DNA of 64,000 bases from Octopus sinensis. Taxonomy: Eukaryota. Shown one piece after another: positions 1 through 64,000 of the stretch. Under the pieces are notes generated by a model, which worked only from the letters and a program-made list of their open reading frames with translations, made no database searches and was not told the origin of the DNA. The position numbers were made by a program, and so were the translations under genes. The stretch spans positions 42,780,001 to 42,844,000 of the forward strand of contig NC_043002.1 of assembly GCF_006345805.1 (NCBI RefSeq). Direction: 5' to 3'. Position 1 is the stretch's first letter. Every line of letters starts with the position of its first letter.

Positions 1-2
1 TG

Positions 3-1223
3 CATTGAGACGATTTTCTTTGTGTAGCTTCTCTGAGTTGCTTCGAGTTCTGCTGTTTGTTTTATATTGTGTGGTGACCAAAGTTGGGAGCAGTAGTCCA
101 AGCGGCTGAGGACAAATGTTTTCCATAGGACCATCAGTGTCTCCTTCTCTCTTGTTCTGAAAGTTCGGAGAATCCATCCAGCTAGCCGTCTGCATTTTAT
201 CACCAGATTAGCAATATGCATTTGGAAAGATGCATCATTGCTCATGTCAATGCCCAGGTCATGCACTGATTTTGACTCAGGGATTGCAATTCTTCCTGGG
301 CCAGTGTATCCAGTCTTCACGTCATTTACCTTTGTGTGCCAGTAGCGCAGGGCCTGGAACTTACCTGCATTAAACTGCATGTTGTTGTCCTCAGCCCACC
401 TGTATATTGTGTCCAGCTCATGTTGCAGATGCGCAATATTTTCAGGGTTTTGTATTGCGTGGGAGACTTTTGTGTCATCTGCATAGCTAGCAAGGGTGGT
501 CATCGTAGCAACTGAAGGCATGTCTGAAAGGGCCACTATGAACATCAGTGGCCCCAAGACAGTGCCCTGTGGGACACCGCTTGTTATTTGCGTTTCCCTG
601 GAGGTGGCTCCATTGCTCACAACTGCCTGTTTTCTGTCTTTTAGGAAGTTGTGCAGCCACTCTCCAAGTTTCCTGCCTATGCCGAGACCACGCAGTTTGT
701 GACAGATCATACCATGATCGACTTTATCAAAGGCTTTTGCAAAGTCAAGATATATTACATCCACATTTGAGCCATTTAGTAGCTGTTTCAACACCCAGTC
801 ATAGTGTTGCAGGAGCTGTGTTAGGCAGCCTCTACCTGGTCGAAATCCATGCTGGGTGTCAGACAATAAGTCATTTTCTTCAAGGAACATGATTAGTTTC
901 TTACGGACTATTCGTTCCATGACTTTGCTGATGTGTGAGGTCAGAGAGATAGGCCTATAATTTTTAGCATCTGCTCTGCTACCTCCCTTATGGATAGGGC
1001 ATATTACCCCCTCTTTCAGTTTGACTGGGAGCTTACCACTTGCAAGAAAGCTCTGAAAAAGAAGCTGTAGCGGTTTTGCAAGGGCTCGTTTGCATGATTT
1101 GAGAAGGATCGCTGGGAATCCATCAGGTCCAGCAGCTGAGTTTGTGTCAATCTCATCAATGGCTAGTGTGATATCATCTTCTTCGATGTTGATGTACTCA
1201 ATTTTTGTCTCTTTGGCCGCTGG
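3..1223 (-). mobile_element. CR1/L2-group LINE, uninterrupted RT reading frame, 5'-truncated, runs off the window edge
   Basis: I checked all 407 codons and found no stop. Motifs AAGPDG, NYRPISLTS, YLDFAKAFDKV, GVPQGTVLGP, YADD (474-485) and LDYCSQLWSP. Confidence 0.92.
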
Positions 1224-1391
1224 TATATATATATATATATATGTGTATGTATGTATATGTATATGTATATGTATATGTGTATGTATTTGTATGTGTATGC
1301 ATGCGCGTATATATATGTATGTATATGTATACGTGTGGGTGTGTGTATGTGTATGTATGTATGGATGTATGTATGTATGTATGCGTGTATT

Positions 1392-1667
1392 GCCAGCCTC
1401 GCCTGGCCCTCGTGCCGGTGGCACATAAAAAGCACCATCCGTTCGTGGCCGTTTGCCAGCTCTGTCTGGCACCAGTGCGGGTGGCACGTAAAAAGCACCC
1501 ACTACACTCACGGAGTGGTTGGCGTTAGGAAGGGCATCCAGCCGTAGAAACACTGCCAGATTTGACTGGGCCTGATGAAGCCTTCTGGCTTCACAGACCC
1601 CAGTAGAACCGTCCAACCCATGCTAGCATGGAAAACGGACGCTAAATGATGATGATGATGATGATGA
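1392..1667 (+). mobile_element. RTE LINE 3'-UTR fragment with (GAT)n tail
   Basis: Nearly identical to the 3' end of the RTE at 18395-18664. Confidence 0.85.
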
Positions 1668-1669
1668 TG

Positions 1670-1718
<49 letters not shown>

Positions 1719-2119
1719 TTGTATGTAGGTGTATATGTATGTGTGTATAGATATTTATTGGTGTATATGTATAGACTAGCCTTCTAAGAGTGTAGACATG
1801 AATCTGTAGGTACGCGTACGTATGTGTATATACGTGAATGTATGTAGATGTATGTATGTATGAATATAACGCGTGCGTGCATGTATGCGTATGAGTGTAC
1901 GAATAAGTGAGTGTGCGTGCTAATGAGTGTGCGTGCGTGAATGAGTGCTTGTTTTCAAGTAGAAAGATAAATGGACTTGCTGTCATAGCCAAGATGCTTG
2001 TGACCAGCGGTCAAAGATAACAAAAGTAATAAATGAAGATAATAAAATTAAAATTAGGGAATGGGTCTGTATTTGTATGTAAATGTGTGTATGTGTAGGT
2101 ATGTATAGGTACACATATG

Positions 2120-2152
<33 letters not shown>

Positions 2153-2446
2153 GTATATGTGTGTATGTGTATATATGTGTATATAGGGACTTGTGTGTTG
2201 TGTGTGCATGTGTGTATGTGGATATGTGTGTGTATGCGTGTATGTGTATGTGTGTGTATGTATATATTTTTATGTGTGTATATGTATGTGTGGTCGTGTG
2301 TGTATATATACATGTGTGTGTGTATATGTGTATGCATATGTGTGTGTGTGTGTATATATATATGTATATATGTATATATGTGTGTATATATAGATATATA
2401 TATATATGTATGTATATGTATAGATATATGTATGTATGTGTATGTG

Positions 2447-2478
<32 letters not shown>

Positions 2479-2550
2479 ATATATATATTGTGTGTGTGTG
2501 TGTATGTATATGTGTGTGTGTGTGTGTATATATGTATACATATGTGTATA
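1668..2550. repeat. Compound (TA)n/(TG)n/(TATG)n microsatellite fields
   Basis: Directly visible. Similar tracts occur at 1224-1390, 2900-3130, 47480-47650 and 61480-61540. Confidence 0.95.
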
Positions 2551-2763
2551 GGTATAAGTGAGAATCTCCTTATTTACCTAAAACTCGATTCTTTTATATA
2601 TTTTTTTATTCTTTTATTTATTCTTTTATCTAATTTACCACTGACTCCTTGACCACTCCCCCAAGTATGATATTTTGCGCTATGTCTACCCCCAAAAAGT
2701 CCCCCACCACCACCCCTTTAAACCTGCCTAAATGTATAAATGCCAATACAATTCTTGTTAACT

Positions 2764-2814
2764 AGCTTCCTGAAGATTTCTCTTGAATGAAACAGTTCTA
2801 GTCCTGTAGAAGCT
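2764..2814 (+). ncRNA. Type I hammerhead ribozyme motif in a Penelope-like terminal-repeat fragment (about 2560-2890)
   Basis: Stem I AGCTTC/GAAGCT, core CTGAAGA (2770-2776), stem II TTC-TCTT-GAA, GAAA (2789-2792), stem III CAG/CTG, GUA cleavage triplet (2806-2808). AATAAA lies about 12 nt downstream. Confidence 0.8.
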
Positions 2815-3052
2815 CCTTCTATATAATAAATTAATTTTACTCTGCTATGTATTGAGTACCTTATTTACTGTGGTTAACCCCGAATCAACCCGGGACATAC
2901 ATATATATAAATATATATATATTCATATATTCAATATATTCACACACAGATCTCTCTCTCCATATATATATATATATTATATATATATATATGTATGTAT
3001 ATATATATATGTATATATACTTTATTTAAAAGCAGCAGAAATATAACAAAAG

Positions 3053-3087
3053 CTGTTACTCGGAGTTTCACGTTCCTGTTCGTCAGA

Positions 3088-3090
<3 letters not shown>
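3053..3090 (-). ncRNA. Minimal type I hammerhead ribozyme motif
   Basis: Minus strand reads CTGT-CTGACGA-ACAGGAACGT-GAAA-CTCCGAG-TA-ACAG. Stem II is weak, stem III is near-palindromic, and AATAAA follows at 3021-3026 on the minus strand. Confidence 0.65.
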
Positions 3091-3131
<41 letters not shown>

Positions 3132-3133
<2 letters not shown>

Positions 3134-3378
3134 TTTTTACTCTTTTACTCGTTTCAGTCATTTGACTGTGGCCATGCTGGAGTACCACCTTTAGCCGATT
3201 GAGCAAATCGACCCCAGGACTTATTCTTTGTAAGCCTAGTACTTATTCTATCGGTCTCTTTTGCCGAACCGCTAAGTTACTGGTACGTGAACACACTAGC
3301 ATCGGTTGTCAAGCGATGTTGGGGGGGACAAACACAGACACAAACATATATATATACATACATATATACATACATAAA

Positions 3379-3472
<94 letters not shown>

Positions 3473-3632
3473 TATATGCGGCGGGCTTCTTTCAATTTCC
3501 ATCTACCAAATCCACTCACAAGGCTTTGGTCGGCCCAAGGCTATAGTAGAAGACACTTGCCCAAAGTACCACGCAATGAGACTGAACCCGGAACCATGTG
3601 GTTCGTAAGCAAGCTACTTACCACACAGCCAC
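3132..3632 (-). mobile_element. tRNA-derived SINE (family A) with internal microsatellite
   Basis: A/B-box-like head (GTGGCTGTGTGGTAAG...GGTTCCGGGTTCAGTC) and (GAGTAAAA)n tail. Many copies in the window. Confidence 0.85.
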
Positions 3633-4353
3633 ATATATATAATATATATATACACACACACACATCTAAGTATATGTGTGTGTGTGTGATCATTATCATC
3701 ATCATCATCATAATTGTTTTAATGTCCACTTTTCCGTGTTTGTGTGGATCAGACAGAATTTGTTGAAGCAGATTTTCTACAGCCAGATACCCTTCTTATC
3801 ACCAACCCTCACCTATCTCCAGGCAAGGCCACATTTACTATGGGTAGGCATGTTTTTCAGGGAAGACTAAAAGTGAACAGCATTGCTTGTATGATAAGGT
3901 TACCCATGTACAACCATCACATGATGTCAAGACACAGGTACATGCACGCATGGTGTGCGCATGTAAATGAGTGTCAGTGTCATAGAAGTGGAATCAATCA
4001 TTTCTTCTATTCTGTGAAATCATGTTTGGCCATGGAGAGATGTTACTCACTTGGAAACAGTTATTGGTAGGTGACAGAAAGGGCATTCATCCATAGAGAA
4101 TCTGACCTATACAAGCATGGTAAATGTATGTTGAAATGATGATGATATAAGAACTATGATTGTCAATTTCTCTTTATCACAAAATATGTTCAGTACAAAG
4201 TCTTGTGTATGTATATATGTATGTGTGTCTGTATGTATTTTAAAATGTATATTTGTGTATGCAACAAAGAAAATGTGACATGGGCTTTTATATAGAGAGA
4301 AATGTTGTAGTTAACTGATTACTGGTGTGATTGTTTTTCTTTTGTTCTTCTAG

Positions 4354-4484
4354 ACCTTGGTCGGATGTATCAGCTAGTTTCAAGAATACAAGATGGTTTG
4401 GTAGAACTACGCTCATTTCTTGAAACACACATTTACAATCAAGGCCTTGCTGCTATAGAAAAATGTGGTGAGACAGCTGTAAAT
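4354..4484 (+). CDS. CUL1: Cullin-1 exon (first in window; upstream exons outside the window)
   Basis: AG at 4352-4353, GT at 4485. Encodes (D)[43 protein letters not shown], matching the CUL1 cullin-repeat region. Confidence 0.95.
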
Positions 4485-5575
4485 GTAAGATTATATATCT
4501 TTTTGTCTTTCAAATGTGTACTGCAGTTATAAATATTATAAACATTAAGAAATACATGTTGAATAAGGAAATCATTCTCAGTATTCAGTTTTCCTTGTGA
4601 TATGGGTTAGATGAATTTGCACAGCAACATTAGTTTTTCCCTCCCCTTTTTTGTCATTTAAATTTTTTAATGTTGATCTAAATATATCTTAATCCTTTGA
4701 ACTCATAAGTATGCGGATTTTGTGTTTACAGTTGAAAATAATTATGTTTGTGCCAGTTTATGAGCTGTAAAGATAAAACCATGTGGCTGCCTACTTATGC
4801 ATCTTCTAGAGGTATAGTCCAATGAAATCTTGGCTACTTAAGCATACTCGCAAGTTCAAAGGCTTAAATCTTTCCATGCTAGTTCTCATCCTTGTTTACT
4901 TCAATTTTTTTTTTATCTAATACTTTATTCATGGTCACAAGTATAAAGTAAAGTGGTAATTTTAATTGGAAAAAAAAAGAAAAAATGTTTACATTTATAA
5001 AACTAAATAAAATATTTGTAAATTTGGTTATTTAAATTTGTTTCACTTAAAAGATTTAAAATCAAAATATGCAATGCAATTACTACGTTTATGTTTTTAT
5101 TCTCATATCATGTCAGTAATTGGTAATAATTAATTTACTGTATAGTATTTATTTCATATTGTCTTTTAGTTCATATTTGCATATTTTCATCATTGAGTTT
5201 TTGTGTATGTGCGTATTTATGTGTATATATTTTCTCTCACATACAATATATTTACACCTATACATCATCTTCCCACACTATCCCATGCTACTACATTCCC
5301 ATATTTGCACACCTCTACACACCTATGCCCATCTCTATACAGGAATACCTCCTACACATGTAACTTACTCAGTAGAACTGCATTCCCACCTGTTCCTTAA
5401 CCATTTTAATATTTTCTCCAAACCATTTTTTTCCTTTCTTTATTTTTCTGATATAGGACTAGCGCCCAAAATGTCAAGACTTTTCCTTTTCTTTTTAAGC
5501 ATTAAACTAATAATACAGCATTTGTTAAAACTTGTGCTCATTGCCTAAGATATATATATGTTTATCTTTGTGCAG

Positions 5576-5683
5576 GATCCCAAAGTTTATGTTCAGACTA
5601 TTCTTGATGTCCATAAAAAGTACTCTGCCCTGGTGCAAACAGCATTTAATAATGATGCCGGATTTGTTGCTGCTCTTGATATG
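5576..5683 (+). CDS. CUL1: Cullin-1 exon 2 in window
   Basis: AG/GT bounded, 108 nt. [36 protein letters not shown]. Confidence 0.95.
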
Positions 5684-5863
5684 GTATGTTTATTTATTTG
5701 TTTTGTTATTTTTTGAATTTAAAATAATTATTTATCCAAAGTGTATTTGTACATGATGTTAACATATGTCAGTATTTTTTTGCTAGCTTCATTTGCATTC
5801 CTTGGAATAAATGAGTACAGCCATTTAAAATTTTTTAATCTATATAACTTGACATGCCTATAT

Positions 5864-6141
5864 ATATATTTCTCTTGTTTTAATCGCTTCATTCATTCAT
5901 TCATTCATCTAACCCGTAATACTAACATGTACTATTCCCTAAAATCTTAATCTTCTCTCCCTGTTTCATAATGTTTTTGTCATTGTTCTCTTGAAAACTG
6001 GCCATGTGTATTTTCTCTCTTCTTTTTAATTGCTTCATTCATTCATCTAACCTGTAATACTAACATGTACTATTCCCTAAATCATTAGTTTTCTCTCTGT
6101 TTCATAATGTTTACATCATTGTTCTCTGGTAAAAATGGCCA
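5864..6141. repeat. Local tandem duplication, about 140 bp x2
   Basis: 5864-6004 and 6005-6141 share TAATACTAACATGTACTATTCCCTAAA and flanking sequence. Confidence 0.85.
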
Positions 6142-6436
6142 TTGTTTGTCTGTGATGTGCCCACACACTCCCAACCCACCACCTATACTGGAAATCTATC
6201 CCAATACTGGAAATCCCTACAGGGCTCTGCCTTGCATCTGTACCTGAAGACTTGCATACCTTCATCCCTCCTTCCCCACCCTCAACAATTGCCCACACTA
6301 TTGCATGCACTAAAAGTTGATATGTGACTTAGTAAAATAAAAGGGGCAACAATTTTAATATGTTTGAATGATGATAGGTTAAAGCAAGAACTGATGTGAC
6401 ATGTCTGTTATTAAGTAATCACTGAAACTTTCTTTA

Positions 6437-9400
6437 GGTGCTGAATGCTATCACTCCTTCCTCTGTTCCCTCCCACATCTCTTTCCCACTTTTCAGAGTT
6501 GGTATTTTGAAAGGTAGATCTAGTGAGATTGTTGAGATGCTTGAACGGAGGTGTGTCGATGTATGCTGCATCCAAGAGGTAAGGTGGAGAGGAGCTTCAG
6601 CCAGGTTCCTCACAAGCAAAACACATGGGTATAAAATCTTCTGGGAAGGTAACAGTGACAGGATAGGTTTTGTGAGCATACTTCTTGCTGAGAAATTAGT
6701 GGATAAGGTCATAGAGGTAGTTAGAGGGTACGATAGATGTTTAAGCTCAGGCTAGTCTTGCAGAATAGCACAGCGACAATTATCTCTGGCTATGCCCCCA
6801 CAAGCAGGCCTACCAAATGAACAGAAGGACCACTTTTATGATATTCTTCTACTGGCTACCTCAAAGACGAGTGACAATGGTCTCATATTTGTGGCTGGAG
6901 ATTTCAATGGGCATGTCGGGCAGCAGACTATCTTCCATGGGGGCCATGGAATTGGTCCTCAAAATGAAGAGGGAATAAGGCTACTGGAGTTCTGTGATGC
7001 AAATAACTTATTGATCTGCAACGTCAACTTCAGGAAGCCAGCTAGCCAGCGACCAGATCACCTACCAGTCAGGTGACTGTGCTAGCTAGATCGATTACAT
7101 TCTCACCAGACAGCAGGATGCATGGTTGCTCTTAAATACAAAGACCCTCCCTGGTGAAGAATGTACCACCCCGTCATCCAGCATAGATTAGTCATTAGTA
7201 ATTTTAGACTCCAGGCCAGAAGGATGCCAAGAAGCAGACCAATCTGGTAAAGAAAGATTTGGCAGTTTGAAGACCCTTCATACAGTCAGAGATTTAGGAA
7301 CATCCTAATTGAGAAATTTGGGGAGGAGGGGCTATAGTTGTGATATAGAGGGTAACTGGGAATTCCTGTGGGATAGCCTGCTGAGTGCCACAGACCAAAT
7401 CTGTGGCTGGTGCAAAGTCTCATTCAGGGTAATGTGGTGTTGGAGCAATGCAATAGACAGGGCCATTAGAGCAAAGAAACAGGCCCGGAAGAGTGGGTGT
7501 AGCAGGGAACTGTATCAGATAGCTGAAAAGGAAGCTAGGAGACAGTTATATCTAGCTCAGGGAGAAGCAGAAAAGAAGTTTGTCTATGTTCAGCAATGTG
7601 AGGACCAAAGAATTGAAGTGTTTTGGATTGCAAGACAGTGTATGAGAGAAAATTGTGATATCATAGGAGAGATTTGTCTCCACATGATTGATGGTGCACT
7701 TGCATTTAATAATTCTGCAAAGAAAGAGGCTTGGAAATGCTGAACGTGGAGAATGAATGGGAGGAGGAGAGCCTGCCAAATGTTGACTCAACTGAGGGAC
7801 CAGTTCCTTGATAAATAAAGCAATTAAGGATATGAAAACCAAGAAAGCCCCCGGCCCTCAGGAATCACTGCTGAAATGCTTAAAATATCTGGTAGTGTGG
7901 GTTATGGTCTAGTCACTGGTATTGTAAATCAGGTGGTTCATGAAGAAGTTATAACCAATGACTGGTGTAGCAGCACTATAGTCAACTGCTACTAAGGTAA
8001 AGGTGATGCATTAGAAATAATTACAGAGGTATCAAATTGTTGGATCAGGTGACAAAAGTTATGGAGAGAGTCATAGCCAAACAAGTTAGGGAGAGAGTTA
8101 GCCTAGATGAGATGCAGTTTGGTTTTGTGCCAGGGAGAAGCACCACTGATGCTATATTTCTGGTAAGACAGCTACAGGAGAAATACATAGCCAAAGATGA
8201 ACCTCTGTACTTAGCCTTTGTTGACTTGGAGAAAGCTTTTGACAGGGTTCCCCAATCCCTTATCTGGTGGTCAGTGCAGAAACTAGGGATAGACGAGTGG
8301 TTGGTGAGAGCTATACATGCCATGTACAGGGATGCTACCAGTAAGGTGAGGGTTGGCAATGAGTACAGCAAAGAATTCAGTAGGGGTTCACTAAGGATCG
8401 GTGCTCAGCCCCCTCTTGTTCATCATTTTCCTCCAGGTAATAACATGGGAATTTAAGACAGACTGACCCTGGGAGCTCCTCTATGCCGATGACCTTGCTC
8501 TTATTGCTGAATCACTACCAGAACTAGAGAAGTTCCAGGTATAGAAGCAAGGTCTAAAATCAAAGAACCTTAGAGTTAACCTAGCAAAAACCAAAGTCTT
8601 AGTATGTAGGAAGGCAGACAAATCACAAATCCCTTCAAGTAAATGGCCTTGCTTGATCTGTTGAAAAGGCATACGTAGACACTCCGTAAGATGCACCCGA
8701 TGTGAGCTTTGGACACATAAAAAGTGCAGCAATATCAGAGGATGGTTGACAGGAAGACTAGCTTTTGTATGTGGAAGATGCACAGGTACAATAAACACTG
8801 AAAGTATGCAGAAAATAGACTCCCTCAACTGCCAGGGGAACAAGCTAGCGATAGTAGATAGCTTCCATTATCTAGGTGATCAAGTTAGTAGTAGAGGTGG
8901 ATGCTCTGAGAATGTAGCTGCTAGAATAAGATTAGGCTGGGTAAAGTTCCGAGAGCTCCTACCTCTGCTGGCAACAAGTGCCTCTCAGAGTGAAAGGCAG
9001 ATTGTATGATGCCTGTGTTCGAAGAGCTATGCTGCATGGCAGTGAAACATGGGCTGTGACAGCCTAGTACATGCATAGGTTTGAAAGAAATTAAGCCCGT
9101 ATGCTTTGCTGGATCTGCAATGTCAGTGTGCATGTTTGACAGAGCGTAAGCATCTTGAGAGAAAAGTTAGGCATAAGAGGCATCAAATGTGATGTGCAAG
9201 AGAGACAACTGCACTGGTTTGGTTATGTGATGCATATGGACAAAGACAGCTGTGTAAAGAAGTGCCAATCTCTATCTGTGGAGGGAACCTGTAGTAGAGG
9301 TAGACTGAGGAAGACATGGGATAAAGTAGTGAAGCATGATCTTCGAACTTTGAGCCTCACAGAGGCAATGACTAGTGACCGAGATCTTTGGCGATATGCT

Positions 9401-9875
9401 GTGCTTGAGAAAACCAGTCAAGTGAAATTGTAGTCATGGTGTTGGTGTCATATAACTGGCATGTAAAGAGCACCTTTCGACCATTGGACCTCACAGCGGC
9501 AAAGTGGCTGAGTTCTTTTGAGTATTGGGCCTCACAAATGCAATGACCAAAACCTTTTGCTTTATGTCGTGCTTGAGAAGTCCCATCAGGCTGAGCAAAA
9601 TGGTGGTGCACCGGAGCACTGTATACAATAATTTCATTATTATTTAAAATCGCAGTCATGGCAGATACTGGTGTCACGCAAAGGGCACCCATGCTGGTGG
9701 CACATAAAAGCACCCATTACACTCTCTGAGTGATTGGTGTTAGGAAGGGAATCCATCCATAGAAAACCATGCTAGATCAGACTGGAATCTGGTGCAGCCT
9801 TCCAGCTTACCAGCCCTAGTCAAACCGTCCAACTCATGCCAGCATGAACAACGGACGTTAAATGACAATGATGAT
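6437..9875 (+). mobile_element. Near full-length but degenerate RTE LINE (APE + RT)
   Basis: CCIQEVRWRG, VAGDFNGHVG, QFGFVPGRSTTDAIF, AFVDLEKAFDRV, LLYADD and LHWFGYV occur in broken frames. The 3'-UTR has the GAT-type tail. Confidence 0.92.
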
Positions 9876-9951
9876 ATTATGTTATGAATGTATTGAATTT
9901 ATGATTTTCTGAAAATTCATTTTGTAATTAAAACTGTTGTTTCTTATCCAG

Positions 9952-10061
9952 GCTTGTGGTCAGTTTATTAATGATAACTTTGTGACAAAAAAAGAAAACT
10001 CATCTTCTGGAAAATCTCCAGAGCTGTTAGCCAGATACTGTGATCTTTTGCTCAGGAAAAG
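9952..10061 (+). CDS. CUL1: Cullin-1 exon 3 in window
   Basis: AG/GT bounded, 110 nt. [36 protein letters not shown](S), containing the cullin [10 protein letters not shown] motif. Confidence 0.95.
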
Positions 10062-10604
10062 GTAACATTTTTCTCTTTTTAAATTTCTCTAGGTAATGTT
10101 CTGTCTTGTTCAACTTTCAAAGTGTACTATTTTTATTCAGATCCCTGTGTTTAGTGTCAAATTCACATCTTAAGTTCATCTCAATTTAAGTTGTCTGATT
10201 TAATACCAATACCTGGCCCTTGCTACCTTTTTTCTGCTAACATATTTTTACTGTAGACCCTCAGATCGGGTTGCAAACTTACTTGTCTCTCCAATCTAGT
10301 TGGGCCTACAAAAGTCATGGGCACTGCTTCCAAATGATCTGATGAACTTATCTTTTATATTTTACCTGTTTCAGTCATTAGATTGTGGCCATGCTGGGGC
10401 ACCACACAGGAGAACTTTTAGTCAAATGAATTGATCCCAGTACTTATTATTTCAAACCTGGTATTTATTCTATCTTTTGCTGAACTGCTAAGTTATGGGG
10501 ATGTAAATACACCAACACTGGTTGTCAAGCAGTGGGAGGGGGGGGGCAAACACAAACACAAAGACACACACAAGTATATATATATATATATATATATCTG
10601 TGTA

Positions 10605-10643
10605 TCTTTCTGTTGAAGAGTGTAGGCTCGAAACGTTAAAGAC
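10605..10643 (+). ncRNA. Hammerhead-like motif with variant core CUGUUGA in a short dispersed repeat (about 10598-10770)
   Basis: TCTTT-CTGTTGA-AGAGT-GTAG-GCTC-GAAA-CGTT-AAAGA. A second copy lies at 48024-48060. Confidence 0.5.
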
Positions 10644-10769
10644 TTGTTTTATTTATATTCCTGAGCGCCATACTAATACAATTGTTTGTTTGTATTCCAC
10701 CTGCCTTCGTCTTTTGTTTATTTCCGTAAACCTGCCTTCGTCTTTTGTCTATTTTCATAAAGCTTCCCG

Positions 10770-10807
<38 letters not shown>

Positions 10808-10958
10808 TATATATATGTAAAATTATAAGGGTGTTGAATGATTACAACACCAGTCTGCTAGAAATAGACCCCAAATGATCTATGAGCCACTTACTCTACT
10901 ACACAAGGTTGTAAGCAAGGAAAATAGACAGCGAGGATTTATAAAATAATTTGGATAG

Positions 10959-11019
10959 TACCATATCTACAGATTTCATGGTTTGAGTTACTAAAAACCC
11001 TTTCCGATCATCAGTGGCA
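10959..11019 (-). ncRNA. Type I hammerhead motif, left arm of the foldback element
   Basis: Minus strand reads TGCCA-CTGATGA-TCGG...CCAT-GAAA-TCTGTAGA-TA-TGGTA. Confidence 0.7.
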
Positions 11020-11124
11020 ACATACCGAATGTAAATAAATGAAAAATACATTATTCATAGCACCATAAGCACAAATAATGTACATGCATTTCGCACGTAT
11101 TCATGAATTCACTCTTATAACATA

Positions 11125-14100
11125 CTAGCAGTATCGCCCAGCGTTGCTCGGGTTTGTTTCGACCCTTTAGAATTGGAATTTTTGAAAAGTAAAAATTTTG
11201 CATTATGTGGCTTGTTATTCTCTGTAAGTGAACATTTTTCTGGTTGAAATACACCGTAAAATGGTGACACAGCAGTCAAAAAATCGTAAAAAATAGGGAT
11301 TTTCATAGAAAAAAAGCACCTTTTTGATGTAACTAATTTTTGGAGTTAACATGGTCCGATTTGAATTTTTCTTCTACGGAAGGAAGAGCAAGCCTTCTAT
11401 CATACTCTCAATTATGGTCAACTTGCATGCAGGGTCTCGGAGGAGATAGTGTTAGTTGAAGGCTACCAAACCTGCCATACACAGACAAATGTCAGTGTTC
11501 TTAAGGTCGCTCGGCTAGGAAGATTCCAAGCGAACCCAACCGCAGATACTAGACCACGCCCAATAAGGGTAATCTTTTCTTCTGATCGGGAGGCTTCAGT
11601 CTTTCTGAACAGAGCTCAGACGCATGCCTGGGAGGACCCCAATATGGGTTTTCGCGAGGAATACTCACTAAGAGAGAGAATTCGCCGGAGGAACCTGATA
11701 TCCGAGCTAAAGATGAGGAAACAAATGGGAGAGAAGGGTTTACGAATCCAAGATGGACAGATAATCAAGTCCTACCTCTGGTCCCATGCTGTAGTGCTGA
11801 CAGGGAAAGTGATGCGAGGGCAAATTGAAGTGAAGTTGATACCCCCGTCAACGATGCTATCTCTGATGCCCTTTATTCTGCTTGTTCCCCAACTCCCGCC
11901 CCTCAGACTTCACAGCTCAGCATCGTCTACACCAACTCGTGCTCCTTATTCCCAAAGTTCAGTGAACTATTTACACTGGCCATACGTGACTCCCCTGATG
12001 TGATAGCTATCACCGAGACTTGGCTGACTCCAGCAGTAAAGGACTCAGAAATCCACCTGCAGGGCTACGTCCTTTTCAGATGTGACAGAGGAAAAAGGCG
12101 AGGTGGAGGTGTTGCTGTGTATGTTAAGTCTGAGCACAAACCGTCCTGCGTATTCTACCCACAAATGCTCAACCTACAACCAAATTCGATGCCGTCTATT
12201 GCAAGCTGAGCCTATCTGAGTTTTGCCTGCCCGTGTTGGCTGTCTACAGGCCGCCTCTAGCCGACCCCCAGGATGATGCTCATCTACTCGAAGCGATAAG
12301 ATTCGTTTCAGCTTCGCACGACTGCTTGGTACTAGGCGACTTCAACGCTCCCACGATCGATTGGCCCGCATCAATTTGTACAACATCTTCCCGGTTCGGC
12401 CAGGCCCTTCTTGACGTGGCTGAAGATTGTTTTCTATCGTAACATGTTGAATATCCGACAAGGCATCGGTCTGGGCAGCAGCCATCTATGCTAGATCTGG
12501 TATTCTCCCGCTATCCAAGATCAGTGTCAGACGTATCTGTGTGCGCCCCTCTTGCCAAGACTGATCATGCGGTCCTGAAGTTCGTCATGCACACAACTTT
12601 TTCCACGCCCACGATTACTTCGCTGCCACGTAGAGTCTTCTCTGCATTAATCTTGAAATTCTAACCGAGGCTTCCGCGCTTCTGGACTGGCGATCCCTGA
12701 TGACGTTGTCCTCAGTTGACGAACTATGGTCATCCCTCAAAGCATATGTAATCTGTTTGACTGACCAGGCAGTTCCCGTTGGGCTCCCAAGAGGAAGAAA
12801 CACAAGCCCTGGGTGACGAAGAAGGTTAAACGAGAACGTCGACTCAGAGATATTGCTTGGGCTGAATTCAAAAATCTGGATTCGACTGCAGCTTTTGAGG
12901 TGTACAAAACTCAACGAGACCGAGCCGTGAAAATTGAAAAGAAAGAACGCTTCAGTTATGAATACAAAATCGCGGCAAATGCCAGTAGCAATCCAAAAAC
13001 CTTCTTTGCCCATGTCCAGCGGAATTCCCGCTTGAACAACCAGATTGCAACGTTGGTAGACTCAACAGGCGTATCGATTGAGGACCCTTATCAACAGAGT
13101 CAATTATTTGCCGAGGCTTTTTCAACTATTTTCAAACAAGATGATGGTCGTGAACCCCCTCCATTTGATAGATCGGTACCTCCAATGCTTCGATTGATCA
13201 TCACGCGGGACGAAGTCAAACGTGTTATTCAAGGCCTCGATGTCAACAAGGGTCACGGCCCTGACGGCATACACCCACGGGTTATCAAAGCGTTGGCTCC
13301 GGTCATCTGCGAGCCCTTAACACGACTATTCAATATGTCATTGGCGACGGGTGTTATACCTGCAGACTGGAGAACAGCGATAATCTGCCCAATTTTCAAG
13401 AAAGGGAGCCGCGAAGACCCGCTTAACTACCGACCGGTTTCCCTTACATCAATAATCAGCAAGATGTTCGAACCATCCTTAAGAAAAGTATGATGCTCCA
13501 CCTCCTAAACACAGCCTCGATCACTGATTCCCAACACGGCTTCGTGCCGAAGAGATCATGCTTGACCAACTTACTAGTAATGGAAGAATTGGTGACGCGC
13601 ATCCTCGATGATAGTGATGCTGTTGACATCGTTTTATTGGACTTTGCCAAAGCTTTTGACTCGGTAAGCCACCGCCTACTACTTGTCAAGCTTCAAGCAT
13701 ATAGTTTCCATCCGGATATTGTATGATGGGTTGGTGCTTTCCTCTCAGATCGCTCCTTCCAAGTTCAAGTTAATGGTTCGCGGTCCGACGTCTCCAGTGC
13801 GAGCAGTGGCATGCCTCAAGGTTCAGTTCTTGGGCCCTTGTTGTTCTTAGTCTTCATAAATGACTTGCCCGACGACCTCAGGCAACACACCCTTCTATTT
13901 GGCGACGATATCAAACTGGTCGCTCCTCGCGGTAGTATAGAGGATCTTCGTCGATGCCTCCACCAAATTTGGAAGTGGTCTAACGATTGGGACCTGTGTC
14001 TGAACGTGTCAAAGTGCTGTCATCTGCCTGTCGGCTCTACTCCTGCAACTCAACTTGATTTCGAGCCGAGTCGTCTGCTGCTGGAGAGGACCGATCAGGT

Positions 14101-14806
14101 AAAGGACCTGGGTATCTTGGTGGATTCCTCCTTTTCACCTTCGGCCCAGTGCGTCCATGCTGCCAACAAAGCGCGCGGAATTCTGTTTTTGATTCGACGG
14201 TCATTCGGAATGCTCACAGCAGCCATATTCCTGCCACTCTATGTCACGCTGGTGAGACCCATATTGGAGTATGGGATTCAAGCCTCTTCTCCTTATTTCC
14301 TCAAAGACATACAGCACCTGGAAAGAGTCCAGAGGCTGGCTACCCGCATGGTTCATGGTCTCAAAAATTTGTCCTACGAAGAAAGGCTGAGGACGCTCGA
14401 CCTTTATTCTCTTGAAAAACGCCGCCGCCGTGGTGATCTCATTCTCACCCACAACATCATAAGCGGGAAGTGTAACCTCTCGAAAGAGCTGTTCTTCACT
14501 CCTGCTCCGGAGCGTCGGCTGCGGGGTCATTCCGAAAAGCTCTACCTGTGACGATTTCATCTCAATCGAAGGAGAGGAACTCTCTCCGTCCGGGTTGCGG
14601 ATCCGTGGAACAAGCTGCCAGACGAGATGGTGAAGATGCCGATGACCGCTTTGTTCAAAGCCTCCCTAGACCTCAAGTGGCCTGAACTCTTTACATGAAC
14701 ACCACCCTGTACTTAACTCCATGTCCCCCTACATGGCCTTGCTATTTGCTTTTGAGCCAAATTAACTAACTAACTAACTAACTTCAGCTTTATATATATA
14801 GAGAGA
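11125..14806 (-). mobile_element. Non-autonomous Helitron (11125-about 11488 plus about 14783-14806), split by a CR1 LINE
   Basis: The minus-strand 5' end is TCTCTCTATATATATAAAG at 14806. The 3' end is the hairpin CCCGAGCAACGCTGGG (11137-11152) followed by CTAG (11125-11128). It sits between A11124 and T14807 with no TSD. Confidence 0.8.
11489..14782 (+). mobile_element. CR1-clade LINE, ORF1 C-terminus plus complete ORF2 with a few stops and frameshifts, (AACT)n tail
   Basis: APE motifs YTNSCSL, AITETWL, DR..RRGGGVA, VYRPP, LGDFN and TDH. RT motifs NYRPVSLTS, LDFAKAFDSV, QGSVLGPLLF and FGDD. C-terminal RRRRGDLI and LRGH. Confidence 0.93.
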
Positions 14807-14924
14807 TTTACTGCAGAACTATTCTGAGTAAATAAGCACATGGCTGAAATAGGCGCTTGGATTTAAATTCGTGAATATGTGCAAAATGCATGTACATTAT
14901 TTGCACTTATGGCGATATGTATAC

Positions 14925-15127
14925 TTTTTTTACTTGTTTCAGTCATTTGACTGCGGCCATGCTGGAGCACCGCCTTTAGTCGAGCAAATCGACCCCGGGA
15001 CTTATTCTTTGTAAGCCTAGTACTTATTCTATCGGTCTCTTTTGCCGAACCGCTAAGTTACGGGGACGTAAACACACCAGCATCAGTTGTCAAGTGATGC
15101 TAGGGGGACAAACACAGACACACAAAC

Positions 15128-15158
<31 letters not shown>

Positions 15159-15325
15159 CATATATACGACAGGCTTCTTTCAGTTTCCGTCTACCAAATC
15201 CACTCACAAGGCATTGGTTGGCCCGGGGCTATAGCAGAAGACACTTGCCCAAGATGCCACGCAGTGGGACTGAACCCGGAACCATGTGGTTGGTTAGCAA
15301 GCTACTTACCACAGCCACTCCTGCG
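14925..15325 (-). mobile_element. SINE family A, young copy inserted in the right arm of the foldback element
   Basis: Full head-to-tail match to the other family A copies, with CpGs retained. Confidence 0.88.
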
Positions 15326-15344
15326 TTATTTACGTTCAGTTTGT

Positions 15345-15405
15345 TGCCACTGATGATTGGAATGGGTTTTTAATAACTCAAACCGTGAAATCTGCAGATA
15401 TGGTA
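15345..15405 (+). ncRNA. Type I hammerhead motif, right arm of the foldback element (sense to CUL1)
   Basis: Stem I TGCCA/TGGTA, CTGATGA (15350-15356), stem II TGG/CCG plus GGGTT/AACTC, GAAA (15387-15390), perfect palindrome TCTGCAGA, AUA triplet ending at 15400. Confidence 0.75.
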
Positions 15406-15689
15406 CTATCCAAATTATTTTATAAATCCCCACTGTCCATTTTCCTCTCTTACAACCTTGTGTAGTGAAGTAATAATCTAAGTAGTTTATAGACCATTTG
15501 GGGTCTATTTCTAGCAGACTGGTGTTGTAATCATTCAACACCATTATTATAATTTTTATATAAATTAACCATTATGGTATTTTTAGTTATGCTGGCCACT
15601 GATAAATCATTAAATAATGACTTTATTCTAATTACGTGTATATCTATCTATCTAGATATATATATATATATATATACATACACACATAC

Positions 15690-18664
15690 CAAGGCAAAGG
15701 GAGAGATGGCTGCTTATAAATGCCAAAACCTTCCCAGGTGAAGAATGTACCCCACAACATAGACTGGTAGTTAGTGACTTTAGGATCAGGACTAGGAGGA
15801 CAACCAGAAGACGACAAATATGGAGAAGAAGGATCTGGAAGCTTAAGATCCTGCAAATGGACAGAGATTTAGGGACATATTACTTGAAGCCTCTGACGAA
15901 GTAGAAGGGGATAGAGCATCACAGGGGGTAGAAGACAGCTGGACGTTTCTAAGGGACAACCTGCTGAGAGCCACTGACCAGATCTGTGGCTGGTGCAAAG
16001 TCCCCTCTCGACCTAGAATACGTGGTGGTGGAACAATATTGTAGACAGGGCTATTAGAGAAAAGAGACAGGCTTGGAAGTCTGGAAAAATGGGGGTAGCA
16101 GGGGATTGTATCAGACTGCCAAAAGAGAAGCTAGGAGACAGGTTTATTTAGCCAGAGGGGAAGCAGATAAGAAAAAATTTGCCAATGTTCTGCGCCGTGA
16201 GGACCAAAGACTGGAGGTGTTTCGTGTTGCAAGACAGTGTGTGAGAGAGAATCGTGATGTGGTAGGAGAGAAGTGTGTTCGCATGGAAGATGGTTCACTT
16301 GCGCTAAATGAGGATGCAAAGAGAGAGGTTTGGAGATGCCACTATGAAAGGTTGCTGAATGAAGAAAATGAATGGGATAAAGAGAGTCTGCCGAATGTTG
16401 ACCCAACAGAGGGACCAGCTATCCGAGTTGATAGTTCCGTGGTAGCTAAGGCAATTAGAAGCATGAAGACAGGGAAAGCCCCAGGCCCATCAGGAATCAC
16501 TGCAGAGATGCTCAAAATGTCTGGTAGTGTCGGCTATAGCCTAGTCACCCGTATAGTTAATCAGGTGATACACAAAGGGGTCATACCCATGACTGGTGTA
16601 GCAGTATAATAGTCAACTGCTACAAAGGTAAAGGTGATGCCCTAGATACAAATAACTACAGAGGTATCAAGCTGTTGGACCAGGTGATGAAGGTTACGGA
16701 GAGGGTCATAGCCCAACTAATTAGAGAGAGAGTTAGTTTAGATGAGATGCAGTTTGGGTTTGTGCCAGGGAAAAGTACTACTGATGCTATATTCCTGGTA
16801 AGGCAGCTGCAGGAGAAATACCTAGCCAAGATAAGCTCCTGTACCTGGCTTTTGTTGACATGGAGAAAGCCTTCGACAGGGTCCCCCGATCCCTTATCTG
16901 GTGGGCAATGAGGAAACTAGGGATAGATGAATGGTTAGTGAGAGCTGTGTGCGGGCCATGTACAGGGACGCCGCTATAGGGTGAGGGTTGGAATGTGTAC
17001 AGTGAAGAATTCCGGGTAGAGGTAGGAGTCCACCAAGGCTCAGTACTCAGCCCCCTCCTATTTATCATAGTCCTCCAGGCAATAACGGAGGAATTCAAGA
17101 CAGGATGCCCTTGGGAGCTCCTCTATGTATGACCTTGCTCTAATTGCTGAGTCGCTATCAGAACTGGAGGAGAAGTTTCAGGTGTGGAAACAAGGATTAG
17201 AATCGAAGGGCCTCAGAGTCAATCTAGCTAAAACCAAGTCGTAATCAGTAGGAAGGTATACAAATCACAAACACCTTCAGGTAGATGGCCCTGCTCGATC
17301 TGTAGAAAAGGTGTAGGTAGAAACTCTATAAGATGCACCCAGTGTAAGCTATGGACACATAAGAGATGCAGCAATGTCAAAGGAAGGCTAACTAGGAAGA
17401 TGGTTTTTGTATGTGGCAGATTGCTCAGGAACAATAAACACTGAAAATGCTCTGAGACCAACTTGCGTCACTTTCCAGGGAGAAAAACTAGAAATAGTTG
17501 ATAGTTTCCGTTACCTAGGTGACCAAGTCAGCAGGGGGGGCGGGTGTGCTGAAAGTGTAACTGCTAGAGTAAGAATAGCTTGGGCAAAGTTCAGAGAGCT
17601 CTTACCACTACTGGTGACAAAAGGCCTCTCGCACAGAGTGAAAGGCAGACTGTATGATGCGTGTGTACGAACAGCCATGCTACATGGCAGTGAAATGGGC
17701 CGTGACTGCTGAGGATATGCGTAAGCTCGCTAGAAATGAAGCCAGTATGCTCCTATGGATGTGTAATGCCGGTACTCACACTCGGCAGAGTGTAAGTACC
17801 TTGAGAGAAAGCTGGACTAAGAAGCATCATTGTGGTGTGCAAGAGAGACGTTTGCGCTGGTATGGTCATGTGGCGAGAATGGATGAGATAGTTGTGTGAA
17901 AAAGTGCCAACCCTAGCTGTTGAGGGACCTGTGGAAGAGGCAGACCCAGGAAAACCTGGACGAGGTGGTGAAGCACGACCTTCGAACTTTAGGTCTCACT
18001 GAGGAAATGACTAGAGACCGAGACCTCTGGAAGTGTGCTGTGCGCGAGAAGACCGGCAGGACAAGTTGAGTCCATAACCCGTGGCCTTCTACATGGGATG
18101 GAGCCAGCCTACGTATGCATACCTTCCCTTCTTGGGACACAAAACTCTACTTGTGAACGTGATGAGGCAAGTGAGGATCAGAATCGAAATCGATCAATGG
18201 AATTGCGGATGTGCTACCAGTGCCGGTGGCATGTCCAACTCTGCTTGTGAAACCCGTTGAAGGCAAGTGACGATCAGAATCGAAATCGATCAATGAAATT
18301 GCAGATGTGTTACCAGTGCCGGTGGCATGTAAGAGAACTTTCCGTTTCGCGACCGTTGCCAGCACCGCGCCCCGTTTCGTGTCCGTTGCCCTCTCGCCTG
18401 GCCCTCGTGCCGGTGGCACATAAAAAGCACCATCTTCGTGGCCGTTTGCCAGCTCTGTCTGGCACCAGTGCGGGTGGCACGTAAAAAGCACCCACTACAC
18501 TCACGGAGTGGTTGGCGTTAGGAAGGGCATCCAGCCGTAGAAACACTGCCAGATTTGACTGGGCCTGATGAAGCCTTCTGGCTTCACGACCCCGTAGAAA
18601 ACCGTCCAACCCATGCTAGCATGGAAAACGGACGCTAAACGATGATGATGATGATGATGATGAT
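15690..18664 (+). mobile_element. 5'-truncated young RTE LINE with modular 3'-UTR and (GAT)n tail
   Basis: RTE ORF2 motifs split mainly by 1-bp deletions. Highly similar to the copy at 34680-37634. Confidence 0.93.
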
Positions 18665-19493
18665 ACATGATGGGATTCTTTCAATTCCCATCTATCAAAT
18701 CCACTCACATTGCATTGGTCGGCCCAAGGCTATTGTAGAAATCCTTTACCCAAAGTGCCTCACTGTGGGACTGAACTCTGAACCATGTGGTTGAGAAACA
18801 AGCTTCTTACTGCACTGTCATGCCACACCTTATTTTTAAAAAAAATTTGGGAAGTCATTAAGTTAGCTTTCAAATTCATATACTTTATTCCTTCATCACT
18901 GAACAAACACTTGATTGTTTAGGCTCTCATTTTTGTGCTTTAATGTCACTTTATGAGAATATGACAAAATGGCATCATAAAGCTGGTACATAAATAAATA
19001 AATAGAAGGTTTGGTTACTGTTTGTTCAAAGTTTTATTACGTATCTTCTTTATTTGCTAACATTATACAAATGGTGTAACTAGACAACAAGTAAATAATG
19101 ATATTGCATTTCTAGTGCACACACATGCACGTGCACGCACACATGAGTACTCAATTGTTTTTCTCTTCTACTTGAAGTAATATATGCTAATATGCTTGAG
19201 CCATGTTATCTTCTCTGTAATTCTATCCTATTTTGATTTTGTAAAAAATTCTAAGTTTTCACAAACTTTTAAAATGTTATACTAACTTACTACTATTTTT
19301 TGAATATGCAGCAGTGATGTCTTTGTGAATTCATGTAATTAAATTTAGGACTTATTGTTTGCAGAATGTATTTTCTTTAGGTCGACTAAATCATTGGCTG
19401 CAGGAAAACTGCATGTAAAATTATTTATTCAAGGTCTTTGGTAAAACAGAGGTGGGAGTACAAATAGTAATTAGCTATATAGATGTGTTAGGG

Positions 19494-19782
19494 CTGTGGT
19501 TCCCAAACTTTTCCAGCCCGCCGCCCACCTAACACCCAGGCTGCATTCCTAGCACCACACCACCACCACCACAAACATAGACCATTTTCTGCAGCAAACT
19601 CAAAACAATTGTATTTCACAAATAAGACTTCAACCTAATTAACCTGTTACTTTTAGTTTTTTTTCTTTTTACATCCATTAACCTCTTTTGGCCACCCATT
19701 ATTGCCCCACTTTGCTTCAACACCTCCTGGATCTTTCTATCACCTCCAAGGGGATCAGTACTGCCCACTTTAGGAACCACTG
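19494..19782. mobile_element. hAT/Charlie-type MITE
   Basis: TIRs CTGTGGTTCCCAAA and TTTAGGAACCACTG. The 8-bp flanks are only partly matched. Confidence 0.6.
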
Positions 19783-19894
19783 CATTAGAGTATTTATTCT
19801 GGTATTTATTTTGACGTTAGATCAGGCTGCTGTCAATTTTACTTCTTAACCCATCAGAAGTTGGTTTTATGTACCACTCTAATGAAATCATAGA

Positions 19895-20100
19895 TACAGT
19901 ATTTCCTGACATACAAGTTAACATAGTATATAGCGTAAACATTCAAATATCATTATCTTTCCATATCCTGCTGCATTTCACATGGAATTCTTTTTCTCCT
20001 CTAAAGTCATCTTGGTGTATAAGTCAACCTTCTTTATTTGGCTGTAAATTTTAGTTTGAAAAATTTGACTTGTTCACTGGAAACTACAATTTTATTGTTT
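19895..20100 (+). repeat. Dispersed repeat, second copy at 49471-49650; possible Tc2/mariner-superfamily relic
   Basis: Both copies share CATAGTATATAG.GTAAACATTCAAA and CCTGCTGCATTTCACATGGAATT. Confidence 0.55.
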
Positions 20101-20224
20101 GTTGTTGGTTATTTTGTAAACTAAAATTATACTGTTTTATCTTATCTTTCTAGTAATTTTTTTTCTTATTAGTATTTATGTCTGTAGAAAACTAACAACT
20201 CCAAAATTATATGATCTATTGCAG

Positions 20225-20273
20225 TTCTAAGAATCCTGAAGAAGCAGAATTAGAAGATACTCTAAATAAAGTG
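20225..20273 (+). CDS. CUL1: Cullin-1 exon 4 in window
   Basis: AG/GT bounded, 49 nt, phase fits the previous exon. (S)SKNPEEAELEDTLNKV. Confidence 0.95.
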
Positions 20274-20375
20274 GTTAGTGATATATATTTTCTTTGCTTT
20301 CGACTACAAAAAAAGAAAAAGCACTTTTATATACTTGTTATATACTGAAAATATCCCTTTTTTTTTTGTTTATAA

Positions 20376-20597
<222 letters not shown>

Positions 20598-20691
20598 TAA
20601 TCATAATTATTTCCATTGAAAATTTTGTGATCATTTTGCTATGTTTCGTTATTTTTATTTCAATTCTATTTTCACTTCTTTTCTTCCACAG

Positions 20692-20812
20692 CAAGCATGT
20701 GGTTTTGAATATACCTCTAAACTCCAACGAATGTTCCAAGACATTGGAGTTAGTAAAGACCTTAATGAAAGATTTAAAAAACACCTTCAGGCTTCATCTC
20801 AACCTTTGGATA
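20692..20812 (+). CDS. CUL1: Cullin-1 exon 6 in window
   Basis: AG/GT bounded, 121 nt. [40 protein letters not shown]. Confidence 0.97.
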
Positions 20813-23568
20813 GTAAGTACATTTAAAAAAATTATTATTCTGTATATTTGAGGGTACACTTTGATATATCTTCTTCACCATCCTCTTTCTGTCTTTCCTC
20901 TCACTTTTTCTAACTGGAGCAGCCATGTGTCTCCTCTACTCCCAGACACCTTTTTCTATCCCTCTATCAAACTCTAACCTCCCATTATTTGTCACAAAGC
21001 TTCCTCTCTCAATACTGCTCCCACCCTCAATTGTGGGGTCTTGTCTTGTGAGTTAGATGATGACCTCACTGATGCTGGTGCCACATAAAAAAAGCATCCA
21101 GTACACTCTGTGAAGTGACTGGTGCTAGGAAGAGCATCCAGCCATACAAATCATGCCAAAACAGTTCAGTCCCTGTCAACTAGGAAAGCAGACATTAAAT
21201 GATGATGATTTCTTTTTGACATAAGTAGTCATCATCCTTGTCATAATCATCATTGTTATCATATGTCTGTTTTCCATACTGATATGGGTTAGATGTATCT
21301 GGTCCAGTCCAGTGTCTTATCACTTGTAGTCCTTGATCATCATCTTCATGAAGCCCATATCTTGAGATTAGACTTCACTACTTCTCACATCTTCCTTGGT
21401 GTTCATCTACTTGGATATCCTGACACTTCTGGACAAGTCATTTTAGTACATATTTCGGGCACTTACTGAAACTGTTATTTTCAAGTAATAATTAAAAGCA
21501 GAATAAACTGGATCAGTTTCTATCACTTTCAAACAAATGAGAGTATTTATACCCAGTTCTGCCTTTAGGATCTCAACTGATATTTTCTAAGAAATTTCAG
21601 AGATGAGTTGACTGTATTTAGCTGCCATGAGGAGTGAAGTATCTCATGTTTTAGGCTTTTGCCCTTCATTAGAGAGAGAGAGAAGTGGTTCTTGTCACTT
21701 GAGCTGCAAGTTAGTATAAATGGAGGAATTAAATTGATGTGAGAGGTGGACACGAGAGTTGGTCAGAAGTCAAGGATATAAAGTAAATGACAAGATGGTA
21801 CCAGAACTAGAGAGAGAGACCAATCCTTTGGTTAGAGAAAGAAGTGGTATTTAAGTCATTAAGAGCAGACAGGCAGAAAATTATTTATAAACTTTTCTAT
21901 AATTAAGCAGAGAACATCAAAATATTTTATTCATACAGTTCACTTATTTTATTCTGTAAAAGTTGGTACATTTTGTTCTTGCATTTTTTGTCTTTTTTTT
22001 TTTTTACTTATACTTACTAAATAACCATATCTGGGAAAATAGTAAATAACCTATAAATATTTAAAATAATCATGTAATTTCATTACTGAAGTTCAGAAAA
22101 GAACACAATCATTAGTGGTTCAGGATCTCACTGATCATCAGCTTAGAGAAGTATCTCACATTGACTTAAGCTTCAGAAATTAAATTTGGCTAATGAAAAC
22201 TGTGTGGAAGCTTTGTGAATGTGTGTGTAATAGAGAAACAGGTGGGGCACAGTATTAGTAGATCAGAGACAAAATACTTTGAAGCATTGGATTAAGTCCC
22301 TTGAAGTTCTGAGTTCAGTTCCAGCTCAAGTTATCTTTGCCTTTCTCTTCTGAGTTTGATAAAAAATATTTAAGCTGATATAATCGACTAAATCCTTTGA
22401 AAGTATTACTCCAGCCAAAGAATAGAATACTAATCAATCACAGCAAAGAAATAGCAGTAATTATTGTTCAGAAATAAATATAGACAGATTAAATGAAGCA
22501 TTTTTGAAGCCTACTTCATATTGCATTTACATGAAGCATCAATCAAGTAGTTGGTCTTGGGTGTACTAAAATAATACTGTCTTGCAGATTAGCAACAATG
22601 ATTGTCCCACTCTTATTTCATATGACATTTATATGGAATACTGATCAACTTATTATTGTTCAAAGGTAAAGTCAGTCAAGGCTGAACTAGAGCTAAACAA
22701 CTATCCAAAGAATAATTCTTAAGCATTCGTTATATCATTTTGGTAATGTTTAACTTTGATGAAATAATTTGTATGTATCTGTGAATTTCAAACATACATT
22801 AACAATCTTAACCTAAAGCTAACAGTCTTTTTATTACATTGTCACTTAATTAACTCATGCCTTTCCAAACGCCAACCACTTTATAGTGTGAACTGGATAC
22901 GTAAAAAGCATCCAGTCCACACTGTAAAGAGGTTGCCATTTGGAAGGGCATCTAACTGTAAAAACCTTGCCAAAACTAACCTTGCCTATGCTTGTGCCAT
23001 GTAAAAAACACCCAGTCCACTGTGTTGGGAGATTGGTCTTAGGAAGGGCATCCAGCTGTAAAAACCCTGCCAAAACAGACACAAAAGTCTGATGCAGGCT
23101 TCTGCTTGGCCAGCTCCTGTCAAACTATCCAAGCCATGCCAGCTTGGAAGGTGGATGTTAAATGGTGATGATGGTGATAATAGACTGAATCATGTTGTTA
23201 GTTTCTTAGTTTGTTTTGGCTATGATAGCTAAGGCCATACAGGAGGGAATTGTTTTTTACCTCTGGTACTGGAACAATCCTATCTTAGTTAAAATCATTG
23301 CCAAATGAATCTCAAAAGCACTATCTTGCCATCATTGCTTTAATGTTTACTTTTCCATGCCTGCATGGGTCATATGGAATTAATTGAGGTAGATTCTTGT
23401 ATGGCTCAATGCCCTTCATGTTGCCAACTCTTACCTGTTTCCAAGCAAGGTAATATTTTCCCAAGGTCAGGCATATTTTTTGCAGAATATTGGAAACGAA
23501 TGATATTCACTTACACCAATTATGCAATGTCAAGACAAAGAGACACAAACACATACATACTCTCTCTA

Positions 23569-23601
<33 letters not shown>

Positions 23602-24122
23602 TACACACACACACACAAATGACTGGCTTCTTTCGGTTTCCATTTACCAACTCACAAGACTTTGGTTGGCCCTAGATAGTAGAAAACATTTGCTCAAGGT
23701 TCCATACAGGGGACTGAATCCTGGTCAAAAAGCAAACTTCTTAGCTATTACATATCTTCTAATTAATGGAAATGTAATAATGATAGTGGTGAAAGAGGAA
23801 ACGTGACGTTTAAAATTAGAGAAAGTTTGCCACACCCAAGCAAATAAAGTTTGCATTTTGATTGACCAGGTTAGTCATTTATGTTGTGGTATGCCCTACT
23901 AAAGCATGTAGCCCTTTTCACTTTACTAATCTGATTACTTAAGAATAAAGGTGGGTAGGAGTGGGGGGAATAGCCTGGAGGTGGAATAATTAATTAAAAG
24001 CTAACAAGTAGTTAGAAAGTCAAACTTACACGTGACTTATTTAAAAACAGTACACTCACACACACACACACACACACAGACAGAGAGAGAATTGCTAATG
24101 AATTGACTTTAATCTTTTGCAG

Positions 24123-24199
24123 TTGATTTTAGTATACAAGTTCTCAGCTCAGGGTCTTGGCCATTTCAACAAACTGGTTCTTTCAATTTACCAGTAGAA
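24123..24199 (+). CDS. CUL1: Cullin-1 exon 7 in window
   Basis: AG/GT bounded, 77 nt. (I)[25 protein letters not shown]. Confidence 0.95.
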
Positions 24200-25779
24200 G
24201 TAAGTAATTTTCTTTAAAAGCCTCTTTATATTTGAGTCTTGCTTAATGCTTTTCTTTTATTAATTTGATTGTTACTGTTATTTAATTAATGATAATAACA
24301 ATGCCATTTCATAAGTTTTTAAAGTTGTCATTCTGGTTTTATTTTTTTACTTTTGGGGAAAGAGTGAATTTTTTTTTTGTCTTTTTAATGTTTCCACTGA
24401 CAAATAAAACAGAATTGATTTAATGACTGCTTATTGTCGAAATTTATGTCAACTGTTATTCAACCCCAAATAGATTTATGACCTCTGTGAATACTAATAC
24501 AGAAAGTGGAGCTAATGATAGTAGAATGGACTTTAGATGAGGTGCTAGAATTGTAGGTATGTGCTTACCTGTTGGTGGCAATGAACTTCACTGTGTATGC
24601 ATCATATCGTATATCAAATGCACTGTATTTGATATGGTTGATCAAATGTGTGTAAAAGATATACTGTATCAAATGTGAGCATAGACTGCTTTGCTGTATA
24701 GACGTGGAGCTGAGACTATATATAGTAGTTGGAAAGGAAATAGTTGCATGTGCTTTGTTAGTTAATGAAAAATACTGAATGCCTATGAATTGAAAGAAGT
24801 GTTTGATACTAAAAGCAAAATTAAATTGATTGATGATGCTGTGTTGTGTCACTAAAGGTGATAGGTATTTATGGTAAAGGTTGATCAAGAGAAGGAGATT
24901 GACCAGACCTAAGGAACCTACTCCTTACAAGTGAGATAGTATAAGCTAAGCATTGAAGCATATGAGAAAGGTTTGTATCATACACACCTTTAGCATACTA
25001 TAATTGAATATTTGGTGACAATTTGCTGATCCATCATGTCCTTATACCGTAGTCTTGATTGATTTTAAAATACACTTTGGCATTCGCATCATTGTTTAAA
25101 GTCCATATTCCTTGCTGGTATAGGTTGGACTGATTGTTAGGATCTGACAGGTCCAGGGGCTACACAATGCTCCATTGTTTACTTTGGCATAATTTATACA
25201 GCTGGATGACTTTCCTATTGCTAACCACATTATGGTGTGTACTGGGTTCCCTTTTCATTCCGCCAGCTTTAGTGAAGTCACAAGACTATAAAAATAGGCA
25301 GCTTTATCCTAAGAGATGTGGGGATAAAGCATGAGGAAGGAGCCAAACAGAACAGGTTTCTTGCTGTAGGTGAGTTACATGGTTACTTACATTTCAGAAG
25401 AGAAGATGAGGTGATCAGGGTGAAACTAGGAAGAGATAAAAGTAATTGTGATGAGATGTCTGGGTGGAGCCTCAAGATATGGAGTGGGAGCAGAAGAACT
25501 GGGAATGTGGGTGTGTAAAGGTTACAGGAGTATAGAAGAGGACAGAGATGATGATCGGGAAGAAGAGATAATGTGGTGGCTCAGAGGGATGATTGGTGTA
25601 AAATGTGGGTGGAAAGGATAGCTTAAGGATGAGGGATGGATATCTAGGGAAATGGTTCTAGGCAGTGAGAAAGATTAGTGGTGTCAAGGATAAGTTGCCA
25701 TTAAAGAGATGGTCAGTAGTAGCGGTGTCTTGAGGAAGAAATTGGGCATATATGTATACACATACTGCACTTTTTAAAT

Positions 25780-27490
25780 TTACTTACACCAAGTTTGGTG
25801 GGTCTTCTTGAGAACCACTTATTGTCAGTCATCATTGCCTGCATTATGCTCAATATCCAAAGTTCAGCCTTCATCACTTCATCCCATGTCTTCTTGTGTC
25901 TCTGGTTTCTGCAAACTCTATTCATATTAAGTAATCAGCTCTTCTTTATACAGTACTCTTCATTCATACACATCACATGTCCATACCAGTGCAGTCTTCT
26001 ATTTTGCATACAACATCTGATTCCTCTTAAGCCCAATTTTTTGCTCAACACTTTTATACTATATCTTTCATGCACACTTACATTGCACAGCCAATGGAGC
26101 ATGCTCATTTTATGTTTTTCTAATCTTCTCAAGTCCTCTACCTCACTAGCATATTGCATACAAATTCTTATACAGGTGTTGTACAATCTGCCCTTCACTC
26201 TTTGGGAGATCTTTGTTACCAACAGCAGTAGAACTTTCTCCCACACATTCTTACCGTGACTGGTATACTTTCAGAGCAACCATCTCCCCTGCTGCTTACA
26301 TCTAGGTAACAAAAGCTATCATCTCTTCTAGTGAGCCATCCAGATGTTTAAGAGAATCTACTTCCAGTGTGCTCATAGTATGTACTGCTCCTGTGCATCA
26401 GTCTCATGTGAAGCTTATATTCTCATTTAGTTCACCTGTGATTTCACTACAATTCTTGTGTATCCATAGCTTAAAATGGGTACAGCAAATTGGTTTATAC
26501 CTACTTCTTTTATGCATATTGAGCTAGGCCATTTCTCTGCAGATACCAGAGTCCTCTCTTTCCTACTTAGCAAAACTTACATCCTTGCAAAGTTTACTGT
26601 AAGACCTCTTCATTAAAGGCTCAGCTTCTATGCCTGGAATTTCTTCTCTAATTCCCCTATAAATTCAGTTGTGAGAGATAAATCATCAGCACGAAAAAGT
26701 TCCTGTGGACAGCTGGTCTTAAACTTATCTGTGATGGCCTGTAGGACTATGGTGAATAAGAGAGGCCTGTGCACTGAAACTTGATGAACTTCTACCCTCA
26801 TGTATCCATAACTTCACTGAAATCATTGCTGACTCTTACTTACTGTATCTTTGTACAAAGCCTGTACAGTTCTTGGTTTCCTACACCTAACTTCTTTAGT
26901 GATTACCAAATTAGTGAATATGATACTCAGTCAAATGCCTTCTCCAAGTCAACAAATGCTTGGAATAGTGGTTTACTCTTAGTCAAGTACTTCACCTGTA
27001 GCTGCCTCATTAGGAAGATTGCAATATTTCTTCTAGGCATGAAACCAAACTGCATCTATTCTTGGTTGGCTCAGTCTTGGATAGATTGTGCAATGATTCT
27101 CTCTGTAACCTTTATAATCTGTTCCATTAGTTTGATTCCCCTATAATTTTCTTTCTCTAAGGTATCGCCTTTGCCTTCGTAGCAGTTTATGATGATATTG
27201 CTATGCCAGTTAATGGGTATGACACCTTTCTGTGTGACTTGATTAACTATCCAGGTTGTAATCATGTATCCTAGCTCACAAGATACTTTGAGTAACTCTG
27301 TAAATATCTTTGATGGACCTACAGCTTTCTCTCTTTTCATATTATTGATCTCTTTACCTACCACACTAGTCAATTTGAATTACTTTTCCATCTGTTGGGT
27401 CAGTATAGGTAGCCCCTCTTTATCCCATCCAGTCTCCACATTCAGCAGCCTCTCATGATAGCACTTCCACACCACTTTCTTGTCTTCCTA
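25780..27490 (-). mobile_element. Old, degenerate RTE LINE fragment
   Basis: Minus-strand NYRGIKL, KAFD, RLHWYGHV and KKTWDEV motifs. Confidence 0.85.
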
Positions 27491-27899
27491 TATATATCGA
27501 TGGCAATTATACCTTCATATTTCCAAATACACTTTTTACTAATGACATCTCTCACGTTATCTCACGATCTCTGATTCTACAGCTGTTCGGATGTTGGTAG
27601 TCAACATGGAGGAGAGAATGAAATTGGATTCTACAGTAATTCTTTAATTATTGGTTATTGATGTATCTGAGTGCCTTATATAATTTGATGTAATTTGAAT
27701 TCTTGGTGATTTTCCCCACTCTTTCTCCTGTTAGGAACATCAGTTAAGTAAATGTTTAGAAGTGATAAAAAGTGCTATGTTAAAAATTGGTATTGAGAGA
27801 GAAATCAAGAATTATTATTCTGGTGTCAAAATTATTCAATCTCACTGAAGGTTAAAAACATTCTGGGTTACAATGAACCCACTGAGTTCTAAGAACATC

Positions 27900-28165
27900 C
27901 TCATCATCATTTAACATTTGTTGTTCATGCTGGCATAGGTTGGACAGTTTGACCAGGGCTGGCAAGCTGGAAGGTTGTACCAGACTCCAGTCTGATTTGG
28001 CATGGTTTCTATGGCTGGATGCCCTTCCTATTGCCAACCACTCTGAGAGTGTAATGGGTACTTTTATGTGCCGCCACCTGCATGGGTGCCGTTTGTGTGA
28101 TACCAGTATCTTCCACGACTGCGATTTTACTTGGCTTGATGGGTCTTCTTCTCAAGCAAAAGAAA
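27900..28165 (-). mobile_element. RTE 3'-UTR fragment
   Basis: Reverse complement of the tail seen at 18500-18664. Similar fragments lie at 22880-23178 (+), 42355-42600 (-), 50410-50660 (+) and 54372-54795 (+). Confidence 0.75.
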
Positions 28166-28995
28166 ATTGCATTTAAAAAGAACTTTCATATTGTGTACAG
28201 ATATGAAGCAAAGAAGAATCAATGCATGTTCCTAGTATTGACAGTAAAATGTAGGATGTCTGATAATTCAGAGCATGAAAAAAGAAAGTGCTCTATGTCA
28301 TAGATTAAAATTTTACATACATCAAACATAAATTCCATTGTTAGATGAGAAAATATAAATATAATTCATATATATATGTAAATATAAATAGTGAGTGAGA
28401 ATCAGAATTCTAGACATAAGATTCTTCGAGACAACTGTTCAGTTCTTAATTTTCTACTGAAAATGTAGTTTTGTCAGGTATATTGGTTACAAACACTATA
28501 CTGAAATGATGTGTGTTGGTTAGCTAATTTGAGTAGTGTTTGTTTATGTGGTCCATAACTTCGGTCCTTATTCATTTGGCTCTAGTGCAGTGTGTAGTTA
28601 TGTATTTAAATGTATGTGTGAATACATTTCTCTGTATATTTAGATATATCATAAAAGAACACAGAGTAATATGCACATGTAACAGTATGAGTGATAATTA
28701 AGATAATATTTATATTTTGTGTGTGTGAGGGTTAGTGTATGCTGCAAGTGCATCATATAGGACACTTGAAGTTTGTTTTATGTTGATACTTGAAAATTAT
28801 TTCAAGTGCATGTTGAGGTTGCAATAATTATACAGTTAGTTAGTCCCAAAATACATATGCTGCGATGAAAGTTAGTAATCTGCAGTACTCACCAAGATTT
28901 CATTACATATTTATATTATAAATGTGTTTAAATTGAACATCCAAAATGCAGCATGTTACATGTGTTAATTGGTCCATAGTCATATTTTTTTTTAA

Positions 28996-29187
28996 CCCTT
29001 TAACATTTAAGCCAGCAATACCAGTCCCAAATATTCTACCTATTTTAAGTTCATTGGACCTTCAATTTCATTCTAAAAGTAAAGAATCACATCATTGAAA
29101 TCTCAAAGCTATGTTGATAATACATGATTAATTCAAAACAGTGTAAATAAGCATTACATTTGAAAGAATAATCTGAATGCTAAAGTG
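28996..29187. mobile_element. piggyBac-like TTAA MITE
   Basis: TTAA-CCCTTTAACATT...AATGCTAAAGTG-TTAA. Related copies at 39399-39620 and about 51250-51360. Confidence 0.65.
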
Positions 29188-30685
29188 TTAAACATCAAAT
29201 CTAAAATCAAAAGAGTTTTCATTCTATAGTTAATGATGATCAGAAATGTTGGTTTAAATGCATTTATGATAAACTTTTTTTATTGAATTTCTGTTGAGTT
29301 TTGCTTAATATATTCATTTTCACTTTAGCATATTTATTTTGAACTTAAGATTTCAACCTCAAATAAAGTCTGGGTTGTGTGAATGACACTCATCTGTTGA
29401 ATGTATGTCAATGAGTGTTATGTATTTAAAAACTGAAGAGGGTTAGCGATAAAATAGATTTTGTTGGAGTACTACTGTTTATAAGTTTTGTATGTATGTT
29501 ACATAGATTGTTATATGTTGAGTATTTTAGTAGGATGAGCTGTAAAAGTGAAATGACTATGTGGATAAACTTTTAGACACTATACTCATCGGGTACAGGT
29601 TCAGCTTGGCTGCTGTTGTTTCATTGAATTTCTGAGCAGAACACTTTATTTTATATTGTCTTAGTTCGATAAGTATTAGAAAGAATGATTCCTTTTGTTT
29701 TATTTTTCATTATAATAATTCCTTTTGTAGGTATTAGAAATGAAAGATCATTAAGCCTGGTTATCCATTAGTGAAAGGTCAAGCAATTCAGTTTAAGGGG
29801 AATAAATTGTGTTCAGCTGAACAGTTTGCTATTGTTTATGTAGTTAAGATGTTAAGTTGCACTAATCTCCATCATATTAACAGTAGAGTGACAAAGAAAA
29901 TGGTCTCATTATTCAAGTAATAAAAAGACAAATAGCTTGTATGTAACTTAGATCTTATAACTGAAGCACTTTTTATAAGATCATTGATTAGTGATGTAGT
30001 TAATGAAAGTTCTATTTCCAAACTTATTTTTTTTAATTGTACAAAAATAATATTATACATTGTTGGCATCATAAGAATTTATGAATTTCAAGAAGTGAAA
30101 TAATTCTTCGTTGGAATAGTAGATCTCGAAGCAAATAAAACTATAAATAATAGTTCATAAATATTCAACCTTTTCTGTTCAAAGGGATTTTTTAAATGGC
30201 TTAATATTCACATACTATTATTTATTGCTTTATCTGTTTAGACATCCACTGTTCCAGAAAAGAATTATTTCTGTTATATATATTGTTGCAGATCATCATC
30301 AGTTTATTTGGATTCCAAATCTTACCCACTATATATAGTTTTCAATATATCTATTAAACTTAAAGTGGCAAACTAGCAGAATCATTAACATGCTGGACAA
30401 AATGCTAAGCAACATTTTGTCTGTCTTTATGTTCTGAGTTTAAATTCTATCATGGTCAGCTTTGCCTTTCATCCTTTGAAGGTCAATAAAATAAGTACCA
30501 GTTGAATACTAGGGTCAATGTAATTGACTTACCCCTTCTCCCAAAATTGTTGGCCTTGTACCAAATGTTGAAATCAATATATGTATTAAACCTAAAAGTG
30601 CTATTAATTTCTTCCTTTTTTTTCTTTCTTTCTTTCATATTGGTTGTTTTCAAATTATTTTTCAAATATCTTCATTTTACTCTAG

Positions 30686-30817
30686 CTTGAAAGAAGTTTC
30701 CAAAGATTTACAACATTTTACAGCAGCCAGCACAGTGGGCGTAAGTTAAATTGGTTGTACCATCTCTCGAAAGGAGAACTGGTGACTAGCTGCTTTAAAA
30801 ACAAGTATACACTACAG
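30686..30817 (+). CDS. CUL1: Cullin-1 exon 8 in window
   Basis: AG/GT bounded, 132 nt, phase 0-0. [44 protein letters not shown], containing the HSGRKL.W motif. Confidence 0.96.
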
Positions 30818-31028
30818 GTAATATTTGAACTTCACAAGTTACTCTGCTTCATTTCTTCAGGTGAAACATTATTCTTTGTCTTCTACATTTTACTTGTTTC
30901 AGTCATCGGACTGTAGCCATGCTGGGGCACCATCTAGAAGGCTTTTTAGTCAAACAAATTAACCACAGTACTTATTTTTTTAAAGCCAGGTATTTATTCT
31001 AATGATGTCTTTTGTCACATCACTCACC

Positions 31029-31574
31029 TGAAATTCAAATGAAATTACCTGTGGCCTTGGCAACTAGATATTGAAAGAAATGGGAGAAACCTAGATTCAT
31101 TGACTAAGTCACATTTGAATAATAATAATAATAATAACAATAACTTAGCTGTTGATTCAAGAAACAGAGTGAGTTGTTGATTCATGAATAGCAGCAAAGA
31201 AATGGAACAATATTCGGGAATATATATTAAATAAGTGACAGACGCTGAAAATGGACGTTGGGTACAGGCCTTGTGCATACTAAGTTTACACACCACATAG
31301 CTAGATGGGCTCCGAAAAAAAGGCCATAGTATTTAATAATTATTATTATTATCTTTAAAATATTAATATTAAATTAATATACATGTACATTTTAATTGTT
31401 AAGTTTATTGCATAAGCATTTTGCAATGAAAGGGGGAGTTTGGCTGAAATTGAAATAAAATTACATGTAGCCCGGGCAACTAGGTATTGAAAGAAATGGG
31501 GGAATCTTAGATTCATTGACTAAGTCACATTTGAACAATAATAACTATAAGTTAGCTGTTGATTCAAGAAAGAG
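31029..31574. repeat. Direct repeat pair, about 135 bp each (31029-31168 and 31445-31574)
   Basis: Both share TAGATTCATTGACTAAGTCACATTTGAA and TTAGCTGTTGATTCAAGAAA. Confidence 0.8.
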
Positions 31575-31576
31575 CA

Positions 31577-31609
<33 letters not shown>

Positions 31610-31689
31610 ATATATAGATAGATAGATTGATATAGATATGTAACTCAACTACCAGTGTCATTTGTTTTCGTCACCATTCTTTAGGTTTA

Positions 31690-32068
31690 CTCTTTTTACT
31701 CTTTTACTTGTTTCAGTCATTTGATTGTGGCCATGCTGGAGCATCGCCTTTAGTCGAGCAAATCGACCCCAGGGCTTATTCTTTGGAAGCCTAGTACTTA
31801 TTCTATCGGTCTCTTTTGTCAGGGACGTAAACACACCACCATCGGTTGTCAAGTGTTGTTGGGAGGGGCGACACAAACACAGACACACAAGCATACACAC
31901 ACACACACACATGACAGGCTTCTTTCAGTTTCCGTCTACCAAATTCACTCACAAGGCTTTGGTCGGCCCGAGGCTATAGTAGAAGATACTTGCCCAAGGT
32001 GCCATGCAGTGGGACTGAACCCGGAACCATGTGGTTGGTAAGCAAGCTACTTACCACACAGCCACTCA
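31690..32068 (-). mobile_element. SINE family A
   Basis: Same head, body and tail as 14925-15325. Confidence 0.85.
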
Positions 32069-33829
32069 CTTATTCCCAGCAACTTTTTGCTGTTTACACC
32101 ACCAAAATGAACATTCTTGTCATTAAAGACACATAGTTGTTATGATTTTTGGACGATAGTTGATGAGGGAAGAGGATGTCCATGTCTGGTCTGTGATTTT
32201 TCCATGTCTTCCCATGTCGTCCTTCTGTTCAATGTTTGAATCGCCCCCCTTCCCACCTCTATATACACACATGATGGGGTTTCTTTCAATTTCCACTTAC
32301 CAATGCTGACAAGTCTTTGGTCAACCTGGGGCTGTAGTTGAAGACAATTGCACAAGGTGCCATGCAAGTGAACCCCGAAGCAAGGGGCTGGGAAACAAAC
32401 TTCTCTAACTACACACAACTATGCCTGCATGAAAATTATAACAATTCTTTTATTGACTTAGTCTTTTTCCTCTCCTTTTTCTATCATATAGATAATTTAT
32501 TTAGCTGAAGTAATTTGTTCATACACCAGGATTGCATCGTTATTATTTAGAAGTAATTAACCTACTTTTCTCTAGACTCTTGCCATGAAATATATTTTCG
32601 TCTGTCTGATTTCTACAGCTGTTTTCCCATCTGTTTTTCTATGCCCAGCTTGTTCAATGTAACCTTAGAAGCTTTCTTGGAAAGATACTTTTATAATGTG
32701 CATTACTAGTATATCCTTCGCGGAATGTTTATTTTAACTTCAAATGTAACCTCCCACTCCCTCATCTCTTTTATTGTTCGTCTTGTACTTGTTTCAGTCA
32801 CTGTACTACGACCATGCTGGGGCACCGCCTTAGTTGGACAATACAACCTCAGTACTTATTTTCATTAAGCCTAGAGCTAATATTCAATAACCACATTTAT
32901 CTCCACTAATACTATCATCATCATCATCATCATCATTTAACATCCATTTTCCATGCTGGTATGGGTTAGATGGTTTGACAGCTGATGAAATAGATGACTG
33001 TATCTATCATGCTCCAATATCTGCATTGGCATGATTTCTATGGTTGGATGCCCTTTCTAATGCCAAGGTTGCCTTTTGTCATGCCATTGATTTTTGTTTT
33101 CATTTTAACCTTTCATGTTCCCTCATGCTAACACTGAACAGATATTCAGCTGTTTACTTCAGCAAATTGTGGTGTTTAGGAGTTGGTGCATTTATCTCCC
33201 AAGTGAACAATCTTTCCTATTGCCTGCCTTACAATTTGTAATTTATTGCTATATGGTTAAGAAGTTCACTTCCCAACCACATGGTTTTGGGGCCAGTCCC
33301 ACTGTATGGCATTTTGGGCTAGTATCCTCTTATTACAGCTCTGGGATGACCAAAGATTTGGTACATGGAATATGAAAGAAGCCCATAATGTTTCTCTCAT
33401 CTTCATATGTTTACTCTTACTGGTTGTAAACAGTGGCCTTGCTAATAGTGTTATTTGCTTTTAGTCTGCCATGGAAGGATGTCCAAGCTTTTTGTTGATT
33501 GATAGATTAGGATATTTATTATGTTGCTTGGAAACAAGTGGGGATCGGCAACACAAAGGGCATCTGGCCATAGAAAACTCTGCCCCCAAATACCAACATA
33601 CTTTTAAATGACCTGTACAAAACTTGGGAAATTAAACATTAAAAAGGCTGATACTTTTACTATCCATTAGCCTAATATTTCTTCAGACACCAGTACCTTA
33701 GTTACACAGTAAATATTAATTTCTAAGTCGATTCTGATATTCTTAAAAAGATTATTCTCATCAGCATGAAAAACTGTCTAACCCATGCTAGCATGGAAAA
33801 TGGATGCTACATGATGATGATGATAGGCT

Positions 33830-34185
33830 CAGGTATGGCTGTGTGGTTAAGAAAGTTGCTTTGCAACCATGTGGTTTCAGATTCAGTCCCACTGTGCAAC
33901 ACTTTGGGCAAGTGTCTTCTACTACGGTCCAGGTTGATCAATGCCTAGTGAAGGAATCTGGTGGATGGAAACTGTGTGTGTATGTGTGTGTGTTTGTGTT
34001 TATCCCCTACCTCTATGTGACAACCAGCGTTGGTTTCTTTATACCCCCATAACTGAGTGGTTCACCAAAAAAGAAGCCAATGGAATATGTACCAAACTTA
34101 AAATGAGTATTAGAGTCAATTTGTTTAATTACTCTCAAAGGCAGTGTCTCAGCATGATCACAGTTCAGTGACTGAAACAAGTATA
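33830..34185 (+). mobile_element. SINE family A, CpG-decayed
   Basis: Head GTATGGCTGTGTGGTTAAG and tail GACTGAAACAAGTA. Confidence 0.75.
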
Positions 34186-34679
34186 AGTTAAAAGGTAAAA
34201 CATATTTGGGTTCAAATTGTTTTAAGTCCTAAAAGGGGTTTATTGAAATTAACTATGTATGGTATTTCCTGATCACTTTTGTATTTTGGTTCTTTTTTTA
34301 TAGAATTTTTGATTATTTAAAAAATTTTGACATATTATAAAGAAGGCAACTTTAAGCATTATAAAACTAGAGTTGAAAAATATGCCTGCTCAAAAGAGTT
34401 ACAAAATGTCATAATAAACCTTAAAAAGTATGGGACTAGCATTGTTGCTCAAAAATATTGGAATCACTATATGTTGTACATTCTGTGACATCTTAAAATG
34501 AAAAGGGACTCATGTGAATTATGATGTCATGATAATTATAAAATCGAGTTCTTAGTATAAAAATTTGAAAATGTACAAAATATGATCTTTAACTTCGAAT
34601 AATCTTCATACCAAAGTATATAAAAACATATTTCACACTGCATGCAAATAACCTTGATAATAAAAAAAGACTGGATTTA

Positions 34680-37634
34680 TCGGGCCAACATACCAGCCAA
34701 ATTGACTACATCCTTGCCAGGCAAAGGGAGAGATGGCTGCTTATAAATGCCAAAACCTTCCCAGGCAAAGAATGTACCCCACAACATAGACTGGTAGTTA
34801 GTGACTTTAGGATCAGGACTAGGAGGATAACCAGAAGACGACCAACATGGAGAAGAAGGATCTGGAAGCTTAAAGATCCTGCGAATGGACAGAGATTTAG
34901 GGACATGCTACTTGAAGCCTTTGACGAAGTAGAGGGGGATAGAGTATCACATGGGGTAGAAGACAACTGGATGTTTCTAAGGGACAACCTGCTGAGAGCC
35001 ACTGACCAGATCTGTGGCTGGTGCAAAGTCCCCTCTTGTCCCAAGGTAACGTGGTGGTGGAACAGTGTTGTAGACAGGGCTATTAGAGAAAAGAGACAGA
35101 CTTGGAAGGACTGGAAGAATGGTGGTAGCAGGGAATTGTATCAGACTGCCAAAGGGAAGCTAGGAGACAGGTCTATCTAGCCAGAGGGGAAGCAGATAAG
35201 AAAAAATTTGCCAATGTTCTGCGCCGTGAGGACCAAAGACTGGAGGTGTTTCGCGTTGCAAGACAGTGTGTGAGAGAGAATTGTAATGTGGTAGGAGAGA
35301 AGTGTGTTCGCATGGAAGATGGTTCACTTGCGCTAAATGAGGATGCAAAGAGAGAGGTTTGGAGACGCCACTATGAAAGGTTGCTGAATAAAGAAAATGA
35401 ATGGGATAAAGAGTGTCTGCCAAATGTTGACCCAACAGAGGGACCAGCTATCCGAGTTGACAGTTCCTTGGTAGTTAAGGCAATTAGAAGCATGAAGACA
35501 GGGAAAGCCCCAGGCCTATCAGGAATCACTGCAGAGATGCTCAAAATATCTGGTAGTGTCGGCTATAGCCTAGTCACCCGTATAGTTAATCAGGTGATAC
35601 ACGAAGGAGTCATACCCAATGACTGGTGTAGCAGCATAATAGTCAACTGCTACAAAGGTAAAGGTGACGCCCTAGTAACAATTAATTACAGAGGTATCAA
35701 GCTGTTGGATCAGGTAATGAAGGTTACGGAGAGGGTCATAGCCCAACTAATTAGAGAGAGAGTTAGTTTAGATGAGATGCAGTTTGAGTTCGTGCCAGGG
35801 AAAAGTACCACTGATGCTATATTCCTGGTAAGGCAGCTGCAGGAGAAATACCTAGCCAAAGATAAGCCCCTGTACCTGGCTTTTGTTGACATGGAGAAAG
35901 CTTTCGACAGGGTCCCCGGATCCCTTATCTGGTGGTCAATGAGGAAACTAGGGATAGATGAATGGTTAGTGAGAGCTGTGCGAGCCATGTACAGGGATGC
36001 TGCTAGTAAGGTGAGGGTTGGCAACGAGTACAGTGAAGAATTTCGGGTAGAGGTAGGGGTCCACCAAGGCTCAGTCCTCAGCCCCCTCCTATTTATCATA
36101 GTCCTCCGGGCAATAACGGAGGAATTCAAGACAGGATGCCCTTGGGAGCTCCTCTATGCTGATGACCTTGCTCTAATTGCTGAGTCACTATCAGAACTGG
36201 AAGAGAAGTTTCAGGTGTGGAAGCAAGGATTAGAATCGAAGGGCCTTAGAGTCAATCTAGCTAAAACCAAAGTCCTAATAAGTAGGAAGGTAGACAAATC
36301 ACAAACGCCTTCAGGTAGATGGCCCTGCTCGATCTGTAGAAAAGGTGTAGGTAGAAACTCTATAAGATGCACCAAGTGTAAGCTATGGACACATAAGAGG
36401 TGCAGCAATGTCAAAGGAAGGCTAACTAGGAAGATAGTTTTTGTATGTGGCAGATGCTCAGGAACAATAAACACTGAAAATGCTCTGAGACCAACTTCTG
36501 TCACTTTCCAGGGAGAAAAACTAGAAAGTTGATAGCTTCCGTTACCTAGATGACCAAGTCAGCAGTGGGGGCGGGTGTCCTGAAAGTGTAACTGCTAGAG
36601 TAAGAATATCCTGGGCAAAGTTCAGAGAGCTCTTATCTCTGCTGGTGACAAAAGGCCTCTCGCTCAGAGTAAAAGGCAGACTGTATGACGCATGTGTATG
36701 AACAGCCATGCTACATGGCAGTGAAACATGGGCCGTGACTGCTGAGGATATGCGTAAGCTCGCAAGAAATGAAGCCAGTATGCTCCGATAGATGTGTAAT
36801 GTCAGTATTCATACTCAACAGAGTGTAAGTACCTTGGGAGAAAAGCTGGACCTAAGAAGCATCAGATGTGGTGTGCAAGAGAGACGTTTGCGCTGGTATG
36901 GACATGTGGCAAGAATGGATGAAGATAGTTCTGTGAAAAAGTGCCACACCCTAGCTGTTGAGGGAACCTGTGGAAGAGGCAGACCCAGGAAAACCTGAGA
37001 CGAGGTGGTGAAGCACGACCTTCGAACTTTAGGTCTCACTGAGGAAATGATTAGAGACCAAGCCCTCTGGAAGTATGCTGTGCGTGAGAAGACCCGGTAG
37101 GACAAGTGAGACCATAACCCATGGCCTTCTACATAGGATGTAGCCAGTCCACTTATGCATACCTTCCCTTCTTGGGACACAAAACTCTACTTGTGAAGAC
37201 CTGTTGAGGCAAGTGAGAATCAGAATTGAAATCAATCAATGGAAATTGCAGCTGAGTTACCAGTGCCGGTGGCACGTAAGAGAACCGTCCGAACGTGGCC
37301 GTTGCCAGCGCCGCCCCGACTGACCTCGTGCTGGTGGCATGTAAAAAGCACCATCCGTTCGTGGCTGTTGCCAACCTCGCCTGGCCCCTGTGCCGGTGGC
37401 ACATGAAAAGCACCATCCGATCGTGGCCGTTTGCCTGACTCGTCTGGCACCTGTGCCGGCGGCACGTAAAAAGCACCCACTACACTCATGGAGTGGTTGG
37501 CGTTAGGAAGGGCATCCAGCCGTAGAAACATTGCCAGATCAAACTGGGCCTGGTGCAGCCTTCTGGCTTCCCAGACCCCAGTTGAACCGTCCAACCCATG
37601 CTAGCATAGAAAGCGGACGCTAAACGATGATGAT
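34680..37634 (+). mobile_element. 5'-truncated young RTE LINE with a 428-codon open RT segment
   Basis: ORF 35246-36532 carries FVDMEKAFDRV, GVHQGSVLSPLLF and LLYADD, plus a Cys-rich insert (CSICRKG...CTKC..WTHKRC...CGRC). 3'-UTR and GAT tail present. Confidence 0.95.
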
Positions 37635-38309
37635 AACGGCAAAAGTATGAAACCGAAATTATTGTAAGCAAAAATAATTCGCATTATGATACATATATTA
37701 ATGGAATAGTTATGTGAATTAAACAAATTATTACTAAATTATTTTTGATTGATTACTTGTAAATTTATAAAAATTATCATTCATGGATCAAATTATTGCA
37801 TAAAGATGACATTAATATTTGTACACAATTGGTTTGTTAAAATTGAGTATACAATAATTTAACTTAATTAATTTTTAATATAATTTAATTTTGATGATCT
37901 AAACAAATTTCTTGTGATAAAAGGATGCCACAGAATGTACAACATATAGTGATTTCAATATCTTTGAGCAACAATGCTAGTCCCATACTTTTTAAGGTTT
38001 ATTATGACAGTCCATAACCCTTTTGAGCATGCTCATATTTTAATTCTAGTTTTGTAGTTTTTAAGGCCATGCTTGTAATATTTATATATGTACTGTATTT
38101 CTCCTAATGGTGTGGCAGCCTCTAATAAACTGACACCTAAACACTGACAGTCACACATAGTGTGACTGTCTCAATGTTATAAAATGTGCAATAAAATCAA
38201 TAATAATTGTCATATTTATTTATTATCATATGGAGAAATACTGACCAACTGCTAGTATATTATAAGCTGTAATATAAAGAAATGTATTAAAAAAAATATT
38301 AATAGTATT

Positions 38310-38589
38310 AACAATTGCAGCATGGAAGGTGTTTATAAGCCAATTAAAAATACACAAAAACTGTTAGATTCTCTTCAACATTTAAACTTAATTTGTCAAA
38401 ATATTTTCGTTGCTTTGAGATCATGACCTGTTCACTGATAAAATTTTGTGATACAGCATGAAATTTTGTCAGTAAACAGGTCTCGGCTTCAAAACAATGA
38501 AAATATTTTTTACAGATTAAATTTCAAGTGAATCTAACAGTTTTTGTGTTTTTAAATGGCTTATAAACACCTTCTATGCTACAATTGCT
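38310..38589. repeat. Imperfect palindrome (foldback), about 280 bp
   Basis: AACAATTGCAGCATGGAAGGTGTTTATAAGCC pairs with GGCTTATAAACACCTTCTATGCTACAATTG. The central loop is near 38446-38461. Confidence 0.85.
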
Positions 38590-39117
38590 TTTGTTTCAGC
38601 ACACAATCTCAGATCAAGTCACTTGCTATGCAAATACATCTCTGTAATTAATTATATTAACTTTTAGAAAATCATTAGCAAAATCTAAAATGACATATCA
38701 TGCAGTGAAGAGAAGGTGAAAATGAGTATCATAAAATTCTCGAAGATAGCTGCATGCCAAACTATCACTAATTGGTTGATGATGATTGAAAATTAACCAA
38801 TAAAATGCGATCACCACACAAATGGCCACGACCCCCTTACATTTTCATTCGCGAACTAGGTGTATATTTTCAGACACACAGTAGACTCGACTATAACATT
38901 CTGTTGTCGGTCACTGTGTGCCTGACAGATATGTTGTAATATGCTAGAAATATTGGTAGATTGGCAGAATTGTTACAGCGTCAGACAAAATGCCTGCACC
39001 ATTTAGTTACAACCCTCTTACATTCTAAGTTCAAATGACACATTTTTCTTGTGTCAATAAAATATAATACTTGTAAGTGCCGTTATCATTTTAATAATGT
39101 TATAAAGCATTGAGCTG

Positions 39118-39310
39118 TGAGCTGGCAGAATCATTAGCATGCTGGGTAAAATGCTTAGCAGCATTTCATTCTTCTTTATGTTCTGGGTTCAAATGCTGCC
39201 TAGGTTGACTTTACCTTTCATCCTTTCAGGATCAATGAAATAAGTACCAGTTGAGCACTGGGCTTGATGTAATCAACTATCCCTCACCTGAAATTGCTGG
39301 CCTTGTGTCA
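39118..39310 (+). mobile_element. tRNA-derived SINE family B
   Basis: GAGCTGGCAGAATC...GGGTTCAAAT...CTTTCATCCTTTC...AAGTACCAGTTGAGCACTG. Other copies at 30365-30570 (+), 40270-40870 (+, split), 57790-57975 (-) and 62290-62495 (-). Confidence 0.75.
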
Positions 39311-39721
39311 AAAAATACCACTATTTCTATAAAGCATTCTCATTGTAAATAACATTTTGATTATAACTCTGAGACTAAGATCTAAATGAGCATTTTAACC
39401 CTTTAGCATTTAAACTGGCCATATCCGGCCCAAATATTCTATCTATTTTATGTTCAAAGTGGCCAAATCTGGCCTCTCACACCTACCCTACAATCTCATT
39501 TTAAGAATAAACAATCACACCATCGAAATTTCAAAAGCTACAAGACAGTAAATGATTAATTCAAACCAATGTGAATAAATAGGCATGACATTAGAGAGAA
39601 TAATCAGAAAGCTAAGGGGATAAAAATTAAATTAGCATTTTATTTAAAATATATCTATTAAATCTGAGACAAACAAAAATGAATATGTTATTTATGATGA
39701 GGTTTCTTTTTTTGTTTGCAG

Positions 39722-39814
39722 GCTTCAACCTTTCAAATGGCTTGTCTTCTACAGTACAACACAGCTAATGTATTAACAGCTCAGCAACTATGTGAAAGCA
39801 CACAGATTAAGTTT
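39722..39814 (+). CDS. CUL1: Cullin-1 exon 9 in window
   Basis: AG/GT bounded, 93 nt. [31 protein letters not shown]. Confidence 0.94.
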
Positions 39815-40359
39815 GTATGTATTTATATGAGCTTTTTAAAACTAATTATTTCCTGATAAATAAATTCTAATAAATTAAAATTATTTGTTAGGAACAGTGT
39901 AAACAAAATGTTATCACCACCATCATCATCATTTAGTATTCTAGTTTTTTTTTTTCTTTCATCATTTTGGTTCAGCTATGGATCTATTTATTGTATCAAT
40001 CTAAGAGATTGATTTTTTTCCTTCAACATTCTGATTTATAACTGGAAACTAAAAGCTCTCTGTCATACACACACACATGCAGAGCCTTCTTTGTGGATTT
40101 GGTAGTTAGAAAGTGAAAGAAACCTTTGTGTGTGTGCCTTCTTGTTATGACATCATACAACAGCTGTAAATGAGTGTCACCATCATACAAATGTATGATG
40201 TATACAATTAAAATGAATGAAAATGTTTAAATTATAAGATTAAAAAATACAATTTATTATATTGCTAGAGGAAGGTGGTTAGCATGTCGGCTGGACGAAA
40301 TGCTTAGTGACATTTCTTCTGGGTTTATGACCTGAGTTCAATGCTGCTAAGATCTACTT

Positions 40360-40727
40360 ACTTGTACTTGTGGCGACATTCACTCTGGGCGGGTTGAGTC
40401 GGCTTCTACTCATGGAAGAAGTTTCGTGGGAATATGTGGATTTCACAAGCGGTCCCCAACAGTCCTGCATGTGGAGACATCCTGTTTGCTGCAGATTGTC
40501 CATAGATGCAGGGACAGAACGACTGAGAAGCCGCCGGTTGCCGAAGCAGACACCCTGAGGATTTTCACCAGAGCCCTGTCTGCCGGGTTGTGGCCCTAAT
40601 ACCACTCGGTGTCAGACCAATCCACCTTGGGTGGCCCTACCAGGAACCGAAGTTCCCGATGGCATAGCTCTGACACTACTCATTGCCAGCGTCCCCATCA
40701 CGGTGAGGAGGGGATGGACTTTGGGGA
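40360..40727 (-). mobile_element. Short GC-rich retroposon with a structured 5' head and RTE-type 3' end, inserted in a family B SINE
   Basis: Perfect TSD GCTAAGATCTACTT at 40346-40359 and 40728-40741. Minus-strand tail (ACAAGT)2 and a 3' hairpin GAGT...ACTC like the RTE 3' stem. Confidence 0.85.
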
Positions 40728-41009
40728 CGCTAAGATCTACTTCGCCTTTCATCATTTTGGGGATGATAAAAAAAAGTACCAGTTGAGCACTGGAACAGGG
40801 TTATTCAGTTACATTGACAAACACTTTTCCGCTAAAATTGCAGACTTTGTGCCAAAATTTGAAACAATTATCTTGTTAGAGAATATCTAAGTGTTGTTTA
40901 TTTATTTTACATTAACAGTATTTCTTATAATTCTGTTTTAACATATATTCAAGACACATGTTTGCTGAAGGATCATTGTTTTTATTTATTTTGTTTATTG
41001 TTTTTATAG

Positions 41010-41128
41010 GATACTCTTGTACAGGTATTAAAGATCTTACTGAAGACTAAATTACTAATGACAGATGCTGATGATGAAAATGATTTACTACCCACCTCAC
41101 AACTGGCCTTCTTCAATGATTACAAAAA
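41010..41128 (+). CDS. CUL1: Cullin-1 exon 10 in window
   Basis: AG/GT bounded, 119 nt. DTLVQVLKILLKTKLLMTDADDENDLLPTSQLAFFNDYK(N). Confidence 0.92.
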
Positions 41129-41259
41129 GTAGGGAAAATGCATTTTTTAATAAACCAATTTATTTCTCTATTGTACATAATAACACTTACAATGTTTGTT
41201 TATCTGGTTGATGTATAATGAAGGTAGTTTTATTCATGTATGTTATTTTTTTTTTCTAG

Positions 41260-41365
41260 TAAAAAATTACGAGTTAATATTAATGTTCCCATGAAAACAG
41301 AGGAAAAAATGGAGCATGAATGCACTCACAAAAATATTGAGGAAGATCGGAAATTACTTATTCAG
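41260..41365 (+). CDS. CUL1: Cullin-1 exon 11 in window
   Basis: AG/GT bounded, 106 nt. (N)[35 protein letters not shown]. Confidence 0.96.
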
Positions 41366-41790
41366 GTAAGTTAAAAATTTGATCGATTGATTGATTGAAT
41401 GCAGTTAGCTTCAAACTCAAGTTATGAACTCTGAAGTTAGGCTACTCAGAAATGACTGCTACTGTCAATGTTGTATTTTTGTTTATATTCCTAAAGATAA
41501 GCATTACTTCCACTTTAAGATGATGGTAGCAGTTTTATAGAATTTTACTTTAAAATAAATAAATGAATACATTCTGTGTGGTGCATTCCCATAAAATTGT
41601 TTTTGAAATTTTCCTGAGCAGGCACTTTTTTTCTTGCTAGTAGTACACAAAATTTTTTGTTTCCAACCCTATAATTTCCATGCTTTTTAACATATTTGAT
41701 AATACAAAATTTAATACCAGCCTCACAACAGCCTCTGGTACCTAAAGCTTTAATATCATATCACTTTTTTTTATCAGAATTGATATTTAT

Positions 41791-42128
41791 GTGCTGGTCT
41801 ACGTAAAAGCATCTGTGCCGGTCGATGTAAAGAACACCTGTGCTAATCCACTTAAAAGTTCCCCTGTTAGTCGCATAAAGAGCACCTATGCCAGTCCATA
41901 TAAAAGCATCCGTACCGGCCCACTAAAGATGTACCCTGGCTGGTGCCTCATAAAAAGCACCCAACACACTTTGTAAAGTGTTTGGGGTTAGGAAGGGCAT
42001 ACAGCTGTAGAAACCAAGTGACATTTCTTCTGGTTCTAGCTCTCTAGTTTACCAGTTTACCAATTTGGTCAAACTGCCCAACCCATGCCAGCATGGAACA
42101 CAAACATTAAATGATGATGATAATGATG
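41791..42128 (+). mobile_element. RTE 3'-UTR variant with about 7 tandem degenerate 24-bp modules
   Basis: GTGCCGGTC.ACGTAAAAGCACC-like units at 41791-41961, followed by the standard RTE tail. Confidence 0.65.
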
Positions 42129-43529
42129 TGTGATATAAATATGTGTTTTGTCAAAGCAGCATCGAAGCCTACTTATACAGCCATTTTTGTTTTCTGCCAT
42201 GTGCTGTTCATCAGCATACATTAATTCACAATACTAATATAGACTGCATAGTAACTTGACCAAACAGACTGTGTTCAATCATTTGTGTGTGTTAGAGCAT
42301 ACTGCTGCATGCAATATTTAATATGTTTTGTGCATTTTTACCTCATGAGTAAATCATCATCATCATCATTTAGCGTCCGCTCTCCATGCTAGCATGGGTT
42401 GGACGGTTCATCTGGGATCTGGGAAGCCAGAAGGCTGCACCAGGCCCAGTCTGATCTGGCAATGTTTCTACGGCTGGATGCCCTTCCTAATGCCAACCAC
42501 TCCATGAGTGTAGTGGGTGCTTTTTACGTGCCAGACGAGGCTGGCAAACGGCCACGATCGGATGGTGCTTTTTACGTGCCACCGGCATGGAGGCCCCGTA
42601 GAAATACATTGTATTATTTAAGGTTGTTATTATATCAGCATTGACTTGTATTCTAGTAGTTAATCTGTAACGACTGATGTTGAGTAATGTGACTTGCTTG
42701 ATGATTGCTGTTAGTTTTGTGGTTTATGTCAGTTACATGTTTGCCAGTTAATGCCTATGTTTTTTTATCCACCCCTCCCCCCGCCCTCCTTCTTGGTATT
42801 ATCATTAAAGTGTTTGGCAAAATGGTTTTTAGCATTTCTTCTGGCGCTTAGTTCACAACTTGCTGAGGTCAACTTTTAATATATCATAAAACACCAATCA
42901 CACACCAGGTTGATGCTAGCAGCTAACCCCACTCCTCTCGAGATTTGTGCCTAAATTAGAAACCATTATTATTTTTGTCATTTGCTCGTTTACTTTGATG
43001 TTGTTTTATTTTAGTTTTATGGGGTTTTGATGTATTGTGTTCGAGGATTCTCTCTTGCTTTTATGAGGTTACCTAGTTCTTGTATGTACTGGAAATTATT
43101 TTGTTGTCTTATATAACTGAATAAGAGTTAGTTATCAATAAAAGCAGTTATGTCCCTTACATCTTGCAGTATCACATGAGCGTGAGACTGAACTATGACT
43201 GTTTGGTAATATGTCTCTTATAAATTGATTAAATGATATTTGGAGCTTTATTTATCACAACAGTTTAATCAATTTAAAAGTTATCATTCACTGAAACAAA
43301 AATAGATAACTAGAACAGTCAATCTTGATATTTCAGCAAACTGTCCTTAAGTGGTATGATTCAATTTTGATAATGATTTTCAATCTCTAAAGGCTTATGC
43401 AAAACCATGCAATAAAATAATCTCAGTCATCTGTCAGTGCCTTTTCATAGGTTTCATGAAAATACAGATAAATTTCTACAGAATTTAACTGTAAATTTCA
43501 TTGTGATTTTAAAGTTATAATGACTGAAG

Positions 43530-44130
43530 TAGGTAAATAATGGAATATGCTCAAACATTATCAGACCTAGAATACTGAACAGTGCCATCGAACAGGCTCA
43601 GTCTTTGGAACAAACTCAGTCTAATCATTTCATAAAGCTTATTACTGTTGTGGGAACCTCTGACATTAACAAGGAAAATTTAGGTGGCACGTTTGAACAG
43701 TCTGCCACAGTAAACCCTAACAATTGAGGAATGTGCTTTTCCTGTAACAACTCTTAAGTTTTAACCTCATGCCTCTTGTCCAGATAAAACTGCTATTTGC
43801 CAGAATTGTAAAATGGTAAGACACTAAGCAGTTGTTTGTCTGTATGTTTTTTTCTGCCCAACAACTATTGTTTTTTGGCCTTGCAGTTTGATTTATTTTC
43901 TCTGGTGACTCTGTGTTCTACTACTGCACCTCTTACTCCTGTAATGGCAAATATTAATGACTATAGAGTTGGAATCCTCAAGTGTTCATTTAACTGTTTC
44001 ATCAGCCAAAAATTAGTGGATCAAATCAACATGGAAATATATCCCTGAAACAGTTAGTTTCTACAGCTAATTCTGAACTAATAGCATAAATTAATGGATT
44101 CCATATCACTGAGATATCTTGGAAGTAGAA
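43530..44130 (+). mobile_element. Possible degenerate LTR-retrotransposon gag/protease relic
   Basis: Broken frames give CFSC and HASCPDKTAICQNCKMVRH*AVVC, resembling paired CCHC knuckles, followed by a weak protease-like stretch. Confidence 0.4.
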
Positions 44131-44189
44131 CAAAGTAATTTGCTATGTTAGGTGCTGGTGTTTGTTATTATTCACATTTCTTAAAAAAA

Positions 44190-44420
44190 AGGTTAATTCG
44201 TGGGACATGACAGCAAAGAAGAGCACACATTCACTCTGTGCGCAATTAGACTCGGAAAGTTTGTGAGGAACCCATTGACCCAGTTTGTTGACTTTTCCAA
44301 CGGTACACAGATGTTGATGAATGGTTGAATGATCAAATCCAAGCTTCTCTGCTACTTACTCAACTGCTATGTTGGGATTTTGTTCCACCAGGGTTTCTTA
44401 TAAAAGGTCTTGAACTATAC
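44190..44420 (-). mobile_element. Mariner transposase fragment
   Basis: Minus strand reads LVEQNPNIAVE*VAEKLGFDHSTIHQHLCTVGKVNKLGQWVPHKLSE, matching the HTH region and WVPHEL motif. Confidence 0.8.
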
Positions 44421-44848
44421 ACAGTTCTATCTACATAAACTTGGTACTTATCCATTCCCAGTATACACAATCTGGTGAAATTATATCAAAACACAAAAAT
44501 TAAAATAAAAATTGATCTATATGATTATCACCTTAAACAGGAACACATCGCAAACGGCTCTTATTTTCTAGAAAGATGCCCATTGTATATACATGTGTGT
44601 GTTTATGTTTTCTTGTCATGACATTGTGTGATAGTTGTAAATGATTGTTATTATTATAGAAGCAGTTTAATTAATTTTTAATATTTGTCTTGCCATGGGG
44701 GAAACAATACTTTGCTTGGAAACAGGTGAGAGCTGGCAACAGGAAGGCCTCCACCTATAGAAAATCTTCCTCAATAACTCTGTCCAACTAATGCATGCAT
44801 TGATATAAAGACATTAAGATATAATATATGTACAGATATAATTATATT

Positions 44849-44888
<40 letters not shown>

Positions 44889-44889
<1 letters not shown>

Positions 44890-45921
44890 GGTCATCCCAT
44901 GAATAATGTAGTTTTTTTTATAGGTCTTTTATTTTTCATAATTAAAATAAACAAAGTTCTTTTTTAATCTGAAGTATACTCTCCTTCATTTTCTACAATG
45001 CTCTTCCATCTATCTGGTAGACTTGCAAGGCCTCTCTTCCAAAGTTCACTTGTCCATGATAAAAATACTTGTCCAGTACTATTCTGATCTCATCTACAGA
45101 ATTCATATTTTTTTCTGTCAAAAATGATGTTGAAGACTGCAGAATAAATGATAATCAGATGGGGCAATGTCCGGCAAATATGGTGGGTGGGGCTTCGTTT
45201 CCCATTCAAACTGTTCCAGCCTTTGGAATGTCATCCTCGCTGTATGTAGCCTAGCATTATCCTGATAGAACACTTTCATCTTGATAGTAAAGATGGTCAT
45301 TTTTCTTCTAGCACTGACTTAAGCCACTCAGGCTGCTCACAGTTGATCTCCTTTCTTATCATTTGGTTTGGGTTTAAAAGTTCAAAGTGGGCTGAACCAT
45401 TCATATTCTACCAAACAGATAATAACACCTTACATGGATGAAGACCTTCTTTAGCCTAGGGTGCCAGTGTTTATCCTTTCCCTACCCATTGTTTTTGGTG
45501 CTTGACATTTTTATAGAGAACCCATTTCTTGTCACCAGTCACTATTTGGTCAAAAAAAAAAGGTTCTTCTAGATTGTAGTTTCTGGCTCGGAATTTCTGG
45601 AACCACCGCTGACACTGGCTCACCCTTATTGTCCAATCCCATCTACTTCATTAATATTCCTCACACTTTCCATTGCGTCGTTGCCTTTATTGAACTCATA
45701 AAACAAAATATGCCAAATATCTTCTTTGTCACTTTCATTATTGTTTTGAAAAAATAATTGTTAAAATCGAACTGTACTCTTCAAAACTTGCACTAAGAAT
45801 AAGTACAAAGTAAAATTACTACCTGCTTTTATAGCAAGTTGAATCAGGTAGTTTATCCCATACCCCTCTGACTTTTAGTTCATGCAATTGAAAAAACTGC
45901 TTTAATCATGAGATGACCCAA
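44889..45921 (-). mobile_element. Internally deleted mariner element
   Basis: TIRs GGGTCATCCCATGAATAATGTAGTTTTTT and AAAAAACTGCTTTAATCATGAGATGACCCAA, with TA at 45922-45923. Carries DNARLH and HPPYLPDIAPSDYHLF motifs and N-terminal QCQRWFQKFR. Confidence 0.88.
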
Positions 45922-47224
45922 TATAATTTTACTGGCTCAACATTCACTATTTGACTTTCTGAACCTGATACAGTTTATTTGCACCGTTGTGCATCTAATT
46001 GAAAATTCAAATTGCAAATGAAACCTGTAGAATCTCTTGAGGTTTATCCAAATTACGTAAATGATTATAAAAATTATTGCTTATCCAGCTCAGAGAGGAT
46101 GTGATAAGAGCTACGGTTATCTCCCTTACGTATTGCAATGCTACAAAAACCTCTTGGTGATTTAAAAGAAAGTTACTTTTATCATTGGACTGTGGTCATT
46201 TGTGGGGTACCACCCTCAAAAGTTTAGTTGAGCAAATCAACTGTAGTATTTATTTTTTTAAAGTCTGGTACTTATATGGTCGATATCTGGCTAAACATTT
46301 CCCCATAGTGCCACACCATGTGTCAGAACACAAAAGTTATTTGATTTTAAACCTGACTTTTGAAGCATACAGTCATGCTTGCATGCTTGTTTACCAAAAG
46401 TATCTTTTGGGAACTTTAGGAACTTAAGAGCATTCAATTATTATACAACCAGTTTACTTAATACTGTGTAACAAAATTCGAATTTTTGTGTTTATTTTTC
46501 TTTGGTCAGTAAGTATTATTTCCTATTTAGTTCTATTCCCTTCAAACTTTGCATTTGTGACCTGAATGTCACTTCGCATTTGTGACATCAATGTTTTGAA
46601 ACTGACCTGTTTTCCATTACGTTTCACACAGATTCAGTACTGAGTTGCTGAAGCAGAAATATTGTTATAGCAAACATTTTGCTCAGTATCACAGATTTGT
46701 TTGTCAGCTGCATGACCATAACCACTTGAGCATGTCCCTTAGTGGCTGACAATATGTGCATTTCTTATGATGAGCAGGAGTAGTGAGGAATATCATAGCC
46801 ATATGTCGAGAAAGATTTCTTTGAGGTTTGAATAAATGTAACAAAAGCAAATTTTGAAGGAAATATTAGCCATTTTAAATACTTTCTATGCAAATAGGAA
46901 ATAACAGTTGCTACCTAAAGTCAAAAATCGTATTACACAGTGTAATCGGTTATAAGGCTACAAGAACTCAGTGTAAATAGTTAGTCTTTGTGTTGTTATT
47001 TTATGACTTTGATATTGGTGTCAGTTTTTTTAGCAAAACTAACAACACAGTTTCTTAGCTAATATTCTTAGTAAATGGCACAGAAGTCACAACTTCTTAA
47101 TTCTCCTCTCTAAAACATGACACTAATATCAGAAGTTATTTTCTTATCAAACAAAGCCATTATTGCCCAATGATTGAAGGGTACTCATAAATGGCTGGTT
47201 ATGCTGCACTAGCATAGGCCATGG

Positions 47225-47478
47225 TTACTTTCTCACTTGGCTTACCAGGTTTTCTCAAGCACAGCATATCTCCGAAGGTTTCGGTCACTTGTTATCGCCT
47301 CGGTGAGGCCCACCGCTCGAAGCTCATGCTTCAACATCTCATCCCAGGTCTTCCAGGGTCTACCTCTTCCACAGGTTCCCTCTACTACTAGAGTGTGACA
47401 CTTTTTCATACAGCTTTCCTCATCCATACACGACACATGACCATACCAGTGCAGTTGTCTCTCTTGCACACCACATCA
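47225..47478 (-). mobile_element. RTE ORF2 C-terminal fragment
   Basis: QLHWYGHV and [11 protein letters not shown] (ORF 47242-47469). Confidence 0.85.
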
Positions 47479-47484
47479 CATACA

Positions 47485-47552
<68 letters not shown>

Positions 47553-47617
47553 TATTATCATCATCATTGTTTAATGTCCACCTTCCATGCTGGCATGAGT
47601 GGGACAAATATATATGT

Positions 47618-47654
<37 letters not shown>

Positions 47655-47719
47655 GAAATAAGTATGTAAAATATATGTAATTGCAATGTTTCATGAAATC
47701 TGTATTTTAAAACCAACAG

Positions 47720-47833
47720 GCAGCTATCGTGAGAATTATGAAAATGAGGAAAGAACTGAAACATCAGAACCTTCTTTCTGAGGTTTGCATTCAACTATCC
47801 TCTCGCTTCAAGCCTAAAATATCCGTCATCAAG
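47720..47833 (+). CDS. CUL1: Cullin-1 exon 12 in window (neddylation site)
   Basis: AG/GT bounded, 114 nt. [38 protein letters not shown]. The IVRIMK lysine (codon 47741-47743) is the conserved NEDD8 acceptor. Confidence 0.96.
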
Positions 47834-48159
47834 GTGAGCACTGTTGTTTAAATATTACTTTTGGAAACTAAATGTTTCAGCTTTTCTATTAATATTTACA
47901 GTTTCTTTCCTTTTGTTATTTTGGTCTGTCTTGTCTGTGTCTCTCTTTCCCTTCTAGATATGAATTGTATGCTTCTCATACATGTACGTGCGTGTATTGT
48001 GTGTGTGTGTGTGTGTGTATCCCTTTCTGTTGAAGAGCATAGGCTCAAAATGTAAAAGACATTTTCATTTTCCCAAGCGTCAAACTAATACACCTGCTTG
48101 TTGTTCATACAGCTGTCTTCGTCTTTCTCTATAAATTTCAACTATATACATATGTAAAG

Positions 48160-49163
48160 GTGTGGTGGAACAATGTTGACAGGGCCATTAGGGAAAAGAA
48201 ACAGGCTTGGAAGGACTGGAAGAATGGCAGTATCAGGGAATTGTATCAGACTGCCAGAAGAGAAGCTAGGAGACAGGTTTATTTAGCCAGAGGGGAAGCA
48301 GATAAGAAAATATTTGCCAATGTTCTGCGCCTTGAGGACCAAAGACTCGAGGTATTTCTTGTTGCAAGACAGTGTGTGAGAGAGAATCGTGATGTCGTAG
48401 GAGAGAAATATGTCTGCATGAATGATGGTTTGCTTGCATTAAGCGAGGCTACAAAGAGAGGTTTGGAGATGCCACTATGAAAGGTTGCTAAATAAAGAGA
48501 ATAAATGAGAGAAAGAGAGTCTGCCAAAATGCTGACCCAGCAGAGGGCTCAGCTATTTGAATTGACAGTACCTTGGTAGATAAAGCAATTAAGGGTATGA
48601 AGACAGGGAAAGCCCTCAACCCATCAGGAATCACCGCAGAGATGCTCAAAATATCTGGTATTGTCGGCTGTAGTCTAGTCACCCGTATAGTCAACACCAT
48701 AGTCAATTGCCACAAAGGTAAAGCTGATGCTTTAGATACAAATAATTACAGAGGTATCAAGTTGTTGGATCAGGTAATGAAGATCATGGAGAGGGTCATA
48801 GCCCAACTAATTAGGGAGAGAGTCAGTCTAGATGAGTTGCAGTTTGGGTTTGTGACAAGGAAAAGCACTACTGTTGCTATATTTCTTGTAAGACAGCTGC
48901 AGGAGAAATACCTGGCCAAAAATAAACCTCTGTACCTGGCTTTCGTTGGAGAAAGCCTTTGACAGGCTCCCCCGATTCCTTATCTGGTGGTCAATGAGAA
49001 AACTAGGGATAAATGAATGGCTAGTGAGAGTTGTGCAAGCTATGTACAGGGATGCTGTCAGTAAGGTGAGGGTTGGCAATGAGTACAGTGAAGAATTCCG
49101 GGTAGGGGTCCACTAAGGATCAGTCCTCAGCCCCCTCTTATTCATCGTAGTCCTCCAGGCAAT
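48160..49163 (+). mobile_element. RTE internal fragment, truncated at both ends with an internal deletion
   Basis: NYRGIKLLDQVMK, QFGFV and QLQEKYLAK. Confidence 0.88.
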
Positions 49164-49706
49164 ATCCGAACACCCTTTGTTTCCCAGATGTGCTGTAAAC
49201 CCAAGTCCCTTTATTTTTCTGTTTACAATAAACCAAGGTAATAAGTAACTGTTTTTGCTTGGAACTTAGCGATAGACCTTTCTACTGACAAACCAAACTG
49301 GCCTTCATCAACTGTGACTCGTTTCATCTTTTTTTTTTCACATCCTTTTTTTCCATACTGGCATGGGTTAGTTGAATACATTCTCCTAATTTATTTCCAA
49401 GTGTTATGAGCAGATAATATTATATAATGTTTATTTGAATTGCAATTTTTAATTAGAATTATAATATTACTACTGTATTTTCTGGCATACAATTTGACAT
49501 AGTATATAGTGTAAACATTCAAACGTTGTCTCTATCTTTTCAAAACCTGCTGCATTTCACATGGAATTGTTGGTGTATAAGTTGACTTGCCATTTTTATC
49601 TTTAAATTTTTGGTCTAAAGAATTTCACTTGTTTACCAAAAAATATGGTAATGTTTTTGTAATTTATTTATAGATTATTTCTTATATCTTTTTTTTTTCT
49701 TTCCAG

Positions 49707-49787
49707 AAATGTATAGATATTCTGATTGAAAAAGAATATTTGGAAAGAGTGGATGGCCAAAAAGATGTATACAGTTATTTGGCATAG
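49707..49787 (+). CDS. CUL1: Cullin-1 terminal coding exon
   Basis: AG at 49705-49706. [26 protein letters not shown] followed by TAG, the canonical CUL1 C-terminus. Confidence 0.97.
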
Positions 49788-50136
49788 TCTGAGTGAACAA
49801 TATATTGCCTTTTTTGAGGGCTGCTTGGTTCAGAATTGGTCTGTTCTGGAGACCTCTGTATTGATTATGAGAAGAAGTGGTTTAAGAAATCTCACTGAAA
49901 AGCAAAGAAAATTTTTGGTGCAGAAACTTGACTGTTGAATTTTACTTAGGCAAATCTTCGACTCTGTATGGAATTATGCCTGAGAATTTCTTCAGAAACA
50001 ACAAGTGCAACTTTACCTTCTCATAATTCTCTACCATGTGCAACAACATTTTACATTTTCCATAAACTTACCTTTGGTGGTGGTGGAAGGAGAGGAGGAG
50101 ATGGTGTAAAGGATTATCTGATAATTGCATTTAAAT

Positions 50137-50142
50137 AATAAA
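50137..50142 (+). promoter_or_regulatory. Candidate CUL1 polyadenylation signal
   Basis: AATAAA about 350 nt after the stop, with U-rich sequence downstream. No transcript evidence available. Confidence 0.4.
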
Positions 50143-51552
50143 AAAAAACATAAAATGGCAAAAAAAAGAAAAAATTCATTCTGAATTGGTTTCCTATCTG
50201 TTGATTAGCACTTTTCACTTTTTCTAGTAAAATATCAATTATAATTTTTTTTTTAGTTTGTACTTTCTGTATTGTTTTTCTTTCTGTCTTCAATTAGCTT
50301 TTCGTTATTTTTGAAAACAAAGAGTTTAATTTTAAATCAGCAGTGTATATTCCAAGTATTTTGATCATCAGTTTTTCCTTAAAATTTTATGACATTGTTT
50401 TTAAGCATGCAGGTGGCACATAAAAAACACCATTTGAGCATGGCCGTCGCCAGTACTGCCTGACTGGCCCTCAAGCCAGTGCCATGTAAAAGCACCCACC
50501 ACACTCTTGGAGTGGTTGGCGTTAGGAAGGGCATCCAGCTGTAACAACTGCCAGATCAGATTGGTGCCTGGTGCAGCTATCTGGCTCGCCAGTCCTCAGT
50601 CAAACTGTCCAACCCATGCCAGCATGGAAAGCAGACATTAAATGACGATGATGATGATGAGTTGTACATGTAGCCTCATTTACCACTGATTCATTCTTCA
50701 CTGATCTGGGCTAACATGATACACTCAGTTGTGAACCTTGTTTCATTTATCACAGATAGAGGTATGATAACACAGGTAAGCAATCAATCAAATATTCTGC
50801 TTGTACTGGAGAATGCACCCATGCTCAGCTGCCCAGTATGCACTGACCATCATTTGTGTTTACATCTTCATGTTGCAAGTCTACATATTTTTTTTGTATG
50901 GATTTACGGACTCATACGCATCAACATGGTACCAGTGAACAGGAGAAAATACAAAGGCATCTGATCCTAACAAATGATGTAGATGAAGGTATTATTTTTA
51001 CAGAAAAACGTAGAAGTGATCAAGAAAATATATGATAAGGGAAGCTTCACTACTGTGGACTGCAAGTGTGGTATCAATGAATCTACTAATCATTCCATTT
51101 AAAGAATACATGGTGATGACTAATTTATCACTGTGTTTTGTTTTTACCCAAACTCCTGTGATAAACAAGGACAGATGCATTTCTTAGAAAAAAAAAACCG
51201 ATGACAATGGAGATGGCTAATACAGACCATCATCTGATTATATGAATTAACCCTTTAGCATTCAGATTACTCTGTTAAATGTAATACTTATTTATCCACA
51301 TTGTTTTAAAATTAATCATGCTTTATCTCACAGCTTCAAGATTTCAATAATGTGATTACTCTTTACACTTAGACTTGTTTCAGTCATTTGACTGCAGCCA
51401 TGCTGGAGCACCGCCTTTAGTCGAACAAATCAACCCCAGGACTTATTCTGAGTAAGCCTAGTACTTATTCTATCGGTCTCTTTTGCCGAACTGCTAAGTG
51501 ACGGGGATGTAAACACACCAGCATTGATTGTCAAGCAATGTTGTGGGGATAA

Positions 51553-51591
<39 letters not shown>

Positions 51592-51781
51592 CACATATAC
51601 ATATATTCGACAGGCTTCTTTCAGTTTCCATCTACCATATCCACTCACAAGGCTTAGGCTATAGTAGAAGACACTTACCCAAAGTACCACACTGTGGAAC
51701 TGAACCTGTAACCATGTGGCTGGTAAGCAAGCTACTTACCACACAACCACTCTTGCGCCTATTATTTTTAGAATAACAATC

Positions 51782-52263
51782 TCTTTACTCTTTTACTTGT
51801 TTCAGTCATTTGACTGCGGCAATGCTGGAGCACCACCTTTAGTCGAGCAAATCGACCCTGGACTTATTCTTTGTAAGCCCAGTACTTATTCTATCGGTCT
51901 CTTTTTGCCGAACCACTAAGTGACGGGGACGTAAACACACCAGCATCGGTTGTCAAGCGATGGTGGAGGGACAAGCACAGACACACAAACATATACACAC
52001 ACATACATATATATATATATACATATATACGACAGGCTTCTTTCAGTTTCCATCTACCAAATCCACTCACAAGGCATTGGTCGGCCCGAGGCTATAGCAG
52101 AAGACACTTGCCCAAGATGCCACGCAGTGGGACTGAACCCGGAACCATGTGGTTGGTAAGCAAGCTACTTACCACACAGCCACTCCTGCGCCCTCCACAC
52201 AGCCACTCCTGCGCCCTCCACACAGCCACTCCTGCGCCCTCCACACAGCCACTCCTGCGCCCT
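51782..52263 (-). mobile_element. SINE family A with a 4x tandem 23-bp head; tandem with another copy at 51370-51750
   Basis: CCACACAGCCACTCCTGCGCCCT repeated four times at 52172-52263. Confidence 0.88.
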
Positions 52264-52749
52264 GGGGAGGTAGGTATGAGAAACCAGATCTGGCCAGTTT
52301 GAACATAAAACATAGAATATTTGGGCTGGATATGGCTGGTTTCAATGCTAAATGGTTGAATATCTAGTTTTTATTCTTCATGTTCTGAGTTCAAATCCCA
52401 CCAGAATCCAGTTTCAAGTGTTCCATTTTGGTAGAATAACAACCCGTAGTATACTGATGTTATCTTCATCAACTTTATATCTTTCTTTCAGCAACTGAAT
52501 GTTAAAAAGATGCCATTAGCAGCATTATCAAGAATTGCAATGGACTCTTTATGCAAATATGCTACTGTGTGTGCAAGAATTATAATTTCCATTCTGTGTA
52601 TTCTAAATAATTATTTGTATTGATTATAATTCTATTGAAAATTATGTTCAACACCATGTTACTTATTTAAACCCTGTGAAATATAGGCCATTGACAGTTT
52701 TCCTCCACTGTTCTTGACTATGGGTAGTCTTTTCTGCCGCTCTCTAGTT

Positions 52750-53406
52750 CAGTGGTTCCCAACCTTTTTATTTAAATGAGTACTCCCATGGACCCCTTTT
52801 AATATGCTTATCCTTATGTATGTATGTGTGTGTATATATATATATATATAAATACAAGGGTAACAATTATTAAAATAATAATTTATACCAGTGGGTAGCA
52901 TGCATAATAAAAATCAGAAGACATAAACATTTTTATAATATGAGTTTATAAAAAATTGTACATGGTGAGAAGCATATAAGAAGTTCACATGGTGGTCTTC
53001 TCTCCATGTATAAATTTTTATACACTCTTATATGATTATATATGTATAATATAATATAATATAATATAATATATATATATATATATATTTTTTTTTTTTC
53101 AATATGTGACCGCGTGTGTATCGTTGGCAATTTTCTTTCTCCGTCTTCCCTTCCTTGGAATTTTCCTTTTTTCTATATTTCTGACGAAGAGCTTTGCTTC
53201 AAATGTTAAATCCTCCTTCTTTCGTAGCGTCCAATAACACTATACTTGTTCCACGTCCTCGCATTGTTGTGTTTTCTCTTTGTTCTTGTTTGGATTTACT
53301 ATACATATATATATATATATATGAAATTTTGAATTTAGTTCACAGACACCCAGTTCTACCTTTGCGGACCACTAGCCATCCGTGGATCCCTGGTTGGGAA
53401 CCACTG
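52750..53406. mobile_element. hAT/Charlie-type MITE with nested repeats
   Basis: TIRs CAGTGGTTCCCAACC and GGTTGGGAACCACTG. Flanks CTCTAGTT and CTCAGTTG form a near-TSD. Confidence 0.75.
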
Positions 53407-53699
53407 CTCAGTTGGATCCCTGCATTTGTAGCTCTCCCTCAGTATCCCACCTCCAGCTACTTTTAGGGCATCCTGTCTTCCATCTCCCTTCTGGGTTTCA
53501 GGTCAGAGTCTGATGTGTAATGCAGAGAGGATATTGGTTTCTTTTTGGATTTTGCTGCCCTGTGTCTCCCTGAGAATAGGCTTTCCTCTCCCAGGTTTTG
53601 TAGGTTTTGAATTGTTATTGATGCTTCTGTTACTTTGTTTTTTTCTGGATAGGAGTTTTGGCCCTAAGCAAGCCCATTTTTACCTCTGGGAATTGTTTG

Positions 53700-53938
53700 G
53701 TTAGTCCACATTACTCCACATGGGGCCAGTTTCTCAGTTTCTTTGGCGTATATATTCCCTCCTTGATGGGACAGTAATCTGTTGCAGCATTACTCATTTT
53801 TACAAGTTGAGTGGAATTGAGCAATGTGAAACGGTGTTTTGGTCAAGAACACAATGCATCGCCCAGTTTAGGAATCAAAACCACAATTTTACAATCACAA
53901 GTCCAACACCCTAACCACTGAGCCATGCGTTTCCACAC
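53700..53938 (-). mobile_element. tRNA-derived SINE family C
   Basis: Minus-strand head GCATGGCTCAGTGGTTAGGGTG...TTTGATTCC. Related to 59438-59985 (+). Confidence 0.7.
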
Positions 53939-56084
53939 ATCTGGGAAGTGGTGGTTCATATTTGTCTGATTGCTATTCTTTGATCTGTCCACATGGGAGG
54001 TTCTGTCAAGAAAGTTTGCTCCAGGTCGGCCCCAGCCTTGATGAAGCTGACCTCTAATCTAAAGCATTTGAACCATGGTTGTCTCATTTTTTCCCCCTAA
54101 GTTTCGGAGACCCAGGACCATATTATCCAATATGCTTGTTTCTAAGACTTGAATTTAATTTGGTTGATCTTTCTAACAGGTCAAGTGATCAAGTAAAGGC
54201 TCACTTGGTTTGTATAATGACAAGATGGCAGCAAAGATATTAAGTACCAGACTAAATGTGCTTTCAACAAAGTATATCTGTGTTCTTAAGTTTGAGTCTT
54301 TTACGATTGACACTATCATCTCTTTAGCATTCTGGGATCAATTCATGTGGCTGTTACTTTTCTAACAGCACCATCCAAGCGGGATCACTGCCAGAGCAGC
54401 TGTCTGGCTTCCGTGCCGGTGGGCACGTAAAGAGCACCATTTGAGCGTGATCGTTACCAGCGTCGCCTTACTGACACTTGTGCCGGTAGCACGTAAACAA
54501 AACATTCGAGCGAGGTCGTTGCCAGTGCCGCTGGCCTGACTCCTGTGCAGGTGACACGTAAAAAACACCATTTTCGAGCGTGGCCGTTGCCAGTACCGCC
54601 AGACTGGTCCTCGTGCTGGTGACACGTAAAAGCACCCACTACACTCTCGGAGTGGTTGGCGTTAGGAAGAGCATCTAGCTGTAGAAACTACCAGATCAGA
54701 TTGGTGTCTCGTGCAGCCATCTGGTTCGCCAGTCCTCGGTCAAATCGTCCAACCCATGCCAGCATGGAAAGCGGACGTTAAACGAGGATGATAATAACAG
54801 TTATGTAGTTACTCGAAAGATATCTGCATTTCTAAAAGTTCTGTGATTAGTTGCTGATACAACACCACACACTCACATGAACACATACACGCACTCGTGC
54901 TTGGCTAGCATGGCTGTATGTTTGTTTGCTTTCCAACCATGTGGTTTCACTGTATGGCACTGTGGGCAAGTATCTGTTACTGTAGCCCCAGGCCAATCAA
55001 GGCCTTGTATGTGTGTTTGGTAGATGGAAACTGAAAGCATACTCATGTGTTTGTATCTTCTTAAATTGATGTCAAACTATAGTCGTAAATGAGTGCCACC
55101 ATCATACAAGCGCTGTCCTTTGTTTCCAATCTTCTGTGGAAACATGTCTTAACCAAATATTTTTTTTACTTGTGTCAGTTATTAGACTGTGGCCATTCTG
55201 GGGTACCGCTTTGAAGAATTTTTAAACGAATGAATCGATCCCAGTACATTTTTTAAAGCATGGTATTTATTCTATTGACCTCCTTTGCTGAGCCGCTAAG
55301 TTATGGTGACGTAAACACACCAACACTGGTTGTCAAGCGGTGGTGGTAGGCAAACACACACACATACACACACGTATATGACGGGCTTTTTGTTTCCATC
55401 TACAAAATCTGCTCAAAAGGCTTTGGTGGGTATGCGGCTACAGTAGAAGACGCTTGCCCATGGTTCCACGCAGTGGGACCAAACTCAGAATCATGTGGTT
55501 AGGAAACACACTTCTTACCACACAGCCACACCTGTGCCTGTCTGGTCGTGGTGGAAATACTACCTTGCTTGGAGACAGGTGAGGATAAACGACAGGAAGG
55601 GCATCTGGTCATCCTAAATCTACCTTGGGGAAAGATTCCGTCTAATCCATGCACGCATGGAAAAATGGACGTTAAAACAGTTATTTTATTTATTTATATA
55701 TGTATGTCAACAAGGTTACCATCAGGCTATATAAATTTGTTGACATAGCAATAAACAATGAATTTAAATAGCTTGTTGTTGACTAATTTTGCTTTGCTAA
55801 TAGAATATCTTCTTCACCAAACACTTTTGTAGGTCATTGTAAGATTGCTACATGAACTAGGTAATGTTATTATCTCAATGTTTCAAATATATAATGGAAA
55901 GATATTTTTATTGAAACGATCTTAGTTCAGGATTGGTAGATTTAATTAAATATTTTTTTCATTGAACCTGGAAAGATAAAAGACAAAGTTAATTTCAGTT
56001 GTATTTGAAGTCAGACAAGTAAGTTATATATATATATAATGTTTGTATATATATTTATATATATATATATATATGTTTGTTCCA

Positions 56085-56290
56085 TGTCTGGCTCATAAGG
56101 GCCCGTTTAGCGTTTTGGTTCCCCACCTGGGGAGAAAAGAGTGAGAGAAAGTTGTGGCGAAAGAATCAACAGAAGTTCGCCATTACCTTCTGCCGGAGCC
56201 GCGTGGAGCTTAGGTGTTTCGCTCATAAACACACACGTCGCCCGCTCTGAGATTCGAACCCGCGAGTCCGCTGCTCCAGCCATGTGCCTC
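56085..56290 (-). mobile_element. tRNA-derived SINE (further family)
   Basis: Minus-strand head with B box GGTTCGAATCTC, followed by a non-tRNA body. Confidence 0.65.
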
Positions 56291-56346
56291 TACATAATCG
56301 ACAGAGGCAGTATTAATACTGAGAGGTAATATTTATTCCCACTTAA

Positions 56347-56656
56347 ACGTGGCTGTTCTGTTAAAACAAACTTTACTGCGAAAGAAACTCCTATAGAGGC
56401 ATTTTGGTGCACAATGCACACTTGTTTATATCGCTAGCAGGGAGATAAATCTCCACCAACTCTGCGCCGAGATCACCAGACCATATAATTCCGACCTTCC
56501 TTGGTTTCATCGGTTATGGTCTCGACACTGGAGTTGGACATTTATCTCCCCGCAAAGTGATATAAACAAGCGTGCATGTTGCACTAAAAGCCTATATGAG
56601 AATTTCTGTCAGGGTATTCTAACATAATAAAGTTTGTTTTAACAGAACATCCACGT
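56347..56656. mobile_element. 310-bp foldback MITE flanked by TTAA
   Basis: TTAA-ACGTGG(C/A)TGTTCTGTTAAAACAAACTTTA...TAAAGTTTGTTTTAACAGAACATCCACGT-TTAA, with imperfect pairing along most of its length. Confidence 0.75.
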
Positions 56657-56943
56657 TTAAATCTGATTTCTGTAAGAAAGACATTTAGTTGGACACTTTT
56701 GTAATGTGATTGTGATAACAGTAAAAAAAACCCCCCAAAACTCGTGGCCATACAATAACTCATGGAATTTTATAAAAAGCTGGTTCAATTAATTCACTAA
56801 ACTAACCGATTCAGAAGAGAGTAATATTCAGAATTAATTTCAAAACATTAAGAATTTTACAATTTCTCTTTAATACCAACGCATCAGAGGCCACTTCTGA
56901 TTCTATGATCCCAAACCACCCATTCTAAGTATTATTTCTAAAT

Positions 56944-57670
56944 CAGTGATTCTCATCCAGGATCCATGTGAACCCCTGAGGCCCCATATAAGATTTTGGA
57001 GGGGTCCACGCTGGCAAAATAGTAAACTGGGGGATAAGATTTTGTTCTAGACGTATTTGTGTATTGCAAGAAATAGTTAGGTTTCTTTCTCTAACGTTTT
57101 ACATACGTGAACGTGTGAAAGAAATAGGAATTTTGAAAGAAGTGTCTATGAAACTAGGCGCAGACGTGGCTAGGTGCTAAGAAGTTTGCTTCCCAACTAC
57201 ATGGCTCCTGGTTCAGTCCCACAGCGTGGCACCTTGGGCTACTATAGCCTCGGACCGACCAAAGCCTTGTGAGTGGATGTGGTAGACGGAAACTGAAAAA
57301 AGATCGTCGTATACATACATACATACACACACGCACACACGCATATATATATACATATATTGTGTGTCTTTGTATCTGAGGATGTCCCTTACCACTGCTT
57401 GACAACTGGTGTTGCTGTGTTTACGTCCCCGTAACTTAGTTGTTCGCCAAAAGAGACCGATAAAATAAGTACCAGGCTTAAAAAAACAATAAGTACTGCA
57501 GTCGATTCATTCGCCTAAAAATTTTTCAAGGCGGTGCCCCAGCACGGCCGCTGAAACAAATAAAAGATAAATGATAAACTAGCATTTAAACGTAAAATGG
57601 CTATGGGGATCCACCAGAATAAAATAGTAATCAAGGCAGTCCTTAGGCAAAAAATGGTTGAGAACCACTG
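56944..57670. mobile_element. hAT-type MITE containing a SINE A (57158-57580, +)
   Basis: TIRs CAGTGATTCTCA and TGAGAACCACTG. Flanks TTCTAAAT and ATTTAAAT match at 6 of 8 positions. Confidence 0.7.
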
Positions 57671-58419
57671 ATTTAAATTGAGACCATCTACCATAATTTA
57701 TATAATGAAATATTTGTTAAGTTATTAAAAAAAAAACCCTGCTTAATCATCCTTTCTACTAAAAGCACAAAACCTGAATTTTTTTTTTTTTTTTTGTGGG
57801 GCAGGGGAACGAGTCGATTGGATCGACTCCAGTGTTTCACTGGTACTTGATTTATCAGCCCCAAAAAGATTAAAGCGAAAGTCGACCTCGACGGAATTTG
57901 ATCTCAGAATGTTAAGACGGACGAGATACCGCTAAATATTTTTGTTAGCGCGGTAACGATTCTGCCAGCTCCCCGTCGTTACTCCGGTTAAATAATGAAA
58001 TAGCTATTTAACTAAATTCTTCAAATTGCTGACTGTTTTTTAAAATTAATGAAATATAAGCAGTGTATTTCATCTGAAATATGATAGTAAAAAGATTAGA
58101 TAATACAACCTTTCTTCATTATCTGTAAAGAAAACTGCTGATTCGTCATGTCTCTTCTAATTGGTATCTAATTTGTTCTCTATCTTTAGTAATCTGTTAA
58201 TGACTATAGTTAAGAATTCTTGATGCTTCAGATATGATCTTAAGGGAACAAAATAACAGAACTGAAAGCTTGTACATACTTTAAAGATCCTTTAAAATTG
58301 GACAATTTTATTACATGCAAACAAATGTAATATATTTGGTGGTTGTTACAATTCATTTTAATTGTGCTTTTAAAAATATGTTAGTAATTTTTGTTTTATC
58401 TCTTTGTGGCTTTGTGGTT

Positions 58420-59010
58420 AAAAAACTTGTTTTGCAAGAATATGGTTTCGGGTTCGGTTCCACTGCATGACACCTTGGGCAAGTATCTTCTATCGTAATC
58501 CCAGGCCAATCAAAGCGTTGTGAGTGGATTTGGCAGATGGAAACTGAAAGAAGCCATCGTACATATAAATGTGTTTGTGTGTGTGTGTGTATCTTTGTGT
58601 TTGTCTCCCACCACCACCACTTGATAACCGGCGTTGGTTTGTTTACAACACTGTAACTTAGCAGCTCAGTAAAGAGACCAATAAAATAAGTACTAGGTTT
58701 AAAAATTAACTACTGGTGACTATTTTTTCGACTAGATCCTTCAGGGTCGTGCCTTAGCATGGCTGGGATCCCATGACTGAAACAAGTAAAAGATAAAAGA
58801 TATATGTGTGTGTGTTACCTTTGTGTGTCACTATTTGTTTCCCCTTACTCGCTTGACAACAGGTGCTAGTTTGTTTACGCCCCTGGAACGTAACAGTTCA
58901 ACAAAAGAGACCAGGGTTAAAAAATAAGTATAGGGGGCCGATCTCTTCAAATAAAACCCTTGAAGGCGATACCTCAGTATGGCTGCAATCCATTGACTGA
59001 AACTAGTAAA
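58420..59010 (+). mobile_element. Two tandem SINE family A copies
   Basis: 58420-58800 is near full length, 58810-59010 is the 3' half. Confidence 0.75.
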
Positions 59011-59437
59011 AGATAAAATATACCAATAAAGTGAGATATAGAAAAAGTGGTGAAGCACCGTGTGGTATGTAATTAGATTCCTTTATGATCAAGGTTTAAA
59101 TTTCATAAAGTTCAACTTCACCTTCGTCTCCTAGGAAATTATAAAATGCAAATGTGTACAAGTCATATACCAAGTATTAATTCTTTAGAAATGCTTAGCC
59201 ATGTGCCCAAATTATAAATCATTAAAAAGGAAGAGGAAAATAGTTGTGTGTTCTAGAGGACAAGAACTAGCCATAATCGTACCAAGACCATTGTACGATT
59301 TCAATGTCCAGCTGAAACTATTTTCACTTCCGTTTAGCTGTTACAACTGTTTGAAAAGGAGTGAACGTCGCCAAATAAAATTTTCTCTCTCTTATGAAAT
59401 CACTTTTTAAATATACAATTCATTCAGTGTCTGAGGC

Positions 59438-59985
59438 TGAAGGTGCATGGTTCAGTGGTTAGAGCATCGGGCTCACAACCAGGAAGTAGTGAGTTTGATT
59501 CTCGGACTGGGCTGTGTGTTGTGTTTACTTCACGTTACTCCAGTTCACTTAGCTGTAGAAATGAGCTGCGATGTCACTGGTAGTAAGCTGTATTAGCCTT
59601 TGCCGTTCCCTTGGGTAACATCAGTGGCGTGAGAGGGGAGACTGGTATACATGGGCAGAAACGCTAGCACGCCGGATGAAATGCTTAGCTGTATTTCGTC
59701 TGTCGTTACGTTGTGAGTTCAAATTCCGCCGAGGTTGACTTTGCCTTTCATCCTTTCGGGGTCGATAAATTAAGTACCAGTTCCGCACTGGGGTCGATAC
59801 CTATGTCTGTCCTTGTTTGTCCCCTCTATGTTTAGCCCCTTGTGGGTAATAAAGAAATTGGTATACATGGGCAACTGCTGGTCTTCCACAAATAACCTTG
59901 CCTGGACTTGTTCCATGGAGAGGAACTTTCTAGGTGCAATCCCATGGTCATTCATGACCAGAGGGGGTCTTTACGCTTTACCCAG
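59438..59985 (+). mobile_element. SINE family C split by a young SINE B (59658-59858)
   Basis: Perfect 15-bp TSD TGGTATACATGGGCA at 59643-59657 and 59859-59873. Confidence 0.85.
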
Positions 59986-60264
59986 TGTCTGAGCGTGTAT
60001 GAAAGTATCAGAAAATCTCATTGGCACTGTTTCTCCTCTGGCTTTATTATTTTAAAATATTCTTTATTTTTCTTATTGTAATAACTAAAAGAAAAATCAA
60101 TTTGGTGTTCCTGAATATAAAATAAATCAAAAGTTATTTCAAATTATTACATAACTAATGGAAATGTACGTTTTCTAAGAAAGCTAAATCGTGAATAAAT
60201 ATTTTTGTTTAATTTTCAGATAAATAAAAATGAATCCTCTTTCAGAATGACTTTTTATTGAACG

Positions 60265-60620
60265 GTTCATCATTTCCGCTCGCTATTCTGGGAATGTCGT
60301 TCGGGGTAGAGTCCTCAAGAATCTCCTCCATAGGCTCATATCAGAAGCAACCGTCATTACACTTTCCGGCAGGATACCCAAGTGTGACCAACTGGGACTA
60401 TGGATATTATCCACCCATTTCGTTCTTTGGTTTCCTGCCGTTTGACCTGGTTTCAATCCATGTTGCAGTTCTTTCCTACGGCATTCTAATCACATGTCCA
60501 TAATATCGGTGCTGTAACCTCTGAATGCAGAGAAGTAGCGGCTCGACCCCAAGAGACTTGCTGATCTCTGAACTACAAGCCCTATCTAGTAACGTTACTC
60601 CAGAGATCCTTCAGAGGAGT
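60265..60620 (-). mobile_element. Diverged RTE/Expander-type LINE 3' fragment
   Basis: Minus strand reads HRYYGHVIRMP followed by a degenerate GRP-like segment and an Expander-like tail. Confidence 0.55.
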
Positions 60621-61476
60621 CCCATTTTGGCCACTTGTTTTTACAATCGTACTTTTTTGGTCATTACCCAACATTCATGATCATAGGTGACGACATGCAC
60701 AGAAACTGAATTGGGATTAGCTAAGAAAAACCAATTGTTTTGTTAAATGACCAATCTGTTGCTTCTTGACCACCAAAGTTACACTATCAAATGTAAATGG
60801 AAGTTTTAGGATATATTGATATATTACTTGATTAATCTGGGGGACTAATTGTTAATCGCTTGCTTCAGTTTGTTCAACTGGCCAAACTGTTAAAGGTGAC
60901 CACTTTGTGACTGAAGGGTGCATTTAGTAGCTGTTGTAGTTTTTCTGAAGTGTGATGGCTTATGGAAGTGCAAGAGATTTTCCGTTTTTTTTTTGTGTGT
61001 TCTGGAGTCCAGGTGGCAACTAGAATGGTTTTCTTTTGTGTGTTCTGGAGTCCTGGTGGCAACTAGAATGAAATGTTATTGACTTCCAATACATACATAC
61101 ATACATACATACATAGTCATACACAGACGCACACAGACGTATCAAAGCGTCCACGAAACTTTAAGCAACATGAGAAACTAAGTCAACCTGTTACTCAGCT
61201 ATATGAATTGAATGCTACTTCCAGTTGTTTGTTCACACAACAAAGAGAGACAGACAGAGAGAAAAGGAGAGAGAGGGGTTATACCTGAAGTGTTATAACT
61301 TTTACTCTATTTTATTCATTTTCTGAGTGTCAACCTAATTATATTAACTGAAAGATACCTTGGATTTTTGTTGCTTTTTGTTATTTATTTTGTATTTTTT
61401 ACACACACACATATACTTACACACTATATATGTGCCTGTATGTATGCATATGTCTGTCCCTCTCCCTCTCTCTTAC

Positions 61477-61534
<58 letters not shown>

Positions 61535-63623
61535 GCGCAGGCATGGCTGTATAAGTTTGTTAGCCAACCATATGGTTTTGGGTTCAGTCCCATTGTGTCG
61601 CACACAGTGTGTGTGTGTGTGTGTGTATTTATTTTACTGTCTCCAATCCCTGATTTCGCATGATATTTGTAGAGTACCACCATCATGCAAACTCTGTCCT
61701 TCGCTTCAAATATTACGTGAAAACAGGCGGCAGGAAGGGCTTCCAGCCATAGAAAATCTGCTGCAACAAATTCCGACCGATCCATGTGAGCACGGAAAAA
61801 TAAACTGAACCTGAAACAATGAGGTTGGAAAGTAAATTTTTTACCACACAGCTATGCCTGTGCTTTTATGAAGAGCGCAACGCAATTGTGACCCCTCATT
61901 GATCGCAATAACTAAATATTTCTCTCTAATTTTCGCACAAAGTCAGTAATATTGATGGGAAGGTAAGTTGATTTCATTGGCTCTAGCGCTCAACTTGATA
62001 GAATGGCAAAGTCAATCGCAACGGTATTTGAACTCAGAACGCGAAGACCTGGAAGAAATGTCTTTGAGCAATTAATTCGGTGCGCTAACGATTTGCCTCA
62101 AAAGGGCGAAAAGTTCACAAAGCCAACAAGCCTGAAAAGTTTTGGTAGGCATTATAATATAATTACAACTGTAATAAAAATCCTTAAGGCAGAACAACAA
62201 AAATCCTTAAATCAGAACAGCAAAAGTCAATAACAACTTAAGAGCTCCAACACAACGTCTTTCTCTTGTAAGCACAATAATAATCTTTTTTAATACAGGT
62301 ACAAAACCTGAAATTTGGGCGGAGTGAGTAGTCGATACTTATTGATCATCAGGATTTGATTGGTATTTATTTACTTAATCGAGTCTGAAAAGATAAAAAG
62401 TGACATCAGTTGCATTTGAACCCAGAATGTAAAAAGCCGGAAGAAAATGTTGCTAAGCGTTTTAACTGGTGTGGTAATGAATCTGCTAGCTCGCCACCAT
62501 CAAGGCTGTCCATAAATAATAAAATACAAAGAAAAAGGGAGGTGGCAAGAAAGAGAGATAAACAGACAAACATATTCATATCATTCATGGCATATAGAAA
62601 AATGTAACCCCTCTCTTCACCCAGCATTTATTTTACCTTCTAAATTGGGATTAGGATTTCAAAAGATTGGGGTAGCGTCGAAATACTATTAGTTTGTGGA
62701 ATTATAAATATTGTGAGAGAGAACAACTAGCTCTTGTTGATGAAATTCCTGTTTAGAATAGAGGTGTTGTCTGTTATCATATACACGTCTTTCAAAGCGC
62801 CTTCAGTGACAAAAAAAAAAAAATAAGAAAAGAACTAAAAAATCTCGAGAACATTCGTGTGCACATATAGGTTGTGTCCGTGTGTAATGATGTGTGTGGT
62901 TGTGTCTATTTGTAATGATGTGTGATACGTGTATGTTTATGTATGTGTTCATGATACGTGTATGTGTGTGTTAGCGTACGCGCGTACGTGGTTGTATTCA
63001 TGTGTAATGATGTATGTGTGTACGTTAACCAAATATGAAATGAATGGAAATTGTTTGATTGGCTTGCTAGAACAGATATATTTTATATTAGACCTTATAC
63101 AATCAAGACTTGTGACTTAGAGTTGTTATTGAAGTATGGTATGCTGAATATCTCTCGTTGTGAGACTTACAAATAATAATTTTCTACGGCGTATGCACTT
63201 CAATTCTACATAGAAAGAATAAAAAGAGACGAAGAAATATAGATCTCCGTACAAGAAATATGAGGGACTAAGAAAATGTTAAAAATAATGGCGTTGTTTA
63301 ACATTAGGTCAGCGCTGATCGATCAGACCGATTATCAAAACATTCCAGCCGTAATCATCTCATCTTTACACATATTTATTGTATACGCAGACTACATTAT
63401 CCAATGTATTTTCCTTTAAAAACATCATAGGTCAGGCGTGGCTGTGTGGTTAAGAAGCTTGCTTCCCGATCACGTGATCTTCGGTTCAGTCCCACTTCAC
63501 GTCAGCTTAGGCAAGTGTCTTCTACTGTAGTCCCTGGCCGACCAAAGCCGTTTGAGTAGATTTGGTAGACGGGAACTGACAGAAGCCCGTCGGATATATA
63601 TATAATATATATATATATTAAAT

Positions 63624-63737
63624 TCTCTGAAGAGGCCGTGAAACATCCTTGTTAATGTCTCATTTATACCTGCTTTATATGGCTAATAGGTTAAATGAGA
63701 CATACTTGTCCTCATGGCCGAAACAGCTGTCAGATAT
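63624..63737 (+). ncRNA. Type I hammerhead motif with a greatly extended stem II, in a Penelope-like terminal-repeat fragment (about 63620-63900)
   Basis: CTGAAGA (63627-63633), stem II GGCCGTGA/TCATGGCC enclosing a 12+4-bp hairpin, GAAA (63720-63723), palindromic CAGCTG, GUC triplet ending at 63731, stem I TCT/AGA. Confidence 0.75.
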
Positions 63738-63901
63738 GATGTAATTGTATTTTATATTTCTATTTCCATGTCTAGTTATATTTACAATATACTATGTATA
63801 ATGTCTTTGCTGTTATGTAATGGTGTAATAAAGTATTGATTGGGTATTATCTGATGGTTGATGATTGATTGATATAAGTATGTTTCTCCATTTTCTCATT
63901 T

Positions 63902-63949
<48 letters not shown>

Positions 63950-64000
63950 GATACACACATATATGTATATGTGCAAAAACAGTAATGACATGAACTTTTG

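What the first reader, a model, noticed from the sequence alone, without database searches (positions are those of the whole stretch)
40346..40741. Young 370-bp retroposon: HDV-ribozyme-like head fused to an RTE tail
Seen: a GC-rich minus-strand insert with a perfect 14-bp TSD and an (ACAAGT)2 tail. Its 3' end resembles the RTE ORF2 C-terminus (CWGPLV...SMSRSRLN) with a GAGT/ACTC hairpin, and it has no RT. The 5' end pairs as a 10-bp P1 (40721-40730 with 40688-40697; the terminal AGC overlaps the TSD). It also has a loop UCCUCACC (40702-40709) resembling HDV L3 UCCUCGCU, and GG right after P1 able to pair with the loop CC (P1.1), followed by GGCAA. GUCCA (40714-40718) is complementary to UGGAC (40498-40502) as P2. 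The intervening ~185 nt is highly structured, with an 8-bp GUGUCAGA/UCUGACAC stem, a C(UUCG)G hairpin at 40643-40656 and an 8-bp GGCAGACA/UGUCUGCU stem. Established: HDV-like ribozymes occur at RTE and R2 5' ends, and internally deleted non-autonomous LINE derivatives exist. Inference: this is a ribozyme-processed, RTE-mobilised short element with a very large P4. P3 has one mismatch (UCCC/GUGA) and J4/2 is short, so the fold is a candidate only.
Basis: partly seen in the sequence, partly recalled or inferred. Interest (0 to 1): 0.8.

Follow-up and report, generated by a model that had tools for sequence, protein, structure and literature searches.

The report
Octopus retroposon with ribozyme-like head
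A 369-base mobile-element copy inserted into an older repeat of an Octopus genome; its first 109 bases nearly fit, but do not fully fit, the fold of a known self-cutting RNA (HDV-like ribozyme) that such elements use to trim their own transcripts.

Summary
The insertion is real. It spans 40360-40728 with the minus strand as sense, has a perfect 14-bp TSD and an (ACAAGT)2 tail. Three paralogous copies of the host repeat serve as empty sites. No other copy was found in the window or in any collection I could reach.

The RTE claim is unsupported. The tail "ORF" has no protein relatives, and no LINE in the window shares this tail.

Its 5-bp P2 is expected by chance, its J4/2 is wrong, and its P4 is 185 nt.

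A better fold exists against the published HDV-like descriptor:
- P1 GUCCCCA/UGGGGAC starts exactly at the element's first base.
- J1/2 is AA.
- P2 is 7 bp, GUCCAUC/GGUGGAU (40713-19 with 40620-26).
- J4/2 is CCAA, with candidate catalytic C at 40630.
- P4 is a 58-nt domain capped by UUCG.

This fold has three defects: a C·U mismatch in P3, an A where L3 has its conserved G, and one extra A. A fit this good at a fixed start has chance p of about 7e-4.

Rfam finds nothing, and covariation cannot be tested. My verdict is a plausible (about 50%) decayed or variant HDV-like ribozyme on a non-autonomous retroposon, which is a known kind of element.

The parts
40346..40359 (.). Target-site duplication, copy next to the element's 3' end (GCTAAGATCTACTT)
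   Evidence: Identical to 40729-40742. Its last 5 bases, TACTT, are complementary to AAGUA of the tail repeat, which gives priming microhomology (read).
40729..40742 (.). Target-site duplication, copy next to the element's 5' end
   Evidence: Paralogous empty sites carry this segment once.
40360..40728 (-). Whole inserted element: 369 bp, 55% GC, no RT, no Pol III A/B boxes
40360..40371 (-). 3' terminal hexamer repeat (ACAAGT)2
   Evidence: It is the same type of tail as the A[ACT]AAG[AT] hexamers that end the window's abundant SINE family.
40722..40728 (-). Candidate P1 5' strand GUCCCCA; the predicted cleavage site is immediately 5' of G40728, the first base of the element
   Evidence: Seven Watson-Crick pairs with 40691-40697. 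Pairing continues 3 bp into the TSD (AGC/GCU).
40713..40719 (-). Candidate P2 5' strand GUCCAUC, following J1/2 AA at 40720-40721
   Evidence: Seven pairs, two of them G·U, with 40620-40626. RNAfold's own MFE for the 112-nt fragment uses this helix.
40699..40712 (-). Candidate P3 (CCC 40710-12 / GUG 40699-701, with a C·U mismatch in the middle) enclosing L3 UCCUCACC (40702-40709)
   Evidence: L3 fits UYYHCGNY except for A40704 in place of the conserved G. An extra A at 40698 lies between P3' and P1'.
40691..40697 (-). Candidate P1 3' strand UGGGGAC, followed by J1/4 GC (40689-40690; G40690 could form a 1-bp P1.1 with an L3 C)
40632..40688 (-). Candidate P4 domain, including the 9-bp stem capped by the UUCG tetraloop (core at 40643-40656)
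   Evidence: (60-nt segment, z = -1.8).
40627..40630 (-). Candidate J4/2 CCAA (fits CNRA); candidate catalytic C at 40630
40620..40626 (-). Candidate P2 3' strand GGUGGAU; it can instead close the local hairpin CCACC-CAA-GGUGG
40498..40502 (-).
40279..40868 (+). Older copy of a SINE-like repeat that was split by the insertion (approximate limits)

Best explanation
WHAT IT IS
The feature is one copy of a short non-autonomous non-LTR retroposon. It inserted by target-primed reverse transcription into an older SINE copy of an Octopus genome.

SHOWN
- An endonuclease nick left a DNA 3' end, ...CTACTT. This end is complementary to the AAGUA of the element's 3' hexamer repeat.
- Reverse transcription ran to the very first base of the RNA.
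- A 14-bp target-site duplication was created.

INFERRED
- The first 109 nt (40728-40620) are, or descend from, an HDV-like self-cleaving ribozyme.
- The fold runs P1 (7 bp, starting at base 1), J1/2 (2 nt), P2 (7 bp), P3, L3, P1', J1/4, a 58-nt P4 domain, J4/2 CCAA and P2'.
- In the source element this ribozyme would cut the RNA out of read-through host transcripts just 5' of G40728. That would define the 5' end without any promoter of the element's own.
- The 3' end and its hexamer repeats would recruit the reverse transcriptase of a partner LINE. That LINE is not identified and is not shown to be an RTE.
- This copy carries A40704 in place of the conserved L3 G, and a C·U mismatch in P3. 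It is therefore probably weak or dead as a ribozyme. The alternative is that the family uses a non-canonical core.
For: The insertion
- TSD, tail and empty-site paralogs are all in place.

The fold
- I scanned with the published RNArobo HDV-like descriptor. The element start gives a fold with 3 violations. All helix and joiner lengths equal those of sea-urchin HDV-like ribozymes printed in the same supplement: P1 7, J1/2 2, P2 7, P3 3. Those sea-urchin ribozymes score 0 violations in my scanner.
- Six of the seven sequence-constrained positions match: G1, L3 U and C, J1/4 R, and J4/2 C, R, A.

Chance levels
- At a fixed start, composition-matched shuffles reach 3 or fewer violations in 215 of 300,000 trials, p = 7e-4.
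- Given the hairpin, shuffling the downstream sequence gives a suitable CNRA plus P2' in 0.64% of trials. Shuffling both the loop and the downstream sequence gives 0.38%.

Energetics
- P1 plus the P4 domain (-33.2) plus the P2 duplex (-7.5) is comparable to the best nested fold (-39.8).
- RNAfold itself picks the new P2 for the 112-nt fragment.

Tolerance of the defects
- Natural R2 ribozymes tolerate a P3 mismatch and mismatches at the top of P1 (PMC3774820).
- CpG is depleted and CpA/TpG enriched in the element. The L3 CA could therefore be a decayed CG.

Other support
- There is no Pol III A/B box and no tRNA.
- HDV-like ribozymes on non-LTR elements, and on their internally deleted derivatives, are established (PMC3774820, PMC3414825, PMC6765202).
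Against: - Only one copy exists in any data I could reach, so covariation and a family consensus are unavailable.
- No Rfam ribozyme family matches, even at E<=10 on the 125-nt core.
- The strict published descriptor is not met.
- The missing L3 G is the very change that abolished cleavage in a Nasonia R2 ribozyme and that marks the inactive sow-bug element.
- About 40 loci in the 128 kb of both strands also reach 3 or fewer violations, mostly in AU-rich sequence. Across roughly 50-100 repeat 5' ends in the window, one chance hit of this quality has a probability of about 0.05-0.3.
- Competing helices exist. CCACC/GGUGG would sequester J4/2 and P2'. The 8-bp GUGUCAGA/UCUGACAC helix is incompatible with P4 closure and with P2.
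- Fold z-scores are unremarkable.
Confidence: 0.5

Rival explanations
1. The retroposon is real but the HDV-like resemblance is coincidental. The 5' hairpin with its pyrimidine-rich loop has another role or none (for example RNA stability, protein binding or promoter context). The 5' end then reflects a transcription start or a complete reverse transcription, not self-cleavage.
For: - No Rfam hit.
- Three violations lie in the catalytic core, including the conserved L3 G.
- About 40 comparable near-misses occur in the window.
- 7% of shuffles of the element contain some fold with 3 or fewer violations somewhere.
- A 7-mer partner for the P2 strand occurs somewhere in 16% of shuffles.
- The MFE folds prefer nested alternatives.
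- Only a single copy is available.
Against: - The fit starts at exactly the first base of the element, with p = 7e-4 for a fixed start.
- The geometry is identical to that of genuine ribozymes.
- CNRA sits directly before a 7-bp P2' (p = 0.006 given the hairpin).
- No promoter motif explains the 5' end.
Confidence: 0.37
2. The element is a chimeric or processed retrocopy. An unknown cellular structured RNA, or a fragment of an mRNA or lncRNA, was reverse-transcribed by a LINE enzyme and carries a LINE-type tail. It would then be a one-off event and not a mobile family.
For: - It is single-copy in everything searched.
- The GC-rich body is unlike the AT-rich surroundings.
Against: - No Rfam family, tRNA or protein homology exists for any part.
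- A hexamer-repeat tail instead of poly(A) implies recognition of a specific 3' end, which suggests a dedicated non-autonomous element (inference).
- The collections searched do not contain six-frame or raw Octopus genome data, so 'single copy' is uninformative.
Confidence: 0.1
3. One reading: a 10-bp P1, P2 GUCCA/UGGAC at 40498-40502, a roughly 185-nt P4, the catalytic C at 40505, and a tail derived from an RTE ORF2 C-terminus.
For: The hairpin, the loop and the 5-mer complement are physically present.
Against: - A 5-bp partner is expected in 30-74% of shuffles.
- The J4/2 bases before UGGAC, AUCUA, do not fit CNRA, and P2 is under 6 bp.
- P4 is far beyond described sizes for the loose descriptor.
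- P1 in this ribozyme family is 6-7 bp.
- No RTE or any other protein relative of the tail was found.
Confidence: 0.03

Closest known systems
HDV-like self-cleaving ribozymes at the 5' ends of non-LTR retrotransposons (R2, RTE-type drz-Agam-2, L1Tc Pr77, sea-urchin drz-Spur families)
   Same: - The order of elements is the same, and P1 starts at the first base of the element.
- Sizes match: P1 7 bp, J1/2 2 nt, P2 7 bp, P3 3 positions, L3 8 nt.
- L3 is pyrimidine-rich, J1/4 starts with G, and J4/2 is CNRA.

   Different: - The conserved L3 G is an A.
- P3 has a C·U mismatch.
- One extra A lies between P3' and P1'.
- P4 is a 58-nt, probably branched, domain.
- G1 pairs with C, whereas the sea-urchin examples printed in the supplement have a G·U wobble there.
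- There is no Rfam hit.
- Activity and covariation are untested.
SIDEs (short internally deleted R2 elements) and NARTc (the non-autonomous L1Tc derivative)
   Same: These are short, ORF-less elements. They keep a 5' ribozyme and a 3' end that the parent LINE's enzyme recognises (PMC3414825, PMC6765202).
   Different: - No parent LINE sharing either end has been found here.
- Insertion is not rDNA-specific.
- The host is a cephalopod.
Ordinary LINE-dependent SINEs, such as the window's abundant SINE ending in ...ATGACTGAAACAAGTA plus hexamer repeats
   Same: - Insertion is TSD-flanked.
- The hexamer-repeat tail is of the same type, A[ACT]AAG[AT].
- Size is a few hundred bp.
   Different: - There is no tRNA, 5S or 7SL head and no A/B boxes.
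- There is no sequence similarity to that SINE beyond the tail 7-mer.
Retroposons carrying other ribozymes (the schistosome hammerhead SINE-like elements; twister variants in S. mansoni non-LTR elements)
   Same: The logic is the same: a self-cleaving RNA defines the ends of the transcript of a mobile element (PMC6765202, PMC8501958).
   Different: The ribozyme class is different. No hammerhead or twister match was found here.

Membership tests
HDV-like self-cleaving ribozyme | Nested double-pseudoknot order P1-J1/2-P2-P3-L3-P3'-P1'-J1/4-P4-J4/2-P2' | tested here: met
   The fold at 40728-40620 was found with a scanner that implements the published descriptor. The scanner was validated on sea-urchin ribozymes.
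HDV-like self-cleaving ribozyme | P1 of 6-7 bp, with its first base (G/R, paired to Y) at the cleavage site | tested here: met
   GUCCCCA/UGGGGAC forms 7 Watson-Crick pairs, and G40728 is the first base of the element.
HDV-like self-cleaving ribozyme | P2 of at least 6 bp, ending next to P3 | tested here: met
GUCCAUC/GGUGGAU forms 7 bp, including two G·U pairs.
HDV-like self-cleaving ribozyme | P3 of 3 strict Watson-Crick pairs abutting P1' | tested here: not met
   CCC/GUG has a central C·U mismatch, and A40698 intervenes before P1'. Some active R2 ribozymes tolerate a P3 mismatch.
HDV-like self-cleaving ribozyme | L3 = UYYHCG(N)Y, with its conserved G | tested here: not met
   L3 is UCCUCACC, with A40704 in place of the G. 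The same change abolished cleavage in Nasonia R2.
HDV-like self-cleaving ribozyme | J1/4 begins with a purine able to form P1.1 with L3 | tested here: met
   J1/4 is GC, so only one G-C pair is possible. A P1.1 of one or two pairs is described.
HDV-like self-cleaving ribozyme | J4/2 = CNRA(N), carrying the catalytic C, directly before P2' | tested here: met
CCAA lies at 40630-40627.
HDV-like self-cleaving ribozyme | Match to curated covariance models (Rfam HDV clan) | tested here: not met
   No hit at E<=10 on 701 nt or on 125 nt. These models cannot represent pseudoknots and they penalise a large P4.
HDV-like self-cleaving ribozyme | Covariation across family members | not testable with these tools
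   No second copy was found anywhere.
HDV-like self-cleaving ribozyme | Site-specific, Mg2+-dependent self-cleavage | not testable with these tools
   This needs a transcription and cleavage assay.
Non-LTR retroposon inserted by target-primed reverse transcription | A target-site duplication, a simple-repeat 3' tail, an empty site, and no terminal inverted or long terminal repeats | tested here: met
   The two ends are unrelated to each other, read directly.
RTE-clade derived element | The 3' region is homologous to the 3' end or ORF2 C-terminus of an RTE LINE | tested here: not met
   The 84-aa tail frame has no protein relative. There is no DNA or protein similarity to any LINE in the window. 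The LINEs in the window end in (TAAC)n or (GAT)n.
Pol III SINE (tRNA/5S/7SL head) | A small-RNA-derived head with A and B boxes | tested here: not met
   No tRNA, no Rfam hit, and the best A/B-box matches have 2-3 mismatches.

The most novel reading that the evidence does not exclude
Octopus genomes may harbour a promoter-less, non-autonomous retroposon family whose HDV-like ribozyme is active with a non-canonical core: an A at the conserved L3 G position, a mismatched P3 and a branched 58-nt P4. That would widen the known sequence space of this ribozyme class. It would also be the first ribozyme-processed retroposon described in cephalopods.
Probability: 0.12. Interest if true: 0.6.

Novelty: new member of a known kind. 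Interest (0 to 1): 0.4.

Why it matters
Octopus genomes are rich in LINEs and SINEs, some claimed to be active in the brain.

If confirmed, this would add a cephalopod example to the ribozyme-terminated non-LTR retroposons. It would show that some of the genome's many unclassified short retroposons spread without their own promoter, by cutting themselves out of host transcripts. It would also give a handle (5'-OH RNA ends) for detecting their transcripts.

If the A-containing core proved active, it would be informative for ribozyme biochemistry.

If the resemblance is chance, the locus is an ordinary orphan retroposon insertion.

Tried and rejected
1. Other copies
- blastn and tblastn within the window found none.
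- Exact-pattern scans of viral, metagenome and genome collections, using three different segments, gave nothing. The one exception was a 23-nt match inside an Acidobacteriota chromosome with no flanking similarity, which I take as chance.
- Exact look-ups of four internal ORFs found nothing on record.
- 41 kb of O. vulgaris genome fetched through TE proteins contains no copy.
- A k-mer search of the supplements of the octopus LINE paper found nothing.

2. Coding origin of the tail
- The word-indexed protein search gave nothing.
- The exhaustive HMMER search gave three hits. Two are translations of an AT-rich tandem repeat that share no DNA similarity with the element. The third is an unrelated leucine-rich-repeat protein. 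All were rejected.
- Low stop-codon density occurs in three of the six frames, so it reflects GC content and not coding.

3. Other RNA classes
- The Rfam gathering and E-value scans, and ARAGORN, found nothing. The only near-hit is a 17-nt identity to a lncRNA model on the plus strand, which I take as chance.
- No Pol III boxes.

- It is not used in the MFE fold, and the 3' 81 nt are not unusually structured.

5. Alternative P3/L3 registers
- I tried UCA/UGA with a 3-nt loop, AUC/GAU with a 13-nt loop, and a shifted P1 AGCGUCC. All fit the descriptor worse (and reasoning).

Full report
WHAT IS THERE

The window is AT-rich, repeat-dense animal DNA. Its transposon copies are 86-96% identical to loci of the Octopus vulgaris assembly GCA_951406725.2. 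One LINE ORF is 94% identical to an annotated O. vulgaris protein. The host is therefore an Octopus.

At 40360-40728 lies a 369-bp block of 55% GC, between flanks of about 30% GC. It is bounded by a perfect 14-bp direct repeat, GCTAAGATCTACTT, at 40346-40359 and 40729-40742. This is the only isolated 14-mer repeat at 100-1000 bp spacing in the window.

Read on the minus strand, the block ends in (ACAAGT)2. When the flanks are joined across the block, they align without a gap to three other copies of a SINE-like repeat in the window: 39134-39261, 59671-59791 and 30392-30578. These paralogs act as empty sites. The block is thus a genuine insertion into an older repeat, and the 14 bp are a target-site duplication.

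The DNA end that would have primed reverse transcription...CTACTT-3', is complementary to the AAGUA of the tail repeat. This is the microhomology expected for target-primed reverse transcription by a LINE enzyme that uses a repeat tail (read; the mechanism is inferred).

The element has no RT and no Pfam domain. It has no tRNA or other known small-RNA head and no convincing Pol III boxes.

IS IT A FAMILY, AND IS THE TAIL FROM AN RTE?

I found no second copy. I looked in the following places:
- the window itself;
- 41 kb of O. vulgaris sequence I could fetch;
- viral, metagenome and prokaryote-genome collections;
- gene-call indexes;
- the supplements of the octopus LINE paper.

None of these collections holds raw Octopus genome sequence in searchable form. 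The best database relatives of another LINE in the window are only 50-78% identical. The absence of copies therefore says little.

A word-indexed search found nothing. An exhaustive HMMER scan of 1.84 billion representatives found only three spurious hits. Two are translated AT-rich tandem repeats; the contig I fetched for the best one has no similarity to the element. The third is an unrelated leucine-rich-repeat protein.

Three of the six frames are almost free of stop codons. That reflects GC content, not coding.

The LINEs in the window end in (TAAC)n or (GAT)n, not in ACAAGT. The only link is that the window's commonest SINE ends in ...ATGACTGAAACAAGTA followed by A[ACT]AAG[AT] hexamers. 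This hints at a shared, unidentified LINE partner. 'RTE tail' is therefore unsupported, though it is not excluded.

THE RIBOZYME QUESTION

The 5' hairpin is real. AGCGUCCCCA (40731-40722) pairs with UGGGGACGCU (40697-40688), and its outer three pairs use TSD bases.

As a yardstick I used the published HDV-like descriptor from the RNArobo paper's supplement (PMC4870747, Figs S11-S14):
- P1 of 6-7 bp, with G/R at +1 paired to Y;
- J1/2 up to about 50 nt;
- P2 of 6-7 bp;
- P3 of 3 strict pairs;
- L3 = UYYHCG(N)Y;
- J1/4 = RN;
- P4 variable;
- J4/2 = CNRA(N).

Its P2 has 5 bp, and a partner for that 5-mer is expected by chance in 30% of shuffles (Watson-Crick only) or 74% (with G·U). The bases before UGGAC, AUCUA, do not fit CNRA. 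Its P4 would be about 185 nt. A 10-bp P1 is outside the family's 6-7 bp.

I wrote a scanner for the descriptor. It allows a few violations and an optional single-base insertion before P1'. It scores 0 violations on sea-urchin HDV-like ribozymes printed in that supplement.

On the element, the scanner finds a different fold that starts at the element's first base:
- P1 GUCCCCA (40728-22) with UGGGGAC (40697-91);
- J1/2 AA;
- P2 GUCCAUC (40719-13) with GGUGGAU (40626-20);
- P3 CCC with GUG;
- L3 UCCUCACC;
- J1/4 GC;
- a 58-nt P4 domain containing the UUCG-capped stem;
- J4/2 CCAA (40630-27).

The helix and joiner lengths equal those of the sea-urchin ribozymes. Six of the seven sequence-constrained positions match.

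There are three violations:
- a C·U mismatch in the middle of P3;
- A40704 where L3 has its conserved G;
- one extra A (40698), which could equally be read as an A·A mismatch at the top of P1.

HOW MUCH IS CHANCE?

- Composition-matched shuffles reach 3 or fewer violations at a fixed start in 215 of 300,000 trials, p = 7e-4.
- With the hairpin kept and only the downstream sequence shuffled, a suitable CNRA plus P2' appears in 0.64% of trials. With both the loop and the downstream sequence shuffled, the figure is 0.38%.
- On the other side, about 40 loci in both strands of the window also reach 3 or fewer violations, mostly in AU-rich sequence. If one inspected every repeat 5' end in the window, the chance of one such coincidence is roughly 0.05-0.3.

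Energetically, P1 plus the P4 domain (-33.2 kcal/mol) plus the P2 duplex (-7.5) is on a par with the best nested fold (-39.8). RNAfold's own optimum for the 112-nt fragment uses the new P2.

Against the fold:
- Competing helices exist. CCACC/GGUGG would sequester J4/2 and P2'. The 8-bp GUGUCAGA/UCUGACAC helix clashes with P4 closure and with P2.
- Overall fold z-scores are ordinary.
- Rfam's ribozyme models find nothing, even on the 125-nt core. Those models cannot encode pseudoknots.

The literature cuts both ways. Active R2 ribozymes tolerate a P3 mismatch and mismatches at the top of P1. A G-to-A change at the L3 G, however, abolished cleavage in a Nasonia R2 ribozyme and marks the inactive sow-bug element, although it does not fully kill the viral ribozyme. 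CpG is depleted in the element and CpA/TpG are enriched. The L3 CA could therefore be a decayed CG. A perfect 14-bp TSD is still compatible with several percent divergence (inference).

VERDICT

The insertion and its mode of insertion are established. The ribozyme is a candidate only. I put about 50% on the head being, or descending from, an HDV-like self-cleaving ribozyme whose cut defines the element's 5' end. This copy is probably impaired.

I put about 37% on a coincidental resemblance and about 10% on a one-off retrocopy of an unknown RNA.

If real, it belongs to a known kind. Ribozyme-terminated non-LTR elements and their internally deleted non-autonomous derivatives are established: R2 and its SIDEs, L1Tc and NARTc, and RTE-type mosquito elements (PMC3774820, PMC3414825, PMC6765202). 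It would be a new member in a cephalopod.

The decisive work is to collect genome-wide copies from Octopus assemblies and to run a simple cleavage assay.

Noticed in passing
window 35246-36532 (+); related copies near 7560-9900, 16073-18670 and 48257-49040: This is a LINE family with an RT followed by a PHD/C1-like zinc finger (Pfam RVT_1 plus PHD). Its 3' end, ...CCGTCCAACCCATGCCAGCATGGAAA.CGGACG.TAAA(TGA)n, recurs 9 times in the window. The best database relatives are only 50-78% identical.
   Followed up: partly
window 11449-14780 (+): This is a CR1/L2-like LINE fragment. Its ORF ends at 14551 and its tail is (TAAC)n at about 14760-14782. It is 96% identical over 641 bp to O. vulgaris chromosome OX597823.1 (locus L002), which identifies the host genus.
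   Followed up: partly
window: 11 sites, e.g. 14931-14948 (-), 31705-31722 (-), 32786-32803 (-), 34166-34183 (+), 51794-51811 (-): An abundant SINE family has a 3' end ...CCAGCATGGCC.CAGTC.AATGACTGAAACAAGTA followed by hexamers A[ACT]AAG[AT]. Copy 32781-32792 reads ACAAGTACAAGA, which matches the candidate element's tail at 11 of 12 positions. This may mean they share a LINE partner.
   Followed up: partly
window 40633-40661 (+): There is a 17-nt exact identity (GGCCCUACCAGGAACCG) to the Rfam lncRNA model CDKN2B-AS_2, scoring 15.6 bits against a gathering score of 50. It is on the antisense strand of the element and is probably chance.
   Followed up: no
L001 810-832 (Acidobacteriota MAG OZ246889.1): A 23-nt exact match to the element's UUCG hairpin region lies inside a bacterial chromosome. 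There is no flanking similarity, so I judge it a chance match in 596 Gb.
   Followed up: yes
window 5899-6100 and 31069-31558: There are two local tandem duplications, with periods of about 138 bp and about 416 bp. They appear as runs of shared 14-mers.
   Followed up: no
window 1190-3500: There is a long, degenerate (TA)n/(TG)n/(TATG)n microsatellite tract. It generates spurious long ORFs (2083-2652 and 3287-3766).
   Followed up: no
window 50449-50570 and 54589-54710 (+): Two copies of one repeat family both give a 3-violation match to the HDV-like descriptor: P1 GCCAGU/GUUGGC, P3 CAC/GUG, L3 UCU[UC]GGA and J4/2 CAGA. The position lies inside the repeat, not at its 5' end, so this is probably chance.
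   Followed up: no
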